In this document: one piece after another, positions 1-64,000 of the stretch
Layout of the letters: each line of letters starts with the position of its first letter
How positions within the stretch are numbered: position 1 is the first letter of the stretch
Assembly (NCBI GenBank): GCA_963789265.1
Contig: CAWBKB010000001.1
Location: 1,056,001-1,120,000 of the forward strand
Length of the DNA: 64,000 nucleotides
Source: an uncultured delta proteobacterium
GTDB lineage: Bacteria > Desulfobacterota > Desulfomonilia > Desulfomonilales > Desulfomonilaceae
Direction: 5' to 3'
Notes under the pieces: generated by a model
Told to the model about the DNA's origin: nothing
Seen by the model: the letters and a program-made list of their open reading frames with translations, nothing else
Database searches by the model: none
Program-made: the position numbers and the translations under genes

Positions 1-570
1 GTAAGGATGCGCGAGGACTGAGAGCCCTCCAGCCGCTTTAATCACCTGCAAAGCATCACCGGGTGGAATTTTCGTTTTCTCCACGTATGCAGGCGCACCT
101 TTTTTCAGGTACAAGTCAAACGCTTCCTGAGCTTCACTCACAATACCCTTGCGGACCATGATAGTGGCCAGGTGTGGCCTACCTGGAACTCCGCCTACAG
201 CCTCTCGAGCCATCTCATCAGTCGTAATGTGAACGCCGCAATCCTTCAGCTTTGACAGGATCTTGGGCACACGGGCTTGCCGTCCCTCTCTCAAGTATTT
301 CAATACGCTCAAAAGCTCCGGGTTGTCGGGATCGACAAATAAACCCAGGATGTGAAGTATGCCCGCATCCCATTGGGCGCTGATCTCCACCCCTGTGATA
401 ACTTCCACCCCGATCCTGGAACCTTCAGCCTGAGCTTCGGCAATGCCGGCTAACGTGTCGTGGTCTGTGATCGCGATAGCCTTGAGGCTTCTTTGCGCGG
501 CCAGCCTCACAACTTCAGCGGGAGAGAAACTCCCGTCAGACATGTTCGTATGCACGTGTAAGTCGATCAT
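1..570 (-). CDS. PHP domain phosphoesterase (partial, runs off window start)
   Basis: Manual translation from ATG at 570: MIDLHVHTNMSDGSFSPAEVV...IAITDHDT...GVEIS...HILG...GRPH...VLAHP, the PHP metal-binding motifs. Confidence 0.9.
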   Translation of the reverse strand, partial: MIDLHVHTNMSDGSFSPAEVVRLAAQRSLKAIAITDHDTLAGIAEAQAEGSRIGVEVITGVEISAQWDAGILHILGLFVDPDNPELLSVLKYLREGRQARVPKILSKLKDCGVHITTDEMAREAVGGVPGRPHLATIMVRKGIVSEAQEAFDLYLKKGAPAYVEKTKIPPGDALQVIKAAGGLSVLAHPY

Positions 571-755
571 ATAACCTGCCTGCACGCCTCCATGCGACTT
601 CTGCAGCGAGCGATAAGGTGTGAGTAAGCTCGAGAATCCTTAAATACTGGGTCAAGTATTGAATCAAAATATGAGAGGAGAGATAATTCGTCAAGGCAAT
701 GGGAATGGGGGCAGGCTTCTATAACGATTCTCGAAAGTAATCACGGATTGACTTG

Positions 756-827
<72 letters not shown>

Positions 828-903
828 AAGACACGATCTTCACATGTTGGATTCCAACTGCAAACCGCGAGGACTTTTGAGAACAGCTCTAGCATGTAGA
901 GCG

Positions 904-948
904 CGTAGGATGCGGTCATTCCCGCGGAACGTGCGGGAACCGCATCAT
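904..948. repeat. GTAG-headed REP-like hairpin
   Basis: GTAGGATGCGGTCATTCCCGCGGAACGTGCGGGAACCGCATC: imperfect hairpin starting with GTAG. Confidence 0.55.
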
Positions 949-1100
949 TCGAGCCTCACCACGCCTTTGGCGTGGTTCATTCCGCAAGATGCGAAATTCA
1001 CCGGATCCTACACGAGCTGAACCAAGTTAGGAATTTCCCACTTTCCGACTTGACCATTTCGGCCTCATGGTCTACACAATTTAAAGAAAGGAAGCTTGCC

Positions 1101-1367
1101 ATGATCAAAACCGTGGATTCAAAAGGTAGAGTCAGCCTCGGCCAACGATTCGCAAACAAGCCTGTAATCATTGAAGATCTCAGTGACACCGAAATAAAGA
1201 TCTCTCTTGCCAGGGTGATTCCGGAGCGTGAGATGTGGCTGTGGCAAAACCCCGAGGCCAGAGACACGGTCTTGTCTGCTCTCGAACGACTCAAGCGCGG
1301 AGAGTTTGCTGAAGATCCCCCAGATCTAGAAGCTGATGAAGAACTTGTTTCTCAGCTTGAGGACTGA
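1101..1367 (+). CDS. Putative antitoxin with AbrB/MazE-like N-terminus
   Basis: MIKTVDSKGRVSLG resembles the AbrB-type xDxKGRx motif; acidic tail; RBS-like AAGGAAG; 2 nt upstream of a RelE-like gene. Confidence 0.6.
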   Translation: MIKTVDSKGRVSLGQRFANKPVIIEDLSDTEIKISLARVIPEREMWLWQNPEARDTVLSALERLKRGEFAEDPPDLEADEELVSQLED

Positions 1368-1369
1368 GC

Positions 1370-1723
1370 ATGAAGTTCACTCTCGCCTGGGATCGAAAGG
1401 CCAAAGAGGCCTATAATGCGCTTAAGCTCAAGGCTGAAGCCTCGCTCAAGTCCAGAGAGACGTCCTCCAAACACAGGAAAGCTACTAGGGATGAGGGCCT
1501 ATTCAAGCAGGTTCGCAAATGCATACGAGTGTTGCAGCAGAACCCCAGACATCCAGGCTTGCAGACCCACGAGTTCGAGTTCATGGCCAACCCTTTTGAT
1601 AAACATCAAAAAGTTTTCGTAGCCTATGCCCAGCAGCACACCCCCGGCGTGTATCGTGTTTTCTGGTGCTACGGTCCGCGAAAGGGAGAAATAACCATAA
1701 TCGCAATCACTCCGCATCCTTGA
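1370..1723 (+). CDS. Putative RelE/ParE-superfamily toxin
   Basis: 117-aa basic protein with L..NPRHPGL.TH, YRVFW.Y and ITIIAITPHP C-terminal pattern typical of RelE-like folds. Confidence 0.6.
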   Translation: MKFTLAWDRKAKEAYNALKLKAEASLKSRETSSKHRKATRDEGLFKQVRKCIRVLQQNPRHPGLQTHEFEFMANPFDKHQKVFVAYAQQHTPGVYRVFWCYGPRKGEITIIAITPHP

Positions 1724-1941
1724 GGCCGGAACCCGCATCCGATGGGGCCAAGTCCTGTTTCTTGACTTCCTCTTTTCGCTCTTTACGGTTTTCCCCCTGT
1801 CGGGCAACGGAGCCCAACCTGTTCCGCCATCTCCCTTGCCGTAAAAATCCGAACCTGGCTCCAGGTCTTATGTAAAAAGGAGTGGGCTTGTCAAGCCCTG
1901 CTAAGGTTTAGGGTCGGAGGGATCGAAGAATGATGCGAGGT

Positions 1942-2886
1942 TCACGCTGAAAGAGATCGCTGAGTTACCTGAGAGAGGCGCTCCCTGCAGATTGCCACGT
2001 AAGCGGGATCTATTTCATACCCGACGAAGTGGCGCCCGGCCTGGAGCGAAGCAATCGCGGTAGATCCGCTCCCCATAAAGGGATCGAGAACGGTTTCGCC
2101 TTCGAAAGTATATAGATGAATGAGCCGCTCAACAAGAGCCACAGGAAAAGGAGCCGGATGGCCGACCCTTCTGGCCGACTCGGGAGGGATATTCCAGACA
2201 CTGGTGGTCGCGGCCATGAATTCATCCCGAGTGATCGTGGATCGACCCTTCGACGGCCGGTCAAAGCGCTGCTTGGAAAAGATGAGCACGTATTCGTGAA
2301 GATCCCTCAGAGTCGGATTCCCCGCAGACATCCAGGAGCCCCAGGCGCAGGAGCCGCCGGCCCCTTTGCCCTTCACCCATATTATCTCGCCTCTCATGAG
2401 AAGGCCAAGATCCGATGCCATATTGGAAATATGGGCATTGAGAGGAATGTATGGCTTTCTCCCCAGATTCGCGACATTAAATGCGATGCGACCGCCGGGG
2501 ACAAGCACTCTGTGGGTTTCGGACAGGACACGCTCTAAAAAAGCCAGATACTCCTCGAGAGTGAGATCCAGATCGTAGTCTTTCCCCACATTGTACGGCG
2601 GCGAGGTAACCATAAGAGCCACCGAATTGTCGGGGAGTTCCGTCATTTGCTCGGATGAATGGGGGAATATACGATCAACATAGTGAGGAGAAATTTCGTT
2701 GATCTGTTGGCAACCGGTTTCGCAAGCGCCGGCCGCACAGAGCTTTCTCCCGTAGAATGCGGATGAGTCGTGCCCTTCTCGCTTTCCGGTGCCGAACGAT
2801 CTTGTGGAGGTGCCTTTTCTCAAATCCATCCCATGCGCCGCGGCCGGTATTAGGGGTCGGCCGGGAACAGGGAGATGGGTTAGCAT
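1942..2886 (-). CDS. Site-specific DNA methyltransferase (N4/N6, beta class)
   Basis: VTSPPYN catalytic motif precedes the DPFMGSGST SAM-binding motif; HPAPFP motif. Confidence 0.92.
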   Translation of the reverse strand: MLTHLPVPGRPLIPAAAHGMDLRKGTSTRSFGTGKREGHDSSAFYGRKLCAAGACETGCQQINEISPHYVDRIFPHSSEQMTELPDNSVALMVTSPPYNVGKDYDLDLTLEEYLAFLERVLSETHRVLVPGGRIAFNVANLGRKPYIPLNAHISNMASDLGLLMRGEIIWVKGKGAGGSCAWGSWMSAGNPTLRDLHEYVLIFSKQRFDRPSKGRSTITRDEFMAATTSVWNIPPESARRVGHPAPFPVALVERLIHLYTFEGETVLDPFMGSGSTAIASLQAGRHFVGYEIDPAYVAICRERLSQVTQRSLSA

Positions 2887-2969
2887 TTCTCAACTATAAT
2901 GTCAATAAAATACCATTAAATTAATAAGTAATAGAAAAATATTAATGTAATACATTAATGAAATAGTTG

Positions 2970-3255
2970 ACCGCTGAGAACGCAGAGCACGCGGAGAATT
3001 TTATGCTCGTTTCTCAGGCCCGCCTGAAAATGCGCGGACTTGGAGACCCAGCCTCCATCATGATGTGGAAACAAGGGCAACGTGCGGGCAGAGCCCGCGA
3101 GATATGGATTCCCAGGCGGAGCTTGGGAACCAGAACGCGACGGAGCAGTCCCATCTTCGGTGGGATGGGCATCTTGCCCGTCACTAAACGACAGGCAGGA
3201 TGCCTGTCCCACCAGGGATACATTTTCTCTGCGTTCTCTCCGCTCTCCGCGGTGC
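2970..3255. repeat. Nested composite repeat: family B termini enclosing family C and D palindromes
   Basis: ACCGCTGAGAACGCAGAG...CTCTGCGTTCTCTCCGCTCTCCGCGGT termini; inside, TTCCCAGGCGGAGCTTGGGAA (~3109) and GGTGGGATGGGCATCTTGCCCGTC..GACAGGCAGGATGCCTGTCCCACC (3159-3213). Confidence 0.8.
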
Positions 3256-3521
3256 ATCCGGATTGCTTGCTTTACTGGTTATGCAAGATGCGGCCGCACA
3301 CTTCTTGCCAGGAACTCAAGTAACGTGGTAATATCTGCTGCTCTTTCGGTCGTGGCGCGTCTGTGGCTTGTGGCCGCCCCGGGAATCGTATGCGGTCCCG
3401 GTTTGGCAGGCTGGTCACAAATCTCAACAAAGATCCAACAACTGGCGACGTTCAAAGTTTCAGCGCCGATAGCTCTGCAACCGGAGGAAGCGATGCTTAT
3501 CTTTATCGTAGGTTCGAATAG

Positions 3522-6198
<2,677 letters not shown>

Positions 6199-6298
6199 CT
6201 GAAGCTGGGGCAAACCTTGCCGGGGAGCATCGGTCCGAGCGGTGAGGCGAGGGATATAGCGGCTAGCCTATGAAGGGGCACGGACGGCGAGGCTAAAG

Positions 6299-6472
6299 AT
6301 GACGAACATCAACGAGAGCAACGAGGTTTACGGCAGGATCGCGCGTGTGATCAACGAATTGAAAATGGCGAGGCAGTCGGTAACCATTTTCAAGGTGGTT
6401 GAATTGACGGGTATCGATCAGTTCGTAGTGTTCCGGTATTTCTACGAAAAGGGATTGCTTAGGGGAAAATGA
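6299..6472 (+). CDS. Small putative HTH protein (57 aa, below ORF-track cutoff)
   Basis: MTNINESNEVYGRIARVINELKMARQSVTIFKVVELTGIDQFVVFRYFYEKGLLRGK; GAGG RBS; HTH-like spacing T-I-x-x-V-x-x-x-x-G-I...V-F-R-Y-F. Confidence 0.55.
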   Translation: MTNINESNEVYGRIARVINELKMARQSVTIFKVVELTGIDQFVVFRYFYEKGLLRGK

Positions 6473-6520
6473 GGAACTATAGGCCCGAATCGTCTTACCA
6501 AGTCAACCAACTGGTGCCGC

Positions 6521-6694
6521 TCACCAGAACCAGAACCCCCAAGGCGGGTCGTGAGGCCCGACCATGCTTGCAGGGTACGTGTAGTTTTCCGGCCAGACGG
6601 AATACCACTGGTTGTACCAACCGGGATAGGCCATCCACCCTATAAATGTGAGCACGAGCAGACCGTATGCCAGGGATCGACGTAGACCGAACAT
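6521..6694 (-). CDS. Small Trp/Tyr/Pro-rich membrane or secreted peptide
   Basis: MFGLRRSLAYGLLVLTFIGWMAYPGWYNQWYSVWPENY...PPWGFWFW; AGAGGA RBS upstream. Confidence 0.5.
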   Translation of the reverse strand: MFGLRRSLAYGLLVLTFIGWMAYPGWYNQWYSVWPENYTYPASMVGPHDPPWGFWFW

Positions 6695-6835
6695 GTGGAA
6701 ATCCTCTTTAACTTGATTTAAATACCTCACATTAATTCATTGCATTTTACGGTACTTGTTTACACAAGTCAATGCTGAAGTTTATATATGGATAATCTAT
6801 TACTTGAGCGATAACCGTTCAGCGGGCAATCAGGA

Positions 6836-7012
6836 TTCACCGCAGAGTGCGCCGAGAACGCAGAGAGAAAAAATGGCTTCCGCAAGCCCACATAAGTAGC
6901 GGGGCTACTCAGTCAGGCCGGTAGCACCTTCAGTGCCAGAGACCGGAATGCCTTGCGCCTCACCTGGGAGAATGGCACAGAAAACAGAACTCTTCGCGAT
7001 CTCCGCGGTGAA
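6836..7012. mobile_element. ~180-bp MITE-like element, family B
   Basis: Termini TTCACCGCAGAG...CTCCGCGGTGAA; interior similar to the copy at 40802-40986 (AGACCGGAAT...GAAAACAGAA). Confidence 0.7.
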
Positions 7013-7115
7013 CGATTACATTGAGTGTGGACATCCTGCCCCCCTTTCACCGCCATAGTGAACACCATCAAAAACTGCGCTTATTACAGGTTTTCGTAAA
7101 TACGATGGCGTATTG

Positions 7116-7186
7116 GGGTGCCACTGCTGGCTTGTCCAGCAGTGCCTGCTCGAAAAACACTGCTGGACAAGCCAGCAGTGGCACCC
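7116..7186. repeat. REP-doublet family A, copy 2
   Basis: GGGTGCCACTGCTGGCTTGTCCAGCAGTG...CACTGCTGGACAAGCCAGCAGTGGCACCC. Confidence 0.9.
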
Positions 7187-7201
7187 GGCGGCGAAACATT
7201 C

Positions 7202-7328
7202 TCATTGCGAGCGAAGCGAAGCAATCTCTTCCTCTAAGGACTTAGATTGCCAGTGGGACGGGCATCCTGCCCGTCGTCCATAATAGACAGGCAGGATGCC
7301 TGTCCCACTATTTGTTCCTCGCAATGAC
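7202..7328. repeat. Family E element (TCATTGCGAG...CTCGCAATGAC) with a family D palindrome inserted
   Basis: TCATTGCGAGCGAAGCGAAGCAATCT..AGATTGC, then AGTGGGACGGGCATCCTGCCCGTC..GACAGGCAGGATGCCTGTCCCACT (7252-7309), then CTCGCAATGAC. Confidence 0.8.
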
Positions 7329-7557
7329 AATCTTTTGCCGCTCGTAACCGGGGGATCACTTGACGCGGCTCGAAATGTCTTGAATTCGATGCCGCTTCTG
7401 ACCTAATTATTTATACGAATTGGGGGGCGGACAATCGCGCTGTAAATTCCGGTTAGTTGTTTTGTCCCGCAACGGATGCAGTCTGTTCGGCATTTCCGTG
7501 TCAGCCAGCTCTGTCCAACTTTGGATCACCTCCAGGATAGCGGGTTCGAAGGAAATC

Positions 7558-8631
7558 ATGAAACGAAACAATTCAGACGATAATGGTGGAGGCACTGAGA
7601 ATTCTGCGAAGCGTCTTGAAATAGATGACTTGGCCACTCAGACCATTGATCTCGCTGACCTGCTCACAAAACATGTGACCTCTTCGGGCAGCTTCGATAT
7701 TCGAGGCGGAATCTGGGCCACGACCTTTGGCAAACTGCTCCAGGCTTTGCCGATTCCCGCTGTACTTGTCGACCGAGCCTTTGAAGTGGCGGCTGCGAAT
7801 GAGGCGTGGAAAAAGCTCGGTCCGGGATATACGGAAGCGCTGTGCGGTCGTTTTTCAGAACTTTTTGGGACTCCGTCCGCTGCAAGAAAAATCCAGTCCG
7901 CAATAGAAGAGGTCTTCCGTACTAGAAGAGCCAAGTTTGTCGAAGCACAGATCAGGGTGAGAGAAACCCCGGCAATATGGGCGCGAATCACTTTCCGCGC
8001 AATTAGGATAGTGCAAGAGAGGTTCTTGCTCGCTTTGGTCGAAGACTTGACCGCGGAAATGAAACAACTTGCGCTAAGCAAGAAACATCGGGAACAACTT
8101 GAAGCCACTCAACAGCAGCTCGAACAAAAGGTGGCTGAACGAACCGCGCAACTGACCCTAACAAATGAAAGCCTGCGGAAGGAAATTGAAGAGCGACTGA
8201 AAGCTGAAGAGGCGCTGAAAACCGTGGTGGCCAAGATCGAGGAGCAACTCAGGGAAGTGCGTGAAGACCTGGTGCTCAAGATGCGGATCTCCCTGAAGCC
8301 TTTGATCGATCAACTTAAAGCCCAGGAATCTTCTGCCAACTGTCAGCTTCTTATTGAGGCCATGGACTATCACCTCGAGAATACCTTTTCATCCCTCGGG
8401 ACCCGGATGTCCTCAAAGCTTGCGACGTTGTCGCCACGTGAAATTCAGGTATGTAACCTCATCGCGTCGGGACTTTCCTCTAAGCAAATAGCAGATGTTG
8501 TCGGGGTAACAGCGGAAGCGATCAGCCACCAGAGGCTCAATATCAGGAAAAAACTCGGCCTTGACTTGTCTAGTGCGAGCATGGCCACGTGGCTTCGTCA
8601 ATTCTACGGTTTTCAGGTCGATGAACCTTGA
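7558..8631 (+). CDS. PAS domain + LuxR-type HTH transcriptional regulator
   Basis: PAS-like N-terminal region, coiled coil (LEQKVAERTAQL), C-terminal LSPREIQVC..IASGLSSKQIA...HQRLNIRKKLG; likely start MKRNNS. Confidence 0.88.
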   Translation: MKRNNSDDNGGGTENSAKRLEIDDLATQTIDLADLLTKHVTSSGSFDIRGGIWATTFGKLLQALPIPAVLVDRAFEVAAANEAWKKLGPGYTEALCGRFSELFGTPSAARKIQSAIEEVFRTRRAKFVEAQIRVRETPAIWARITFRAIRIVQERFLLALVEDLTAEMKQLALSKKHREQLEATQQQLEQKVAERTAQLTLTNESLRKEIEERLKAEEALKTVVAKIEEQLREVREDLVLKMRISLKPLIDQLKAQESSANCQLLIEAMDYHLENTFSSLGTRMSSKLATLSPREIQVCNLIASGLSSKQIADVVGVTAEAISHQRLNIRKKLGLDLSSASMATWLRQFYGFQVDEP

Positions 8632-9175
8632 GGTCGGACCTGGACTCACCGCGTATTACCTGACTGACCCCAATCCCTACAGATATTTTTAAGGAGCGGA
8701 ACCGTTCAGCTTGCGATCGGTCCAGCAATCCGCGCGGAATTGCCGGAAGGGGCGTCGAGAACGCAGAAAAATGGACGCATAATTTTGGACGCCAATCCAG
8801 GGTCGGTAGCGCCGATCTCGCGGGACTCAGGACCGCCCCGGGCATAAGGCATTCGCGCGTACAAACCGGCAATTGGCCGAATGACGATTGGTTTTCTCCA
8901 CGTGCCCGGCGTTCTCCGTTGTGAAATATTAACAGAGAGCCGATGTTACTTATGGCTCGCGGCTCTTTATAAGTGGCTAGCCTTCGGAGCAGCACATTTT
9001 ACCGATTGGGTATATTTGATACCTAATTACCTACTGTTTTTTTCGTATTGACCGAGTCTTCGCAAGCGCCCAGAATCACAATTAAATATTGGTGGATGTC
9101 CCTGAAGTGCTCTTCAGGAGAATTCTTGGCTCTGGTCGGTCCGCATTGATGATTTGACGGATGTGAAACAGGGGA

Positions 9176-11260
9176 ATGGACATGGATCCAAAGGACCCAC
9201 GCGGCCCCCATTTTTACCGGAAGCGGAATCCCGCGGCCCATCTTTCCGCTGATGAGGCGGGACCTACGGAAACTATTGACCTGAATGCGCTGTTTTCTTT
9301 TGAGGCAAGCGAATCCGGCTCCTTCGATCTCTCAAAGGTGAGCCATTCGACCTTTGCGAAACTACTTCAGGCGTTGTCAGTGCCTACACTGCTGATAGCA
9401 CGCTCTCATGCCATAAAATTTGCAAATTCGGCTTTTGTGAAGACCACTCGTGACAGTTTCGATTTGACAGGCGCAACATTCTCGGCGCTCTTTCCGAATC
9501 CGAGAGAGGCGCGCCAGGCTCAGCTACTTCTGGAGAAAGTGTTCACAGAAAGAAAGGCTGAGGTCCGGGAAAAAGTCCTGAAGATTCGGAAGATCAAACT
9601 GTGGGCCAGGATTCACCTACGGACTATACGGTTGGGCGCCGAACAGCTCGCGTTGGTCCAGATCGAGAACCTGACGGCTCAAAAACAACTTCTGAGCGTG
9701 CAAAAGTACAAGAAATTGGTGAAAATATTTCCCATTGGTATTGCAGAATTTGCTTTGCCGCGTCAACTCGACCTTTCCCTGTCCCCCGATAAACTACTTT
9801 CCAACGTTCTCGATGCCGGGGTTGTCGACGGCAACGAAAAGTTCGCAAACATCTATCAGCGCCGGAGCATTTCAGACTTGGCAGGCACAAGATTGGGGAC
9901 ACTCCTGCCGTGCAAGGGGCGAGGGGAAATCCTCTACAAACAGTGGGCACATGCGGGTTTTCCGATTCGCTCCTTCGAGACCCGGGAGGCGGACGCTTCA
10001 GGAAAGGCCCATTTCTTTGAAAACACCCTTATCGGCAATGTAAGCGATCAGCGCTTGCTGGGATTCTGGTGGCTCAAGCTCGACGTGACCGAAAAGAAAA
10101 AGGCCGAAGAAGAATTCGCAAAATCTCAAAGGATTGAATCCCTTGGAATACTTGCCGGAGGCATAGCGCACGATTTCAACAACCTACTCACTGCGATGTT
10201 GGGGAACATTTCCCTGGCTCAGACTTACCTAACCCCGGACCAGAAAGCCTACGATTGGCTCGAAGCGGCGGCCGCAGCCTCTAAACGAGCGCAAGCGCTG
10301 ACCCACCAACTCCTGACTTTCTCCAAAGGGGGAGCACCGATTAAAAAGACTGCCTCTGTCGCAGAGTTGCTTAAGGATACGGTGGAGTTTGCCCTGCGAG
10401 GGTCAAATGTCCACCATGAGCTTTCCATTGCTGATAGCTTGTTCCCTGTGGAAATGGACCAGGGACAGATCAGCCAAGTGGTCTACAACCTAGTTATCAA
10501 CGCTCTTCAGGCAATGCCCGACGGAGGCACAATCATGGTTCAGGCCGAAAACTGTGTTGTTCGTCCGGAATACTTGCTTCCCCTGAGTCCTGGCAATTAC
10601 GTGAGAATCCGGATTCAGGATGCAGGGGTGGGTATACCGCCGGGTATCTTGCAGAAGATTTTCGATCCGTATTTCAGTACCAAGGAAGGCGGAAGCGGCC
10701 TCGGACTTTCAACGGCGTACTCAATAATCAAGAAACACGACGGGCTGATCACCGTAAATTCTGAGGTGGGGCTGGGAAGCACGTTCTACATCTATCTGCC
10801 GGCTTCGCAGAGATTTTCCGCCGCAATGGACTCTCAAGCTACTGAAGAAGAAACTCCCTGCTATAAAGGCAAGATCCTTGTCATGGACGATGAAGAATGT
10901 ATACGAGACTTGATGAGGGATTTGCTCGCACACATCGGGTATGCAGTTTGTTTGGTAAAGGACGGGTACGAGGCGGTGGCTGAATATCAGCGGGCAAAGG
11001 ATGCCGGAAAGCCCTTTGACGCAGTAATCATGGATCTAACCGTACCAGGTGGGATGGGCGGCCGGGAGGCGATCCAGCGCCTGCTGAAGATTGATCCGGA
11101 TGTTCTGGCCATTGTATCCAGCGGTTATTCCGACGATCCGGTATTGGCGGATTTCAAAAGCTATGGCTTTGCAGGTGTGCTATCCAAGCCATATACATCG
11201 GACGCTGTGATGGACCTGCTGGAATCGGTCATGAAAAGATCCTCGGATCCGACCCTCTAG
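9176..11260 (+). CDS. PAS-containing hybrid sensor histidine kinase / response regulator
   Basis: H-box AGGIAHDFNNLL, N-box NLVINA, DAGVGI, GSGLGLS; receiver with MDDE, IMDLT, SKPY. Confidence 0.95.
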   Translation: MDMDPKDPRGPHFYRKRNPAAHLSADEAGPTETIDLNALFSFEASESGSFDLSKVSHSTFAKLLQALSVPTLLIARSHAIKFANSAFVKTTRDSFDLTGATFSALFPNPREARQAQLLLEKVFTERKAEVREKVLKIRKIKLWARIHLRTIRLGAEQLALVQIENLTAQKQLLSVQKYKKLVKIFPIGIAEFALPRQLDLSLSPDKLLSNVLDAGVVDGNEKFANIYQRRSISDLAGTRLGTLLPCKGRGEILYKQWAHAGFPIRSFETREADASGKAHFFENTLIGNVSDQRLLGFWWLKLDVTEKKKAEEEFAKSQRIESLGILAGGIAHDFNNLLTAMLGNISLAQTYLTPDQKAYDWLEAAAAASKRAQALTHQLLTFSKGGAPIKKTASVAELLKDTVEFALRGSNVHHELSIADSLFPVEMDQGQISQVVYNLVINALQAMPDGGTIMVQAENCVVRPEYLLPLSPGNYVRIRIQDAGVGIPPGILQKIFDPYFSTKEGGSGLGLSTAYSIIKKHDGLITVNSEVGLGSTFYIYLPASQRFSAAMDSQATEEETPCYKGKILVMDDEECIRDLMRDLLAHIGYAVCLVKDGYEAVAEYQRAKDAGKPFDAVIMDLTVPGGMGGREAIQRLLKIDPDVLAIVSSGYSDDPVLADFKSYGFAGVLSKPYTSDAVMDLLESVMKRSSDPTL

Positions 11261-11372
11261 TATTGCCGTCGGAAGGATATGGCCCAGCAGCCTTGCCAGG
11301 CAAAGATCGGGCCACACTTCGTGGCCTGGATCTAATCTTCTGCGGAAACTCTATTCAGGCAGCGCATGCCTC

Positions 11373-12690
11373 TTGAAGTCTGTACGAAGCTCGGAGGATG
11401 GCTTGCCCCCAGCCGACAGGAATGCTCTCGCAAAGAAGCGTCGGATTAGTGCCATTAGCCTGGTTAAAGACGTCCGAGCGGGGTACTCTGATGAGCAGCT
11501 TCGAGTGAAATACCGGGTTACACGCGACGGTCTGCAATACTTGCTGACGAGATTGGTCGATTCCGGTTTGATCACGCACTTGGAACTATACAGTCGGCAG
11601 TCTCTCTCTGAGAGTGATCTCATGAGAGCTTTCTCGGAGGATGCCGCCCCCGTGTTAAAGTGCATACGTTGCGGCAATGTCCTGCCGGAGGGCGTTGGTT
11701 CATGCCCGCACTGTGACACTTTAGCAGTAGAATTGCAGGAATCGCTCGTCATCGAGCCCGAGGTATCGCTTGGACCAAGCAATCCCCTGCCTGATTTGAC
11801 TCGCACTCCGGGAGATCAATTCATACCAACCGACCCCTTCGGGTCCCCCGGAAACGCCCTGGAGATACTGGAGGTCAAGCCGAACATCCGAGACGTGGCT
11901 CAACAGGGCGACGGTTTAAAGGGGCAGGCTTTGCTGAAAGCGGCAAGTCGAGGGATCTATGAACAGGTTGAGGCCCTAATGAATTCCGGGGTGAATGCAG
12001 ATTCACGCAGCAAGTACGGAAATACTCCGTTAATACGGGCCGCGTTCAAAGGCCATCCCGAGGTGGCGAAGCTGCTCCTGGACAGGGGCGCGGATGTGAA
12101 TGCAGAGAATGTCCAAGGGAATACCGCCCTAATTTTCGCCGTCAGTGCCGGTCATGCGGAAGTGGTGGAGCTTCTCCTGAATCATGGGGCAAATGCCGGT
12201 ACGAAGGCTCCGGACGGCAACACCGCGCTGAACGATTGCATGTCGGGGGGAAAATGCTTTCATTGTCGAATCGCTTATAGACCATGGCGCAGATGTCAAT
12301 GAGGCGAACAACAACGGCGATACTCCGTTAATGATTGCTTCCGACAAAGGCCAAACGAAGATCGTAGAGATTGTCATTAAGGCTGGAGCTCAAATAGACG
12401 CCGGCAACAAGCATTGGAACACCGCGCTCATGAAGGCTGCATTCAGAGGCCATGAGTCCGTAGTAAGGCTGTTGCTGGCAAGTGGCGCCCGCGTAGACTC
12501 CAGAAACACGTACGGCAATACAGCTCTTATGAAAGCCTGTCATCCGGGTCACCTTCAGATTGCCAGGCTGCTTCTGGAAGCTGGGGCCGACGTCAATGCG
12601 AAAGACCTCGACGGCGTAACGCCCATGATGAGGGCTGTTAGAACGCAAAGAAATGACCTCATGCATCTTCTAGCCCAATATGGGGGGTAA
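11373..12690 (+). CDS. Unnamed helical repeat domain + Zn ribbon + ankyrin repeats (apparent +1 frameshift at ~12231)
   Basis: KKRRISAISLVKDVRAGYSDEQLRVKYRVTRDGLQYLLTRLVDSG; CIRC/CPHC; many GNT(P/A)L ankyrin units; removing one A joins 11373-12302 to 12331-12690. Confidence 0.85.
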
Positions 12691-12692
12691 GA

Positions 12693-13223
12693 TTGGAAGC
12701 ACGGAAAAAGATTAGAGCTAAAGAGGTTGTGCAAGACCTTCGGTCCGGCACGCCGACCGCTGACCTCCTGAGAAAATATGAACTGTCCCGGAATGGGCTG
12801 GCCATTGTGCTACAAAAGCTTGTTGATGCCAAAGTTTTGAGTCGGTCCGACCTCGAAGATTGGCGATCTCTCAATCATGATGTAACAGTAATTAGGGGCG
12901 TTCGAGAAGACGAGCGAGTAAAGATAGATTTTCCCTTGGTGGTTCAAGACTCCGACTTCCCTTATGCGAAAGGTTTTGTGCGCGACTTATCTGAAAAAGG
13001 ACTCGGGACGTATGGGATTACCGCCCGCGTTGGCGAGACAAAAGGATTGGTGCTACACCTGGAGCGGCCGAACCGGCATGCGCACATAAAATTTCACGCG
13101 CAATGCCGATGGGTGGAACGCTCGGCAGGGGATAGTCCAAGATGCACGGCGGGATTTGAAATAACACATATTGAAGACGCAGCATTAGCCGGGTTACGAA
13201 ACCTCCTTGAAAAAAAGAAATAA
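12693..13223 (+). CDS. Unnamed helical repeat domain + PilZ
   Basis: N-terminal KKIRAKEVVQDLRSG...KYELSRNGL; PilZ motifs REDER and DLSEKG, CRWV, GFEI. Confidence 0.85.
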   Translation: MEARKKIRAKEVVQDLRSGTPTADLLRKYELSRNGLAIVLQKLVDAKVLSRSDLEDWRSLNHDVTVIRGVREDERVKIDFPLVVQDSDFPYAKGFVRDLSEKGLGTYGITARVGETKGLVLHLERPNRHAHIKFHAQCRWVERSAGDSPRCTAGFEITHIEDAALAGLRNLLEKKK

Positions 13224-13244
13224 CCGTCTGCTTATGGGATAACC

Positions 13245-13556
13245 ATGGCGAAGAAGAAGATAAAGGCAAGGGAGTTGCTAACCGATGTTAGAGCCGGATT
13301 GGATGATGAGGCACTGATGCAGAAGTACAGTCTTTCAGCTCGTGGAGTGCTTCAGGCCCTGAACAAGCTCATCGCGCACGGGCTCATGTCTCCGGAAGAG
13401 CTCATCGAACGCAGATCCTTGGCTAAAACCGTTTATATGCCTGTCTTCACGTGCTCTGCCTGTGGGAACACACAGTTCTCGAAAGTGGAGAAGTGTCCGC
13501 GATGTGGTGCCAGGTTGAGAGCTTCCGGCGAGGGGAAGTCGGATTTCAGCTATTAG
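13245..13556 (+). CDS. Unnamed helical repeat domain + Zn ribbon
   Basis: KKKIKARELLTDVRAGLDDEALMQKYSLSARGV..ALNKL; CSAC...CPRC. Confidence 0.85.
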   Translation: MAKKKIKARELLTDVRAGLDDEALMQKYSLSARGVLQALNKLIAHGLMSPEELIERRSLAKTVYMPVFTCSACGNTQFSKVEKCPRCGARLRASGEGKSDFSY

Positions 13557-13578
13557 ATTGGAGGTTTCAGGGGGGATA

Positions 13579-14163
13579 ATGGAGAAGAAGCGGCAAATCA
13601 ACGGCAAAAATATCCTCAGTGATCTGAGATCAGGAATGGCTGACCGCCAATTGCAAGTGAAATATAAGCTGTCGAGCAAGAGCCTGGAATCCATTTTGAG
13701 CAAGCTGGTGAAGTGCGGCGCTGTCAGCCATGCCGAACTATACGAAAAGTCCTCATCATACAGAGAGAGCGTTAACCATGTTCAAGCACGAAAGCATCCC
13801 AGGGCGGAGTTGGATGTTTACGTGCCGGTCTATGACATCGCCGACTCGGCCGTGGGGGTGCTAAGGGACATATCGGAGAACGGGTTAAGGCTGGCCGGGA
13901 TCAAGGTCCAGGTTGGACAGGCGAAGACATTTCAGATTCCGGTGGATATGTTCATGGAGGCCCAGCCTCTGTTGATTATCGCTGAGTGCAAGTGGGTTCA
14001 AATAAAGAAGAAGAGCCGACATTACGCAGTGGCGGGATTCGAGCTAATAGATCTTCCGGACGCAGATCGTGAGACTCTCAGAGATTTCATCAACCTGTTG
14101 CTGCTTAAGAGCCCGGAAAACGGCAGCCCTCGGACTGAGAAGGAGCTACCTCCCGCAAGATAA
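13579..14163 (+). CDS. Unnamed helical repeat domain + PilZ
   Basis: KRQINGKNILSDLRSGMADRQLQVKYKLSSKSLESILSKLV; RKHPR and DISENG. Confidence 0.85.
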   Translation: MEKKRQINGKNILSDLRSGMADRQLQVKYKLSSKSLESILSKLVKCGAVSHAELYEKSSSYRESVNHVQARKHPRAELDVYVPVYDIADSAVGVLRDISENGLRLAGIKVQVGQAKTFQIPVDMFMEAQPLLIIAECKWVQIKKKSRHYAVAGFELIDLPDADRETLRDFINLLLLKSPENGSPRTEKELPPAR

Positions 14164-14345
14164 ATGGAAGATTCGGCATGGATCGAAAAAGAACAAGGGC
14201 CGATTGACCGATCGGAGGGCAGGTGAGGATGCCGCACTGTGCAAGGTTCTCAAGCCCAACCAATTCACGGTAAAGTGTCAGGTTTGCCCGCACGTGCAAT
14301 CTTTTGTAACGACTTATCGTCATGACTCTTATGAAGGGGGGATCT

Positions 14346-15188
14346 GTGGTCAAAAGAGCAATCAACGCAAAGCAAGCCGTGGCAGACATCCGTTCAGGCA
14401 TGGATGATGCTGCTCTCATGAGCAAGCACCATCTCTCTTCTCAAGGACTTCAAAGTCTCCTTGACAAGCTAGTGAAGGGCGGGTTCATAGATTTGTCCGA
14501 GATAGCAGGCCGTTTGCCGGGTTTCTTGGGGGTGGTCCGTGTATCTGAAGCTGCTCCATCGGCGCACGGAAGCAAAGAGACGAATGGCTCCCAAGCGCTT
14601 CAGACCAAGTCGCCGCCGCTGATCAATGCACAGGAGGCGGCCAGAGACATCAGATGGGGTGTAGCCGATACGGCCCTTATGTCCAAGTATCGCCTTTCAC
14701 CGGCGGGACTCAGCAGCCTTTTCGACAAGCTACTTTCGTCAGGACTGATAACGCAGTCTGACCTTGAACGGAGAGATCTTCTGGCTGACCGTACTGTCAA
14801 CCTGAAAGAAGAAATGCTCAGCTTCGCTGACGCACTGGACCGGCTCGGGCTTAATGTTCCAATTTCAGCACCCGGAGAACGAAGGGCTAAGCCCAAACAA
14901 GTGAAAGTCGGTCATCCTGCTGACAAAAGGACCAAAGCGGCAGAGACTATCTCGACCGGCAAGGGCAACAAAACTTCGCTGGAAGCAAGAGTAAGCCCCG
15001 AGCCGCATGTGACTCCATGGTACGACAGACCTACGATTGTAATGCTCCTATTGATCGGCCTCTTTCCTCTGGGGCTGTACGCTCTTTACCGAAAATCTAC
15101 GTTTTCTATTCGTACTAAATTGTCGATGATGGCAGCTTGGGTCCTGCTGGCTACCATCTGTATAATTTTGGTCATGCGGGGGATATAG
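14346..15188 (+). CDS. Two copies of the unnamed helical domain + C-terminal membrane hairpin
   Basis: INAKQAVADIRSGMDDAALMSKHHLSSQGLQSLLDKLV and INAQEAARDIRWGVADTALMSKYRLSPAGLSSLFDKLL; PWYDRP followed by two TM helices. Confidence 0.85.
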   Translation: MVKRAINAKQAVADIRSGMDDAALMSKHHLSSQGLQSLLDKLVKGGFIDLSEIAGRLPGFLGVVRVSEAAPSAHGSKETNGSQALQTKSPPLINAQEAARDIRWGVADTALMSKYRLSPAGLSSLFDKLLSSGLITQSDLERRDLLADRTVNLKEEMLSFADALDRLGLNVPISAPGERRAKPKQVKVGHPADKRTKAAETISTGKGNKTSLEARVSPEPHVTPWYDRPTIVMLLLIGLFPLGLYALYRKSTFSIRTKLSMMAAWVLLATICIILVMRGI

Positions 15189-15190
15189 GT

Positions 15191-15742
15191 GTGCTGAGAA
15201 TCAAGGCCAGGGATTTGGCGGCTGATATTCGAGCGCGGCTATCGGACTTTGAGCTGATGTCCCAATACGGATTGTCTTTGAACCAACTGGAATATGTCAT
15301 AGGGCAGCTTGTAGAGTCCGGAACGATAAGGAAGGACGAAATCGAAGAAAGGGGCCCTTTCTTTGATGATCCGGCCAACCGATTAAAGACACGGCGGTTT
15401 CCTAGAACGTATCTAAGGGTCCCCCTCGAGATTGAAGATGTGAATAACTCTGCAAACAAGTGCCTCCTTGTTGATCTGTCCGAAGAAGGGTTCCGGGTGC
15501 GCGGAATTACTTCAGGGGTTGTGGGTAAAGAAAAGACCTTTCTGGTTTATCCAAATGGGGTTCGCGGGAGGACGGTTAGACTTAGCGCTACATGCGTGTG
15601 GGCCAAGCTGGATTTAGATGCCGGGTTCTCAGGAGAGGCAGGATTCAAAATAATCAGCATCTCGGATAATGATATGCTTGCACTGAAAAAGGCCGCAAAA
15701 CTTCTAGGTCTCGGAGACCGCAATCTCTCGGCAGCAAGATGA
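15191..15742 (+). CDS. Unnamed helical repeat domain + PilZ
   Basis: RIKARDLAADIRARLSDFELMSQYGLSLNQL..VIGQLVESG; RRFPR and DLSEEG. Confidence 0.85.
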   Translation: MLRIKARDLAADIRARLSDFELMSQYGLSLNQLEYVIGQLVESGTIRKDEIEERGPFFDDPANRLKTRRFPRTYLRVPLEIEDVNNSANKCLLVDLSEEGFRVRGITSGVVGKEKTFLVYPNGVRGRTVRLSATCVWAKLDLDAGFSGEAGFKIISISDNDMLALKKAAKLLGLGDRNLSAAR

Positions 15743-15794
15743 ATCGGCTCATAAAGAGATGTCCTGGACCTGCGTGAGGTTCAACGGGAGCATA

Positions 15795-16478
15795 ATGAAA
15801 TCGAAGATAATTTGGAAGGAGATTGTAAAAGATATTTCCCGCGGAATGAGTGACGCAGAGCTCATGAACAAGCACGAATTGGCAAGAGATCAGCTTAAAT
15901 CCATATTCAAGCAGCTTGCCGGACTGCGCGAAAGAAGAATTCAAATGCTGGTCCGCGATCTCAGATCCGGGATGGCCCCTCTGGAGCTAAAGAGAAAATA
16001 TCATCTCTCGGCCAAAGGCTTCGAAAGTGCCCTCAAGTTGCTTCTTGAGGTAAATGCTATCACTTCGACTGAATTCAAGATCTTCAAATTTGCTGGTGAC
16101 GACAAGTTAGCTCGGCAGGACTCGCGTCGTACACCACGGAGTAACCCCATCCCAGTCGTCACGGTCTACGAAAACGGCAAGCCGGAAACAAGGTATGTAG
16201 TCCGGGATATTTCTGAGAAAGGCATAGGTGTCATTGGGATCAGGGCACAAATCGGCGAGACTAAATCTCTTGCCGTTGTCGGTGATGAATTCGGACAGAT
16301 AGCCCCGTTTGAATTCGAGGTCCAATGCCGCTGGACAAAACATCTGAATCTCAACGGGCAGATATGCTCGGGTTTTAGTGTCACGAATATAAGCGAACAA
16401 GACCTATTTCGGCTCAGGGAATTCATCCAGGGGTTCACGTTCGGGACCGACGAAGCCGGAGACTCCATAGTCAATTAA
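15795..16478 (+). CDS. Two copies of the unnamed helical domain + PilZ
   Basis: KIIWKEIVKDISRGMSDAELMNKHEL and LVRDLRSGMAPLELKRKYHLSAKGF; RRTPR and DISEKG. Confidence 0.85.
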   Translation: MKSKIIWKEIVKDISRGMSDAELMNKHELARDQLKSIFKQLAGLRERRIQMLVRDLRSGMAPLELKRKYHLSAKGFESALKLLLEVNAITSTEFKIFKFAGDDKLARQDSRRTPRSNPIPVVTVYENGKPETRYVVRDISEKGIGVIGIRAQIGETKSLAVVGDEFGQIAPFEFEVQCRWTKHLNLNGQICSGFSVTNISEQDLFRLREFIQGFTFGTDEAGDSIVN

Positions 16479-16516
16479 CAGCAAGAGTGGTGGCGATACA
16501 ATGAGCCGGCAACGAT

Positions 16517-18790
16517 TCATCGGTGCCGTTTGAGGCCCAATCTCTCCAGCAGTCCCTTCTTAGTTCTCGTACCCGGGGTGCTCAGTTCGTCCTGCAATTT
16601 TCTTAGCGCTGCATGCAGCTCCTGGGTGTCGGCAAACCTGTCGTCGGGATTCTTTGCCGTCATTTTCTGAAGCAGTTTAAACATCGAGTCCGGGACAGGC
16701 GGTTGAAAATCCTTGAACGGAGGCAACGGCTCATGGACATGCTTCTGGAAAATGACGTAAGCCGACTCGCCATGGAAAGGTGGGGAACCGCTCAGCAGAT
16801 GGTACAGGGTTATCCCCAGCGAATAGATGTCTGAACGTATATCCAAAGTGCGGGAGCCTTTTGCCTGCTCAGGTGAGAAATACAGCGGAGTGCCGCACGA
16901 GATCCCGGTCTGCGTTATGCCGGAATCCTGGGAGTCCAGATAATTTTTGGCCAAACCGAGGTCGGCAAGTCTTGCTTCGCCCTTGTTGGTGAAGAGAATG
17001 TTGGCCGGCTTGATATCTCGATGCAGGATGTTGTTTTCTTCGGCAACACTCAAGGCGCGGGCAATGTCATTTGCTATTTGTAAGACTTTTTCCACAGGGA
17101 ATCGTCCCATCCTGGCCAGCATGGACGCTGCGTTGCCTCCGTCTACGTAAGGCATCACAAGAAAATGATGCCCGTCTTCCAGCCCCACGTTCATCACGCC
17201 GACTATGTTCGGATGTTGTAATTTCGCCGCGGACCTTGCCTCGCGTATGAAGCGTTTGACAAAGATCGGGTCTTTCTCGGCGAGATGCGCGTGAAGGACT
17301 TTGACCGCGACGGGGATATCCAGAGCTATGTGGTGCCCTTTGAACACTCCGCCCATGCCGCCCCCACCTATTTTGTAGAAAAGCCGACATCCTCCAATCG
17401 TTTGACCGATTAACTGCTCGCCGAGGCTATCCGGCCTCGTGTCCGCGAAGGGCACAGTCATGATACGTCCGCAGCTTATACACTTGCCTTTGCGGCCCAA
17501 GTAGCGCGTCGGAACGACGTGAACATGGCCGCATTCGCAGGCGAATCGGATTCTCGGATCGGTCTGCCGCCGAGCCCTTGAAAGCCCCGCTCCCTCCTCA
17601 ACCTTTTCGCTGGAAAAAAGTTCCGTCTCCTTCGTGGGATCGGGCAGCATATCCGTCTGCATCGCACGAATTGCATCCATCTCCAATTCTGTGAACATAC
17701 TGGTGGAAAAAGCCGCAGTCTCCTCGAAAACGGACGGGTCTTGCAGCGCCCGGTCGATGAACGTCTTCAGTTTAGTCTCACCACCGGGGAGAAAGGAAAC
17801 GAACTGCGCTTTCACCCGGTTTGTGTCGTCATTCTCTTCCCTGGGGTCCGATTCGGATACTCTTGCTATGACCCAGACAGGTTCGCCTCCTTCCGGGAGT
17901 GGCAGATGAATCTTCAGTGCAGCGGTGACTCCCGGATCCGGCGTGTCAGGCAAGTCCAGCAGTGCCCAGCCGTAGGAAAGTCGGTCCGATGTCCCTTCTT
18001 TCCAAGTCTTGTTGTCCAGCGAATAGCTGACAGGAGCCACCAAAGGAATTCCAGGAGAGGGGTCCACCGCGAATGAACCGGTTAACTCACGACCTTCCTC
18101 ATTAGTCTCCGCTTCAGGAGATCCCGATGTGACAGGCGCATGGGCCACCTTTCCAGCCTCCACATCCTCTACGAGGACCTCGAAATCGTGCCGCGCTGCG
18201 CCGGCGGACGAAAGGGCATCCAGGATCTGGTCATAGTCTGGAATAAAACGCTTTTGTTCATCGGTCACTTTGCCAAGCAGATCATTGGCCAGAGTAAGGA
18301 GACCTTGCTCAATGCAAACGGTAATAAGATCGGAAATTAAGTCGCCCCTTTCCGCCGGCGTGAGGGTCTCGTCACTCAGAATTTGGTCCCGGAGCCGCAG
18401 GGCTTCATCAACATTTTCCAATCTGATGAGACAAGTGGCCGAATAACGGAAGAGATCGGTACGGAATGCGGGCGACGATGCCAACGCCTTCTTGAATTCT
18501 TCCAGCGCCTCCTCGTACAAGTCCATGCCCATGTAGGCCACGCCCAAATCGAAAGCCAAGCGAGGCGAAAAGTCCTCAGACGGCGGGCGCCGAGACTCAG
18601 TAGTTTCTTCCATCTTTTTGACGAACTGAAGGTGAACTATCTTGGCGCGGGCCTTGCGATTATCGGGCTCAACGGTGAGGACGTTCCGGTAGATGAGAAT
18701 GGCATGATCGTACAACCCTTGAGCCTCATAATGCTCCGCTTCCTGCCACATACGAGCCAAGCCTTCGTTGTCAATGTGGGAACTATTCAT
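16517..18790 (-). CDS. Hanks-type Ser/Thr protein kinase with N-terminal TPRs, degenerate PilZ-like domain and Zn ribbon
   Basis: GGGGMG, VAVK, HRDIKPAN, DLG, GTPLYFSPE, DIYSLG; TPR-like N-terminus; CECG...CISC; no TM segment. Confidence 0.93.
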   Translation of the reverse strand: MNSSHIDNEGLARMWQEAEHYEAQGLYDHAILIYRNVLTVEPDNRKARAKIVHLQFVKKMEETTESRRPPSEDFSPRLAFDLGVAYMGMDLYEEALEEFKKALASSPAFRTDLFRYSATCLIRLENVDEALRLRDQILSDETLTPAERGDLISDLITVCIEQGLLTLANDLLGKVTDEQKRFIPDYDQILDALSSAGAARHDFEVLVEDVEAGKVAHAPVTSGSPEAETNEEGRELTGSFAVDPSPGIPLVAPVSYSLDNKTWKEGTSDRLSYGWALLDLPDTPDPGVTAALKIHLPLPEGGEPVWVIARVSESDPREENDDTNRVKAQFVSFLPGGETKLKTFIDRALQDPSVFEETAAFSTSMFTELEMDAIRAMQTDMLPDPTKETELFSSEKVEEGAGLSRARRQTDPRIRFACECGHVHVVPTRYLGRKGKCISCGRIMTVPFADTRPDSLGEQLIGQTIGGCRLFYKIGGGGMGGVFKGHHIALDIPVAVKVLHAHLAEKDPIFVKRFIREARSAAKLQHPNIVGVMNVGLEDGHHFLVMPYVDGGNAASMLARMGRFPVEKVLQIANDIARALSVAEENNILHRDIKPANILFTNKGEARLADLGLAKNYLDSQDSGITQTGISCGTPLYFSPEQAKGSRTLDIRSDIYSLGITLYHLLSGSPPFHGESAYVIFQKHVHEPLPPFKDFQPPVPDSMFKLLQKMTAKNPDDRFADTQELHAALRKLQDELSTPGTRTKKGLLERLGLKRHR

Positions 18791-18912
18791 GCTTGCCCTG
18801 TTTCAGGTTGCTGCAGCTCCTCGACCGACCACTCGTCAATAAGTTGTGGACACCACAAGAATGTCCCTCAACAAGAAGGAATCATAACAAATTAATGACA
18901 CATTGTCAGCGG

Positions 18913-20607
18913 TCATTTGGGAATGAAACCAGGCGGCAATTCTTCCGGTTGAGCGTGTCGCGGCTCCGGATGGCGTTCCTGCCGGACCGATGGACTCTGC
19001 GCATCAAACGTCTCGGGGGCTAGGCGATCCTGCGCCGCCTTTTTGCTTTTGAAGCTCAAGCCGTACTCACGTGCCTTTTCTATGTAAGAGCCCGAGGCCA
19101 GCCTAATTTCTCCAATAATATTCACACGAATGGCTGCGGCGCCCTGCACGGGGCACTTGTTTTCGCATAAACCGCAACCGCTGCACTTGTTTTCAATGAC
19201 CACAGGAGCCGCATTCTTCAGTCCTGTGGCGGGCTGAAAGGATATGGCGTTGTATGGACAGACTTCATCGCAGACAAGACACTTCCTGTCCTGTTCCCAA
19301 ACCAGGCAGTTTTGTCGGACGATCCAAGCTGTTCCTACTTTTGCATGTTTTTTTTCTATAAGGGGAAGGTCACGTATGGCGCCGGTCGGGCATACCTGGC
19401 CGCACAAATTGCAATTCGGCGAGCATGCGGCAAGGCGAGGGACCATGATCGGAGTGAAAAGGCCTTCCAATCCCGCTTTGAGCCATGTCGGCTGAAGCGT
19501 GTTGGTGGCACATGCCTTCATGCATTCACCACAGCGGACACATCGGGTGAGAAAGTCAGGTTCCGGGAGTGAACCTGGAGGTCGTATCAAGTCAGCGTCG
19601 AATAATCCTCTTTCCTTGCCCCGCGGCCTGGGTTGCTTGATGCCCGTGTGCAGCAGACCGGCTGATATTAACCCAGACCCTAGAGCAAGCACCACGCCAC
19701 GCCTCGTGGGATCGGCGGCCGATCCCGAGGACTTCGCGTTGCGAGCGGCTGAAAAAGAGACGGCTGATTCCGGACAGATCTTTACGCATTCGAGACAGAC
19801 TATGCATTCCGAATATGCGGTCTTCCGCGGATCTTCGAATATTGCTCCGGTCGGGCATTTCCTGATGCATCGGCCGCAATGGGAACATGAGTCATTGACT
19901 TTGCGTCGGAGTATGGGCGATCGGGAAAAGAGTCCCATCAAAGCGCCGGCGGGGCACAAATTTCGGCACCAAAAACGCGGCTGGGAATAGGCCAGCGCCA
20001 CGATGCCTACAAAGAGCACTCCAACGAAAACGTTAGTGGCAAATTCTCTTCCGCTAATCTGAATGTAGGCCAACCCGGGAAAGATCCAACGGAAGGGCGC
20101 GGAAGAGGCTAGATCAAGACCGGAATCAGCCAGCAACAGAACGAGTGGATGTACTACCAACCCGTAAAACCGGGTGACGATGGAGAGGGGGGAGCCGATG
20201 AACAGGAGTGAAACCCCTCCCAATGCGGCCCCAAGGACGAAGACAAGGATCAAGTACTTCCACGCGCGGAATCGCGCCGTAGCTTCATAAGTATTCTTTT
20301 TTACTGACGGCTTCCGTCGCGGACCCAGAGGCCCCTGCAGCAGGTCCAACGTGGTCCCCATGGGGCAAATATGCCCGCAAAAGAATCTGCCCGCTAACAT
20401 AGCCGCAGCCAACACAAGGAGGCCGGGCAGAAGACTGATCTCGAAAGACCTCGTAGTTAGAATGGTGCCCAGGCCGATAAGGGGATCGAGTCGGAGGAAA
20501 AAATCCACGGCCAGCCCGTCGTCGTGGTACGGATAGGCGGCCAACAGTAGCAATCCAAGGAAAAGAAAGAGGGTGGCTGTTTGGGTGGCCTTTTGGAAAG
20601 TTATCAC
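18913..20607 (-). CDS. Membrane polyferredoxin (NapH/MauN-like fused to NapG/MauM-like)
   Basis: GRFFCGHICPMG, RFWCRNLCPAG, several CxxCxxCxxxCP motifs, IRPPG. Confidence 0.9.
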   Translation of the reverse strand: MITFQKATQTATLFLFLGLLLLAAYPYHDDGLAVDFFLRLDPLIGLGTILTTRSFEISLLPGLLVLAAAMLAGRFFCGHICPMGTTLDLLQGPLGPRRKPSVKKNTYEATARFRAWKYLILVFVLGAALGGVSLLFIGSPLSIVTRFYGLVVHPLVLLLADSGLDLASSAPFRWIFPGLAYIQISGREFATNVFVGVLFVGIVALAYSQPRFWCRNLCPAGALMGLFSRSPILRRKVNDSCSHCGRCIRKCPTGAIFEDPRKTAYSECIVCLECVKICPESAVSFSAARNAKSSGSAADPTRRGVVLALGSGLISAGLLHTGIKQPRPRGKERGLFDADLIRPPGSLPEPDFLTRCVRCGECMKACATNTLQPTWLKAGLEGLFTPIMVPRLAACSPNCNLCGQVCPTGAIRDLPLIEKKHAKVGTAWIVRQNCLVWEQDRKCLVCDEVCPYNAISFQPATGLKNAAPVVIENKCSGCGLCENKCPVQGAAAIRVNIIGEIRLASGSYIEKAREYGLSFKSKKAAQDRLAPETFDAQSPSVRQERHPEPRHAQPEELPPGFIPK

Positions 20608-21542
20608 GATTTGATGTTCTTCACCTTCAGTTTGTCAATATCTATGCGGCCTAGACCGCGTTCGGCGGCGATGCGGATATGGCGCACTTGATCGGGCGCG
20701 AACGATTTCCCCCACCACGTGCCCAGCGCCACCATCTGGGAATCTGCTGCGACCATGTCCGTCGACGCGATCACAAGGTTCATGGGGATTACTTTACCTG
20801 GGCCGCTCGGTCCGCCGGTGCTCAGGATGCGGGTCGCGTCAATTACGACGAGCTGAGGCTTCAATACGGTAACCATGTCTACTATAGCTTCGTGCAGATT
20901 GTACCTGGAATGGAACGCTCTGCGATCCCGAATGAGACCCATCATCCCCTTCATGGAAAGACTCACACCCGAAGCAGCATGAGACTTGCCAACCGGCACA
21001 GCGATCAGAACATCCCCATCCAAAACATCAGAGAAGACTTCCATCGTCTTCACTTTATGAGCCTGAGGGGCCTTGACTTCTCGATACAACCTGCGTGCTT
21101 CCAGAGTGCTGACTGTCGTATTTGGAATGTCCCGGCAGGCCTCGGGTATTTTCGAAAGCCTCAGACATGCCCGCGGTTCGTTCAATACATGATCGACAAC
21201 CGAGATCTTCGAAGCGCCTGCCTCCGCGCACATTCGAGCTACTTCGCCGACGACCGCCGGGTGGGTATTGGACGCCCTTTGCGGCCCGCTGGCAAAGCTC
21301 ATATTGGGCTTGATTACGACCTTGTTACCCGGTTTCACAAAACGCTTTATCCCGCCCAACGCCTCAACCGCAGCCCGGGTGATCGCGGCGGGATCAATGC
21401 CATGTGATATGACCAGGTCCGGGATTTCTTCGGCAAAGGATTCTCTGGGGCCGAGCAGCCCGCCTAATGTCCCGGTGGCGAGCGCGGCGGTGGTGACCAA
21501 ACCGCTTTTCAAGAATTCGCGGCGGTCGAGCCTTTCTGTCAT
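20604..21542 (-). CDS. DUF362 family protein with Tat signal
   Basis: DRREFLK twin-Arg signal; VKPGNKVVIKPN, THP, K.H...GVSLSMKGMMG, D.VAAD. Confidence 0.9.
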   Translation of the reverse strand: MTERLDRREFLKSGLVTTAALATGTLGGLLGPRESFAEEIPDLVISHGIDPAAITRAAVEALGGIKRFVKPGNKVVIKPNMSFASGPQRASNTHPAVVGEVARMCAEAGASKISVVDHVLNEPRACLRLSKIPEACRDIPNTTVSTLEARRLYREVKAPQAHKVKTMEVFSDVLDGDVLIAVPVGKSHAASGVSLSMKGMMGLIRDRRAFHSRYNLHEAIVDMVTVLKPQLVVIDATRILSTGGPSGPGKVIPMNLVIASTDMVAADSQMVALGTWWGKSFAPDQVRHIRIAAERGLGRIDIDKLKVKNIKS

Positions 21543-21822
21543 TACGGTCTCTCCTCTCGCGGAAGGATTCAGAATCCATCAACCATTATTAAAACTGCTG
21601 GTTTGACAAAAGTCAACAGGCTGATTAAAACGCATCATAAGGCCGAAAGACCCGCGTCCGACCCGCCGGAGGCGAAAAGCTTCATTGAATCGGCCCGTTT
21701 TGCCGAATTCTAGTCGTCCGATGCCAAGTTTCAGTCATGTACTTGTCATGGCCGAGCTAAATCCTGGCTGTCTTCATCGTGATTGGCAGTCTACAACGAG
21801 TAACACATATCCGGGATTGTAA

Positions 21823-22390
21823 ATGGCTCTATCGCGAGTTGTGGAATTAGGCTTCTCTTTCCTGGTGGTATTCGTGCTCATTGTGTTGGTTTCTTTTCTC
21901 ACACTGCGTCCATCGCTCCGGGAGATAAGAACCGAGGCACGCGTCGAATGGGAAGGATTTCTCCAGGCCGTCAACGACCGTAACGACGTGCTGCCCGGAC
22001 TCGTGGAGGCGGTGAGGGGTTATGAACCGGCGTACGCGAAGCCGGCGGAGCGGCTCCTCGAAGCACGTTCAATTTCCGTGCGTTCGAAAGACTCGGGGAC
22101 TATTGTAGCTTCAGTCGATGACATGGAGGTTCAACTGAGGCGGATAGAGAATCTTGCAGAGTCAAAGCCGGGGCTCGCTCAATATCCTCCTTTCGCGGCG
22201 AACTGGAAGAAAGTGGTGAAGATTTCCCGGCGGATAATCTTCCTTCGGCAGAGCTATAACAGCACTGCCGGATTGGTACAATCGTCTACTCACGCCTTTT
22301 CCCCAGAATCTGTTGACCACGGTTTTTGGCTTTGTTCCTCTGACCGAATATCCGCAGAGCGGATCCTTCGGCGAACCGGAGTCGAAGTGA
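21823..22390 (+). CDS. LemA family protein (apparent +1 frameshift at ~22276)
   Basis: N-terminal TM, RNDVLPGLVEAVRGY; removing one G restores YNSTAGLYNRLLTPFPQNLL..VFGF, the LemA C-terminus. Confidence 0.8.
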
Positions 22391-22468
22391 AGAACTGGGA
22401 GCCGCGTCGTATGCGGGCAGTTTGAAACGAACAGAACCTTATGCTCTGTGCTTCCAGTTCACCAACTT

Positions 22469-23581
22469 CTAGTGAATCTTGGCAGTATTGGGTATCTCTT
22501 CCTCACTGACCTTCCGAACATGGCCTCTGAATATGACGAAGTTGGTGAGGACGAGTTTGTCCTTCTTCGACGGATGAAGGGAACGTATACTAAAGCCCGG
22601 CTTTCCCTCGAAGTGGAAATTGGTTACAGGTAGCACTCCGCTGATGGGTAATTGCCAGTTTATCGCACGCCGTTTGAGCTTTGTCGACCATGTCATGAAA
22701 TAGAGTTTCGTATAGTCGCAGCCAGGGTCTTTTCCTATGGGCGCGTAAGCCACGATATAATTGTTCTTGGCGCCTTGATCCGGATCGTCTATGCTGCTCA
22801 CGGTTCTCCAGCCCATCATGCGCATGAAGGGAACAGCTCTAGCTATGTCTTCCGGAGGGGTGAGCCGCATGTTGTGTGTGTAGATATATCCAATCCTCCC
22901 ATCTTCGATCTTCACCTTGTACCACACATCCTTTTTCAACTGGTCGTCCGACACGTCGTCCAGCGCTGACGCATCATCTTCCAAGGATAAACTCTGGCTC
23001 CCCGGCATGCCTCTCGGCGCCATCTTCTTTGCCGGAGAGTTGGGCCGCCTCAAAGAAACTACTCGCTCATAAAGTTCGAATTTCTTACCCGGGGGTAAAA
23101 CCTCGATGACCTTGTATTGGCGGCCGGGTTCCAATCTAAAATTCGCTTTGGTGTGGATAACACCCTCAGCCTGGGGTGGCACTCCCTCGATAGAGCGTCT
23201 CAGTTCTTGTGTCTTCTCAATGATTTCTTGTCCACCTACGATCTTCCGATTAAGGAAACCCTCCCTGCCCTCTCGCGTACGGGCACGATAGTATTCTCCC
23301 ACTCTGTCCAAGAGATGAACGGAGGTGTCGGCAGGCAACTTGATGATCACCGGCGAATTCTCATTCGCGGTCTCATATAGTGTGGCGGTTCGTATGGTGA
23401 TCCCGTCTCGCGGGGTGAATGGTCTCTTCTTCTTGAGTATCCTGCTCTGGGCCAACTTCCAGAGTTCTCTCTTGAGAGTGTCAACCTCCTGGCACCCCGA
23501 AGCCGACAGCCAGCAAGCGCCCAAGAGGACGATCAGGACGTAGAATCCGACGGTGCGCGTTTTCTTGTGTGCAAAATCCAT
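22469..23581 (-). CDS. Exported SH3b-domain protein, probable lipoprotein
   Basis: Signal peptide ending ASGC; two SH3b-like units (YYRARTREGREGF; ANFRLEPG...WYKVKIEDGRIGYI). Confidence 0.75.
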   Translation of the reverse strand: MDFAHKKTRTVGFYVLIVLLGACWLSASGCQEVDTLKRELWKLAQSRILKKKRPFTPRDGITIRTATLYETANENSPVIIKLPADTSVHLLDRVGEYYRARTREGREGFLNRKIVGGQEIIEKTQELRRSIEGVPPQAEGVIHTKANFRLEPGRQYKVIEVLPPGKKFELYERVVSLRRPNSPAKKMAPRGMPGSQSLSLEDDASALDDVSDDQLKKDVWYKVKIEDGRIGYIYTHNMRLTPPEDIARAVPFMRMMGWRTVSSIDDPDQGAKNNYIVAYAPIGKDPGCDYTKLYFMTWSTKLKRRAINWQLPISGVLPVTNFHFEGKPGFSIRSLHPSKKDKLVLTNFVIFRGHVRKVSEEEIPNTAKIH

Positions 23582-23958
23582 ACGTATGGCCTCCGCAGCC
23601 CTTCCGAGACGCCTGAGTTTATATCATCTGCCTACACGGTAAATCAACATGCTGCTCGCCCTCGTCTCTGAAGGACAGGTTGTCCGACCCCATAGACCCT
23701 TTCCTAATTCGTGCATAGAGTGTTTGGCGCGCGATTGCAACGTTTTCAACGGGCTTTTCTCCTCTTTGGTACCGTCTGCTCGGCAGCGTTTCGCAACACG
23801 AACCTGGAAGTCTCATGATAGTTCTTGATTTTCTTGCTGAAATCAGTTAGATCTTCAGCTAGTCAAGCAACTGTAGTGAGTCAGGATGCAGGAGGCCAAA
23901 AGACAGGAAATGGGGTTCAGGTTCATGCCGACATCGTTCGCTGGTAGCGGGAGGCCTT

Positions 23959-24855
23959 GTGATCATTGAAGTCTGGGCCAAGACCGATGTCGGAAAACAG
24001 CGAAGCACCAATGAGGATTCTCACTGCGTTGATCGTGACCGCGATCTTATCCTCGTCCTCGACGGCATGGGTGGCCATCGAGCGGGGGAAGTCGCTTCGA
24101 GCTTGGCAGCAGATGCTATTTCCTCGTTTTACAAGAAGTATTGCGACGGTCCCGTCAACAGTCCCGACATTTTCGACAACTATGATCATCGTTTCACCTA
24201 TCACACGAACCTGCTCAGACAGGCCGCGTTCATAGCCAATCGGGTGATTTTGGAAAGATCTCTTGAAAATCCGGAGCTTGTCGGCATGGGCAGTACGCTC
24301 GCGGGGATGAGTATACACGATTTCACTATTTCTCTGGTCAACGTTGGTGACACTAGGATGTACCTTGTCAGGAACGGCGTAATGGAGCAGATCTCCAAGG
24401 ATCATACGCTTGCAGAGGATCAGGTGGAACGCGGAATAATGACCCGTGATGAGGTCCAGGATTCACAATTGAGACATATTCTGTCGTCCGTGATCGGGGT
24501 GGATCCCCGGATAAGAGTCCACATGGATGAATTAACGGTATTCCCCGGCGACATGTTTCTTCTCTGCACTGACGGCCTTACCTCGGTTATGAATGACCCG
24601 GAAATTCTACAGGAAATTCTCGCGGACAAGCCGGGCCCCGAGACTCTGGATCGTCTGATTAACGAAGTGAATCGAAGGGGTGGTCCTGATAACACTACAG
24701 TTGCGCTGGCTGCCTTCTCGGAGGAACCTCCGCGGGCGCAAAAGTCCAAGCTGCCGTCCCTTATTGCAAGGGCCTGGGAAATGTTCAAGGGTCGCAAACA
24801 TGACGTTTCAAAAGCAAGACCCCTTGGAGGATACCCATGTTCAAGCTCGTCCTGA
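23959..24855 (+). CDS. PP2C-type Ser/Thr phosphatase (Stp1/PrpC family)
   Basis: TDVG..R..NED, DGMGGH, NVGD.R, LCTDGL, GGPDN.T. Confidence 0.95.
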   Translation: MIIEVWAKTDVGKQRSTNEDSHCVDRDRDLILVLDGMGGHRAGEVASSLAADAISSFYKKYCDGPVNSPDIFDNYDHRFTYHTNLLRQAAFIANRVILERSLENPELVGMGSTLAGMSIHDFTISLVNVGDTRMYLVRNGVMEQISKDHTLAEDQVERGIMTRDEVQDSQLRHILSSVIGVDPRIRVHMDELTVFPGDMFLLCTDGLTSVMNDPEILQEILADKPGPETLDRLINEVNRRGGPDNTTVALAAFSEEPPRAQKSKLPSLIARAWEMFKGRKHDVSKARPLGGYPCSSSS

Positions 24856-25607
24856 AGTTTCAGGATAATGTTCTCCAGGAGTACACATTCGACACGACTC
24901 CTGTCACCATCGGCAGACGCGAAGATAACGATGTCACTATCGACAACATGGCTGTGTCGGGCCATCACGCGCAAATCGAAGAAGAAGAGCCGAACTATTA
25001 TGTTCTTGTAGATCTCGAATCTCTAAACGGTACTTTCTTAAATGAGAAGAAAGTCATGCGCGAAAGGATCTTTGATGGTGACTCTATCATCATAGGTAAA
25101 CATTTTCTCGATTTTGTTGACCTTCGTCCGGAGGATGAGCAGCCGTCCAGAGCAGGATCGTCGGAAGACCGGGGCTTTGCGGGCCGCTCGTTTCGCGACA
25201 CTGTCATTCTCGATACCCAAGCCCAGCAGGAGTTACTCGCCAAACAAGCGGCAGATAAAGGGTTTTCGCAGGATCGACCACCGGAAAAACCCAAGAAAGT
25301 TGAACTGTATGGGTCTGTGACAATCATATCCGGCGGCACCCCGCAGATCATTGATCTCAACAAACGTCTCACTACATGCGGCAAATCAAGCAATTCGGAT
25401 GTCAGGTGTTCCGGACTCCTCGTGGGAAAGACCGCAGCCTTAATCAACAAGAGACCTAACGGTTTCTTCTTAGCCTATGCAGAAGGGCTGAAGAAGCCGG
25501 AAGTCAACGGTAGAGTGGTCACCACGCAGGTGCAACTCCAGGATGGAGATGAAATTATCATTGGAAGCACCCGTATGACATTCAACCTTCGAGAAGAAAT
25601 ATCCTGA
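24837..25607 (+). CDS. Double FHA domain protein
   Basis: IGRREDND..VSGHHA...SLNGTFLN; second degenerate FHA at the C-terminus (CGKSSNSDV...LQDGDEIIIG). Confidence 0.9.
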   Translation: MFKLVLKFQDNVLQEYTFDTTPVTIGRREDNDVTIDNMAVSGHHAQIEEEEPNYYVLVDLESLNGTFLNEKKVMRERIFDGDSIIIGKHFLDFVDLRPEDEQPSRAGSSEDRGFAGRSFRDTVILDTQAQQELLAKQAADKGFSQDRPPEKPKKVELYGSVTIISGGTPQIIDLNKRLTTCGKSSNSDVRCSGLLVGKTAALINKRPNGFFLAYAEGLKKPEVNGRVVTTQVQLQDGDEIIIGSTRMTFNLREEIS

Positions 25608-25832
25608 ATCCTGTTCCAAAGGCCGCCGGTCTGTTCTTCCCTAGATCACCTTCGACGCCTCCCCACAGGGTGAGCCATATAAGTTGTCAAAAATAAAGAC
25701 CTATATCGCACGGGCCTTAGTGGAGCCCCAGCCGGAACGCCGAGTTCCTCATCCGTAAGTCGGCGGAGATCTTCGAAAACCGCGATATTCGATGTGCAAG
25801 ACGCGTCGTTGGATCAGGACCCGGGAATCGCG

Positions 25833-27206
25833 CTAAAGTTTTGTGTTAATAATTCGTGAATTTCTCCTCCTCATGGACTTCCTGAGTGAACGCGTCCTGA
25901 GTGTAAGGCTGAACATCAGTAACAGGCCCACTGCTACCATAGCCAAACCCAGGAGCTGCCAGAAAGCCAGGCCGGCCTTTCTTCCCATCTGACCCCCCGA
26001 CTGTGATGCCCGGACGGCGTCATTCTTTTGTTCTTTGCCCAGCCTGACGTTCGAGGAGGTTGATACTATCTTGGCGAGTTTGGCCGGGGATGCACCGGGG
26101 TTCGACTCTGCCGATTCTGCTGAGGGGTTGTCGTAGAACAGCTTGTACTCAAGGCCGCGGTGATACTCAAAGATTGCCATACGCATAGTACCGGCTGCCT
26201 CAAGCCTCTCGACCTGCACCGGGGTCCGGCTGCCCCCGTAAAGTTCCATCGAAATGTACCTGAAAGGTTCCGCATTGGTTCGCACTTGCAGGACTTCGTT
26301 AACGGCATCTTCCTTGCGGAGTCGGAATACGGTTCCTTCATAGATTTTCTTCCATGCCTTCGGTGTGAGCTTGGATGCGCCCTGCAACCGAATTCTTTTC
26401 ACGAACTCCTTGGCAGGGGTGAAAAAACCCACCTGCGTGATAGAAAGCCGCTTTTCTCCCAGGTCCGCAATTATCCTTGTTGAACCCAACTCCGTCTGAG
26501 TGCGGTTCTCCAGAATCCGGACATCGAGGGGCTTTGTCAAAGGCGTGTGCGGGTCCGGCGGACAGCATTGGATAGAGTCTAACTTCAAAGGCGGTTGATC
26601 TCCGTCCAAAATTCGGAGATAGATGTACTGGAAATTATTGAGAGGATGCGTCAATTTGAGGCTAGTTAACGGAATTGGTCCTGCCAGGTTCGCAATCAGC
26701 CCGTCCATACGGATTACGTACGCATCTCGGACGTTGTCGGAACCTCTTATTTCAACCTTCCGCACGAAATTCTTCGAGTGAGTCCCGATAATAATGCCAC
26801 TGGTCAAAATCTTGCCAGTCTTGTCGATTGCAATGTCGGTCCATTTGCCTGCCGTCCTGGCCACACGGAATATCTGAGCCGGAAACGGCTTGGCTACATT
26901 AACCGACGCGGGATCCGTAATCGTGACGAGGGCCGACATACCATTCGAAGACACCACACGCAGGTCACCCAGATCCGGTCGAGATTTATCTATGACGCTC
27001 GGCTCCAGAACCACCCCTGCCGGCCCATCGGGCAGATCCGGTGTAACGCGGACTTCTCTGAACCTTTTCCAATGACTTGAGTCAAAATCGGCGTGGACCG
27101 TCATCCATGAGGACAAGACGGCCAAGATGATGACGATGACGGTAAAGCCTTTACAGTGCCGCCCGCCTCGCCGACAGCTTCTCAGAACCTGGTGCACCCT
27201 CGACAT
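25833..27206 (-). CDS. Exported, membrane-anchored hypothetical protein (DUF3999-like)
   Basis: Signal peptide, W...R, DLGDLRV motif, C-terminal TM plus basic tail. Confidence 0.6.
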   Translation of the reverse strand: MSRVHQVLRSCRRGGRHCKGFTVIVIILAVLSSWMTVHADFDSSHWKRFREVRVTPDLPDGPAGVVLEPSVIDKSRPDLGDLRVVSSNGMSALVTITDPASVNVAKPFPAQIFRVARTAGKWTDIAIDKTGKILTSGIIIGTHSKNFVRKVEIRGSDNVRDAYVIRMDGLIANLAGPIPLTSLKLTHPLNNFQYIYLRILDGDQPPLKLDSIQCCPPDPHTPLTKPLDVRILENRTQTELGSTRIIADLGEKRLSITQVGFFTPAKEFVKRIRLQGASKLTPKAWKKIYEGTVFRLRKEDAVNEVLQVRTNAEPFRYISMELYGGSRTPVQVERLEAAGTMRMAIFEYHRGLEYKLFYDNPSAESAESNPGASPAKLAKIVSTSSNVRLGKEQKNDAVRASQSGGQMGRKAGLAFWQLLGLAMVAVGLLLMFSLTLRTRSLRKSMRRRNSRIINTKL

Positions 27207-27357
27207 GGGGACGGATTATATTATCCCGCGGCCTTGATATCAAGATATGATTACGGTTTTTGCATTTCATTCGGCCAATTTAATCAATGTGAAAAGATCG
27301 GCATGCTTTTGTTGACGTCGAACCTCATTGCCTGTTAACTGACTCTAAAACATCGAG

Positions 27358-30012
27358 ATGGAAATTATCACCACACACCTCAATGCCGACTTTGACGCTT
27401 TCGCGTCGATGGTTGCAGCCAAGAAGCTCTATCCGGGTGCCCTTGTGGCTTTTCCGGGCTCACAGGAAAAAAACCTCCGCGACTTTTTTATAGATTCCAC
27501 ATTGTACATTCTCTCGATAGAACGTGCCAAGGACATCGATCTGGAACAGGTGGATCGCCTCATTCTGGTTGACACTCGGCAAAGGAGCAGGATCGGGAGA
27601 TTCGCCGCGTTGGCCGATTCAGATGAGGTAGAGATTCACATCTACGACCATCATCCCGATTCCGAGGACGACGTAAAGGGGCAAGTGGAAATCGTTCGCG
27701 AGGTTGGAGCCACCGCAACGTTGATGATTCGCGAACTCCGGAATCGAGGGATTGAGCTTAATGCCGAGGAGGCCACGGTCCTGGCGTTGGGGATTTACGA
27801 AGATACCGGCTCCTTCACTTTTTCATCCACTACCAAAGATGACTTGGAAGCGGCGGCATGGCTGATGGCAAAAGGTGCAAACCTGAATATCATTTCGAAC
27901 ATGATGACCAGCGAGTGGAGTAAGGACCAAATCGAACTGCTCTACCAGCTCATTGAAGAGTCGGAAGTGGTCAATCTCGGAGGCATCGAGGTACTTGTGG
28001 CGACCGCGACTCAAGAAGGCTACGTCGGAGATCTTGCAATTCTCGTGCACAAGTACAAGGAAATGGAAAGTTTTGATGCCATATTTGCCATCGTTAGGAT
28101 GGATGACCGGATTCATCTGATCGCTCGGAGCAGCCTGGAAGAAGTCAATGCCGGAGAAATTGCAGCGGAGTTCGGCGGCGGCGGTCATCCCACCGCGGCG
28201 AGTGCCACGATAAGAGATCTGTCTCTTTATGAAGCGCGCGAAAAGCTCGTTGAATTCCTCCACGATAAGGTGCATCCAAAGCGAAAAGCGGGCGAAATCA
28301 TGAGCCGACCGGTCATTACCATCGGTCCCAGCCGGACGATCCGTGATGCGGCCAAATTTTTGAGCCGTTATCAGATCAGTTCTCTGCCGGTTGTGCGAGA
28401 CGGTTCCATATTGGGCATACTGCATCGAAATGCAGTGGATAAGGCCCTCCATCACGGCCTGGAGCTGGAACGCGTCTACGAATATATGAATCCGGGAGTG
28501 GTATTTGTTACTCCCGACGAGTCCATCGAGAAGGTCCTCCGCGTGACGTTGGAAGGCCGACATCGGCTTGTTCCTGTAATCGATGAGGGGAGGGTGGTCG
28601 GCGTAATCAGTCGCAGCGACCTGTTAGAGCATCTGAAGCTTCCTCGCCAGAGCGATTCCACGGGCCCGGAAGAATTTCCAGTCGGCCGGATGCGAGCCAA
28701 GAGTGTGCGCAGGTTGATGGAGGAACGATTTCCCGAGCGCGTAGCGGGCATTTTGCGCCAGGCCGGAGATGTCGCGGCAAAGCGAGGGGAAACTGCGTAC
28801 CTCGTAGGCGGTGCGGTGAGGGATCTTCTCCTGAGAAACTACAACTTGGACATTGATCTGGTGATAGAAGGGGAAGGCATTCCCTTCGCGCGGGAGTTGG
28901 CAAGAGAATTTCCAGGCTGCCGCGTGCAGGGCCATGACAAGTTCGGAACAGCCGTTCTCCTGTTTGCCGATGGATTCAAGATCGACGTTGCCACGGCTCG
29001 GCACGAGTATTACGCGAGACCGGGAGCCTTGCCCACGGTGGAGACGAGTTCTATAAAAAGAGACTTGTACCGTCGAGACTTTACCATGAACACCCTGGCA
29101 GTGGCGCTAAATCCACGCACGTTCGGCCAGGTGATCGACTTTTTCGGGGGAGCTCGGGACATCAAGGAGAAAGTCATTCGCGTGCTTCACAATCTCGCCT
29201 TTGTTGAAGATCCCACGAGGATTCTTCGTGCGATCCGCTTCAGCGGCCGCTTTGGGTTCGCGATCGCCAAACACAGCCTCGGGCTGATGAGGGCAGCGCT
29301 CAGAATGCAGGTCTTCGACCGCGTGGAAGGCAAACGGCTCCTGAACGAACTGATCCATATACTCAACGAAAAGAACCGGGTCCCTTCCCTTGCTCTCATG
29401 ACTACATACGGAATCCCGCAAGCGCTGCACCCGTCACTGGACTTCAGTCTTAAGACTACAGAACTTGTCGAAGCCGTTGCAGGAGTTCTTTCGTGGTGGA
29501 AGTACCTCTTTCTGAAGGACAAACTGGAGTCATGGGTCGTCTACTTTCTTGCCCTCACAGATTCGTTGTCTGACGAAGAGTTCTTCGAAGTGATGAAACG
29601 GTTTTCGCTCGAGAGGTCAAGTGCAAAAGATCTGCTCGGCAAGCGCATCGAATTGAGGCAGGTTCTTGCCCTCTTCGCAAGAGGGCAGGTGGAACGGCCA
29701 AGCCAAATAGTGACATGCCTCCGGAAGTTGCCGATGGAAGGTTTACTATTCATGATGGCCAAAACCACCCGAGACGAGACAAGAAAGGCCATATCAGAGT
29801 ACATCACCGCCTTGAGAACCGTCACCCCTCTGCTTAGCGGTGCAGATCTGATTCAGATGGGATATTCCCCGGGGCCTGTTTTCACTTCCATACTGAGATC
29901 TTTGCGCGACGCCAAGCTGGATGGAATCATCTCTACAGAGAAAGAGGCACGGGAATTGGTTGCCAGACTGTTTCCTTGGCCCGTTTCCGACGAGGCCTCT
30001 CCCGGACGGTAA
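27358..30012 (+). CDS. CCA/A-adding tRNA nucleotidyltransferase with DHH and CBS domains
   Basis: H.NADFD, DHH, GGGGH; CBS pair; VGGAVRD, DID, RRDFTMN, EDPTRILRA. Confidence 0.93.
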   Translation: MEIITTHLNADFDAFASMVAAKKLYPGALVAFPGSQEKNLRDFFIDSTLYILSIERAKDIDLEQVDRLILVDTRQRSRIGRFAALADSDEVEIHIYDHHPDSEDDVKGQVEIVREVGATATLMIRELRNRGIELNAEEATVLALGIYEDTGSFTFSSTTKDDLEAAAWLMAKGANLNIISNMMTSEWSKDQIELLYQLIEESEVVNLGGIEVLVATATQEGYVGDLAILVHKYKEMESFDAIFAIVRMDDRIHLIARSSLEEVNAGEIAAEFGGGGHPTAASATIRDLSLYEAREKLVEFLHDKVHPKRKAGEIMSRPVITIGPSRTIRDAAKFLSRYQISSLPVVRDGSILGILHRNAVDKALHHGLELERVYEYMNPGVVFVTPDESIEKVLRVTLEGRHRLVPVIDEGRVVGVISRSDLLEHLKLPRQSDSTGPEEFPVGRMRAKSVRRLMEERFPERVAGILRQAGDVAAKRGETAYLVGGAVRDLLLRNYNLDIDLVIEGEGIPFARELAREFPGCRVQGHDKFGTAVLLFADGFKIDVATARHEYYARPGALPTVETSSIKRDLYRRDFTMNTLAVALNPRTFGQVIDFFGGARDIKEKVIRVLHNLAFVEDPTRILRAIRFSGRFGFAIAKHSLGLMRAALRMQVFDRVEGKRLLNELIHILNEKNRVPSLALMTTYGIPQALHPSLDFSLKTTELVEAVAGVLSWWKYLFLKDKLESWVVYFLALTDSLSDEEFFEVMKRFSLERSSAKDLLGKRIELRQVLALFARGQVERPSQIVTCLRKLPMEGLLFMMAKTTRDETRKAISEYITALRTVTPLLSGADLIQMGYSPGPVFTSILRSLRDAKLDGIISTEKEARELVARLFPWPVSDEASPGR

Positions 30013-30359
30013 TCATGCTGTCTGCTAAGGTTTGATTCGCCACGATGCAACGCTCACTCAGGTATTCACTATCGAGAAAATCGCGAAACTGCCGGGAAGA
30101 GGAAATCCTGATATGCCGACACGTGTTCAATTATGATATATGTGTTTATGCGCTGATGCGGCATCAGCGGGGAGAAACGGCAAAATTCACGATGCTGTCA
30201 ACAAGCAACCAGGAATCCCGGGGTTCGCGCGAGTCTTCGAATAAGTCGGGAAGACGCGAATTGCACGCGGATTCCTTCAAATGCCTTGAAAGGTTCCCGC
30301 AGCCACTTCTAAGCACTGCGACTTTCCGCGGACAACCCAAAAAAAGGCTGGAGGTTTGA

Positions 30360-31694
30360 ATGAAATCCGAGGGCGCGAAGCAAGTAAAGATGTTCGACAT
30401 CACCCTACGAGACGGCTCCCAAAGCAAAGTGGCCACTCGAGTAAAACTCGATGATTTGCTCAAAGTGGCCACCAAGCTTGCGGAAACTGGAATTTACGGA
30501 GCGGAAACCTGGGGGGGGGCTACTTTTGACGTATGCATTCGCTACCTGCGGGAAGATCCGTGGGAAAGGGCGCGCAGGCTTAAAGAGGCCCTTCCCAATG
30601 TCAAGAACATGATGCTCATTCGTGGGCAGAACCTGGTCGCGTATACCAATTTTTCCGATGATGTCGTCAACAAGTTCGTGCATGCCGCGGCCCGAAACGG
30701 AATAGATGTCTTCAGGATTTTTGACGCACTGGATGATATGAGGAACCATGAGGCTGTAATCGAAGCGGTCAAGGAAACGGGAAAAATCGCTGAGGGAGCA
30801 GTCTGTTTTACCATCAGCCCTGTTCATACAATAGAGAAATTCGTATCCAAGGCAAGACAACTGGAAGACAAGGGAGTGGATCAAATCTGTATTAAGGACA
30901 TGGCAGGTCTAATCGATCCACATACGACCTTTGAGCTTGTCACGAGCCTAAAGAAGGCAGTAAGCGTTCCAATTCACCTTCATACGCACGACAGTTGCGG
31001 TTTGGGTATGATGTCGGCTTTAAAAGCGGTAGAAGCCGGATGCGACATGCTCGACTCCGTTCTGAGTCCATTCTCGGGCGGCACCGGCCATCCGTGCACA
31101 GAATCGCTGGTCTACGCTCTCGGCCTTTTCGGGTACGAGACGGGCTGCGACCTGGCAAAGCTCACCGAGGCCGCAGAAGAAGCCAAAGGAGTCCGCGCGC
31201 TCTACAGCGAATTCGAGGCGCCTTACAATGGGGTGGACTGCCGGATGCTCGTAACTCAGATTCCCGGTGGAGTCATGTCTAATCTTACCAGCCAACTCAA
31301 ACTCCAAAACGCGCTCCCCAGGTTGGATGAGATCATTGAAGAGATACCGCGAGTCAGAGCAGATCTTGGATACATACCGCTGGTCACTCCCACTTCTCAG
31401 ATAGTGGTATCCCAGGCTACCTTCAACGTTCTCCTGGGCCGATACAAGATCATTGCGAACCATACTGCGAACCTCCTGAAAGGCATGTACGGGGAGACCC
31501 CGGCTCCGGTAAGCAAAGAGTTGCAGGAGAGAGTGCTGAAGGGAGAAAAGCCCATAACCGTGCGGCCCGCTGAACTCATTCCTCCGATGTGGCCGGACCT
31601 GGAAGCGAAATTTCCGAGCCTGACGGACGAGGAAATCCTCATACACGCAATCTTCCCTCATGAAGCGCCGGGATATTTCGCCGAAAAAAAGTAA
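30360..31694 (+). CDS. Pyruvate/oxaloacetate carboxyltransferase subunit (PycB/OadA/transcarboxylase 5S-like, no biotinyl domain)
   Basis: LRDGSQS, WGGATFD, RGQNLV, IKDMAG, HLHTH, QIPGG, LVTPTSQIV. Confidence 0.92.
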   Translation: MKSEGAKQVKMFDITLRDGSQSKVATRVKLDDLLKVATKLAETGIYGAETWGGATFDVCIRYLREDPWERARRLKEALPNVKNMMLIRGQNLVAYTNFSDDVVNKFVHAAARNGIDVFRIFDALDDMRNHEAVIEAVKETGKIAEGAVCFTISPVHTIEKFVSKARQLEDKGVDQICIKDMAGLIDPHTTFELVTSLKKAVSVPIHLHTHDSCGLGMMSALKAVEAGCDMLDSVLSPFSGGTGHPCTESLVYALGLFGYETGCDLAKLTEAAEEAKGVRALYSEFEAPYNGVDCRMLVTQIPGGVMSNLTSQLKLQNALPRLDEIIEEIPRVRADLGYIPLVTPTSQIVVSQATFNVLLGRYKIIANHTANLLKGMYGETPAPVSKELQERVLKGEKPITVRPAELIPPMWPDLEAKFPSLTDEEILIHAIFPHEAPGYFAEKK

Positions 31695-31720
31695 CGTTGT
31701 CCGCCGGCAGGTGAAAGATT

Positions 31721-32188
31721 ATGAGTGAGATTAAACCTTTGCAGGATCGCCTCCATCCGGAGGCGCCAATACGCCATTGTTACGGATGCGGCGCGGATAA
31801 CGCAAACGGGCTCAAAATCAAAAGTTTCCTCGACGGGGACGAGGTTGTAACCACGTGGCGGGCTCAAGATCACCATTGCTCGTACCCGGGCTACCTCAAC
31901 GGCGGGGTTGCATGCACGCTAATTGATTGTCACTCTGCGTGGACTGTTTTCGCCCTGGAATGTCGCGACCAGGGGTTGGACATGGAACAGGAATCCGATC
32001 TCCCCACCGGCTGGACTCGCGCTATGACCGTCGAGTTCCTAAAGCCTACCCTGCTGAATGGCGAACTGACCCTTAGGGCCAAAGTCACAAAGAAGGGGCA
32101 CACCAGCCGCACAGTCGCGTGCTCCCTTTACTCCAAAGGAGAAGAGTGCGTCCGTGCTGAGGTCACCATTGTGGTGAAAGGGGGGTGA
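31721..32188 (+). CDS. PaaI family thioesterase
   Basis: CYGCG..N..GL, YPGYLNGG...LIDCHS; hotdog-fold pattern. Confidence 0.88.
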   Translation: MSEIKPLQDRLHPEAPIRHCYGCGADNANGLKIKSFLDGDEVVTTWRAQDHHCSYPGYLNGGVACTLIDCHSAWTVFALECRDQGLDMEQESDLPTGWTRAMTVEFLKPTLLNGELTLRAKVTKKGHTSRTVACSLYSKGEECVRAEVTIVVKGG

Positions 32189-32418
32189 GATTGATCACGT
32201 GCACCGTATGCAAACAAGGTGAAGCGCATCCCGGTCAGGTAACCGTAACGCTCCAACGAGGCGAAACAACCGTAATTATTAAAGGGGTCCCAGCCCAAGT
32301 TTGCGAAAATTGTGGCGAGTACTACCTGGATGAAGCTATTACTGAGCGTGTCCTGTCAATGGCTGAGGACGCGGTTAGGAAGAATGTTGAGGTGGAGATC
32401 CTCAGATTTGCCGCATAA
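32185..32418 (+). CDS. YgiT-type zinc finger (MqsA-like antitoxin N-domain)
   Basis: CTVCKQG...IIKGVPAQVCENCGEYY. Confidence 0.88.
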   Translation: MRLITCTVCKQGEAHPGQVTVTLQRGETTVIIKGVPAQVCENCGEYYLDEAITERVLSMAEDAVRKNVEVEILRFAA

Positions 32419-32515
32419 AGAACAAACCCTGAAACATCTGCACCGGCAATCCAGCCCAGCTTCGATGTCCGTTCCCCAAGCCGAAATTATTTTCCAATAA
32501 TCGGTTGGTAAGAAC

Positions 32516-33397
32516 TCATCTAACACACTTGCTTTGAGTGCCCAATCGTCCATTCTTTTCGAGCAGCCTTTGAATGTTCCCGCCTAGAATGCCCTCCCGT
32601 AAAGCTCCATCTACCTCAGCCTTGTCCAACTCCTTCAGGTATCGGGCCAGAGGTATAAGGGGGTAATCGCTGCCGAAGACGATCTTTTCGGGCCCCATGA
32701 TTCGGCACGCGACTTCAAATATCCTGTGATCGTAAAGAAACGGGGAAGCGGCGGTGTCCAGGTACGTGCGTCTGAGGATGCTCGCGATTTCCGGCATCAA
32801 CCCGTAGACAAATATCCCTCCTCCAAAATGTGAAAGGATGAAATCCACCTCCGGGTTGGCCTCTATAATGTGGAGCAGACCCCTAAAGTCGACGGGGATT
32901 TTGCCGGGGTAAGAATGCCCGACAGGTTCATTGACGTGAATCATCACCGGTACATTCGCCTTTCGAGCTAATTCGAGACTCGGACTAAGGGCCTCGAAGT
33001 CCGCGCGGCTCCACCCACCGTGATACATGGCAAGCTCGCCTATTCCGGCAAATCCTCCGGCCAGGGCCCGTTTCGCCTCCAGGTATGCTCCTTCACCCCC
33101 CATGGGCGACAGAACGGCAAACGGAACGATCCTGTTGGGATAACGTTGATGAAATTCCCAGACTTCATCATTGTTTCGCCTCACAAGATCATGCTGTTCC
33201 CAGGGAAAGCCAAACACGATGGCTCGGCCGATACTCGAATCGTCCAGGTAGCGGAGGATGTCGGACTCCGAGACAACCTTGGCTTTCCCGGATGAATAGA
33301 TGGATCCGAACGCGAGATCGCTGCGGCAGAAAGGGACGCGATCCTGTTGAACTTTGCGGGGCAATAAATGAACATGAGAGTCTACGATCATTTTCAA
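32516..33397 (-). CDS. Amidohydrolase_2 family protein
   Basis: DSHVH, GIGEL, IH, SHFGGG, YLDTA, FGSDYP. Confidence 0.92.
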   Translation of the reverse strand: MKMIVDSHVHLLPRKVQQDRVPFCRSDLAFGSIYSSGKAKVVSESDILRYLDDSSIGRAIVFGFPWEQHDLVRRNNDEVWEFHQRYPNRIVPFAVLSPMGGEGAYLEAKRALAGGFAGIGELAMYHGGWSRADFEALSPSLELARKANVPVMIHVNEPVGHSYPGKIPVDFRGLLHIIEANPEVDFILSHFGGGIFVYGLMPEIASILRRTYLDTAASPFLYDHRIFEVACRIMGPEKIVFGSDYPLIPLARYLKELDKAEVDGALREGILGGNIQRLLEKNGRLGTQSKCVR

Positions 33398-33955
33398 AAG
33401 TCTCAGGCCGACTGAATTGAAGTCCCGGGCGAGCCGAGAAGCTCACGAAATCCCATCCTAAGGCGAGAAGCACGATTTCTCAAGAAGTTTTGGATGATTC
33501 CGCATTCTTGGTCGGGGAATGTGGAGAGCCTCGTGTAAGTACAAACGAAACCCGGCAACGCCGGGATAGTTTGCCGGGCCCTGTCGCCGGGGTTCATGGT
33601 TTGAGATATATTGGCTGGACTTTTAGGATCACATATCTTGATAGTTTCCGTCAAGAAAAAACCAGTGCACTCTTACCAACTACCATAGCTAGACAGCTAC
33701 AACGAAGCATGAAAATGTCAGTAGGACCGGCATGTTGCCGGTCGATAAAGGAAGTTTTCATAGGAACTCGATGGAACAAACGGCAAGACCAACCCCAGGT
33801 TGGCCCGTCCATCAAGGCACCATGCGCTTGACAACCGGTAGGGAGTAATTAATTATTCAAGAGCTAATTTATGCGGTTCCTAGGAGTAATTCAAAGCATG
33901 AAGATCGGTCGCGAGCAAATTTGGTACTGTCTGTCGATAGGGAGGAGGCTCGCGC

Positions 33956-35113
33956 ATGCCCGATAAGGATTTGTACGGGACTCTCGGTGTCAAGAAGGAC
34001 GCGACTACCGATGAGATCAAGAAAGCCTATCGAAAACTTGCCCGTAAATACCACCCGGATGTAAATCCTGGGAACAAAGACGCCGAGGACAAGTTCAAAG
34101 CAATTTCGGAGGCGAACGAAGTACTTTCGGACACCGAGAAGCGCAAGATTTATGACGAATTCGGCTACGATGGTCTGCGGGCCGGCTTCGATCCGGAGCA
34201 GGCGCGGCAGTATCGTCAGTGGCAACAGGCTGGAGGCTTCGCTCGGGGGGCAGGCGCTGGAGGTCCTTTCGGGGGCGGGCCGACCGGGCAGGAGTCTTTC
34301 AAGTATTCGGGATTTGAGGATGTTTTCAGTGATCTGTTCGGCGGGGCCGCTGGTCCGTCGGCTCGCCGGGGACCCGTGAAGGGACACGACATAGAGTCCG
34401 GCCTGGAAATTGATTTTCTCACTGCAATCAAAGGCGCCACCACCCGGATTACGCTCCAGAAACCCAAGGTGTGTGCAAATTGCGCAGGAACGGGATATGT
34501 ACCGGGCAAGGATTCTGTTTGCAAGACATGCAAGGGAACGGGCCAAACCAGGGTAGCACAGGGACCCTTCAATTTCAGTCAGACCTGTCCCGAATGTGGA
34601 GGAACCGGACGCACAGGTGAACGGTGTCCTCAATGTGGCGGAGCCGGAGCAGTTGCGAGTTCCGAAACCATTGACGTGAATATTCCGGCCGGCGTGAAAG
34701 ATGGCTCACGCATTCGGCTCGCAGGCAAGGGAGAGCCTGGTCGGGAAGGGGGGCCGCCCGGAGACCTGTATATAGTAACCCGTGTTCGGCCTCATCCTAT
34801 CTTCAAGCGCGATGGGGATTCCCTGCTCGTCGACGTACCGGTGACGGTAAGTGAAGCGATGAATGGGGCGGAACTGACGGTGCCCACTCCAAGTGGACCG
34901 GTACAGTTGAAGATTCCTCGCGGCACCAGATCCGGCCAGCGTTTGAGGCTCAAGGGAAAGGGGGTGCCCAGCCTTAAGACCAAGAAGCCCGGAGACATGT
35001 TTGTCACGGTTCGAGTTCAGGTCCCTTCGACGAACGATGCCGAGGCTTTGAAGGCTGCTGCAATGCTTGATCGGTTCTACCAGGAGGATATCCGAAGAGA
35101 TATTCGACTGTGA
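33956..35113 (+). CDS. dnaJ: DnaJ-class co-chaperone with J domain and four CxxCxGxG repeats
   Basis: YHPD motif, G/F-rich region, [33 protein letters not shown]-terminal domain. Confidence 0.88.
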
Positions 35114-35125
35114 TCGGAAGGGCTT

Positions 35126-35437
35126 ATGGCAACCGACTATTATTTTCGAAAACAAGTCATTGAAATCTTCGAGGTTGATGAGGACTTTCTGGACACTCTG
35201 GAAGCAGAAGACCTGATTCACTCCATTCGAATAGAATCTGTTGAAGAAAAGGTTTTTCTGCCGGACGAAGTTGAAAGGATTCGTATAATCAACAACCTTG
35301 TGAATGATCTGGAAGTAAATCTTCCCGGCGTTGAAGTGATTTTGGAAATGAGGGATAACCTGATCAGAATCCAACGACAATTCGATCAAATCCTCGAAAC
35401 CCTTGTCAGGGAATTGAAAACCAGGCTTCCCGGCTGA
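35126..35437 (+). CDS. cbpM: Chaperone modulator CbpM (MerR_2-like)
   Basis: RIRIINNLVNDLEVNLPGVEVILEM; directly downstream of the J-protein gene. Confidence 0.8.
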   Translation: MATDYYFRKQVIEIFEVDEDFLDTLEAEDLIHSIRIESVEEKVFLPDEVERIRIINNLVNDLEVNLPGVEVILEMRDNLIRIQRQFDQILETLVRELKTRLPG

Positions 35438-35482
35438 TGACTCACTCTTGTCTTGTTTTAACGCCTACGAGGGAAGGGGAGG

Positions 35483-37138
35483 TTGCCCTTGCCGCAAATC
35501 TCACCGCGTCGTGCTAAGATCCTTATCGTTTGCTTTCTTGTCCTGATTGAGGCCGGCGCGCCATCCTTCTGTCGTGCAGATCAGAGCGCTGCCAACCTGC
35601 TGAAACAGGCTCGGGCGGAGTCAAGTCCCTCCAAACGAATACAGTTGCTGGATCGGGCCCTCAAAGATTCATCCATCAAGGGGGACCTGCTTGCTTCAAT
35701 ATACTTCGAACGAGCTATGGCATACAAAGCCACCAATGATTGCTTTCGAGCAATTGAGGACCTTGATTCCTCGCTGGCTTATTCGCGTCATAAGTCACCG
35801 ACAGCCCTTCTGGAAAAGGTGCATTGTTTAATACTTGTGGAACAACTGGACGAGGCTTCCCGCGTGTTGGAATCGGTCCTATTGAACGCCCCGGCGACAG
35901 ATCGAGCCTACGTGCTCAAAGGGATGATCTATGAGAAGGAGGGGTTTCTTTCCAAGGCCGAGGATGAGTACACCAGGGCGTTGGATCGCAACCCTCGATC
36001 GATCAGTGCGCTCGACATGCGGGCCAGGCTCCAGCTCAGAGAAGGCAAGCCCAGAAAGGCCCTTGAAGACATGAATGCTTTGAGCCGGCTGGCACCTAAA
36101 GACTCGGACGTTTTTATGACGCGGGCTCGGATTCACGCTAAGCTCAAGGACTATCCCGCGGCCCTTGCCGACTACGGTCGTGTCGAATCTCTTGCGCCGG
36201 GAGACGATCGAGTGATCAAGGAGAAAGTCCGGGTCTATTTTGAAGCCGATCAGCCCGGCAAGGCCCTCTCCGCGTTAACAGCTTACGGTGCCAAACATCC
36301 CACGGATGTCGAGGCCCTTGTGCTCGAAGCGCGGGCACATATCCTCCTCAAAGCCTACCGGAAGGCCGAACAACTGCTCAAGCAAGCCCTGGCAAAGAAG
36401 CCGCTTTATGCTCCGGCGCACTTGTACATGGGCGTGGTGCTGGTCCGTAATCGAGATCCCGACCATGCTCTGGAAAATTTCAACCGCGCTCTGGAGCTTG
36501 ATCCGACGCTGGTGGAAGCCTATAAAGAGAGGGCCCACACGTTCACCAAACTGGGCGACCCTGTGCGGGCCGCTGCCGACCTTACTTCTGCTGCGGCTCT
36601 TGACCCTGCTGACGGGGAAATTTTTGCTTTTCGCGGGTTGACGCTCATGAGAAGGATGCTTTACGATGCGGCCATATCGGACTTTACTCGAGCCCTGGAG
36701 TGTCTGCCAGCCGATCCGCGCATTATGTACGACAGGGCGGTAGCATATCTTCGCAAGGGCGAGCCGCAAACCGCACTGGCCGATCTTGATTCGTTGTTAC
36801 AGGAGAAACCGAACGCGGCTCGGGCTCTCAGCCTGAGAGGGATAATCTACCTCAATTCCGGGAATCCGGAAAAGGCTAGATCGGATTTCGACAAGGCTGT
36901 GTCCATCAGTCCCCGGGATTCGGAAGTGCGGAACAATCGTGGGTTTTTCGAGTTCAGGATGGGCGACCGGCGGGCGGCAATTGAAGACTTCAATCAGGCC
37001 CTCAAACTAGATCCTGCATACAACAGAGCACGGTACAACCTGGACTTGGCCCTCAACAAACAGGAGGCAGCGGCTGCGAGTGGGACGACCGTACCTCCGA
37101 CTCCTCATGATGCGCCGAAAGTGACTAATGGCAAATGA
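35483..37138 (+). CDS. Exported TPR repeat protein
   Basis: Signal-like N-terminus and many TPR units (A..DF..AL.LDP). Confidence 0.9.
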   Translation: MPLPQISPRRAKILIVCFLVLIEAGAPSFCRADQSAANLLKQARAESSPSKRIQLLDRALKDSSIKGDLLASIYFERAMAYKATNDCFRAIEDLDSSLAYSRHKSPTALLEKVHCLILVEQLDEASRVLESVLLNAPATDRAYVLKGMIYEKEGFLSKAEDEYTRALDRNPRSISALDMRARLQLREGKPRKALEDMNALSRLAPKDSDVFMTRARIHAKLKDYPAALADYGRVESLAPGDDRVIKEKVRVYFEADQPGKALSALTAYGAKHPTDVEALVLEARAHILLKAYRKAEQLLKQALAKKPLYAPAHLYMGVVLVRNRDPDHALENFNRALELDPTLVEAYKERAHTFTKLGDPVRAAADLTSAAALDPADGEIFAFRGLTLMRRMLYDAAISDFTRALECLPADPRIMYDRAVAYLRKGEPQTALADLDSLLQEKPNAARALSLRGIIYLNSGNPEKARSDFDKAVSISPRDSEVRNNRGFFEFRMGDRRAAIEDFNQALKLDPAYNRARYNLDLALNKQEAAAASGTTVPPTPHDAPKVTNGK

Positions 37139-37923
37139 CAAGACCGCGTTATCAGGCAATTTTGGCAGACCTCGACGGCACTGTGAACAGAGGAGACTCT
37201 CTGATACCCGGCGTGGAAGCCGTTTACAAGGATCTTTCCGAAAGAGGTATTAAATGGCTGTTCCTGTCCAACAATGCGGGCTTGCTTGCCTCGGATTTGG
37301 CCCTAAGAATCGGCAGATTCGGGATTCCGGTTGCCGAAACTGAGGTGATTAATTCCGCGTCCGCGCTGATCTATGCTTTAAAACGGGAGGCCCCGGGAAA
37401 GCGGGTCATGGTAGTCGGGGGGCCGAGACTCATTCAAGGAATTGAAGCCGCGGGTGCGACGATTTCTGATGACTCCAGGAATGTAGATATCGTAGTGGCC
37501 TCAATAGACAAGAGCTTTACCTACGAAAAATTGAAGAATGCACACATTGCTCTTCAAAACGGCTCACTCCTGTGGGCCAGTAACCTTGATCCTACGTTTC
37601 CGGTTGCGGGCGGATTTCATCCGGGAGCAGGTAGCATAGTCGCTGCAATTTCCACCGCGGCCGGACACCCGCCCGATCGCGTATTCGGCAAACCTTCGCC
37701 GGACATGGCAGTCCTAGCGCTTGACACTTTGAATCTCCCCGCGTCGCTCTGCCTCGTAGTGGGAGATCGCATGACAACAGACATTCTTTTCGCAAAGAAC
37801 GCAGGAATGGCTTCAGCCTTGGTCCTTACCGGCGCCACTTCGCGCTCGGATCTGGCGAAGTATTCATACGCTCCGGACTATGTTCTTGAAAGCATCGCTG
37901 ACGTACCAGAACTTTTCGACTGA
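37135..37923 (+). CDS. HAD-IIA hydrolase (NagD family)
   Basis: DLDGT, LSNN, GKP, VGDRMTTDI, VLTG. Confidence 0.93.
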   Translation: MTRPRYQAILADLDGTVNRGDSLIPGVEAVYKDLSERGIKWLFLSNNAGLLASDLALRIGRFGIPVAETEVINSASALIYALKREAPGKRVMVVGGPRLIQGIEAAGATISDDSRNVDIVVASIDKSFTYEKLKNAHIALQNGSLLWASNLDPTFPVAGGFHPGAGSIVAAISTAAGHPPDRVFGKPSPDMAVLALDTLNLPASLCLVVGDRMTTDILFAKNAGMASALVLTGATSRSDLAKYSYAPDYVLESIADVPELFD

Positions 37924-38011
37924 CTCGATTCCGGATGTTGACGGTCGCGGCCACCTCCGGATAGTATGATTGTCAGGAACCTACCTGCGAAGATATTCAT
38001 GAGGGATTGAT

Positions 38012-38263
38012 GTGAAAAGGTCGGTCAAACTCTACGCGCTCAGCACCTGTCCTCACTGCAAGTGCACCAAGAAATTCTTGCACGATTGCGGAGTGAAATT
38101 CGATTGTACGGACGTAGACAAGGCGCGTAAAGAGGATGTTGCGGCAGTCTTCGAAGAAGTGAAAAGACTTACCTCCATGTGCTCGTTTCCCACAATTGTG
38201 ATTGGAGATGAAGTGATCGTGGGGTTCAGGGAGGACAAAATCAGGGAGGCCCTCGGTTTGTGA
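38012..38263 (+). CDS. Glutaredoxin (NrdH-like)
   Basis: LSTCPHC, SFPTIVIG...VGF. Confidence 0.9.
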   Translation: MKRSVKLYALSTCPHCKCTKKFLHDCGVKFDCTDVDKARKEDVAAVFEEVKRLTSMCSFPTIVIGDEVIVGFREDKIREALGL

Positions 38264-38595
38264 TGGAAGTGGAACAACTCTATGAAATGTTGCGAAAAGT
38301 TCAGGAGCCTAAAGGCTATTTTTTCAATAAAGATAAGCAGAGTGTTTTTGAGCTTCTGGAAGGCCTTCTTATCAATAAAGAGCGTTACGGGTACATGTGT
38401 TGCCCATGCCGGCTGGCCGCGAACGACCGCGAGCACGATAAGGATATAATCTGTCCGTGCATATACCGGGAGCCTGACGTTCAAGAGTACGGAAGCTGTT
38501 ACTGCAATCTCTACGTTTCAAAAGCTTGGAACGAGCGAACAATTCCCCATGAATACGTACCTGAGCGACGGCCTCCCGAGAAGTTTGTCTTTTGA
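38260..38595 (+). CDS. Ferredoxin:thioredoxin/glutaredoxin reductase catalytic subunit
   Basis: CPCR, ICPC, CYC motifs. Confidence 0.92.
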   Translation: MMEVEQLYEMLRKVQEPKGYFFNKDKQSVFELLEGLLINKERYGYMCCPCRLAANDREHDKDIICPCIYREPDVQEYGSCYCNLYVSKAWNERTIPHEYVPERRPPEKFVF

Positions 38596-38665
38596 CTGTT
38601 GAGCGGCTTTCCGGACACGTAAATTTTCGATAAGAACTATGCACTTGGCGAATAATACGACTACT

Positions 38666-39017
38666 GTCATTGCGAGGGCGGATGCCCGTGGCAATCTTCC
38701 AACCTGCAAAAAAGATTGCTTTCCCGTGTGACGCGGGATTTCACTCCGCGCAATGACATCAACCCGCCAAGCCGAAACTTTGGCAAGGGTACAATCCCTT
38801 ACTCGATTTCCTAAGTACGGTGTCTTATTTCGGGCAATGTTGACCGTTCTTGCCATCCTGTTCGACGCGGTCACCCCGGACTCCGATCCGGGGTCCAGTC
38901 TGGGTGCCCGCGTACGCGAGCATGACCGCAGGTAGGATGCCTGCCCCAGGTGCCACTGCTGGCTTGTCCAGCAGTGCCTGCTGGAAGAACACTGCTGGGC
39001 AAGCCAGCAGTGGCACC
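38666..39017. repeat. Cluster of several palindromic repeat families including E, F and A
   Basis: GTCATTGCGAG..GCGCAATGAC (38666-38758); GTCACCCCGGACTCCGATCCGGGGTCCAG (~38870); TGCCCGCGTACGCGAGCATGAC; family A doublet at 38949-39017. Confidence 0.8.
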
Positions 39018-39086
39018 CCTATACGCGACCTTATTTCCACAACGCAGTGCTCGGCAGAAGTGCCGGCAAAGGGTGCGGTCAAATCT

Positions 39087-39525
39087 TTAGCGTGCCAACA
39101 ACACCACGAATATCAGAAATGCGATAAAACTCAGCAAGCTCCTGACGGCATGCAATCGGTTCCATTTGGTAAGAAGACGCATGGTGGCCTCAGATTCCGT
39201 GTCAAGGTCCGGATGCAGCAATTGGTTGTTGATAGGCATGATCACGATCAAAGTGTACCGGAACCGCCAAACCGAGACAGATTCCGCCCACGAGCCACCA
39301 GGCGCCCGCACCCAACAACCAACCGGCCGCCGCGGTCACGAAACCGATGACCGCCAGAGGTGCCTGCATTCTTGCGGCCCTGTGGTAGCTAGGACCAAAC
39401 TCTGTGGCGGCGAGCTTTGTTCCGCACTGCATTCTAGCGGGGTGCTCCACAAAATTGATGTACACGGCTGCGCCGGCAAATATTCCTGATGCGACAGTGG
39501 CTATTATTTCGAGAACTTTTTCCAT
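39087..39525 (-). CDS. DUF1772 / anthrone oxygenase-like membrane protein (apparent +1 frameshift at ~39258)
   Basis: GIFAGAAVYINFVEHPAR, PSYHRAARMQ; removing one base restores VPYTLIVIMPINNQLL...W..LHAVR. Confidence 0.85.
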
Positions 39526-39605
39526 CGGTGTCCCCTCTCGTACCGAATCGCTTTCAAGCAAGTGAACCGTGTTTCTGATGGGTCAGCCACGCCAGGCTGC
39601 GTCCC

Positions 39606-39689
39606 GTCATGCCCGCGTACGCGGGCATGCAGTAGGACCGGCCTCCGTGCCGGTTGTTCGCGAGTCACCGGCGGGGACGCCGGCGCTAC
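39606..39689. repeat. REP-like hairpins
   Basis: GTCATGCCCGCGTACGCGGGCATG followed by GTAGGACCGGCCTCCGTGCCGGT..ACCGGCGGGGACGCCGGCGCTAC. Confidence 0.65.
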
Positions 39690-39711
39690 TCCGGATCGGG
39701 GTCTGCTACAA

Positions 39712-40443
39712 CTACTTTGCAACGCAGTATGTATTGAAACGCTCCCCGACTTTCTTCCAGTCTATGATCTTGGCAAAGTTATCTACGTATTCGGCTCGCC
39801 GGTTTTGATACTTCAAGTAATAAGCGTGTTCCCACACATCGCATACCATAAGCGGCATGGTACCCCAACTGGTGAGATTCTGGTGCTTTTCGGCCTGCAT
39901 CACTATCAGTTTCTTGCTGAAGGGTTCCCATGCGAGAATTCCCCAACCGGATGCTTCCACAGCCTTGGATGCCGCTGCAAATTGCTTCCAGAACGTTTCG
40001 AAGGAGCCGAAATCTTTCTTGATCGCATCCGCTACCGGGCCGGATGGAGTACCGCCGGCTTTAGGCCCAATCGTGCTGAAGTATATCCAGTGGAGCACAA
40101 CCCCGGAGCCGTTAAACGCCAGGTCGCGGCTCACTGCTTTGATCGCCTCAAAATTTCCGGACGTCCTGGCCTTTTCCAGCTTTTTAAGCGCTGAGTCGAG
40201 ACCCTCGATGTAAGCCGCGAAATGCTTGTTGTGATGTATTTTCACGGTTTCTTTGTCAATGACGGGCTCGAGGGCATCATCAGGGTAGGGGAGTGGAGGT
40301 AATTTGTGGATGAAGGGAGGCGCTCCGCCTTCCTTTGGATTCGCGGCCAGCGCTTCCGAACTCAGGAATTGCGACAGGACCCCAACCGTGGCCGCAGCTC
40401 CCACCCCTTTCATGATCTCGCGTCTGCTCAATTCATTTTCCAT
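39712..40443 (-). CDS. Fe/Mn superoxide dismutase with Tat signal peptide
   Basis: LSRREIMK twin-Arg signal; LPPLPY..DALEP, HHNKH, FNGSG..LH, SGW, DVWEHAYY. Confidence 0.93.
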   Translation of the reverse strand: MENELSRREIMKGVGAAATVGVLSQFLSSEALAANPKEGGAPPFIHKLPPLPYPDDALEPVIDKETVKIHHNKHFAAYIEGLDSALKKLEKARTSGNFEAIKAVSRDLAFNGSGVVLHWIYFSTIGPKAGGTPSGPVADAIKKDFGSFETFWKQFAAASKAVEASGWGILAWEPFSKKLIVMQAEKHQNLTSWGTMPLMVCDVWEHAYYLKYQNRRAEYVDNFAKIIDWKKVGERFNTYCVAK

Positions 40444-40801
40444 TTCATCATTCCTTTCCTGTTAAGAAATTTCGGCAATCCAGTGTCCTTTTCCAAGCAA
40501 TAGGCCCCCTTGAGACACTGATCTTATTCATTTCAGGATATCCGCAGCAGAACCAATCCGTCAATAGAGGCCAAACTGCTTGGCTGCGGAACGCCTGCCG
40601 TCAATCGTCTTCGATTAGATCGGATATGCGATTTTCGTTGGTTTGGGCTCTCAATTACGAGGCGAGATTGACGGCTCGATGTTGTCCGCTCAGTGTGGTA
40701 ACATTATTTAATATAAGCGCAACACATTATAAAAGCATTTTCCCTTCAAATCCGATTCCCAGATGAAGCAAATAAGGTGACTGTTCACCGGGCGATCAGG
40801 A

Positions 40802-40986
40802 TTTACCGCAGAGTGCGCCGAGAACGCAGAGAAAAAGATAGCTTATTCGGGACCACGTGGATTCCCGGCGCGTACGGCCAAGCCGGAATCGCCCACACTG
40901 TAACAGACCGGAATTTGCGGTACTCAATCGGATAGAGGTGCAGCGAAAACAGAATTCTCCGCGGTCTCTGCGTTCTCCGCGGTGAA
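40802..40986. mobile_element. ~180-bp MITE-like element, family B
   Basis: TTACCGCAGAGTGCGCCGAGAACGCAGAG...CTCTGCGTTCTCCGCGGTGAA; homologous to 6836-7012. Confidence 0.75.
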
Positions 40987-41010
40987 CTATTGCCACATAA
41001 GAAAACACGA

Positions 41011-41622
41011 ATGGAGTTTTTTATAACAACAGGAATTATTTTGGGTTTGTCTTCCGGGTTTGCGCCGGGGCCGCTTACAACCCTGGTTATTGCTCAATCT
41101 CTGCAACACGGAGCAAGAGAAGGAGTGAAAGTATCGCTGGCCCCGTTGCTTACCGATTTGCCTATTATTCTTTTGTCTGTGTTCGCTCTGACACGGATAC
41201 GACACTTTCACGCGATTTTGGGGTCCATCTCCATCGTTGGCGGCATCTTCTTGGTCTACCTGGCTTATTTGAGCTTCAAGACGAGCAACCTTGGCATGGA
41301 TATCAAGGCAACCGAAGCGCGATCCCTGGGAAAAGGGACAATTGCAAATTTCCTCAACCCTTCTCCGTACTTGTTTTGGATAACCATCGGGGCGCCAAGT
41401 GTGGTTGCGGCATGGACTGAAAGTTCCCTTGTTGCAGCCGGATTCCTTGTTGGCTTTTACACATGCCTGGTGGGGACAAAGATGTTCTTGGCCGTTGTCG
41501 CCGCTCATTCGAGGCGATTTCTCAGCGGACCGGCTTATGGCTATGTGATGCGGATTCTCGGAGTCTTGCTGTTGATTCTTGCGGTTGTCTTGCTGCGGGA
41601 TGGAATTCGGCTTTGGGGCTGA
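41011..41622 (+). CDS. LysE family translocator
   Basis: GLSSGFAPGPL, D.PII, NFLNP.PY.FW. Confidence 0.9.
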   Translation: MEFFITTGIILGLSSGFAPGPLTTLVIAQSLQHGAREGVKVSLAPLLTDLPIILLSVFALTRIRHFHAILGSISIVGGIFLVYLAYLSFKTSNLGMDIKATEARSLGKGTIANFLNPSPYLFWITIGAPSVVAAWTESSLVAAGFLVGFYTCLVGTKMFLAVVAAHSRRFLSGPAYGYVMRILGVLLLILAVVLLRDGIRLWG

Positions 41623-41764
41623 TGCTGTCGGGCGGAGTCGTGACATTGCCAAGATTTCTTTTTAGCTCAGGTTGACCGCGGTTCGCCAGACATGACGCAA
41701 GGGCAGCTGTGACAGTGGGGTCTTCTCCGGCGTCGTTGAGTTAAGGGAAGTTCTGTCTCCGGGC

Positions 41765-42172
41765 ACCGTCACCCCGGCGAAGGCCGGGGTCCAGGATTGC
41801 AGTATGTCACGGGTTTGGACTTCGGCTCCAGCTCGAATCAAGAGAATAATAGTGAATAAACAGCCTGCTGTATACATCCTAGCAAGCAAAAGAAATGGGA
41901 CTCTGTACATCGGAGTGACTTCAGACCTAGTCAAGCGGGTATGGGAACATAAGAACAATCTGGCAGAAGGATTTACCAAACGTTACGGCGTCCATCAACT
42001 GGTTTGGTACTAGCTCCACGAGAGCATGGAATCTGCTATTAAGCGGGAGAAGAGAGTGAAGGAATGGAAGCGGGCATGGAAAGTGACATTGATCGAAAGC
42101 GTCAATCCGACCTGGCAGGATTTGTATAGCACAATCGTTTAACTGGACCCCGGCCTTCGCCGGGGTGACGGT
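41765..42172 (+). mobile_element. GIY-YIG nuclease gene bracketed by perfect 30-bp inverted repeats (family F)
   Basis: ACCGTCACCCCGGCGAAGGCCGGGGTCCAG (41765-41794) and its exact reverse complement (42143-42172). Confidence 0.8.
41852..42142 (+). pseudogene. GIY-YIG nuclease with in-frame TAG at 42011
   Basis: VYILASKRNGTLYIGVTSDL.KRVWEHK...LVWY*LHESMESAIKREKRVKEWKRAWK..LIE..NP.W.DLY. Confidence 0.88.
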
Positions 42173-42237
42173 CTTATTAGGTTCCGCAGACGAACAAAAA
42201 TACGGGGTCAAAAAATAGTGGATCGCCCATTAAAAGA

Positions 42238-42353
42238 GCGGTCAGGTCTTGTTTGTTGCTTTTTCCTTTCGCCCTGCACAATCCTGCTCACTGTGGAGTG
42301 GCGGAGTCCACAAGTGCTGCGATCTTATGCTGCAAAATACAAGTCCTGACCCC
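42238..42353. repeat. ~115-bp element, family G, copy 1
   Basis: GGTCAGGTCTTG...CAAGTCCTGACCCC termini; core nearly identical to 43384-43501. Confidence 0.85.
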
Positions 42354-42560
42354 ATGATATTGTATTTTCGCCCCTTCTTTGAAGTGCCTCTTATGTGAGT
42401 GGTCATTGAAGACATACTCCCCCAGACTAGTGCTTGGACCCTAATCTCTTCATGGTCTTAACTGATAAGAATACCATGCTATTACAATATATTTTTAATA
42501 ATGTTGAAACAAAAATCTCTGTCTAAAGTCTAAATTATTAGAACCAAGGAGGTTCAAAAT

Positions 42561-42767
42561 ATGTCCATTAGAAAAGAATTCGTGGACGACATCAAACATT
42601 GGGAGGGCTTCAGTTTTAGTATTCAAGATAGACCGTTCATGGAAGTTTGGCCGGATGATGACTTTTCAGACTGGGTATCAGCCCATGAAGATAGGGCCAG
42701 GAACATAATCTGCCACACGCCGGAGGTCAGAGCCACCCCGTACTGCGGCGTTGGCTACATCCAATAA
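42561..42767 (+). CDS. Small acidic hypothetical protein
   Basis: 68-aa ORF with strong RBS AAGGAGG after an AT-rich upstream region. Confidence 0.6.
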   Translation: MSIRKEFVDDIKHWEGFSFSIQDRPFMEVWPDDDFSDWVSAHEDRARNIICHTPEVRATPYCGVGYIQ

Positions 42768-43007
42768 TTGTCTAACCGGGTGTTTTGGGGCAAACGCTAT
42801 CTGAGCAGGGTCTTTGCCCTTTATTTAAGTCAAATGAGATGGTCTATGGATTCTACTCAATTCCGTACAAGATGCTGCAGAAGCATCATGACAAAGCCCC
42901 AACAGCCAGTGCCTTTGCCGATCACAGTCAATGGCCTATTGTAAGAAAGGCCCTGCGGATTTCTCCGGGGGGACCCATTTACAATCCGATCTCGGCTGGA
43001 GCTCAAA

Positions 43008-43268
43008 ATGCCGATTTACGAATACCTGTGCGAGAAGTGCGGTAGGGAATTTGAGGAACGGCAGAAATTCTCAGACCCGGTAGTTGACAAATGCCCGACA
43101 TGCGGAGGCAAATCGCGTAGATTGATCTCCCAGTCTACGTTCGTGCTCAAGGGAACCGGATGGTACGTTACTGATTACGGAAGAAAAGACAGTAGTTCTT
43201 CTGGACAGACTCCGCCCAAGAAAGAATGTTCCTCGGAGACCAAGACCTCGAACTCGGATGCCGGATAG
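43008..43268 (+). CDS. FmdB family zinc ribbon protein
   Basis: MPIYEYLCEKCG...CPTCGG...FVLKGTGWYVTDY. Confidence 0.92.
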   Translation: MPIYEYLCEKCGREFEERQKFSDPVVDKCPTCGGKSRRLISQSTFVLKGTGWYVTDYGRKDSSSSGQTPPKKECSSETKTSNSDAG

Positions 43269-43383
43269 AGGTTAGGAACGAAAAGGTGGAATATGTCCCA
43301 GTGGACCGTCCGCTGCGGGCCGGATATCTGGGAGCTAACAAGTAAGCGCAGATAGCTCTGTCAGCGTAAGTCTTTTGCAACAA

Positions 43384-43501
43384 GGGGGCAGGTGTTTTTT
43401 CTTGACTTCCTTCCTTTCGCCCTGCACAATCCTGCTCACTGTGGAGTGGTGGAGCCCACAAGTGCTGCGATCTTATGCTGCAAAACAAAAGACCTAACCC
43501 C
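43384..43501. repeat. ~115-bp element, family G, copy 2
   Basis: Shares TTCCTTTCGCCCTGCACAATCCTGCTCACTGTGGAGTGG...CACAAGTGCTGCGATCTTATGCTGCAAAA with copy 1. Confidence 0.85.
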
Positions 43502-43520
43502 AAGATTCATACGGTCATGT

Positions 43521-45971
43521 CTATTTCTTGAATTCTTTGACCTTCTCCAGCGCTTCGGGCTTGAGTTCCAGGGTATTTGCAGCGTGTTCTTTTATTGCCT
43601 TGTCACTGAACCACCAATAGACCTTGTCTCCCGACATGTACGGCTTGATCTGATCTGTCTGATGGGGATTGAACGTCCTGCCGCAGACACCGCCCGGCAG
43701 TACCGCGAGAACCTTGTCGGGGTCACCGAGATCGGCCACCATTCGTAGAGAGGCTGAAAGGATGACGTCAAAAGGCCTGTCGTAGTCATACCAGGCGCAA
43801 TAAAGTGTTTCTCTGGAACCGCCCATTGGATCCCTCTCGCCGCCCACCAACGACTTGCCGAAACCGGTACGTCTGATCGGGTTCACAAATTCTATTTGAT
43901 GAACTTTGCCCCATGCCCATCCCTTGCGGTCATGACCAAACGAAGAGCCGAGCTCCTTGACAGCCGACAAGGCCGCTTCGTGGAAAAGATCGTTCATGGT
44001 CTCGGTTTTGTCTTTAGTGTTCACCTTGTCGAACCAAGGCGAAGACCCGGCCAACACCATTTTTTGGAGCCTCTCTTGCCAGAAATAGCCATCCTCTAGC
44101 ATGGCGTCAGTTAACTTAGGCCCCAGTTCGTCCTCAAAAACCAGACGAAAGAAATCGCGATAGATGAGCTGGAACAGTGTTGGCGCGATCTGACCAGGGT
44201 CGTCCCGATGATCCCACTTGGCCAGTATTTCTCCTATTTCCTTGGTATCAGGATGAGAGATGAGAGCGGCCGCCATGATAGGAGCAATTTTTTCAGCCAT
44301 GACATTCGTGGGATCCCGCTGGAATTGCCATTGCTCATCCACCGACTTGAGCCCCGGGGTCTCCAGCAGTTGCTTCAGCCTACGGTATCGGTACGAGGCT
44401 GCAAAATGCGACGAATAGTAGTAGGGATACTTGGAACCGACGGTCTTTTGATTGCACGTGCCCAACCATCCTCGGGGAGGATTCGCAGCATTCGGCATTT
44501 GATCGAACGGAATCCAGCCGATCCAGTTGTCGGTAGAGTCTTTAACCGTGTAAGGAACCGTAGAGTCGCCCTGGGACCGGATCGGCAGCTTGCCCGACAC
44601 CTGCCATCCTATATTGCCGCCTACGTCAGCAAACACGCAATTCAGAACGATGAAGTTCAAATGCCGTATGGCCTCCCTAACGTCCATTGCGGACTTGGCT
44701 TTCAGCATATCTACGAACCCTATTCTAGGTTCCATGGTTTCAGCGGCTGCCCACCGCAATGTGATCACTTTATCGGATTTGAGACCGGGCAAGACACCCG
44801 AAACCACAGGACCCCGGCGAGTAAACTTGATGTCCAGTGGTTCTTCCCTGTACCCGGTGGCGGCGTTGCTGTCTTTGATCCTGAGGGTCTCCCTAACGGT
44901 TTTGAACGGCAGAGATTTCGAACCTTCTTTGTATTGGGAAGCGTCATTGGGATCTACGGTTTCCACGTAGAGATCCTGGCAATCGCCATAATTATTGGTA
45001 ACGCCCATTGCCCAACGGTCGGTCCGGCCGATCACCATTCCTGGAATTCCGGGTATCATGGCTCCCACGGCCCTCAGTTGGGGCGTAATGATTCCAATAG
45101 GATACCACACACCCGGCAAGATCCTGGCATCGAGATGCGGATCGTTGGCCACTATGGGTTTGCCGTCCGGCGAAAGTCCGGGGGAGACGGCCCAGTTGTT
45201 ACTGCCGAAGCCACGGCCAAGCGGTCCCAAGTAATGTTGCAGTGAGCAGTCCGCGGCAAAATGGAGAGGCTCGCCTGCGGTGCGGGTTGAGAACTTAGGT
45301 GCAGTGGGGTTACTGCCAGGGTCATCCGGATTTATGTTAAGTGGAAACAGTTGAGCGGCTCGTTTTGTGCCCAGCTTGTCCACCAACATCTGTGCCATGA
45401 TTTCCGTACGGAGGTTGGCCGAGGTGGTCCAGCCCATATAGTAAACTATAGCAAGACTATCCGCGACCTTCCACGTCTCGGGTTTTATACCGGCCAATTT
45501 GAATTCGATAGGGTGCTCGTTCCCGCGCCTGGTTATGAACGCATTGACTCCATCAAGGTATTTCTGGATGAAGAGTCTCGTAGTATCATCAAGGATCTTG
45601 GCATGTTTCTTGGCATTGCGATGAATGCCGATTGTCCTCATACGTACGTCCAGGGACTTGCCGGCATCACCGACCAACTCGGAAATGCGCCCTTCCGCCA
45701 GAAGCCGCGTAAGCTGCATCTGGAATAGCCTGTCCTGAGCCGTGACAAATCCCTGAGCCATCATTGCATCCGGGAGGGTCTGCGCATAAACGTACGCCAT
45801 TCCCTTCTCATCGCGCATCACAGTGACAGGCTTACTCAAACCAGGCAGGATGATCGTTCCTTCCTTTTGAAACTGGTTGAGCCGCGGCAACCCAAACAGA
45901 ATAACCCCAGCCGCTACAATGCATACCGCAACAACGACCCCGAATATCGCGCGACCCACTCTTCGTTTCAT
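43521..45971 (-). CDS. Penicillin acylase family Ntn hydrolase
   Basis: AQDRLFQM, GSNNWAV (catalytic Ser), ANDPHL. Confidence 0.95.
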   Translation of the reverse strand: MKRRVGRAIFGVVVAVCIVAAGVILFGLPRLNQFQKEGTIILPGLSKPVTVMRDEKGMAYVYAQTLPDAMMAQGFVTAQDRLFQMQLTRLLAEGRISELVGDAGKSLDVRMRTIGIHRNAKKHAKILDDTTRLFIQKYLDGVNAFITRRGNEHPIEFKLAGIKPETWKVADSLAIVYYMGWTTSANLRTEIMAQMLVDKLGTKRAAQLFPLNINPDDPGSNPTAPKFSTRTAGEPLHFAADCSLQHYLGPLGRGFGSNNWAVSPGLSPDGKPIVANDPHLDARILPGVWYPIGIITPQLRAVGAMIPGIPGMVIGRTDRWAMGVTNNYGDCQDLYVETVDPNDASQYKEGSKSLPFKTVRETLRIKDSNAATGYREEPLDIKFTRRGPVVSGVLPGLKSDKVITLRWAAAETMEPRIGFVDMLKAKSAMDVREAIRHLNFIVLNCVFADVGGNIGWQVSGKLPIRSQGDSTVPYTVKDSTDNWIGWIPFDQMPNAANPPRGWLGTCNQKTVGSKYPYYYSSHFAASYRYRRLKQLLETPGLKSVDEQWQFQRDPTNVMAEKIAPIMAAALISHPDTKEIGEILAKWDHRDDPGQIAPTLFQLIYRDFFRLVFEDELGPKLTDAMLEDGYFWQERLQKMVLAGSSPWFDKVNTKDKTETMNDLFHEAALSAVKELGSSFGHDRKGWAWGKVHQIEFVNPIRRTGFGKSLVGGERDPMGGSRETLYCAWYDYDRPFDVILSASLRMVADLGDPDKVLAVLPGGVCGRTFNPHQTDQIKPYMSGDKVYWWFSDKAIKEHAANTLELKPEALEKVKEFKK

Positions 45972-46139
45972 GTTTGCCCCTCTCGCTGTTTCAAACTGTC
46001 AATGACCGGGTACGACTATCTGAGCATGTTCAAGAAATTGTGGGCCGGCGTTTTCTCCAGTGCTTCGGACGCAAATTCAGCGCTCCCCATTTGTAGAAAG
46101 CGTGTCCCACACTTCTCGAAGCCCCGGATGACTCTCATC

Positions 46140-46400
46140 TCACGCTGCCGGGAAACGACCCGACATGAGATTGTAGAGCCAGGCAAAGATAGCTCCACCA
46201 ATCAAGCCATCAAAGAACCCATAAATCAGTCCGATGATGCTGCCAATAGGACTAACGTGGTAGCCGATGTAGATGAGTCCAAGCAAGGTTCGGGCTCCAG
46301 AGGCCCCGTACAGCACGATCAGCCACCACGTGAGGACGAAGACACTCACTGCCCAGAAGATCCCACACGTCAGTGCGAATGCTTTCACATTCAGTTTCAT
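46140..46400 (-). CDS. Small membrane protein (family often annotated as holin-like)
   Basis: KLNVKAFALTCG..W...Y.GY..S.IGSIIG..YGFFDG...GAIFAWLYN. Confidence 0.7.
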   Translation of the reverse strand: MKLNVKAFALTCGIFWAVSVFVLTWWLIVLYGASGARTLLGLIYIGYHVSPIGSIIGLIYGFFDGLIGGAIFAWLYNLMSGRFPAA

Positions 46401-46809
46401 GATCCACCCCCGTTGCTTCCTGGTTCAGCGTTTCACCTGTTGTGATGAACTGACGGGAATTGTGCGGCGGCCTTTCCTCCTATACCCCATCTTCTAAGGC
46501 CAGTGTCCGCCACAGTCTCAATGAAAAGGCATCTTTGTTCGCGTTTGAGAGAATACTCCACGGCGCGTCCCCCGGTCAATTACAATCTCGCCTGTGCAGC
46601 AATGCAGAATGAAGTTGTAATTGGAGGAGGTGGGGTTCATCGGCTGGAAGGATTATTTTCGCATCTATGCTTGGAGTGAGCTAGAGCGACGAGCCGATGC
46701 GTTTACACTTTCCGCCTCTTGCCGCACGGATTCCCCGGCAAAATCCTTGACAAGAACCCGACAAACCTGGAGCGTATCACAATAAGAATCCAAAATATTT
46801 TTCTCCCGG

Positions 46810-48675
46810 GTGATTCAAATGAATAGCTGGCAAGACAAATATGCCGCTAAACTTATCTCAGCGGCGGAGGCAGCCCAGAAGATCAGGAATGGAGACAGAA
46901 TATATCTCGGCAGCCTATGCTCAGAACCCAAGACGATAATTCGCGCCCTGGAAGCATCCTCGGTTCAGGACGTAGAAATCGTGCAATTCATCGCGGGCTC
47001 CGAAGCATCTCGATTGGCCGCAGGTGGATGGGAGAGGTTCAGGATCAAGACCTTCTTCGTGGGAGGCGGAACAACCGATTCCGGGGCGATGCCCGAGTAC
47101 AACTATGTTCCGCTGTATCACTCTCAGATTCCATTCTTCTTCCGGAACCGTCGTATTCCAATCGATGTTGCCATAATCCAGGTGGCCGAGCCGGACCGTT
47201 TCGGCAGGTTCAGTCTCGGTATTTCGGTGGACTTCTCCATTGCCGCAGTTGAAGCCGCTCGCCTGGTCATCGCTCAGGTCAATCCATTGATGCCACGCAC
47301 CCACGGAGATACGTTTATTCAGCTAGACCAAATAGATCATTTGGTGGATGCTGCAGAGCCGCTGGGAGAGTTGCCGGAAGAACCGCTCGGAGAACGAGAA
47401 AAGACCATCAGCGCTTATTGTAGTGAACTTATCGAGGACGGTTCTGTTGTGCAGTTCGGCTTCGCGGGGATTTCCAGGGGCCTCATGGATTTTCTCAAGG
47501 ATCGCCGACACCTGGGCCTTCACACCGAAATATTCAGCGATCCGCTCATTGACCTTGTTGAATCCGGAGTCTTGGACAATAGCACGAAGAAACTGTTTCG
47601 GGGGAAATCCCTGGCAACCTCGTGCATGGGAACTCGGCGCCTGTACGATTTCGTCCACGACAATCCGGTAGTGGAATTCTATCCATCCGATACTCTTCTG
47701 GATCCCGGCTTGATAGCCTCCCACGATCGTATGGTGGCAGTTAACGTGGCTATGCAGGTAGACCTCAGAGGCCAAATTCGGCAAGGCAACCCGGCGTGGA
47801 CAGCCGTTGAGGGATCCGGAGGAGAGAGTGACTTCATGAGGGGGGCAAATCTGTCCAAAGGTGGCCGGTCAATCATTTGCATGCGATCCACGTCGTCCAG
47901 GAGCGGCAAGTCCAATATAGTGCCTACGTTTGGTCCCAAAGCTTCGGTCATGATGAATCGAGGGGATGCCAACTACATAATTACCGAGTATGGCATCGCA
48001 TACCTGGGCGGCAGGTCCATCCGTGAGAGGGCCATGGCGTTAATCGAGATCTCGCATCCGGATCACCGTGAAGGTTTGCTGAAGTCCGCCCGCGAAATGG
48101 GGTACGTCTACCCGAATCAGGTCTATTACAGAATTTGCTCACCTGAATTGCGGCGTCGTGTCCGCACTCAGCGAGTTTTCAAGGGCGGCATCAAGGGTAA
48201 TGTGAGAGTAATCAAGTCCACAGATGAATCCATGCTGCGGGACCTTTTCTACAACCTTTCCGAAGAATCGGTATATTTCCGTTACTTCACTCCCCGTCGA
48301 AGTATGCCGCATAAGAATCTCGAGCAATATGTAAATGTCACGGAGGAAGACGGGCTTTCGCTGGTTGTCACTATTGGTCCTAGAGAAGACCGCAAGATTG
48401 TTGCAGAAGCACGCTACATGATCAATCCGGGCGACCCGTACCCTGAGGCGGCGTTCATGGTTCATGAAGACTACCGGGGCCGCGGGATAGCAAGTGTGTT
48501 ACTCCACTACCTGATAGACGTCGCCAAGGAACGTGGCATCGGTGGATTTAGGGCTGAGGTTTTGATGTCCAATAGATCGATGATGAAGGTCTTCGAGAGA
48601 CTACCATACGTGCTTCACAAAAGGCTCGAAGAAAACATGCTGCATCTGCACTTCCAGTTCGATCAATTGAAATGA
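46810..48675 (+). CDS. Acetyl-CoA hydrolase/CoA-transferase fused to a GNAT acetyltransferase domain
   Basis: HLGLHTE, N...QVDL.GQ, GG..DF.RGA..S.GG, ITEYG; C-terminal S.Y.RYF, EAAF.V.EDY.GRGIA. Confidence 0.92.
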   Translation: MIQMNSWQDKYAAKLISAAEAAQKIRNGDRIYLGSLCSEPKTIIRALEASSVQDVEIVQFIAGSEASRLAAGGWERFRIKTFFVGGGTTDSGAMPEYNYVPLYHSQIPFFFRNRRIPIDVAIIQVAEPDRFGRFSLGISVDFSIAAVEAARLVIAQVNPLMPRTHGDTFIQLDQIDHLVDAAEPLGELPEEPLGEREKTISAYCSELIEDGSVVQFGFAGISRGLMDFLKDRRHLGLHTEIFSDPLIDLVESGVLDNSTKKLFRGKSLATSCMGTRRLYDFVHDNPVVEFYPSDTLLDPGLIASHDRMVAVNVAMQVDLRGQIRQGNPAWTAVEGSGGESDFMRGANLSKGGRSIICMRSTSSRSGKSNIVPTFGPKASVMMNRGDANYIITEYGIAYLGGRSIRERAMALIEISHPDHREGLLKSAREMGYVYPNQVYYRICSPELRRRVRTQRVFKGGIKGNVRVIKSTDESMLRDLFYNLSEESVYFRYFTPRRSMPHKNLEQYVNVTEEDGLSLVVTIGPREDRKIVAEARYMINPGDPYPEAAFMVHEDYRGRGIASVLLHYLIDVAKERGIGGFRAEVLMSNRSMMKVFERLPYVLHKRLEENMLHLHFQFDQLK

Positions 48676-49098
48676 TCTTTGGATGGCATTAGTCCGACAG
48701 GTGGAAAAATAAGATATATATCACATGCTTTCGATGTGTTATGGTAAGGGCCTTTTCTGCCCACAATTTCCGGACTTGTCAATTTCGGGCATGAGCTTCT
48801 TTGAAACTTTGTTGGCCATATAGGCCGAGGGTGGGCTGTTTAGTTCGTGCGTGCCGTCATCGAAGAAGCAGGTAAAAGCCAACACGGAAAGGAAAGAGAG
48901 CAAATCCAAGGTGGGCCCCATATAGTAGGTGCCCTCGTTATTGTGACCGCCTTCTGAGCCTTTACTTCAAGCCGTCATCTTTTTTCCAGGTTTCTTGAAC
49001 TGCGACCTAACCGTTTAACCCCCAGCCTGTGTTCCGCCCAGTCCCGGCTTGAACATTGCCGCATAGCAGTATATTCTTGGCCTGAAGGAGATGCCCCA

Positions 49099-50136
49099 AT
49101 GCCCATCACATTTGAAGCGCTCTACGATACGATGACCCGGATCCGAGCGGGAAAAAGAGAGGAAGTCCCCTTTGAGATCCGTACGGATCCCTTGACCGGC
49201 ACGACGGGACGCGTCTTCAACTTCCCCTATCAGCCCCCTAAAAGCCCCAATGCCGAAGACACTTTCAAGCGATCTGAAGGGATATTCTGTCCCTTCTGCT
49301 CGGAAAATATCGAAGACTCCACCCCTCGGTTCCCTGAGGAATTGATTCAGGAAGGAAAGATTCGCAAAGGAAGCGCGACCTTGGTTCCCAACATCCTTCC
49401 TCTGGATCGCTACGTGGGTGTAGCCGTTTTCTCTCCCCAACACTTCGTACGGATGGAAGAGCTGAAACCCGAAATGATGAGGGACGCATTTCTTGCCGTT
49501 CAGGAGTTCATCCGGAGGGTCTCCGGGGTTGACCCCAGGGTAGACTGCTTCTCCGTCAATTGGAACTACATGCCGCCGGCAGGTTCAAGCCTGGTCCACC
49601 CCCACCTTCAGGTCCTCTGCGGGGAGCGTCCTACGAACCACATGCGGCGACAGCTTGAAGGCGCAAACAGGTATTACCGTGAAAATGGCAGAGAGTTCTG
49701 GGACGACTTCATTCGCGAGGAGAAAGAAAGGGCGTCCCGCTACCTCGGAGAGATAGGCCCGACCTTCTGGACCGTAGGCTATGTTCCCATGAGTCACATA
49801 CCGGACGTCTGGTGCATCTTGCCCGAACAGAAATCCCTGGTTGGAGTGGGAGAGGAAGCGCTGAACTCCTTCTTGGTAGGCCTTTCGACCGTACTGACCT
49901 ATTACCGCACCCTGAACCTCTTCAGCTTTAACGTATCGATCTTTTCATTCAGGTTCGAAGAGCACTTTCGAGTCAACGGCCGAATCCTTCCCCGTTTCGC
50001 CCTGAGAGAAATAGGAAACAGCGATTACACCTTTCTTCAGGCCGTACATAAGGAGAATGCCAGCCTCTACGCGCCTGAGTCGGTCTGCCGGCAGATAAGA
50101 GAACAAGACTTCGGGACTCCCATCCCAACATCCTGA
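49099..50136 (+). CDS. Galactose-1-phosphate uridylyltransferase-like (GalT/HIT) protein
   Basis: EIRTDPLTG, CPFC, WNY.PPAGSSLVHPHLQ. Confidence 0.8.
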   Translation: MPITFEALYDTMTRIRAGKREEVPFEIRTDPLTGTTGRVFNFPYQPPKSPNAEDTFKRSEGIFCPFCSENIEDSTPRFPEELIQEGKIRKGSATLVPNILPLDRYVGVAVFSPQHFVRMEELKPEMMRDAFLAVQEFIRRVSGVDPRVDCFSVNWNYMPPAGSSLVHPHLQVLCGERPTNHMRRQLEGANRYYRENGREFWDDFIREEKERASRYLGEIGPTFWTVGYVPMSHIPDVWCILPEQKSLVGVGEEALNSFLVGLSTVLTYYRTLNLFSFNVSIFSFRFEEHFRVNGRILPRFALREIGNSDYTFLQAVHKENASLYAPESVCRQIREQDFGTPIPTS

Positions 50137-50441
50137 TCGATTGCCGTGAACCGCGCGTTCAAGCGGGATGCTCCCTACTTGCTGGTTTACTAATCCTCCA
50201 CATTGGGGCAGACATGGGCGTAGAAGATCCGTTTCACACGTGAAGAGCGAGCCGGCAGTAGCAAAAAGCTGTGCGTATCGGGTAGAGGGCCGGCCGAGGT
50301 CAACTTAGGGGTCCATTACCAGACGGACAGAGCTGAAAAGCGTGAATGGCCAGAGCAACAATCAGCCGCAGCCGGGGAAGTATTGAAGATCATTACTTCA
50401 TCAGACACATGCCCGTGATGATTGAACAGATTGAAGACCTG

Positions 50442-50540
50442 TTAGCCAAGAATACTCTCAAGGATACCGGATTCGGCCAAGATAACCATGGCTATCAACA
50501 TGATAGCCAACATGAAGGTCTCGGCAAGGATTCCCTTCAT
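50442..50540 (-). CDS. 32-aa hydrophobic small protein
   Basis: MKGILAETFMLAIMLIAMVILAESGILESILG*; strong RBS GAGGAGG 6 nt before ATG. Confidence 0.55.
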   Translation of the reverse strand: MKGILAETFMLAIMLIAMVILAESGILESILG

Positions 50541-50901
50541 GGCAAACCTCCTCGCGCCCAATTGATTCATTCTTTTTAAATAGTTGGACTGGAGATTTTG
50601 TAATCCGTTAAAAAATGAAGAGTGGTCACAACGTGAATGCTGCCGGCCTTACCAGGCACAATCAAAATGAAGAGTCAGTATCCATGGCTTTGATATATTT
50701 GCGGTACAGACGCACGGAGGAGAGTAACTACTCAAAGTTGAAGGCCGCAGTGAAGGTCTTAGTACTGTAGAACAGCGCCATCTGGCTCTTTACAAGGAAG
50801 CCGCCGTTTTCTTGCCGAAAGACCGATCAATGCCTTATGCTTGGAGATACCGGGGGATGAGCGGCATATTAGTCGCCAGGGATATGGGCAAGAAATCCGT
50901 G

Positions 50902-51090
50902 AGTTCCGGGCACACCGTGCTTAACCGCGCTCTTCCTTCTTCTTTGGTCCCAACTTTTTTTCTTCGGACTAACCGCCCAATCAGCATTTTTTCAAGAAGG
51001 CCGATGATCTTGCCGGTGTCAGAAGAAGAAGAAGAAGAAGAAGAAGAAGAAGGCCTGCTGCCGCAGATTGCCTTTTTGAACAGGAATGAG
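50902..51090 (-). mobile_element. Internally deleted RAYT-like transposase remnant, copy D, containing (GAA)10
   Basis: Minus-strand frames read QKGNLRQQAFFF... joined to DTGKIIGLLEKML..RLVRRKK; terminus TTAAGCACGGTGTGCCCGGAACT. Confidence 0.7.
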
Positions 51091-51112
51091 CGGCCGATTC
51101 GGCCCCCGTTGG

Positions 51113-51697
51113 TCAGTGCATCCTGCGTGAGGGCCGTGATTTGATGGCAACCCTCCATTCTCCGGTTCTGACTTTTCTTTGAATTTCTCGAATGACTCGA
51201 TCGGCTATGTGCTGCGGTTCCATGTTTAGCGATTGCAAGGATGTGTTACATCTGTCACAGTGGAAAACGGTCTGATATTCAGAATATTCAGGCATATAAC
51301 CAGTAACTTCTAACTCACAAGTTGGGCAAAAAGGAATCAGACCCAATATTTCGTTCCCTTCCCAGTGCCAACGCCAGTTGATCCCAAGGAACTCATCTGA
51401 AGTATAAGCATGCCAGTTGAAAAACGAAAGCCATAGCGTTCTCAGGATCACAACAACAAAAAGCAGGAAGGATAAGGCTCCAATGAGGATTATCCAGTTT
51501 GGGATTAAGGAACTCTCTAAGGCATAGTGTATAAGAGACCAGAAGTAGCTCTCGACCGAAGGCCATACCCCGAGACTATTACCTATGAGCCAAACGGCTA
51601 GCCCGATGATGGCACTGGCAATCACTTTGCTCCAGACAGGATCAGCCCAAATCGTCTTCAGTTTTTCCGTCCAGGTCACCGATTCGCTCCCTCTCAT
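51113..51697 (-). CDS. Hypothetical membrane protein with C-terminal Zn ribbon
   Basis: W.DPVWSKVIA, two TM helices, FCPTC...CDRC. Confidence 0.75.
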   Translation of the reverse strand: MRGSESVTWTEKLKTIWADPVWSKVIASAIIGLAVWLIGNSLGVWPSVESYFWSLIHYALESSLIPNWIILIGALSFLLFVVVILRTLWLSFFNWHAYTSDEFLGINWRWHWEGNEILGLIPFCPTCELEVTGYMPEYSEYQTVFHCDRCNTSLQSLNMEPQHIADRVIREIQRKVRTGEWRVAIKSRPSRRMH

Positions 51698-51707
51698 CTA
51701 CGCCAGT

Positions 51708-51972
51708 CGAGCGGACATCATACAGCTTAACCTCCCATTCGTTTTATCTTTCCGCGGCTTCTTCGTCCCGTGCACCCGGGCCCAGCATATGCTCAAAGTG
51801 GCCGGTGAACTCTCCGGTGTCAAGCTAAAGAAGTCTGCTGCTGCCGATTGCCGATCTGGTGGATGTGCTGATGGTAGTAGCTGGCAGTAACCAGTTGAGC
51901 AACCGGTCCTATATTCCCTCTGGCACATTAAGGGACTTCTCGGCGACAATTATAAGTAGTGTGCCCAGAACT
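51708..51972 (-). mobile_element. Internally deleted RAYT-like remnant, copy C (~265 bp)
   Basis: HIHQIGNRQQQT joined to DTGEFTGHFEHMLG; degenerate inverted termini GCGGACATCATACAGCTTAA / TTATAAGTAGTGTGCCCAGAACT. Confidence 0.7.
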
Positions 51973-51987
51973 CGCCCGCCCGACTGG

Positions 51988-52473
51988 TTATGGTGTTTCT
52001 ACAGTTTTTCCAGGTCTCGGTGGGGGTGGTGCAGGCATGTCAGGTGAACCCTCGGGCACCTCTGCGATCACGGCGGTTATCTCTGCCCCATCTTTGATAT
52101 TGAGATACTCGGCCAACGGGTCACGTGAGACCAGCTCCAAGATTCGCGCGTTTCTGTGTCCACCGCGGTATATCCAAGCCAATACAGACTTATTGTTTAT
52201 CTCGATCACCTTCGAACAAGGTGAAAGATGATTACCGTCCTCGTATCTATTCACGGCTCGTCCGCGCTCCTGCGCCATGCATCGATACTTACTCTCATTC
52301 GGAGGTGAATATAGTGAGTCGTCAGCCAAGACCATATTGAAAGTACCCGGAATGCACTCACGGATTTGCGGAAATTCCTCTTCGTGATCTGCGCACACTT
52401 GTTCCCAGTGCGTAGAGGCGTGACGGCTCCCATGCTGGCAATATGTTCCATTCACTATCACCTGTCGCCCCAT
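51988..52473 (-). CDS. Hypothetical protein, possibly CTP-dependent riboflavin kinase (DUF120)-like fold
   Basis: IPGTFNMVL resembles PGTLN; ILELVSRDPLAEYLNIKDGAEI resembles ELIAP..LR..L.L.DGD.V; RBS GGAGG. Confidence 0.55.
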   Translation of the reverse strand: MGRQVIVNGTYCQHGSRHASTHWEQVCADHEEEFPQIRECIPGTFNMVLADDSLYSPPNESKYRCMAQERGRAVNRYEDGNHLSPCSKVIEINNKSVLAWIYRGGHRNARILELVSRDPLAEYLNIKDGAEITAVIAEVPEGSPDMPAPPPPRPGKTVETP

Positions 52474-52494
52474 TTGTACCTCCGACCTCTCATT

Positions 52495-52758
52495 TGCGAA
52501 CACCACCGTTGATTGTTCCCGCTGCCCTTACTTTTTCCCCGGCTTCTTTCGTCGGCGCACTCGGCCCACCATTTCTTCAACGTAGCCGCTAAACTATTCC
52601 GTGTCGGGTATAGGAAGGTCTGCTGCCACCGATTGCCTCTTTGGAGTGACGTGATGGGGGCAGCCAGCGCTGACTACCCGAGAAATCTACCCCATGTAAT
52701 ACTCTTTGCCAGTGCCGGACTTCCGAACCAATAATTAACAGAGGTACACCCAGGAATT
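52495..52758 (-). mobile_element. Internally deleted RAYT-like remnant, copy B (~264 bp)
   Basis: PHHVT(Q)RGNRWQQTF joined to GYVEEMVGRVRRRKKPG; right terminus AATTAACAGAGGTACACCCAGGAATT. Confidence 0.72.
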
Positions 52759-52835
52759 ACCAGCGTATTAACCTTTTTGCTGTTTGAGTGTGACCTAGTG
52801 GTCTCGTATCATGGCAGTTTCTCATTATGGATGAG

Positions 52836-53588
52836 TCACACAGCGGGTGCGGATGATCCTTGCCCGGATGCCGCCTGCCCAACCTGTGGTAGTTCGTCCC
52901 AGGTTCGCCCTTCGAGCAACCGACCGGCCTTCTTCTTGTTGGTGCCGCCCCACTGCTTGAAGAAGAACGGCACATAGGCCCGGCGACATTGGTCCCTAAG
53001 ATCTGTGACCCACTCCGCTTTCATTGACCGCGCCTTTGGGCCGGACTCGCCGCCGACGATCACCCAATCAATTCCGTCGAGGTCGATGTTTGGCAGTGGA
53101 CCGAGAAGGGGCTCCAGCGAAAGAAACTTTAGGTGAGCTTTCGTCGCGCGGAGTTCATCGATTCGCGCGCGGTAACAGTCCATCTCAACGCTTACACCCA
53201 TCCAGATGTTCGGGGTCCACGTGAGCTTGGAATCGAGCTCGGCCAACCTGTTTGAACGCTTCGTGAGCACTTGGAAACGGTGCCAGTGCGCCCGGCGCAT
53301 GACTTCGAAGACCTTCTTCACGTAGGAGAGGGGCACGTCCTCGTGGAACAAGTCACTCATCGAGTTGACGAACACGGCCTGCGGTTTCTTCCACCTCAGC
53401 GGCAGTTCGAGCATGTGGAGTTGCAGAGTGACGTCGAAACCGTTGACGTAGTTGGCCTGGCCCATTGCCTGGAGCCTTTCAGTCATGCGTTCGGCATAGC
53501 AGTGCGTGCAGCCGGTGCTCACCTTGGAGCAACCAGTGACAGGATTCCAGGTGGATTCAGTCCACTCAATTGACGACTTCTTCGCCAT
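52836..53588 (-). CDS. DUF5131 / phage Gp37-Gp68 family three-Cys-motif protein
   Basis: SIEWTESTWNPVTGCSKVSTGCTHCYA, FVNSMSDLFH, FQVLTKR, SLEPLLG, WVIVGGESG, FFFKQWGG. Confidence 0.95.
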   Translation of the reverse strand: MAKKSSIEWTESTWNPVTGCSKVSTGCTHCYAERMTERLQAMGQANYVNGFDVTLQLHMLELPLRWKKPQAVFVNSMSDLFHEDVPLSYVKKVFEVMRRAHWHRFQVLTKRSNRLAELDSKLTWTPNIWMGVSVEMDCYRARIDELRATKAHLKFLSLEPLLGPLPNIDLDGIDWVIVGGESGPKARSMKAEWVTDLRDQCRRAYVPFFFKQWGGTNKKKAGRLLEGRTWDELPQVGQAASGQGSSAPAV

Positions 53589-53646
53589 GCGTATTGATTG
53601 CCCCTATCGTCCTTTATCGGTCTTGCATTCGCTTACGAACCATCAA

Positions 53647-54746
53647 CTACTTGTCAAGAAAGCGCAATATCGCATAGTCAGGGTACGTGTTGGACCGACG
53701 CTTCCTCCCGTCAGCTTTCAGTGTTTCCACAGCAATCCGGCCACAAGCCTCGTCCTGCTTAAGTGCGGCTGTCATATGCTTCTTCAAAAACGCTGTCTTG
53801 TCTTCGACGAACCTGCGCACCTCCAAGCAGGTGATAACTCCTTTTGCTCTGAATTGATCCCGAAGTTGGTCGATGAGCGTCGATGTGGTGTCGACATCGA
53901 ACAGGTACTCGCTGGTTAGGATTCGTGGCATCAGAGAATCTGAACTCGCCGTTTGGGTCGATTCGCCACATTGCCTCCTTCATCTTGAGATGCCCAAGTT
54001 CATGGTTGGTGGCGAAGAACAGATAGTATTGCGTGCGGTCTTGCCGATCGCGCATCTCGAAGTACCGCACGTACTCGGCCACACGTTCGAGATTTGACTG
54101 GTAAAGCTCCCTGAGCTGAACCACCCGGTTGCCGACACCCTTAGCGATGCAAATCGCTTCGACGGTTCCAAACGCCTCGACAATGTGCTGCACCACCTTG
54201 TCCTCTGGATGCTCGAGGAACCGGTTGATCGCGTCGACCATGAACGTAATGAAGACCTCGCAACGCTTGTATTTCAGCAGCCGTTCGATCAAGGAGAATG
54301 GGATACCTGAAAATCCGAAGGGATCGATGAACGCGAACGTTGGAGCGAGGGTGCCGCTACCCTCTTTGATGCAGTCCATCATCACCGCGAACTTCTCGTG
54401 GAACCGGCCGGTCTCCGGTATCACTTTGAAGTGAGCTGGGGTGTCCAAGTTTTCGAGCTCCTGCTTGAGATGCTCGATGCGGTCTTGCCGCTCATCGATG
54501 AACCAGAAGACAACTTCGTGCTGTATTGTCTTGCGATGGTTGAGTGCCACATTGAGAGCGATCAAGGGCGAACCGGCCTCACCCCCCGCGTAACGCCCAG
54601 GCCCACAGAATCCGTCGATGTAGACGATGCGGCTATGCCAAGTACTCGAATATTGGGAACCACGCCGCAAGGTACCGGCCCAGGATTTCATGCTTGGCTC
54701 TCGTGTGCGGGTCCATTACCCACAAGGTGTCTTTGGGCGTGACCAT
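53647..54746 (-). CDS. tcmP: Three-Cys-motif partner protein TcmP (apparent +1 frameshifts at ~54648 and ~53905)
   Basis: MVTPKDTLW..DPHTRAKHEIL.RYLAAWFPI, YIDGFCGPG.Y, FAFIDPFG, YYLFFATNH..G..KMKEAMW..DP.G. Confidence 0.88.
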
Positions 54747-55172
54747 ACCTTTCCCTATTCCCCCTTCTCCCGGCGCGAGAGCGATCCCCCCTTTGCTTTG
54801 GCTGTTGAGACTCTTCGCTGTAACTGGCTAACTATACGTGTGTCCAGTGCGCGGTCCAAGTACTTGAAAGCACTTCTTTCTCGATCTTGAGGTAATAGCC
54901 AGCCTCCAACGCACTGCGCAGATAGTCCCATAATTCCCGAACCACGGTGTCGATGTTTCTTCTCTTCTCAGATGAACTCATTCGCGGGAGAGGACCCGAC
55001 CATGCACACCGGTCACTCCGATGGCTCCTCAGACCCAAGTTGGTGGCGTCGCGGTTGCTGACAGGCAGCCACTGAGCACAACAGCCCCTATCATGTGGAA
55101 GGAATGGATTCTTCGGACCTTTTCTGAGGCTACGTCCCCGCATGCTCAAAGTCAATCATGAATTTGTCCTTG

Positions 55173-55335
55173 TCCCGGATAAACCATACCTCAGATGTTC
55201 CATTGGTCTTATTTGCCCCTGACTTTTTTCTTTAGAGCACCCGCCCCAGCATTTTCTCAAAGTGGCCGATGAATGCGTCGGTGTCAAGCGGAAGAAGAAG
55301 GTCTGCTGCCGCCGAAACTGAGAGGAGTGAAGTGT
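55173..55335 (-). mobile_element. Internally deleted RAYT-like remnant, copy A
   Basis: FRRQQTFFF joined to PLDTDAFIGHFEKMLGRVL*RKKSG; terminus GAGGTATGGTTTATCCGGGA. Confidence 0.72.
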
Positions 55336-55383
55336 CACCAGCGACCCATATGAGTCGAGGGCAAACTTGACCTCTTCTTCCGG

Positions 55384-56971
55384 CTAGCCCAAGGGGTGCC
55401 ATCCACTCCACCCGACGCCTGTAACCTGCCAAGTGTGGCGGCGTAATCCGTCGCGCCATTGGCTAAAGACTTCTAGCCGACCATCGGCATTGCGAGATAC
55501 TTCGAACGTATTCATGTCGCCTTCCAAATTCTCCCAGGAACCCCATCCGCTCTGGGTGTGCCATATGTGGCGTAGGCTGCCATCCCCCCATTTGGCAAAA
55601 ACCTCAAGCCGACCGTCAAGGTTTTGTGCCACGCGAATGAAATCTACCGACCCTCCGAGTGTATGCCAGTCGCTCCATCCCGTTACGGTCCTGCTATCCT
55701 GCCATATGTGCCTCACGGCTTTGTCGTTTCCACACCCAAAAACTTCTAACAGGCCGTCGCGGTTTAGCAGGACTTCAACAGATTCAATAGCGCCACCTAA
55801 GCTGGCCCACTCACTCCAACCGCCTGGACAATTGGGATCTTGCCATATGTGCCAGAGGGCGCCGGCCTCGTCTCTCGCAAACACCTCCAACCGACCGTCA
55901 GCATTCAGTTTGGCTTTGAAATCTCCCAGGCTTGGGACTGACAGGCTCTCTCCTTTGCCGGAATCTGTGTTCTCAGGCGACTTGCACATGCGTCGTTTCC
56001 TCGTTCCGAGCGAAAGAGTTTTCTTGCCATCGGATATTACATTTTCCGCTTTACCGAACTCGCGGCGTTGGTCAAAGTATGATCTGAGCTGCAATGTGAC
56101 TTCATCAGAATCGATGTCACAGGATATTATGGTGTAACCATTAATGTAATCTCGGGATTGATACAAGCACCCGCAGTGACTCATGACTGCTGAAGCAGCC
56201 ATATGCTCCACACGTTCCGACTCCGGGTCATGGTTATGCCCGAAAAGGAGCACGTCAAACTCGCTGAAAGCACGCCGCTTCGTACCTGCCATGTTCCATA
56301 GGTGATAGCCAGGGGAAGGAATGATGCATGACGCCTATTAGCAGGTCACAGTCTTTCACAGCCTGTAAGGCCGAATCAATCTGGCGCTCTCCTATGCTAA
56401 GGTTTCCGTAGTCAGCGTTCCCGGGTCTTCCGGTGGCTCGCCAGCAGGAGTTGAGGGAGCATAGACCCACTGCGGCACCATCAATGTCGATGGTGTAAGA
56501 GCGGTACAGTGGGTTTTTTGCACTCAGCCCCCTCGAAGGATGAGAGTCAATGAAGCGGTTGAATTGGTCCAATCTGTGCAGGTAATAGGGTTTGGTCGGG
56601 AAAGAATCGATAATGCGATTAATGTCATGGAAGTTTTTGCAACCTTCTCGCACCCCCGCGTCCAGGGTCTCGTCGACTTGGTCTCTGTCTATGTCATGAT
56701 TGCCGGGAGCTAAGAAAAATAGGCCCGGTTCCAGCCCCAGCACCTTCACCACGGGGGGCACGAGCAGATTATAGGCGACTTCAAAATCGTCGGCTACGTT
56801 GCCTGCTTGAACAAGGTCACCGGAAAAGACAACAAAACTGGGGTGGATGCCTTCCTCTGTTTCGAGCTTCGCCAAGTCAGCAATTAACGCGTCAATGACC
56901 GTCCGGACGTTTGTATCCCACGTCTTGCCATAGTGGAGGTCCGATAGATGAACAAAAGATATTTTCTCCAC
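55384..56971 (-). CDS. Calcineurin-like metallophosphoesterase fused to PLL-type lectin beta-propeller repeats (apparent +1 frameshift at ~56288)
   Basis: HLSDLH, SGDL, PGNHD, MHH, GHNH motifs split across two ORFs; four N.DGRLEVF...L.H.WQ...W..W..LGG repeats. Confidence 0.82.
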
Positions 56972-57306
56972 GTGCTCAACCCTCCCTCCTCAGCGGTGGT
57001 CGGAATGCGTCGCCCGATCACAAGAGGCATTTAACGTTCTTGAATCGCGAAGATGAAGTCCAACCGCGGTCGTCGAGGGTTGTCCCAGGCCGCTTCCATC
57101 CGCAAGACTGGCGATACTCGTAGACCCCGGGAGAGCAAGCCCTTCCAAACGTCCCTACTGTCTCCCTTACCCGTCCAACTGCACATGGGACATTGACCTG
57201 AGACGGCACCTTCTTCGGAACCGGAATATGAGCGAAAGATTTAATACCCCGCAGCACGTCCACTCACCTTTGGGGCCCTTTGGGGGCACTGGATCCCGCC
57301 CTCAAC

Positions 57307-57342
57307 AAAAACAGGGGAGCCGAGACTTCTCAACTCCCCTGT
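57307..57342 (-). terminator. Rho-independent terminator-like hairpin downstream of the tRNA fragment
   Basis: Minus strand ACAGGGGAG-TTGAGAAGTCTCGG-CTCCCCTGT followed by a T-run. Confidence 0.55.
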
Positions 57343-57359
57343 GATATTAGTGTCTTATC

Positions 57360-57398
57360 TGGCGTCCCCAAGGGGATTTGAACCCCTGTCGCCGGCTT
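57360..57398 (-). other. tRNA-Glu 3'-end fragment (att-like site), copy 1
   Basis: Minus strand AAGCCGGCGACAGGGGTTCAAATCCCCTTGGGGACGCCA: T-arm, acceptor 3' strand and CCA; no 5' half. Glu assignment is from resemblance only. Confidence 0.75.
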
Positions 57399-57405
57399 CT
57401 GATTT

Positions 57406-57630
57406 TCAAAGCAGCGCATTGAACTGGTCCACAGTAAGCCCGACATCGTGAATTATGGCTCTTAGCGTTCCTTTGGCCACCTCGTTGTGGTCCGGAACCA
57501 CGATCCTTCGGTATGGGTAGCTCGACTGTCTCAGGACAATGTGGCTCCCTCGTTGATGATCCTTCTCATAGCCGAGTTTCCTTAGCGCCCGCACAACCTC
57601 GCGGCCGGACAGTTGGGGCAGCCGTGTCAA
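57406..57630 (-). CDS. hicA: HicA family mRNase toxin
   Basis: LSGREVVRAL...QRGSH...VPDH.EV..GTLRAI. Confidence 0.93.
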   Translation of the reverse strand: MTRLPQLSGREVVRALRKLGYEKDHQRGSHIVLRQSSYPYRRIVVPDHNEVAKGTLRAIIHDVGLTVDQFNALL

Positions 57631-57839
57631 ATGGCTACCTCGACAAGTTCTTCGGCTATAGGAGGCGGAATAGGCTCGTCATGTGCGGCAAGACTTTCAA
57701 GATAAGCGGCTATGGCTTCCTTGGCGTTTTCGATGGCCTCCTGCCGAGTGCGCCCTTGAGAGATACACCCTGGCAGTGACGGCACTCGTACCACGAAGAC
57801 CCCATCTTCATCCTGTTCAATTAAGATTCGGTATTTCAT
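57627..57839 (-). CDS. hicB: HicB family antitoxin (short form)
   Basis: EQDEDGVFVV.VPSLPGCISQG.T..EA..NAKEAI. Confidence 0.93.
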   Translation of the reverse strand: MKYRILIEQDEDGVFVVRVPSLPGCISQGRTRQEAIENAKEAIAAYLESLAAHDEPIPPPIAEELVEVAI

Positions 57840-57967
57840 TTTCTGCCTCGTCAATCCAGGCAAGTGCGGTAAACCGGTAAGTCGTGGAAGAAATGCGTTA
57901 GAAAAAAGAGGAATCAGGACTAAGAAGCCCAGATTTTCCGGTCTCTTCGCTCTTTAATGTGTTGTTG

Positions 57968-58000
57968 TGGCGTCCCCAAGGGGGCTTGAACCCCTGTCGC
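57968..58000 (-). other. tRNA-Glu 3'-end fragment (att-like site), copy 2
   Basis: TGGCGTCCCCAAGGGGGCTTGAACCCCTGTCGC; 31/33 identical to copy 1. Confidence 0.7.
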
Positions 58001-58319
58001 GAGAGCGAGAGAAATATCCCATAGTTTCCAAGGGTTGCGCTAATCGCCTTTCCTGATGAGAATTTCACAACTTCCCGATTCATGCCATGAAACTTTTTAG
58101 CACTATTTTTCCTTTTTTCAGAAGATTTTTTCCAAGAAAGGCTCCCACGGACTGGTACCTTGCCCTCCCTTCTCGAATCGTGACCGCGAACGTCATTTTT
58201 TCTCAAATCGACGGAGCTTACTCAGATATCTCTTAAGGCTGCCCGCATCATCTTAGAGTCGTCCGCAAGCCCATGGTCTCAGGGCTTCCAGCTCTCTCGC
58301 CACAGCCCCATCCGCTTGC

Positions 58320-59466
58320 CTAAATTCCTATTTCCCGTGCCACTACTACACGCATGATGTCGGGAGTTCCTCCTCCGATGAGGGGAAAATAGGAGTCGCG
58401 AAGATATCGTTCAACCGGGTATTCCGTCATGAGACCGTATCCGCCGAAGATGGACAGCGCCATTGAGCAGATCTTGTTGGCGGCCTCGCAGACGATGATC
58501 TTAGTTAGTGCAGCCTCTTTTGAGACTTTTTCGCCTCGATCTGCTTTGCGAGCGGCATAATACAGGTACAGCTCGGCACTCTCCAACATAGCCAGCATGT
58601 CCGCGAGTCGGAACCGCACTGCCTGAAACTTGCTGATAGGCATCCCAAACTGCTCTCGTTCTTTGGCATATTTGAGCGCCGCCTCGTATGCCGCCTTTGC
58701 CAATCCCAGGGAAGTTGCTCCAGTCATGATCCGGTCCGCTTCGAGGTGTGGTATCACCGCGAGGAGGCCGGTATTTTCTTTGCCGAGCAAATGGTCTTTA
58801 GGAACCACGAGGTCCTCAAAAACAAGTTCCGCTGTATCTGAACAATGGGTGGTAAACTTGCTCAGCCTCTTACCCACGCGAAACCCTTTCATGGCGGTAT
58901 CGACCAGGAAAACCGAGATACCCTTCATTCCTTTTTCCTGGTCCGTCTTGGCGACAACAGCGACGAAATCCGCTATCGTGCCGTTGGAAGTAAAAATTTT
59001 AGTACCATTGAGGACGTACGAGTCGCCATCACGTACGGCTCGGGTGCGAATTGCCGCAGCGTCGGAACCTGCCCCGGGCTCGGTTAAAGCAAATGCTCCG
59101 ATCTTTTCACCACGCAGCGCAGGAACCAGGTAGTTTTGCTTCAGATTGTCGGACCCAAAGTGATAAATGGACAGAAGAGGAACTGACGTCGCCATTGCAA
59201 CCGTTGCAGAAAATCCAGCCGATACTTTGGCTAACTCTTCCACCAGAATGCAGTGATAAGTGTTCGGCTGGTCCACGCCTGCTCCGCCGTACTCCTCAGG
59301 GAACTTCACTCCAAGAAAACCCAGTTCTCCCATTTCTCGGATGAGATGGCGCGGCGGTTCCCCTGTTTCTGTCCAGCTCTTCAGCAATCGGAGCAAGCCG
59401 TTCCTGTACGAACCGGGCGACGTGCCGGCGAAATTCTTCAGCTTCCCATGATAAACCGAGATCCAT
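58320..59466 (-). CDS. Acyl-CoA dehydrogenase (apparent +1 frameshift at ~59370)
   Basis: ALTEPGAGSD, NGTKIFTSNG, R.QFG..I..FQ, FGGYG; the true N-terminus MDLGLSWEAEEFRRHVARF lies in another frame. Confidence 0.92.
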
Positions 59467-59552
59467 TTCACATCCCCTTCTTCTCTACCTATTGGCAGCG
59501 TCCAGACAGGAACCTTGTGGCTTTGCTTCTGAAATATATGACCGGCATCGAC

Positions 59553-59831
59553 TCAACCTCCGCCCATGGTGATGAAGGATATTCCCAAGATGTCCCCTTC
59601 ATTTAGCCCGGCGGCCAGCTTTCCCGGAAGAAAGTTCGAATCCACACCATTGACTGTTACTGCAATGTCAGGGTAGATCTCTTCCAGCTCAGCGTTGACG
59701 AGCTTCACTTGCATGACTGACTCAATGGCTGCCAGGCCGGACATAAGGTTTGGATTCTCGTCCTCGAGGAGTATGCTGTCGGTCTTCAATTTAGTTCCGG
59801 TAAAGTTGGATTTGACCGAAATTTTTATCAT
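59553..59831 (-). CDS. MoaD/ThiS family sulfur carrier
   Basis: C-terminal GGG, VNG, L.EGD; adjacent to a ThiF-family gene. Confidence 0.8.
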   Translation of the reverse strand: MIKISVKSNFTGTKLKTDSILLEDENPNLMSGLAAIESVMQVKLVNAELEEIYPDIAVTVNGVDSNFLPGKLAAGLNEGDILGISFITMGGG

Positions 59832-60625
59832 CACGCCGAACCTCCCCATTGATCTGAAGTTGAATCGATTTCCCGGCACACGGTGCAATCCGCTTTTTGA
59901 TTTACTTTGCGATAAGAGAAGTTCATCGATTCTCCGTTAAAGAGGATCAATCTTCCAACAAGTGACGGCTCGGCTCCCGTGAGTATGTTGAGAGCCTCCA
60001 TCGCCTGGATGCAGCCGATGACACCCGGGGTGGGGCCCAGCACAGGAAAAGGGCTTTCGGATGGGGTCAAATCGTGGGCTTCGTAAATGCATTGAAGGCA
60101 CGGTCCCTTTCCCGGGGCTACCACGGAGGCTATGCCTCTAACGCCCAGGACTCCGCCATGCACGAGAAGCTTACCTTGTCTGCAGCATTCCCGGTTTGCT
60201 GCAAGTCGTGTCGGAAAGTTGTCCAAGGCATCGATCACGATATCAGCCTCGCCTACATATTCGCGGAAGCTATCCCGGGCTATTGCTTCGTTCACTCCGA
60301 CCGTTTCAACTTCGGGATTTACATTTCGTAAGAGCTGTTCTGCAACAACAGCTTTAGGTTTGCCTAGATCTTCGGTTGCGTAAAGCAATTGCCGATTGAG
60401 GTTGGGAAGATCGACCCGGCCATGATCGATTATCGTCAGCCGTCCAATGCCTGCTCGCACAAGGTACTGCGAGCATACACTTCCAAGGCCGCCCGCTCCC
60501 AGCAGGAGAACACGGGAACGCCTCAACCGTTGTTGGCCTTCCAGGCCGAAGCCCGGAAGGATCATCTGTCTTGCATACCGCTGCCAACGGGTCACCTCGT
60601 CAGGATTGTCGGATTCCACGGCCAT
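59831..60625 (-). CDS. HesA/MoeB/ThiF family adenylyltransferase
   Basis: RYARQ, GAGGLG, NLNRQ, DN...R, PCLQC, CTVC. Confidence 0.93.
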   Translation of the reverse strand: MAVESDNPDEVTRWQRYARQMILPGFGLEGQQRLRRSRVLLLGAGGLGSVCSQYLVRAGIGRLTIIDHGRVDLPNLNRQLLYATEDLGKPKAVVAEQLLRNVNPEVETVGVNEAIARDSFREYVGEADIVIDALDNFPTRLAANRECCRQGKLLVHGGVLGVRGIASVVAPGKGPCLQCIYEAHDLTPSESPFPVLGPTPGVIGCIQAMEALNILTGAEPSLVGRLILFNGESMNFSYRKVNQKADCTVCREIDSTSDQWGGSA

Positions 60626-60700
60626 TGCTTGCCCTGAATTGTCTGATTCAGACAGAGGTGAACTCCCTGGTTGAAGGAATTAATGACCAGTTAAATTTCA

Positions 60701-62986
60701 TTATCTCTTCATTCCCTTTTGCTCCTGTAAGGCCCAGTAGATTTTCTCAGGGGTTGCCGGGAGAGTCTTGAACCAAATTCCTGTGGCGTCCTTGAGAGCG
60801 CTCACGATTGCGCTCGGAGTGCTCACAATGCAGCCTTCGCTGGCCTCTTTGGCGCCGTAGGGCCCGTCAGGATCTTCGGTAATAATGTCTATCACTTCTA
60901 TGTTCGGGACATCTGTCGAGAGAGGCATCTTGTAATTGGTAAGGCTCGCGTTTCGTGTTCTTCCCCCGTCCATGATGAATCCTTCATAGAGTGTCTGGCC
61001 CAGCCCCTGTACCGCTCCTCCCTGATTTTGGGCATGAACGTTGAGGGGATTCAAGGGGCGGCCGCAGTCATGCGCAATGATGGTGTTCTCGCAACGGGCA
61101 ACTCCGGTCTCAAGGTCAACCCTAACTTCAGCCAACTGGGCGGTGAAGCTGTACGACGTGCCCGGGTTGCCAAGCCCTTTGTCCCAGTCGTACCGTTCGA
61201 TGCCGTATTGCGAGTATCCCCTTCCCAGAATAACTGCCCCGGACCCTGAGTAGCAGGCTATTTTGGCGAGTTTCCCGAAGGGCATTGACAACTCGGGACG
61301 ACCTTTCACGAATACCTTTCCTTCTCGGAACTCGATATCATCGGGCTGGGTTTTCCATTCCCTTGCTGCAAATTGAGCAAGTTGGTTTTTGACATCTTGC
61401 GCAGCTCTCTGGGCCGCCATTCCGGCGAGTATGGTCACGCGACTTCCGTAGCTACCCGGGTCACAGGGGGTTACTGCCGTATCTACCCTCTTGATATTCA
61501 CGTCCTCCATCCGGACGCCCAACTCTTCGGCCACGATCTGAACGAGCACCGTGTCAGATCCCTGGCCGCAGTCCGTCGCTCCCGTCAGGTAGTTTACCGT
61601 TCCGTCCTCACAAAGCCTGACAATAGCCGCGCAGGATTGATGACCCAATTGTCTGGCCCCTCCAAGGTACGAAGCCGCTGAAAGACCCACTCCTCTGCCG
61701 GCTTTGGCTCCGTTGCCTCGGCGTTTCCAGATTTCTGTTTTCTTCAGCGTCTCCAAGCCCTCTGTGAGGCCGCAACTTTTTACGGTAATCTCGTTGACGG
61801 TTTCATAGGGGGCTTTAATGGCATTCTTCAGACGAACATCAATCGGATCGATGCCGAGTTCTTCGGCGAGCATGTCCATTTGGATCTCCGCGGCAAAACG
61901 GGTGTGGGTTGCGCCGTGTCCCCGCATAGCCGCGCTGACAGGATGGTTTGTAAAGATTCGGTATGCATCGTACCTGAAATTGGGCAGCTTGTACGGGAGT
62001 GTTGTCATTGCGCCGCTCAAGTAGAGCGTCAGCGGGCCGATGGCAGTGTATGCTCCGCCCTCCGCTATCGCTTTTTGCTGAAGCGCGAGCAGAGTGCCGT
62101 CCTTCTTCATGCCCATCTTGCTGTGGATAATGAAGTTGTGTCTGCGACGAGCCGTCTTGAGCACTTCCTCCATACTGTAAACGAATTTCACCGGTCTGCC
62201 GGTCCATTTGGAAAAGAGAACCGAGCAGAAATCACCGGCCACGGAGTCATTCTTGGTGCCGCCGAAGCCCGCGCCGACGAACGGCTGAATAATTCGTATC
62301 TTATTCAGGGGTAGGCCAAAACAGGCTGCCATGTGGCGATAAACAAAATAAGGGCTCTGTTTTGCACCCCAAAGCGTAATCCCGCTGGAGTCGTACATGG
62401 CAACGGCCGCCGGAGGTTCGAGATATCCCGTAAGAACTCTCCCTGTTTCAAAACGGTCCTCACGCACCATGTGCGAGTCGGCGAATGCCTTTTCCACGTC
62501 ACCGAAGTCCATGTGGAATTCCCAGCTCCGGTTATTTTGCACGTAATCGTGCACGGCCGGAGCACCCGGTTTCATGGCCTCTTCGGGATCGAATACTCCG
62601 GGAAGTTCCTCATAATCCACGTGGATGAGCCCCGCGGCTTCTTCGGCGGTTTCTTCATCCACTGCCGCGACCGCGGCCACAGCTTCTCCCAGGTAACGAG
62701 CTTTGCCCACAGCCAAGGGAGGTTCGTCTCGGGTCTGAGGCATGAAACCCCAAGTCCATCCGTGAAAATCTTTTCCAGTACAAACTGCTTTCACACCCGA
62801 ATGACTTTCTGCGCGACTTGTATCAATTTTGAGGATTTTAGCGTGGGGATGCGGGCTGCGCAAAATCTTGCACCAGAGCATCCCGGGAAAAGAAAAGTCA
62901 GCGGCGTATTTTCCGCCGCCGGTGACTTTATCAAGGGCGTCTACCCGGGGAATCGGTTTTCCTATTATTGAACATTCTTGCATCAC
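60701..62986 (-). CDS. Xanthine dehydrogenase family molybdopterin-binding subunit
   Basis: RVDALDKVTG, RSPHPHA, GAGFGG, AMRGHG, GQG, GSYGSR, QGLG, GAKEASE. Confidence 0.95.
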   Translation of the reverse strand: MMQECSIIGKPIPRVDALDKVTGGGKYAADFSFPGMLWCKILRSPHPHAKILKIDTSRAESHSGVKAVCTGKDFHGWTWGFMPQTRDEPPLAVGKARYLGEAVAAVAAVDEETAEEAAGLIHVDYEELPGVFDPEEAMKPGAPAVHDYVQNNRSWEFHMDFGDVEKAFADSHMVREDRFETGRVLTGYLEPPAAVAMYDSSGITLWGAKQSPYFVYRHMAACFGLPLNKIRIIQPFVGAGFGGTKNDSVAGDFCSVLFSKWTGRPVKFVYSMEEVLKTARRRHNFIIHSKMGMKKDGTLLALQQKAIAEGGAYTAIGPLTLYLSGAMTTLPYKLPNFRYDAYRIFTNHPVSAAMRGHGATHTRFAAEIQMDMLAEELGIDPIDVRLKNAIKAPYETVNEITVKSCGLTEGLETLKKTEIWKRRGNGAKAGRGVGLSAASYLGGARQLGHQSCAAIVRLCEDGTVNYLTGATDCGQGSDTVLVQIVAEELGVRMEDVNIKRVDTAVTPCDPGSYGSRVTILAGMAAQRAAQDVKNQLAQFAAREWKTQPDDIEFREGKVFVKGRPELSMPFGKLAKIACYSGSGAVILGRGYSQYGIERYDWDKGLGNPGTSYSFTAQLAEVRVDLETGVARCENTIIAHDCGRPLNPLNVHAQNQGGAVQGLGQTLYEGFIMDGGRTRNASLTNYKMPLSTDVPNIEVIDIITEDPDGPYGAKEASEGCIVSTPSAIVSALKDATGIWFKTLPATPEKIYWALQEQKGMKR

Positions 62987-63462
62987 GATTCCCCTCCTTC
63001 ACTGATCATCTCGGCGGCAGCTTCTATGGATTCGATAATTTTCGTATAACCGGTGCATCGGCAGAAGTTGCCGGCTATGCCCTCGCGTATGTCTTCTTCA
63101 GTCGGGTGCGGGTATTTCTTCAGTAAGTATGTGCCCGAGACAATCATACCAGGCGTGCAGAAGCCGCACTGGGCTCCTCCGTGCTTCACGAATGCCTCTT
63201 GAATCGGATGCAATTTTTCTTTTGTCCCGACCCCCTCGACGGTCACAATGGATTTTCCGTGCGCCTCGGCTGCCAAAACGAGGCAACTATTCACTGTGAC
63301 ACCATCCATTATGACAGTGCACGCTCCGCACTCGCCCATTCCGCACCCTTCTTTGGTACCTGTAAGATGTAATCTCTCCCGAATCATCTCGAGGAGCGTT
63401 TCCGACGGAGCAACCTCAATGCTCTCCAGCTTTCCGTTCACGGTACACTCGATTTGTTTCAT
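62983..63462 (-). CDS. Xanthine dehydrogenase family (2Fe-2S) subunit
   Basis: GCGMGECGAC, QCGFCTPG, NFCRCTGY. Confidence 0.95.
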   Translation of the reverse strand: MKQIECTVNGKLESIEVAPSETLLEMIRERLHLTGTKEGCGMGECGACTVIMDGVTVNSCLVLAAEAHGKSIVTVEGVGTKEKLHPIQEAFVKHGGAQCGFCTPGMIVSGTYLLKKYPHPTEEDIREGIAGNFCRCTGYTKIIESIEAAAEMISEGGES

Positions 63463-63482
63463 GAGAAGTCCTCCTTCGGTCG

Positions 63483-64000
63483 TCAGTCTATTTCCATCGG
63501 TTTCCCCGAGAGACATCGTCTAATCGCTCTGGCCGTCAAGACAAGCACCATGGCCCTGCGATATGCAGCCGACCCTCTGATCGAGTCCCTCGGCCAACAC
63601 TCTTGGGCTGCACTTACTGCTGCGGCATCGATGTTGTCACTAGTCAACGGTCTGCTCCGGAACGTCGACTCAGCAGTAAATGCTCGAAGAGGCGTCCGTC
63701 CCACTGCCCCGAGTCCTATTCGAATGTCGGTGCATTTTTCGCCGGTTGCTTTGACAAAGGCAGCCACACCTACAACGGCCAGATCCAACCTGCTTCTAGG
63801 TGATAATTTTATGTAGCAACTTCGAGCCCCGGCGCTTGACTGGGGAACTAAGATTTCCGTGACGATCTCGCCATAGGAAAGAGCGGTTTGGAGGGGACCG
63901 GTAAAGAAATCCTTCAGAGGAATGGTTCGCTCCCCCGAAGCAGAGGCGCAGCGGACTGTAGCATCCAGCGCAAGGAGGGCCGGCGCAGTATCGGCTGAAG
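63483..64000 (-). CDS. Xanthine dehydrogenase family FAD-binding subunit (partial)
   Basis: SADTAPALLALDA...FFTGP...DLAVV...RIGLGAV...RGSAAYRR. Confidence 0.92.
   Translation of the reverse strand, partial: SADTAPALLALDATVRCASASGERTIPLKDFFTGPLQTALSYGEIVTEILVPQSSAGARSCYIKLSPRSRLDLAVVGVAAFVKATGEKCTDIRIGLGAVGRTPLRAFTAESTFRSRPLTSDNIDAAAVSAAQECWPRDSIRGSAAYRRAMVLVLTARAIRRCLSGKPMEID

Follow-up and report, generated by a model that had tools for sequence, protein, structure and literature searches.

Seven co-oriented genes of a soil sulfate-reducer relative share an unnamed helix-turn-helix-like domain with swapped partner modules

The gene array and the question it raises

At positions 11373–16478 of the 64,000-nucleotide stretch of DNA analyzed here (the window), a soil sulfate-reducer relative carries seven co-oriented genes (g1–g7), whose products all begin with the same small domain, here termed the N-domain. 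What does this domain do, and do the seven genes form a system of their own? A preliminary description had proposed an undescribed modular signaling system. The locus, including the two flanking kinases, is organized as follows (window coordinates, strand, content).

9176–11260, +, flanking hybrid histidine kinase; HisKA, HATPase_c and receiver domains (Pfam)
11373–12690, +, g1: N-domain (11433–11600), C-terminal extension motif, Zn ribbon (about 11658–11714), ankyrin repeats (about 11900–12690)
12693–13223, +, g2: N-domain (12699–12866), PilZ (about 12903–13211; E 8.4e-8, 32.9 bits)
13245–13556, +, g3: N-domain (13248–13415), linker RRSLAKTVYMP, Zn ribbon (about 13452–13514)
13579–14163, +, g4: N-domain (13585–13752), PilZ (about 13783–14091; E 2.4e-8, 34.7 bits)
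14346–15188, +, g5: two N-domains (14349–14516 and 14610–14777), two-helix membrane hairpin (about 15027–15185)
15191–15742, +, g6: N-domain (15188–15355), PilZ (about 15389–15685; E 1e-6, 29.4 bits)
15795–16478, +, g7: two N-domains (15795–15962 and 15921–16088), PilZ (about 16122–16430; E 4.7e-6, 27.3 bits)
16517–18790, −, convergent Ser/Thr protein kinase; TPR repeats at the N-terminus, CxxC...CxxC ribbon (Pfam Pkinase, TPR)

An HMM trained on 50 domain copies from outside the window was run on the window's 1,324 six-frame ORFs. It returned nine matches in the seven genes, two each in g5 and g7 (independent E 5e-12 to 3e-22, Z set to 85,092), and no further match at E ≤ 10 among these ORFs, in agreement with the copy number given in the preliminary description. 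The first N-domain of g7 is truncated and lacks helix 4, the second is full (HMM profile positions 2–41 and 10–53). The swapped partners were recovered as well, by Pfam, motifs and hydropathy: PilZ in four genes, a Zn ribbon with ankyrin repeats in g1, a Zn ribbon alone in g3 and a membrane hairpin in g5, where the layout is based on the HMM domains and two C-terminal hydrophobic segments. Both g1 and g3 contain a CxxC...CxxC ribbon, with sub-threshold Pfam Zn-ribbon matches. Homologs of g3 (n = 37, 53–98% identity) all lack a name; their ribbon has four conserved Cys positions, three invariant and one nearly so (alignment A2), and the linker RRSLAKTVYMP is invariant. The AlphaFold model of g3 has a mean pLDDT of 73.5.

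The short gaps described earlier were found between most neighbors: 2 nt between g1 and g2, 21 nt between g2 and g3, and 1 or 22 nt between g3 and g4. Those between g4 and g5 (158 or 182 nt) and between g6 and g7 (16 or 52 nt) are given with alternatives too. The frame of g4 is open from TTG 13558, and its ortholog in the congener G001 begins at ATG; the frames of g5 and g7 are open from ATG 14322 and ATG 15759. Judged from the sequence and a comparison with the paralog L010, g6 likely starts at GTG 15191, in which case its gap to the g5 stop is 2 nt.

The end of g1 is corrected from 12302 to 12690. A one-base insertion at 12230 interrupts the reading frame in the window, and ORF 12331–12690 is the remainder of g1 downstream of it. 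Base 12230 is missing from a soil-metagenome contig. Once it is removed, g1 is an open frame of 438 aa with 80.8% identity end to end to the protein of G001, where the intact ortholog has 428 aa. Ankyrin repeats are above the Pfam cut-offs in both parts (Ank_2, E 3.5e-22 in 11373–12302 and E 2.8e-32 in 12331–12690).

The N-domain is a new family with a probable HTH-like fold

The N-domain is approximately 55 aa long and sits at the extreme N-terminus. A K/R-rich basic arm (mean charge +2.2) precedes helix 1 (alignment A1), the core is uncharged on average (−0.1), and helix 3 carries K, R, Q, N or S at several exposed positions. Residues D13, R15, K26 and Y27 are conserved. Among the g3 orthologs D14, R16, K27 and Y28 and the linker after the domain are invariant, whereas the helix-3 surface is variable.

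AlphaFold models the domain with a pLDDT of 90 as four helices, with a loop joining helix 3 to helix 4. A winged helix was rejected, as the model has no β-hairpin wing after helix 3 and no strands. VIA-align found 54 representative chains at Z ≥ 5 (best Z 6.3), and among the 50 best entries listed nearly all are helix-turn-helix (HTH) or winged-helix domains; no structural match reached Z ≥ 8 and no Foldseek match E ≤ 0.001. The HTH-like character that had been suggested from helix spacing fits the four-helix model and its generic HTH matches.

As the preliminary description had indicated, the domain does not belong to a named family: no Pfam or NCBIfam family scores above its cut-off. The frequent weak Pfam matches of domain copies all fall in HTH families, each below its cut-off, with DUF433 (PF04255) the nearest and commonest (17 of 59 isolated copies, best E 0.0019). 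DUF433, small and HTH-like, has no known function and is predicted in the literature to be the antitoxin partner of PIN-type toxins. We rejected this assignment, since the best whole-protein score (21.7 bits, for L001 and L034) is below the gathering cut-off of 23.6 bits; genuine DUF433 genes in this genome reach 36–95 bits and lie at other loci. The two domains are similar in length, and their elements follow in the same register: helix 1, a loop with Gly, helix 2 with an aromatic residue at its end, then helix 3. An hhalign comparison of A1 and A3 places domain columns 6–39 on DUF433 columns 18–52 (34 columns, probability 17.8%, E 0.0014). However, DUF433 opens with a GKPxIxGTR hairpin (alignment A3, 23 true members) that is missing from the N-domain (A1). 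The latter has a basic arm in front, extends helix 3 further (KLxxxG) and adds helix 4; it is also repeated in tandem and fused to many modules. Source databases label the sampled relatives "hypothetical" or loosely "DUF433 family", the latter used for some by JGI.

Among DNA-binding HTH and winged-helix domains, those of DosR (LuxR/GerE-type), Lrp/AsnC, IdeR, GntR and MarR align with the helix core (Z 5.1–6.3 over 45–54 residues), and the C-terminal domains of DosR and EvgA reach Foldseek TM-scores up to 0.70, but the N-domain differs in its lack of a β wing and its on average uncharged core. Other matches are of the adaptor type. Z is 5.5 both for 2xvc, a winged helix that serves ESCRT-III recruitment when archaeal cells divide (51 aligned residues, 28% identical), and for 7od9, which like 7ovp holds the C-terminal domain of CheF, also of HTH fold. 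In a PDB sequence search FeoC was the best match (E 0.065) and CheF the third (E 0.18), both sub-threshold. The entry titles refer to "adaptor protein CheF" and to ESCRT-III recruitment to membranes, and we take all three to be HTH-fold modules that bind protein rather than DNA. All are sub-threshold relative to the N-domain, and none is expanded or modular like its family. The N-terminal HTH of RodZ binds MreB; in RodZ, as in g5, a cytoplasmic HTH is coupled to a membrane anchor. We conclude that the N-domain is a real, so far unnamed family of about 55 residues, and a new family whose fold is probably a known one, HTH-like.

PilZ partners and c-di-GMP

PilZ is above the Pfam gathering cut-off (PF07238, 22.5 bits) in g2, g4, g6 and g7 (27.3–34.7 bits). 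The c-di-GMP motifs are intact in all four: REDER...DLSEKG in g2, RKHPR...DISENG in g4, RRFPR...DLSEEG in g6 and RRTPR...DISEKG in g7. With RxxxR and DxSxxG retained, these proteins are, as proposed earlier, predicted c-di-GMP receptors. In an alignment of 12 proteins the second Arg of RxxxR and the Gly of [D/N]xSxxG are invariant; RxxxR as a whole is invariant or nearly so and starts 9–13 residues past the last helix of the N-domain. In a six-frame search of the genome, 8 of 11 PilZ matches lie inside N-domain ORFs and one adjoins such an ORF, so that most PilZ-type c-di-GMP receptors of this genome carry the N-domain.

YcgR, MrkH and PlzA have an N-terminal target-binding domain directly before a canonical PilZ, the same order as in the PilZ fusions here, and likewise place RxxxR within a short inter-domain linker (9–13 residues in the fusions). 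By analogy, the fusions probably work as two-domain PilZ receptors in which c-di-GMP sets the domain positions, in the manner outlined in 10.1101/814665. The PilZN-type domains described there are PilZ-derived β-barrels; g2, g4, g6 and g7 were therefore rejected as xPilZ-PilZ proteins of the YcgR/MrkH type, their N-domain being all-helical (AlphaFold, pLDDT 90). The family further differs from two-domain PilZ receptors in that most of its members lack PilZ.

Distribution of the family and conservation of the locus

The domain is not special to the array: the whole genome holds 61 copies in 53 genes, 46 of these genes outside the array, which is the largest local cluster. Seventeen of the 53 lie no more than 3 kb from another family gene, and 36 do not; in 2,000 trials of random placement the number of such genes was 3.3 on average and 16 at most. 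The earlier suggestion to establish the taxonomic range by HMM was followed and gave a narrow answer: among the genomes sampled the domain is restricted to Desulfomonilaceae, at 3–147 matches per genome, and it was not found in roughly 95 other families sampled from the phylum. A profile search of 1.84 billion cluster representatives gave 3,095 matches at E ≤ 1e-3. In 145 of the 150 top matches and in 47 of the 53 genes of this genome, the first copy begins no further than 25 residues from the N-terminus. The top matches include tandems of two to seven copies, and stand-alone mini-proteins of the domain exist. Partners comprise PilZ, Zn ribbons, membrane hairpins, ankyrin repeats, β-propellers, pentapeptide repeats and a kinase; a Pfam scan of 46 partners from this genome gave no small-molecule sensor domain. 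Net charge is neutral or negative, as low as −5, in several stand-alone members and strongly positive, as high as +16, in members built of tandem copies alone.

The copies in the array are mutually 20–48% identical, and all but one (a tie) are closer to a copy outside it. They are therefore old paralogs and do not stem from a recent tandem burst.

The array is retained in G001 except for g6, which has a paralog of 73% nucleotide identity at G000:C1:198783-199336. In G001 the hybrid histidine kinase has an ortholog of 88% identity in the same position, and the orthologs of g5 (layout unchanged) and g7 are 77% and 72% identical. In four other congeners only an N-PilZ gene, g3 and g4 adjoin the same kinase. 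Ser/Thr kinase orthologs of 72–89% identity lie beside N-domain genes in G001, G002, G003, G005 and G006. The g3–g4 pair is present in all five congener loci examined (the g4 orthologs adjoining g3 in four further congeners are 69% identical) and adjacent in four of seven loci from other genera, sometimes with overlapping reading frames. The conserved core is thus the g3–g4 pair, and the convergent Ser/Thr kinase neighbor is conserved within the genus.

Possible function of the domain and of the array

Of the modular signaling system first proposed, a real, unnamed HTH-like domain and its swapped modules stand; the array as one closed, self-contained system of seven parts is not supported, in view of the size and scatter of the family, the absence of g6 from G001 and the reduced loci of the four congeners.

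Our preferred, though tentative, reading is that the N-domain serves proteins as a docking or "address" module under the control of c-di-GMP. This reading builds on the observed domain, fold class, distribution, architectures, intact PilZ motifs and synteny. The target would be further N-domain copies or a single common hub; that it is a protein, which protein it is and the switching by c-di-GMP we infer. At the array it would gather four c-di-GMP receptors (g2, g4, g6, g7), the small Zn-ribbon protein g3, the ankyrin scaffold g1 and the membrane-anchored two-copy protein g5 beside the flanking Ser/Thr and histidine kinases. Because RxxxR lies so close to the N-domain, ligand binding would be expected to re-orient or expose it, as in YcgR and MrkH. 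We favor docking because the N-terminal site, tandem copies, stand-alone forms and varied partners fit an adaptor, some HTH matches are adaptor-type (the CheF C-terminal domain, 2xvc), a neutral or acidic charge occurs in several stand-alone members, and the helix-3 surface varies in g3 orthologs; moreover, an array of old paralogs is kept in a congener and the g3–g4 pair recurs across genera. The genes of the array may not function jointly, given the isolated family genes and a g6 that is dispensable in a congener. Among the neighbors of 42 family loci in the genome only histidine-kinase-like genes recur (raw count, nine loci), and as no other gene family does, a candidate hub partner did not emerge.

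A bolder version, which we think improbable, is a homotypic assembly module, the bacterial equivalent of death-fold or CARD-type adaptor domains. Through it, most c-di-GMP receptors of Desulfomonilaceae would join kinases, scaffolds and membrane anchors in switchable signaling hubs, with g3–g4 beside the kinase as the ancestral arrangement; if true, hub members would carry one to seven copies of the domain.

The main rival to docking is DNA binding, which we consider rather unlikely. The family would then consist of one-component transcription regulators, expanded in this lineage, whose output domain is N-terminal; the PilZ fusions would be MrkH-like c-di-GMP-responsive transcription factors and the membrane forms ToxR-like tethered regulators. 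The fold is a classic one for DNA binding, with matches mostly to IdeR, Lrp/AsnC, DosR/LuxR-type, GntR and MarR domains (Z 5–6.3, TM up to 0.70) and frequent weak Pfam matches in HTH families. The usual repressor has its HTH at the N-terminus and its regulatory domain at the C-terminus, a layout that N-domain proteins resemble. The basic arm, the exposed K/R/Q/N/S of helix 3 and the charge of the tandem-only members also favor DNA binding and count against docking. On the other hand, up to seven tandem copies are unusual for transcription factors, as are ankyrin, β-propeller, pentapeptide-repeat and kinase partners. The uncharged core and acidic stand-alone members fit DNA binding poorly, as does the fact that in g3 orthologs the surface of helix 3 varies and other positions do not, and no operator-like palindrome is prominent in the intergenic sequence of the array.

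That there is no joint system at all, the array being a historical cluster of paralogs formed by duplication and insertion whose genes act singly and are linked solely by common descent of the domain, appears doubtful. The loss of g6 from an otherwise syntenic array with a paralog elsewhere, the four congeners with just three of the genes, and the many isolated family genes would be explained, and with 53 family genes some clustering is expected from tandem duplication. Yet the divergence of the copies excludes a recent burst, the clustering of 17 genes exceeds every random placement, the g3–g4 pair is kept across genera, and gaps of 1–22 nt fit co-transcription.

Finally, it is very improbable that the domain itself is a receptor for a small ligand or nucleotide (e.g., a second c-di-GMP site) with a pocket formed by D13, R15, K26 and Y27: the Asp, Arg, Lys and Tyr that this small helical domain conserves, its fusion to nucleotide-signaling modules and the described example of a small helical c-di-NMP receptor, ComFB, speak for it, but Pfam and the PDB sequence search revealed no likeness to known nucleotide-binding helical families, a four-helix bundle of 55 residues leaves little pocket, and the same charged residues could be structural salt bridges, which would count against docking as well.

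A shared N-terminal domain in seven co-oriented genes

The region 11373-16478 contains seven genes with the same orientation (g1-g7), flanked by two kinase genes. Each carries one or two copies of an unnamed four-helix domain of ~55 aa, here called the N-domain, joined to different partners:

9176..11260 (+), hybrid histidine kinase
11373..12690 (+), g1: one N-domain, Zn ribbon and ankyrin repeats
12693..13223 (+), g2: one N-domain, PilZ
13245..13556 (+), g3: one N-domain, Zn ribbon
13579..14163 (+), g4: one N-domain, PilZ
14346..15188 (+), g5: two N-domains, two C-terminal hydrophobic helices
15191..15742 (+), g6: one N-domain, PilZ
15795..16478 (+), g7: two N-domains, PilZ
16517..18790 (-), Ser/Thr kinase with TPR repeats, a CxxC...CxxC ribbon and a kinase domain

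The copies were located with the anchor D[VLI][RS]x[GR], which yielded nine stretches of approximately 56 residues that align without gaps. To avoid circularity, a profile built from 50 copies elsewhere in the genome was run on all six-frame ORFs of the window (1,324 in total). The same nine places came back, at independent E-values between 5e-12 and 3e-22 on a scale of 85,092 ORFs, with no further match in these ORFs up to an E-value of 10. The nine copies of the preliminary description were thereby confirmed. Its swapped partner modules were confirmed as well. PilZ scores above the Pfam cut-off in g2, g4, g6 and g7 (27.3-34.7 bits vs. 22.5), and the RxxxR and DxSxxG motifs are kept in all four domains. 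Ankyrin repeats were identified by Pfam in g1 and the following ORF (12331-12690), and the CxxC...CxxC ribbons of g1 and g3 give Pfam matches below threshold.

The copies in the array share just 20-48% identity as protein and are therefore old paralogs, and no DNA-level repeat is common to them; a search of 11200-16600 for DNA repeats found just the ankyrin repeats and a faint PilZ similarity. No operator-like palindrome was found in the gaps between the genes of the same region. Genes g1-g4 are separated by 1-22 nt, and a gap of 158-182 nt precedes g5. The most likely start of g6 is the GTG at 15191, two bases past the g5 stop. A consensus scan of 11000-17000 for promoters and terminators performed no better than on shuffled sequences (6 vs. 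4.1 and 5 vs. 5.3, respectively). In PADLOC the N-domain matched no defence family; g1 was matched via its ankyrin repeats alone, and the flanking kinase as a generic protein kinase alone.

Reading frame of gene 1

In the congener G001, which has a near-complete array, the g1 ortholog is intact (428 aa). A soil-metagenome contig assembled from short reads is identical to 12117-12568 except for one base, absent at 12230. Without this base, 11373-12690 becomes one open frame of 438 codons, whose product aligns with the G001 protein from end to end at 80.8% identity. On this comparison, g1 is one gene that is broken in the window by a one-base insertion at 12230; a pseudogene was rejected, as the metagenome contig lacks the base and the restored frame aligns with an intact ortholog. 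Indel errors are likely in this assembly, because a second gene of the window, the essential alaS (alanyl-tRNA synthetase), is likewise divided between two overlapping forward-strand ORFs (3567-4340 and 4276-6198) that match positions 1-227 and 235-548 of Pfam tRNA-synt_2c. Elsewhere in the genome, at G000:C1:1573590-1574319, two frames of 139 aa each abut on the same strand: L002, an ORF with two N-domain copies, and an open frame with a PilZ match. The two are probably one g7-like gene with a frame error between them.

Directly after its N-domain (window ~11600-11650), g1 carries an extension, approximately R-x-x-L-(S/T)-(D/E)-(S/T)-Q-h-x-R-A-F-x-E, that is also found in eight small stand-alone members (L006, L008, L014, L016, L019, L028, L035, and L045), which form a subfamily with g1. 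The g3 orthologs have an invariant RRSLAKTVYMP linker in its place.

The N-domain belongs to no named family

The consensus of the domain is x-K-R-K-I-x-A-K-E-h-h-x-D-I-R-x-G-M-x-D-x-E-L-M-x-K-Y-x-L-S-x-K-G-L-Q-S-L-F-K-K-L-V-x-A-G-L-I-x-x-x-E-L-x-x-R, with a mean charge of +2.2 in the N-terminal arm and -0.1 in the remainder. No Pfam or NCBIfam model matches it above cut-off, in agreement with the earlier failure to recognize a named family. When 59 isolated copies were scanned singly against Pfam, the commonest weak match was DUF433 (17 of 59 copies, best E-value 0.0019), the others being helix-turn-helix families. True DUF433 genes, cleanly distinct from the N-domain family, occur at ten other places in the genome as small ORFs of 74-113 aa, for example:

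G000 C1:1171038-1171205, true DUF433 gene
G000 C1:1283520-1283687, true DUF433 gene

Judged by sequence, DUF433 is the nearest named relative, but membership was rejected because the true members score 36-95 bits where the N-domain scores weakly, their N-terminal GKPxIxGTR hairpin is absent from the N-domain, and a profile-profile comparison of the two gave a probability of 17.8%. Databases label N-domain proteins as hypothetical or, loosely, DUF433, and the nearest clusters in a feature search of the ESM Atlas are hypothetical proteins without a name. A sequence profile search of the PDB returned nothing at E ≤ 0.001, with FeoC as the best match below threshold. Full-text literature searches, mostly at abstract level, returned no description of the domain, nor of any architecture that joins a helical N-domain to PilZ.

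An AlphaFold2 model (59-sequence alignment, pLDDT 90) comprises four helices (residues 7-15, 20-27, 31-43, and 49-55) and no strand. Foldseek found nothing in the PDB at E ≤ 0.001. Exhaustive structural alignment against 48,161 representative chains gave a best Z-score of 6.3; 54 chains scored 5 or more, and none reached 8. By the calibration of the tool, such scores indicate a common arrangement and not a family. Nearly all of the top 50 entries listed have helix-turn-helix or winged-helix cores, which fits the helix-turn-helix-like spacing noted earlier, with no match at family level. The matches include helix-turn-helix-fold domains from two sources: a protein that carries the annotation adaptor CheF, and a structure of ESCRT-III recruitment. 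For the whole g3 model (ribbon part at ~pLDDT 68), the fold search found none at E ≤ 0.001 and retrieved generic Zn ribbons alone.

Distribution of the family

The 6.06-Mb genome holds 61 N-domain copies in 53 ORFs (46 single, six double, and one triple). By simple motif scans of all 53 genes, 17 have a Zn ribbon, 11 have the PilZ motif pair and 10 have hydrophobic segments. Among the 46 genes outside the window, Pfam identified PilZ in seven (five above cut-off), Zn ribbons in two, and ankyrin repeats, pentapeptide repeats and a protein kinase in one each; 27 had no Pfam match at E ≤ 1e-3. A PQQ-type beta-propeller is joined to the N-domain in three, in two of them via a Zn-ribbon motif:

G000 C7:460643-462034, L012, PQQ-propeller member
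G000 C1:1013942-1015393, L017, PQQ-propeller member
G000 C6:450711-451937, L030, PQQ-propeller member

These propellers may be cytoplasmic, since a crude hydropathy scan found no membrane segment in the three proteins. Most PilZ receptors of the organism carry the N-domain, as the genome has 11 six-frame PilZ matches, eight of them inside N-domain ORFs and one more beside the two-copy ORF L002.

The preliminary description had proposed establishing the taxonomic range and partners by HMM. In genome searches that covered the phylum, the domain was found in Desulfomonilaceae alone. It is present in each of the 12 relatives sampled from that family, with between 3 and 147 matches, and in none of eight genomes of the sister family; of 301 genomes sampled evenly across ~95 families, only five of the six Desulfomonilaceae sampled and the window's own genome gave matches. 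The names on close homologs also point to this family. When 1.84 billion cluster representatives were searched exhaustively with the profile, 3,095 matched at E ≤ 1e-3, of which 1,973 also matched at E ≤ 1e-10. The best 150 of the 3,095, a set without taxonomy and skewed to multi-copy proteins, all have 2-7 copies, and in 145 of them the first copy begins no more than 25 residues from the N-terminus; their C-terminal parts often contain membrane segments, Zn ribbons or PilZ motifs.

A conserved core within the array

Family genes cluster more than expected by chance: 17 of 53 have a family neighbor within 3 kb, and 2,000 random placements gave 3.3 such genes on average and never more than 16. 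The array is the largest cluster in the genome, all others being pairs. In G001 it is kept at ~83% nucleotide identity between the same two kinases, but g6 is absent there; the closest relative of g6 lies elsewhere in the window's own genome (73% nucleotide identity). In four further congeners the orthologous Ser/Thr kinase (72-85% identity) is adjoined by just three N-domain genes: an N-domain-PilZ gene, a g3 ortholog (71-77%) and a g4 ortholog (69%). Genes like g3 occur in 30 of 41 sampled genomes of the family and in 20 of 26 genera, and at four of seven loci examined in other genera a g4-like N-domain-PilZ gene directly follows g3, the frames overlapping twice. Because the congener loci and these four keep both genes, g3-g4 forms the conserved core; by the same comparison, g1, g5, g6, and g7 are later additions in this lineage. 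The proposed modular system is therefore not supported as a fixed set of seven genes.

Each of the five congeners examined has the kinase next to g3-g4. In two congeners, paralogous loci combine g7-like and g4-like genes with a paralogous kinase, and one of these loci also includes a histidine kinase. The only neighbors recurring around the 42 family loci were histidine-kinase-like ORFs (nine loci, as a raw count).

Possible function of the N-domain

We tentatively favor a role as a docking or "address" module over one as a DNA-binding output domain. This preference rests on the forms in which the domain occurs (strictly at the N-terminus, in tandem with up to seven copies, as stand-alone mini-proteins, and as tandem copies on a membrane anchor), on partners that are interaction modules or signalling enzymes and not small-molecule sensors, and on an uncharged core, several stand-alone members being acidic. 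In addition, the helix-3 surface drifts among g3 orthologs, which keep D14, R16, K27, Y28 and the post-domain linker invariant. DNA binding, which we consider only slightly less likely, would account for a fold that matches mostly DNA-binding domains, for the basic N-terminal arm and for several K/R/Q/S positions on helix 3.

Under docking and DNA binding alike, the PilZ fusions suggest the same switch: since RxxxR starts 9-13 residues past the last N-domain helix, binding of c-di-GMP should reposition the N-domain. Such repositioning of the N-terminal domain by c-di-GMP is described for two-domain PilZ proteins in 10.1101/814665, where that domain is a beta-barrel, unlike the helical domain here.

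The fold is known. What appears to be undescribed is the family itself, together with its confinement to a single bacterial family, its size and the share of the PilZ repertoire that it holds. If the docking reading is correct, a whole bacterial family would channel its PilZ-type c-di-GMP receptors via one unnoticed N-terminal module, common to about 40 further proteins per genome, which would represent a new output logic for c-di-GMP signalling. The module would also constitute a new domain family at Pfam level, whose members number in the thousands in metagenomes from soil and sediment, and a rare promiscuous adaptor domain of bacteria, one that occurs as a single copy, in tandem and on membrane anchors. 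If it binds DNA instead, the PilZ fusions would form a helix-turn-helix-PilZ family of c-di-GMP-responsive regulators, the first encountered in our literature search. The g3-g4 pair offers a small, conserved unit open to direct test.

Kinases and nearby signalling genes

Pfam found no PilZ in the convergent Ser/Thr kinase of the window. A conserved Ser/Thr at position 30 of the N-domain is a candidate site for phosphorylation of g3 and g4 by this kinase. Paralogous kinases beside other N-domain-PilZ arrays carry an RxxxR...DxSxxG motif pair in their non-kinase part. Approximately 5 kb past the kinase, on the forward strand, lie two genes that are possibly further Ser/Thr phospho-signalling parts of the locus:

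23959-24855 (+), PP2C-type phosphatase gene
24837-25607 (+), FHA-domain gene

Follow-up and report, generated by a model that had tools for sequence, protein, structure and literature searches.

The four homologous spacers (S1 to S4) that separate accessory genes in the window, by which we mean the whole 64,000-nucleotide stretch of DNA analysed, are most probably relics of a non-autonomous deletion derivative, with the architecture of a MITE, of an IS-like TIRtron (TIRYT, a TIR-associated tyrosine transposase; Di Nocera 2013, PMC3733652). We put this reading, in which the derivative multiplied and became clustered and the cargo genes are neighbours rather than passengers, at roughly 70%; the mechanism of clustering is one that we infer. 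A MAFFT alignment of the four spacers revealed a common core with a mean column identity of 59%, and a repeat search returned a family (D3) of 40 nt in 4 copies (65-78%). Using an nhmmer profile built from 71 element copies, we detected S4 (55102-55391, E 1.1e-59), S2 (51673-51928, E 2.9e-46), S3 (52490-52713, E 6.2e-45) and S1 (50893-51090, E 9.5e-40), and the profile search of the 6.06-Mb genome gave nine matches, 4 of them inside 4.5 kb, a concentration beyond chance. With E-values of about 1e-39 to 1e-59 and an aligned core, the spacers of the original prediction are real and homologous, and the positions given for them lay within 1-6 nt of the element ends that we took from alignment to full-length parents.

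S2 (51705..51973, minus strand) and S3 (52490..52759, minus strand) are complete deletion derivatives of 269 and 270 bp, and both ends of each align to the ends of a parent, for S2 those of the parent in the related genome G069. In S2, a left terminal repeat is followed by ~29 N-terminal codons, the junction (~51820-51832), ~31 C-terminal codons with the stop, and the right terminal repeat, and the reading frames are broken. In S3, the junction lies at ~52603-52615 and the N-terminal piece is the best preserved of the four (tblastn E 0.016). Since both copies retain both parental ends, and are non-coding, with stops and frame breaks, at a size within 70-300 bp, they have MITE architecture; S1 and S4 are incomplete at their ends. 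S1 (50901..51110, minus strand) is a 5'-truncated remnant covering profile positions 61-235, whose 3' end at 50901 aligns to the parental right end and whose deletion junction carries an expanded (TTC)n run (~51018-51058). S4 (55171..~55391, minus strand; junction ~55285-55297) is a remnant whose 3' end at ~55171 aligns to the parental end; its C-terminal piece (tblastn match 55291-55217) and right end are well kept, and its 5' part, holding the N-terminal piece, has decayed. The self-complementarity within the complete copies was weak (11/12 nt in S2, 8 nt in S3). Two complete copies of ~265 bp with degenerate inverted ends had been predicted, which agrees with these lengths and with the alignment of the ends to the terminal inverted repeats of the parent.

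In all four spacers, which are co-oriented on the minus strand, a RAYT-like Y1/HUH transposase gene has lost the same internal part. The deletion joined the first ~29 codons out of frame to the last ~31 codons and the stop, and the 71-copy consensus showed the start codon with ~29 N-terminal codons, a frame change, and ~31 C-terminal codons with the stop. One junction was common to all nine copies of this genome. On intact genes from other genera of the family, the profile split into two pieces with ~490 nt between them; in the intact gene L099 these were located at 4007-3912 (profile 13-109, E 5.5e-20) and 3422-3308 (profile 115-229, E 2.2e-19), and its translation contains both the HUH motif and the Y---NP motif. 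When the full-length L050 protein was compared with the 64-kb window by tblastn, the five best matches all fell in the four spacers (E 0.016-0.2). The window copies lack approximately amino acids 30-191, the region holding the HUH motif and the catalytic tyrosine. The two-piece matches on intact genes bear out at the DNA level the predicted fusion of a RAYT-type N-terminus to its C-terminus in internally deleted remnants with one junction, S1 being without the first part and the N-terminal piece of S4 being decayed. Separate, independent internal deletions were also found in G047 and G041. The element core is conserved across genera, and conservation is higher at the centre than at the ends, whereas MITEs that selection keeps mobile usually show the opposite pattern.

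The parent was found as a discrete unit of ~750-790 bp with terminal inverted repeats of ~26-30 nt (~26 nt in G069, ~30 nt in G057), encoding a RAYT-like Y1/HUH protein of ~216 aa, and its right repeat overlaps the 3' end of the gene. The G057 repeat starts with a word fitting GGGGWSAS, and a related word with 1 or 2 different bases is present in G069 and in the window copies. With terminal inverted repeats closely flanking its gene, the parent is a TIRtron/TIRYT element. Full-length relatives scored ~50-56 bits against Pfam Y1_Tnp (PF01797, cut-off 23), including 55.9 for L050 (G036:C127), a profile for which the window remnants are too short to be scored; two full-length relatives reached 55.6 and 58.7 bits against the REP-associated tyrosine transposase family NCBIfam NF047646, below its 80-bit cut-off. 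The parent is multi-copy: a single genome gave as many as 48 protein matches, and the copies are 90-98% alike. Intact copies in the same genome were homologous only over the gene and its flanks of ~60 and ~45 nt, never over adjoining cargo: 753 bp at 97% in G069, 767-789 bp at ~90% in G014, 753 bp at 92% in G047 and 757 bp at 95% in G057. Because the homology ends at the terminal repeats in these four genomes, the transposon moves without adjoining genes. The same boundaries, at both repeats, do not fit ISCR/IS91-type rolling-circle capture of adjacent DNA, in which flanking DNA of variable length would be common to the copies on one side. Intact copies in the four genomes are clustered in a single orientation. 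Intact genes of the parent type occur in other genera of the family; this genome yielded only fragments and no intact transposase of the parent type, so its copies are probably immobile fossils.

The derivative was present in 13 of the 41 related genomes (genus 6/6, family 12/24, sister family 0/16), and in several genera of the family it forms clusters, strictly in one orientation, within plastic regions of accessory genes. The strand of the element was that of its region in 53/53 cases; neighbouring ORFs were on the element strand in only 38/53 and 37/53, matching the local background of ~70%. Truncations of the 3' end were frequent (profile ends 92-287). On contig 1, GC skew and gene-strand bias suggest a switch at around 1.95-2.0 Mb. 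Element copies on either side of this putative switch are on the minus strand, which would not be a simple fit to replication direction, although the skew is weak. The predicted clustering and co-orientation thus held genome-wide, where copies were not scattered singly in random orientation, and the cargo order was not fixed in relatives; on both grounds the array pattern is real.

Every large ORF from 51113 to 56971 lies on the minus strand, in line with the single direction predicted for the cargo. The cargo genes at 51113..51697 (194 aa, no family assigned) and 51988..52473 (161 aa, with only a sub-threshold match resembling a CTP-dependent riboflavin kinase) had no homologue in any of the five same-genus genomes searched. 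The gene at 52836..53588 encodes a DUF5131 protein (Pfam PF07505, 337.8 bits; PADLOC E 7.9e-123), which is component B of the PADLOC candidate defence systems PDC-M30/M41 and has homologues of 50-66% identity in other contexts in 3/5 genus genomes. Its TcmP-like partner (PDC-M30A, 53647..54691; NCBIfam TIGR04474, 184.3 bits against a cut-off of 53) covers positions 43-295 and 306-379 of the 381-position PADLOC profile in two overlapping frames (53759-54691 and 53647-53931), which indicates a frameshift near the C-terminus; the pair matches the candidate PDC-M30. Upstream, two overlapping ORFs (238 and 302 aa, 55384..56971) represent a truncated PDC-S60/DS8-like gene: of the ~1000-aa profile for this anti-phage phosphoesterase, they match no more than the first ~300 positions. 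The prediction of accessory, partly defence-related cargo is in keeping with these matches and with the two genes absent from all five genus genomes. A leader-like stretch adjoining S4 (55002..55170, minus strand) is 80-84% identical to stretches in the arrays of G001, G002, G004 and G006 and to C1:2412117-2412455 of this genome; elsewhere it sits between an element and a choloylglycine-hydrolase-family gene, and the homology stops at ~55001 here and continues for >1 kb at the other sites. Cargo starts had been predicted 10-25 nt after an element end, which stood for S2 (8 or 29 nt, by choice of start codon) and S3 (17 nt); after S4 the ORF (54832-55155) is doubtful. These two starts are strikingly close to the element ends for random insertion.

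To assess age and turnover, we compared synteny between relatives. Elements occupy orthologous sites common to G006 and G002, two species of the genus, indicating that they are old. The one polymorphic site studied (G006 279026-280358 versus G002) is a replacement rather than a simple presence or absence, and the other elements in the syntenic blocks of these two genomes are shared; as no clean empty site was found, movement of the ~270-bp unit alone is suggested by its architecture and copy number. Synteny breakpoints lay within 100 nt of an element in 5/24 cases (1.4 expected, p 0.016) in one count and in 6/24 (2.0 expected, p 0.012) in another, suggesting that the elements are not wholly passive. 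Immobile elements might act as dispersed direct repeats through which general recombination deletes or swaps cargo with no dedicated enzyme, an explanation that agrees with this enrichment, with the frequent 3' truncations and with two cases in which the boundary between diverged and conserved sequence falls inside orthologous elements; uniform orientation could survive if inverted copies cause harmful inversions. We nevertheless consider it unlikely as the main explanation, because paralogous copies are 65-85% alike with short identical runs and would be poor substrates for homologous recombination, 18-19 of the 24 breakpoints lie away from elements, and turnover would be accounted for while the origin and clustering of the copies would not.

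The same breakpoints bear on the original, integron-like prediction, in which a Y1/HUH transposase, working in trans on the mini-elements as an integrase does on attC, would take up units of an element and a gene, cut them out and insert them again. The strict co-orientation, the modest breakpoint enrichment, the strain-specific cargo, and the toxin-antitoxin and defence-candidate genes among it are what such a system would produce, as is the unit of element, leader and hydrolase gene, which has differing surroundings in G006/G002 and in G000/G001/G004. However, intact parents move without flanks and the cargo lies outside the terminal repeats; breakpoints inside elements vary (profile position ~20 in one case, ~60 in another); cargo blocks in relatives are multi-gene, reaching ~12 kb with metabolic operons, regulators, opposite-strand genes and IS elements; G000 has no intact transposase of the type and G006 gave no match; and RNAalifold found no conserved hairpin. 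The integron-like reading was not supported by these results, and we judge a gene-cassette system quite improbable. We give equally little credence to the view that the arrays are a worn trace of single-strand, Y1-driven gene shuffling in which TIRtron ends served as recombination sites exchanging blocks of accessory DNA, an integron analogue built on an HUH enzyme that may still be active in genera with intact copies. Least probable of all is an exapted module in which the transposase promoter and start region of the remnant drive or tune the downstream accessory gene: elements end 8-29 nt before two cargo starts with intact ribosome-binding sites and the core is conserved across genera, but a sigma-70-type scan placed no minus-strand promoter inside any of S1-S4 (the region as a whole had 6 sites, with 4.6 expected), neither a conserved fold on either strand nor an Rfam match was found, downstream ORFs are on the element strand at the background rate (38/53), and no gene lies downstream of S1 or of the C3 copy.

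Under the preferred reading of relic TIRtron derivatives, one ancestral copy would have lost approximately codons 30-191, and with them the HUH motif and the catalytic tyrosine, while the terminal repeats on either side, the start region and the 3' part of the gene stayed in place. The ~270-bp derivative would then have increased in number, presumably because intact copies mobilised it in trans, and settled in intergenic gaps of plastic regions rich in accessory genes, in one orientation per region. Clustering would most likely have come about because a single-strand transposition intermediate reinserted nearby in a strand-specific way, with dispensable DNA that tolerates insertions as a second part. 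Later indels, IS insertions and recombination may have produced the truncated elements and replaced cargo.

The usual picture of a RAYT-like gene is a domesticated gene, present once, that partners REP or REPIN repeats. The relative described here behaves like an IS with many copies, and it has given rise to a deletion derivative that keeps both gene ends. Such a derivative stands, still legibly, between an autonomous Y1 element and a family of repeats without a gene, and could help to test ideas on the origin of REP/TIR repeat families. Strict co-orientation with clustering is a signature by which local and strand-specific insertion can be recognised computationally, and arrays that look 'cassette-like', with repeats between accessory genes, are not necessarily gene-capture systems, which calls for caution in annotation.

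Among known systems, integrons and CALINs resemble the arrays in alternating co-oriented repeats with strain-specific accessory genes, including toxin-antitoxin pairs. The repeats here are gene remnants of 200-270 bp, in contrast, and the cargo blocks are often multi-gene with breakpoints at no fixed position. This identity was rejected: no IntI exceeded the cut-off of TIGR02249 (265 bits) in any of 5 genomes, the best match (106.9 bits) and the others adjoining no array, and RNAalifold gave no consensus pairs of a conserved hairpin or attC-type fold on either strand of 27 near-complete copies. REPINs are short doublets that fold into hairpins and are served by a RAYT that is single-copy and passed on vertically. 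The REP/REPIN-RAYT system shares inverted repeats around a Y1 gene and gene-less derivatives spread in intergenic DNA, whereas our derivative keeps both ends of the coding sequence and its parent is multi-copy; with no consensus fold and end self-complementarity of only 8-12 nt, identity with REPINs was rejected. IS200/IS605 members such as IS608 and ISDra2 are single-strand 'peel and paste' elements with distinct subterminal hairpins at their ends. They share the Y1/HUH fold, the lack of a visible target duplication and orientation-biased insertion, but the ends here are terminal inverted repeats, the parent protein carries Y---NP, a class-2 (TnpA_REP-like) signature (PMC6006769), and orientation has no simple relation to replication direction as far as the weak skew tells. 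Single-strand circles are used by Y1 elements, whose target is the lagging-strand template (PMC6006769). MITEs are matched by the 269-270 bp of S2 and S3, non-coding with parental repeats at both ends, and by the many copies in intergenic gaps beside coding sequences, all from one internal deletion. They differ in that the parent here is Y1/HUH rather than DDE, a target-site duplication is neither seen nor expected, conservation is higher in the centre than at the ends, the copies form clusters of strictly one orientation where MITEs are dispersed, and we infer the mobility of the derivative as a unit. In the consulted parts of PMC3733652, no deletion derivative of a TIRtron is described (the term 'deletion derivative' occurs 0 times), and GGGGWSAS is the repeat word of many, not all, TIRtrons; most published TIRYTs belong to a subclass with a C-terminal HTH domain (PMC6006769). 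The 216-aa parent protein here has no such domain, the parent is multi-copy and IS-like, and the window holds gutted derivatives only, but as in TIRtrons a RAYT-like Y1/HUH gene is closely flanked by terminal inverted repeats, the right one overlapping the 3' end of the gene.

Between about 50.9 and 55.4 kb of the window, the sizeable ORFs (gene calls were longest-ORF heuristics) all lie on the minus strand, and the four repeats S1-S4 between the accessory genes are intergenic. MAFFT alignment showed that S1-S4 are mutually homologous and have a common core. A repeat search of the window returned them as a 40-nt family of four copies at 65-78% identity, and they matched the nucleotide profile built from 71 derivative copies at E 1e-39 to 1e-59. 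The array of four homologous, co-oriented minus-strand spacers described in the original prediction was confirmed. Read on the minus strand, each spacer contains a piece like the N-terminus of a RAYT-type transposase and a piece like its C-terminus in another frame. Alignment to the intact parent element of the related genome G069 showed that S2 (51705-51973, 269 bp, minus) and S3 (52490-52759, 270 bp, minus) keep both terminal repeats, and therefore have MITE architecture. S1 (minus) keeps its right end at 50901 and has its left part missing, and S4 (minus) keeps its right end at ~55171 with a decayed left part. In S1 the junction itself (window ~51018-51058) has become a string of about ten TTC repeats, which read GAA on the plus strand; because other copies have TTCTTC at the junction, this microsatellite grew from it. 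A small conserved ORF across the junction was considered and set aside, its frame being open in some copies and broken in S1 and S3.

Related genomes carry intact genes, 216-241 aa in length, whose N- and C-termini are those of the spacer pieces. When the protein of one of them (L050) was searched against the 64-kb window by tblastn, the five best matches all fell in S1-S4, at residues 17-45 and 206-230 (E 0.016-0.2). The consensus of the 71 copies runs from a start codon and ~29 N-terminal codons through a frame change to ~31 C-terminal codons and a stop. On intact genes the profile splits in two: at locus L099, positions 4007-3912 match profile positions 13-109 (E 5.5e-20) and 3422-3308 match 115-229 (E 2.2e-19), flanking a frame of 216 residues that is itself matched at E 9e-86. 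From the L099 translation, the ~490 nt missing from the derivative correspond to about residues 30-191, including the HUH motif and the tyrosine of Y---NP. All nine copies in G000, the genome under study, have one common junction and thus descend from one deletion event. Given the profile split and the common junction, S1-S4 are deleted RAYT-type remnants, as had been proposed from the sequence alone. The related genomes G047 and G041 have internal deletions of this transposase gene that arose independently, and many N-only or C-only fragments were seen as well, so the transposase family is prone to decay. Among the RAYT/REPIN papers listed in a literature search, none contained the term "internal deletion".

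Intact copies of the parent were compared within four genomes of other genera, and their homology was limited to 750-790 bp. The common length was 753 bp at 97% identity in G069, 767-789 bp at about 90% in G014, 753 bp at 92% in G047 and 757 bp at 95% in G057. This unit comprises the ORF with ~60 nt upstream and ~45 nt downstream, and the flanking genes are not common to the copies. The parent is therefore a discrete element, bounded by inverted repeats of ~26 nt in G069 and ~30 nt in G057, of which the right one overlaps the stop codon region. Left flanks of six intact copies were inspected (loci L078 and L099 in G069 and L090 in G057); in four of them the 7-8 nt adjoining the left terminal repeat on its outer side copy the first bases of the repeat itself, which suggests a target word mimicking the left end. 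Matches to parent-type proteins number 48 in one genome and 27, 23, 22 and 18 in others, many of them broken by stops; from such numbers per genome, the parent behaves like an insertion sequence.

The G000 assembly (6.06 Mb, nine contigs; the window is C1:1056001-1120000) was searched for an autonomous RAYT with matching ends, which the original prediction had looked to as the partner of the spacers. The Pfam search gave six Y1_Tnp matches, all of other types, and protein searches gave fragments only, so that no such partner was found and the enzyme has been lost from G000. The further fragments, all on the minus strand, lie at C1:416799-422131 (three within 5.3 kb), C1:578722-578847 and C7:233321-233539; they represent the N-terminal 42-73 residues or the C-terminal 36 residues and are more decayed than S1-S4. 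G000 also carries two nearly identical RAYT-like genes of ~375 aa with a long C-terminal extension (C4:127895-128560 and C1:91866-92531). They are about 29% identical to the parent of S1-S4 and belong to a longer type, with which PMC6006769 equates most TIRYTs (TIR-associated tyrosine transposases).

Of 41 genomes searched by BLAST with S4 (the relatives being mostly draft assemblies of 76-100% completeness), 13 contained the derivative: 6/6 in the genus, 12/24 in the family and 0/16 in the sister family. The copies are strongly clustered, with 12 within 67 kb of G006:C20, at least 16 within 60 kb of G002:C1 (both in related genomes), and four of the nine profile matches of G000 within the 4.5 kb of the window array. 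Their centres are better conserved than their ends. Element orientation is uniform per region in 53 of 53 cases at E<=1e-4, a threshold that leaves outside two weak opposite-strand matches (E 5e-4 and 9e-3). The adjoining ORF lies on the strand of the element in 38/53 cases downstream and 37/53 upstream, against a local background of about 70%; uniform orientation is therefore a property of the elements and not of element-gene pairs. Orientation could not be tied to replication: GC skew is weak, and its inferred switch near 1.95-2.0 Mb does not agree with the uniformly minus elements of contig 1. Within the window, genes turn from plus to minus at ~38000-50000 and the cumulative GC skew peaks near 42 kb, which at contig scale is a local feature only.

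The spacers had been read as an integron-like gene-capture array built by a Y1/HUH transposase acting in trans. The comparison of G006:C20 with G002:C1, which are syntenic at about 92-95% identity with many indels, bears on this reading from both sides. Ends of syntenic blocks lie within 100 nt of an element in 5 of 24 cases in G006 (1.4 expected at random, p 0.016) and 6 of 24 in G002 (2.0 expected, p 0.012); breakpoints are thus enriched at elements, yet the majority lie elsewhere. Most elements in these blocks occur in both genomes and are therefore older than the split. Two orthologous elements contain the point where diverged sequence gives way to conserved sequence, but at positions differing between the two, so a single fixed site of crossover does not fit. 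One G006 element (G006:C20:279026-280358, L057) is missing from G002, which has ~130 nt of unrelated sequence with a G/C-rich palindrome in its place; the G006 copy itself is interrupted by a transposase gene of IS4/5 type (268 aa) on the opposite strand. The stretches between elements of the G006 array measure about 0.5 to 12 kb; they contain transporter operons (TRAP and ABC), genes for a molybdoenzyme and for oxidoreductases, regulators of the GntR, AraC and IclR types, genes on the opposite strand and three IS transposases. The intact parents compared in four genomes move without neighbouring genes. With these multi-gene blocks, scattered breakpoints and parents moving alone, and with neither IntI nor a fold, gene capture by the Y1 transposase is not supported. 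A classical integron was rejected, as no IntI exceeded the cut-off in five of five genomes (best 106.9 vs 265 bits); no recombinase adjoining an array was found in the five genomes searched. A structured RNA or riboswitch was likewise rejected, because no Rfam family reached its gathering score in the whole window (window 48000-60000 gave just two matches, both sub-threshold and attributable to chance) and RNAalifold on 27 near-complete copies gave no consensus secondary structure on either strand. A simple scan for a promoter found none on the minus strand inside S1-S4.

The cassette-like facts fit instead a plastic region with block replacement, for which a dedicated capture enzyme is not required. 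Homologues of the cargo genes at 51113-51697 and 51988-52473 were absent from five genomes of the genus, whereas those of the DUF5131 gene (50-66% identity) lie in other contexts. Sequence 80-84% identical to window 55002-55270, which comprises the right half of S4 and a leader, is found in arrays of four relatives and at 2.412 Mb of G000 C1; in those places the homology runs on into a gene of the choloylglycine hydrolase family; in the window this homology ends at ~55001, and a TcmP/DUF5131 pair stands in place of the hydrolase gene. The neighbours of the element-hydrolase-element block in G004 differ from those in G000 and G001. A cargo order fixed in relatives lacking the spacers, which would weigh against the original prediction, was not seen in G001, the closest genome (about 90-93% identity): only the flanking genes of the window match there, in rearranged order, and the 8.7 kb of the window correspond to some 2.2 kb with a single element fragment. 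Window 46727-48687 and 58311-63000 each have two homologues in G001, on contigs C17 and C21, at about 90-93% identity and with their relative order preserved; a duplication may explain this, or the assembly may combine two strains.

Defence-like and tRNA-like features were also observed nearby. The TcmP-like and DUF5131 genes (52836-54691) match components A and B of the PADLOC candidate PDC-M30; component A lies in two overlapping frames and is therefore frameshifted near its C-terminus. The overlapping pair of ORFs at 55384-56971 matches an anti-phage phosphoesterase profile of ~1000 residues (PDC-S60 / DS8) over no more than its first ~300 positions, and the second ORF ends in FG-GAP/beta-propeller-like repeats; this is a defence gene that has been truncated or rearranged. 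A hicA/hicB pair (57406-57863) is flanked by direct repeats at 57360-57392 and 57968-58000 (minus); the two copies are 94% alike and resemble the 3' end of a tRNA, with T-arm, acceptor and CCA, and a hairpin with a T-run lies at 57311-57342. ARAGORN found no tRNA in the window, and window 57243-57395 recurs at 80-91% identity in the related genomes G002 (once inside an element array), G004 and G005. An attachment site that has been duplicated, or an unrecognised RNA of which this is the 3' end, would have such an appearance.

S1-S4 are most likely relics: MITE-like derivatives of a TIRtron that behaves as an IS, clustered in accessory DNA. Intact parent copies would have mobilised the ~270-bp unit in trans, and the one-orientation clusters may have arisen through local, strand-specific reinsertion of a single-strand intermediate, with insertions presumably tolerated in dispensable DNA. 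Y1 elements form single-strand circles and target the lagging-strand template, according to Quentin et al. 2018 (PMC6006769).

Parent-type proteins score below the cut-off of the NCBIfam REP-associated transposase model. According to PMC6006769, most TIRYTs belong to a subclass that has an HTH domain at the C-terminus, a domain that the parent protein lacks, and class-2 genes are usually of low copy number. RAYT-like genes with terminal inverted repeats were named TIRtrons, and their enzyme TIRYT, by Di Nocera et al. 2013 (PMC3733652). The parent has the architecture of a TIRtron, and its repeat in G057 begins with a word fitting the GGGGWSAS motif given in that paper.
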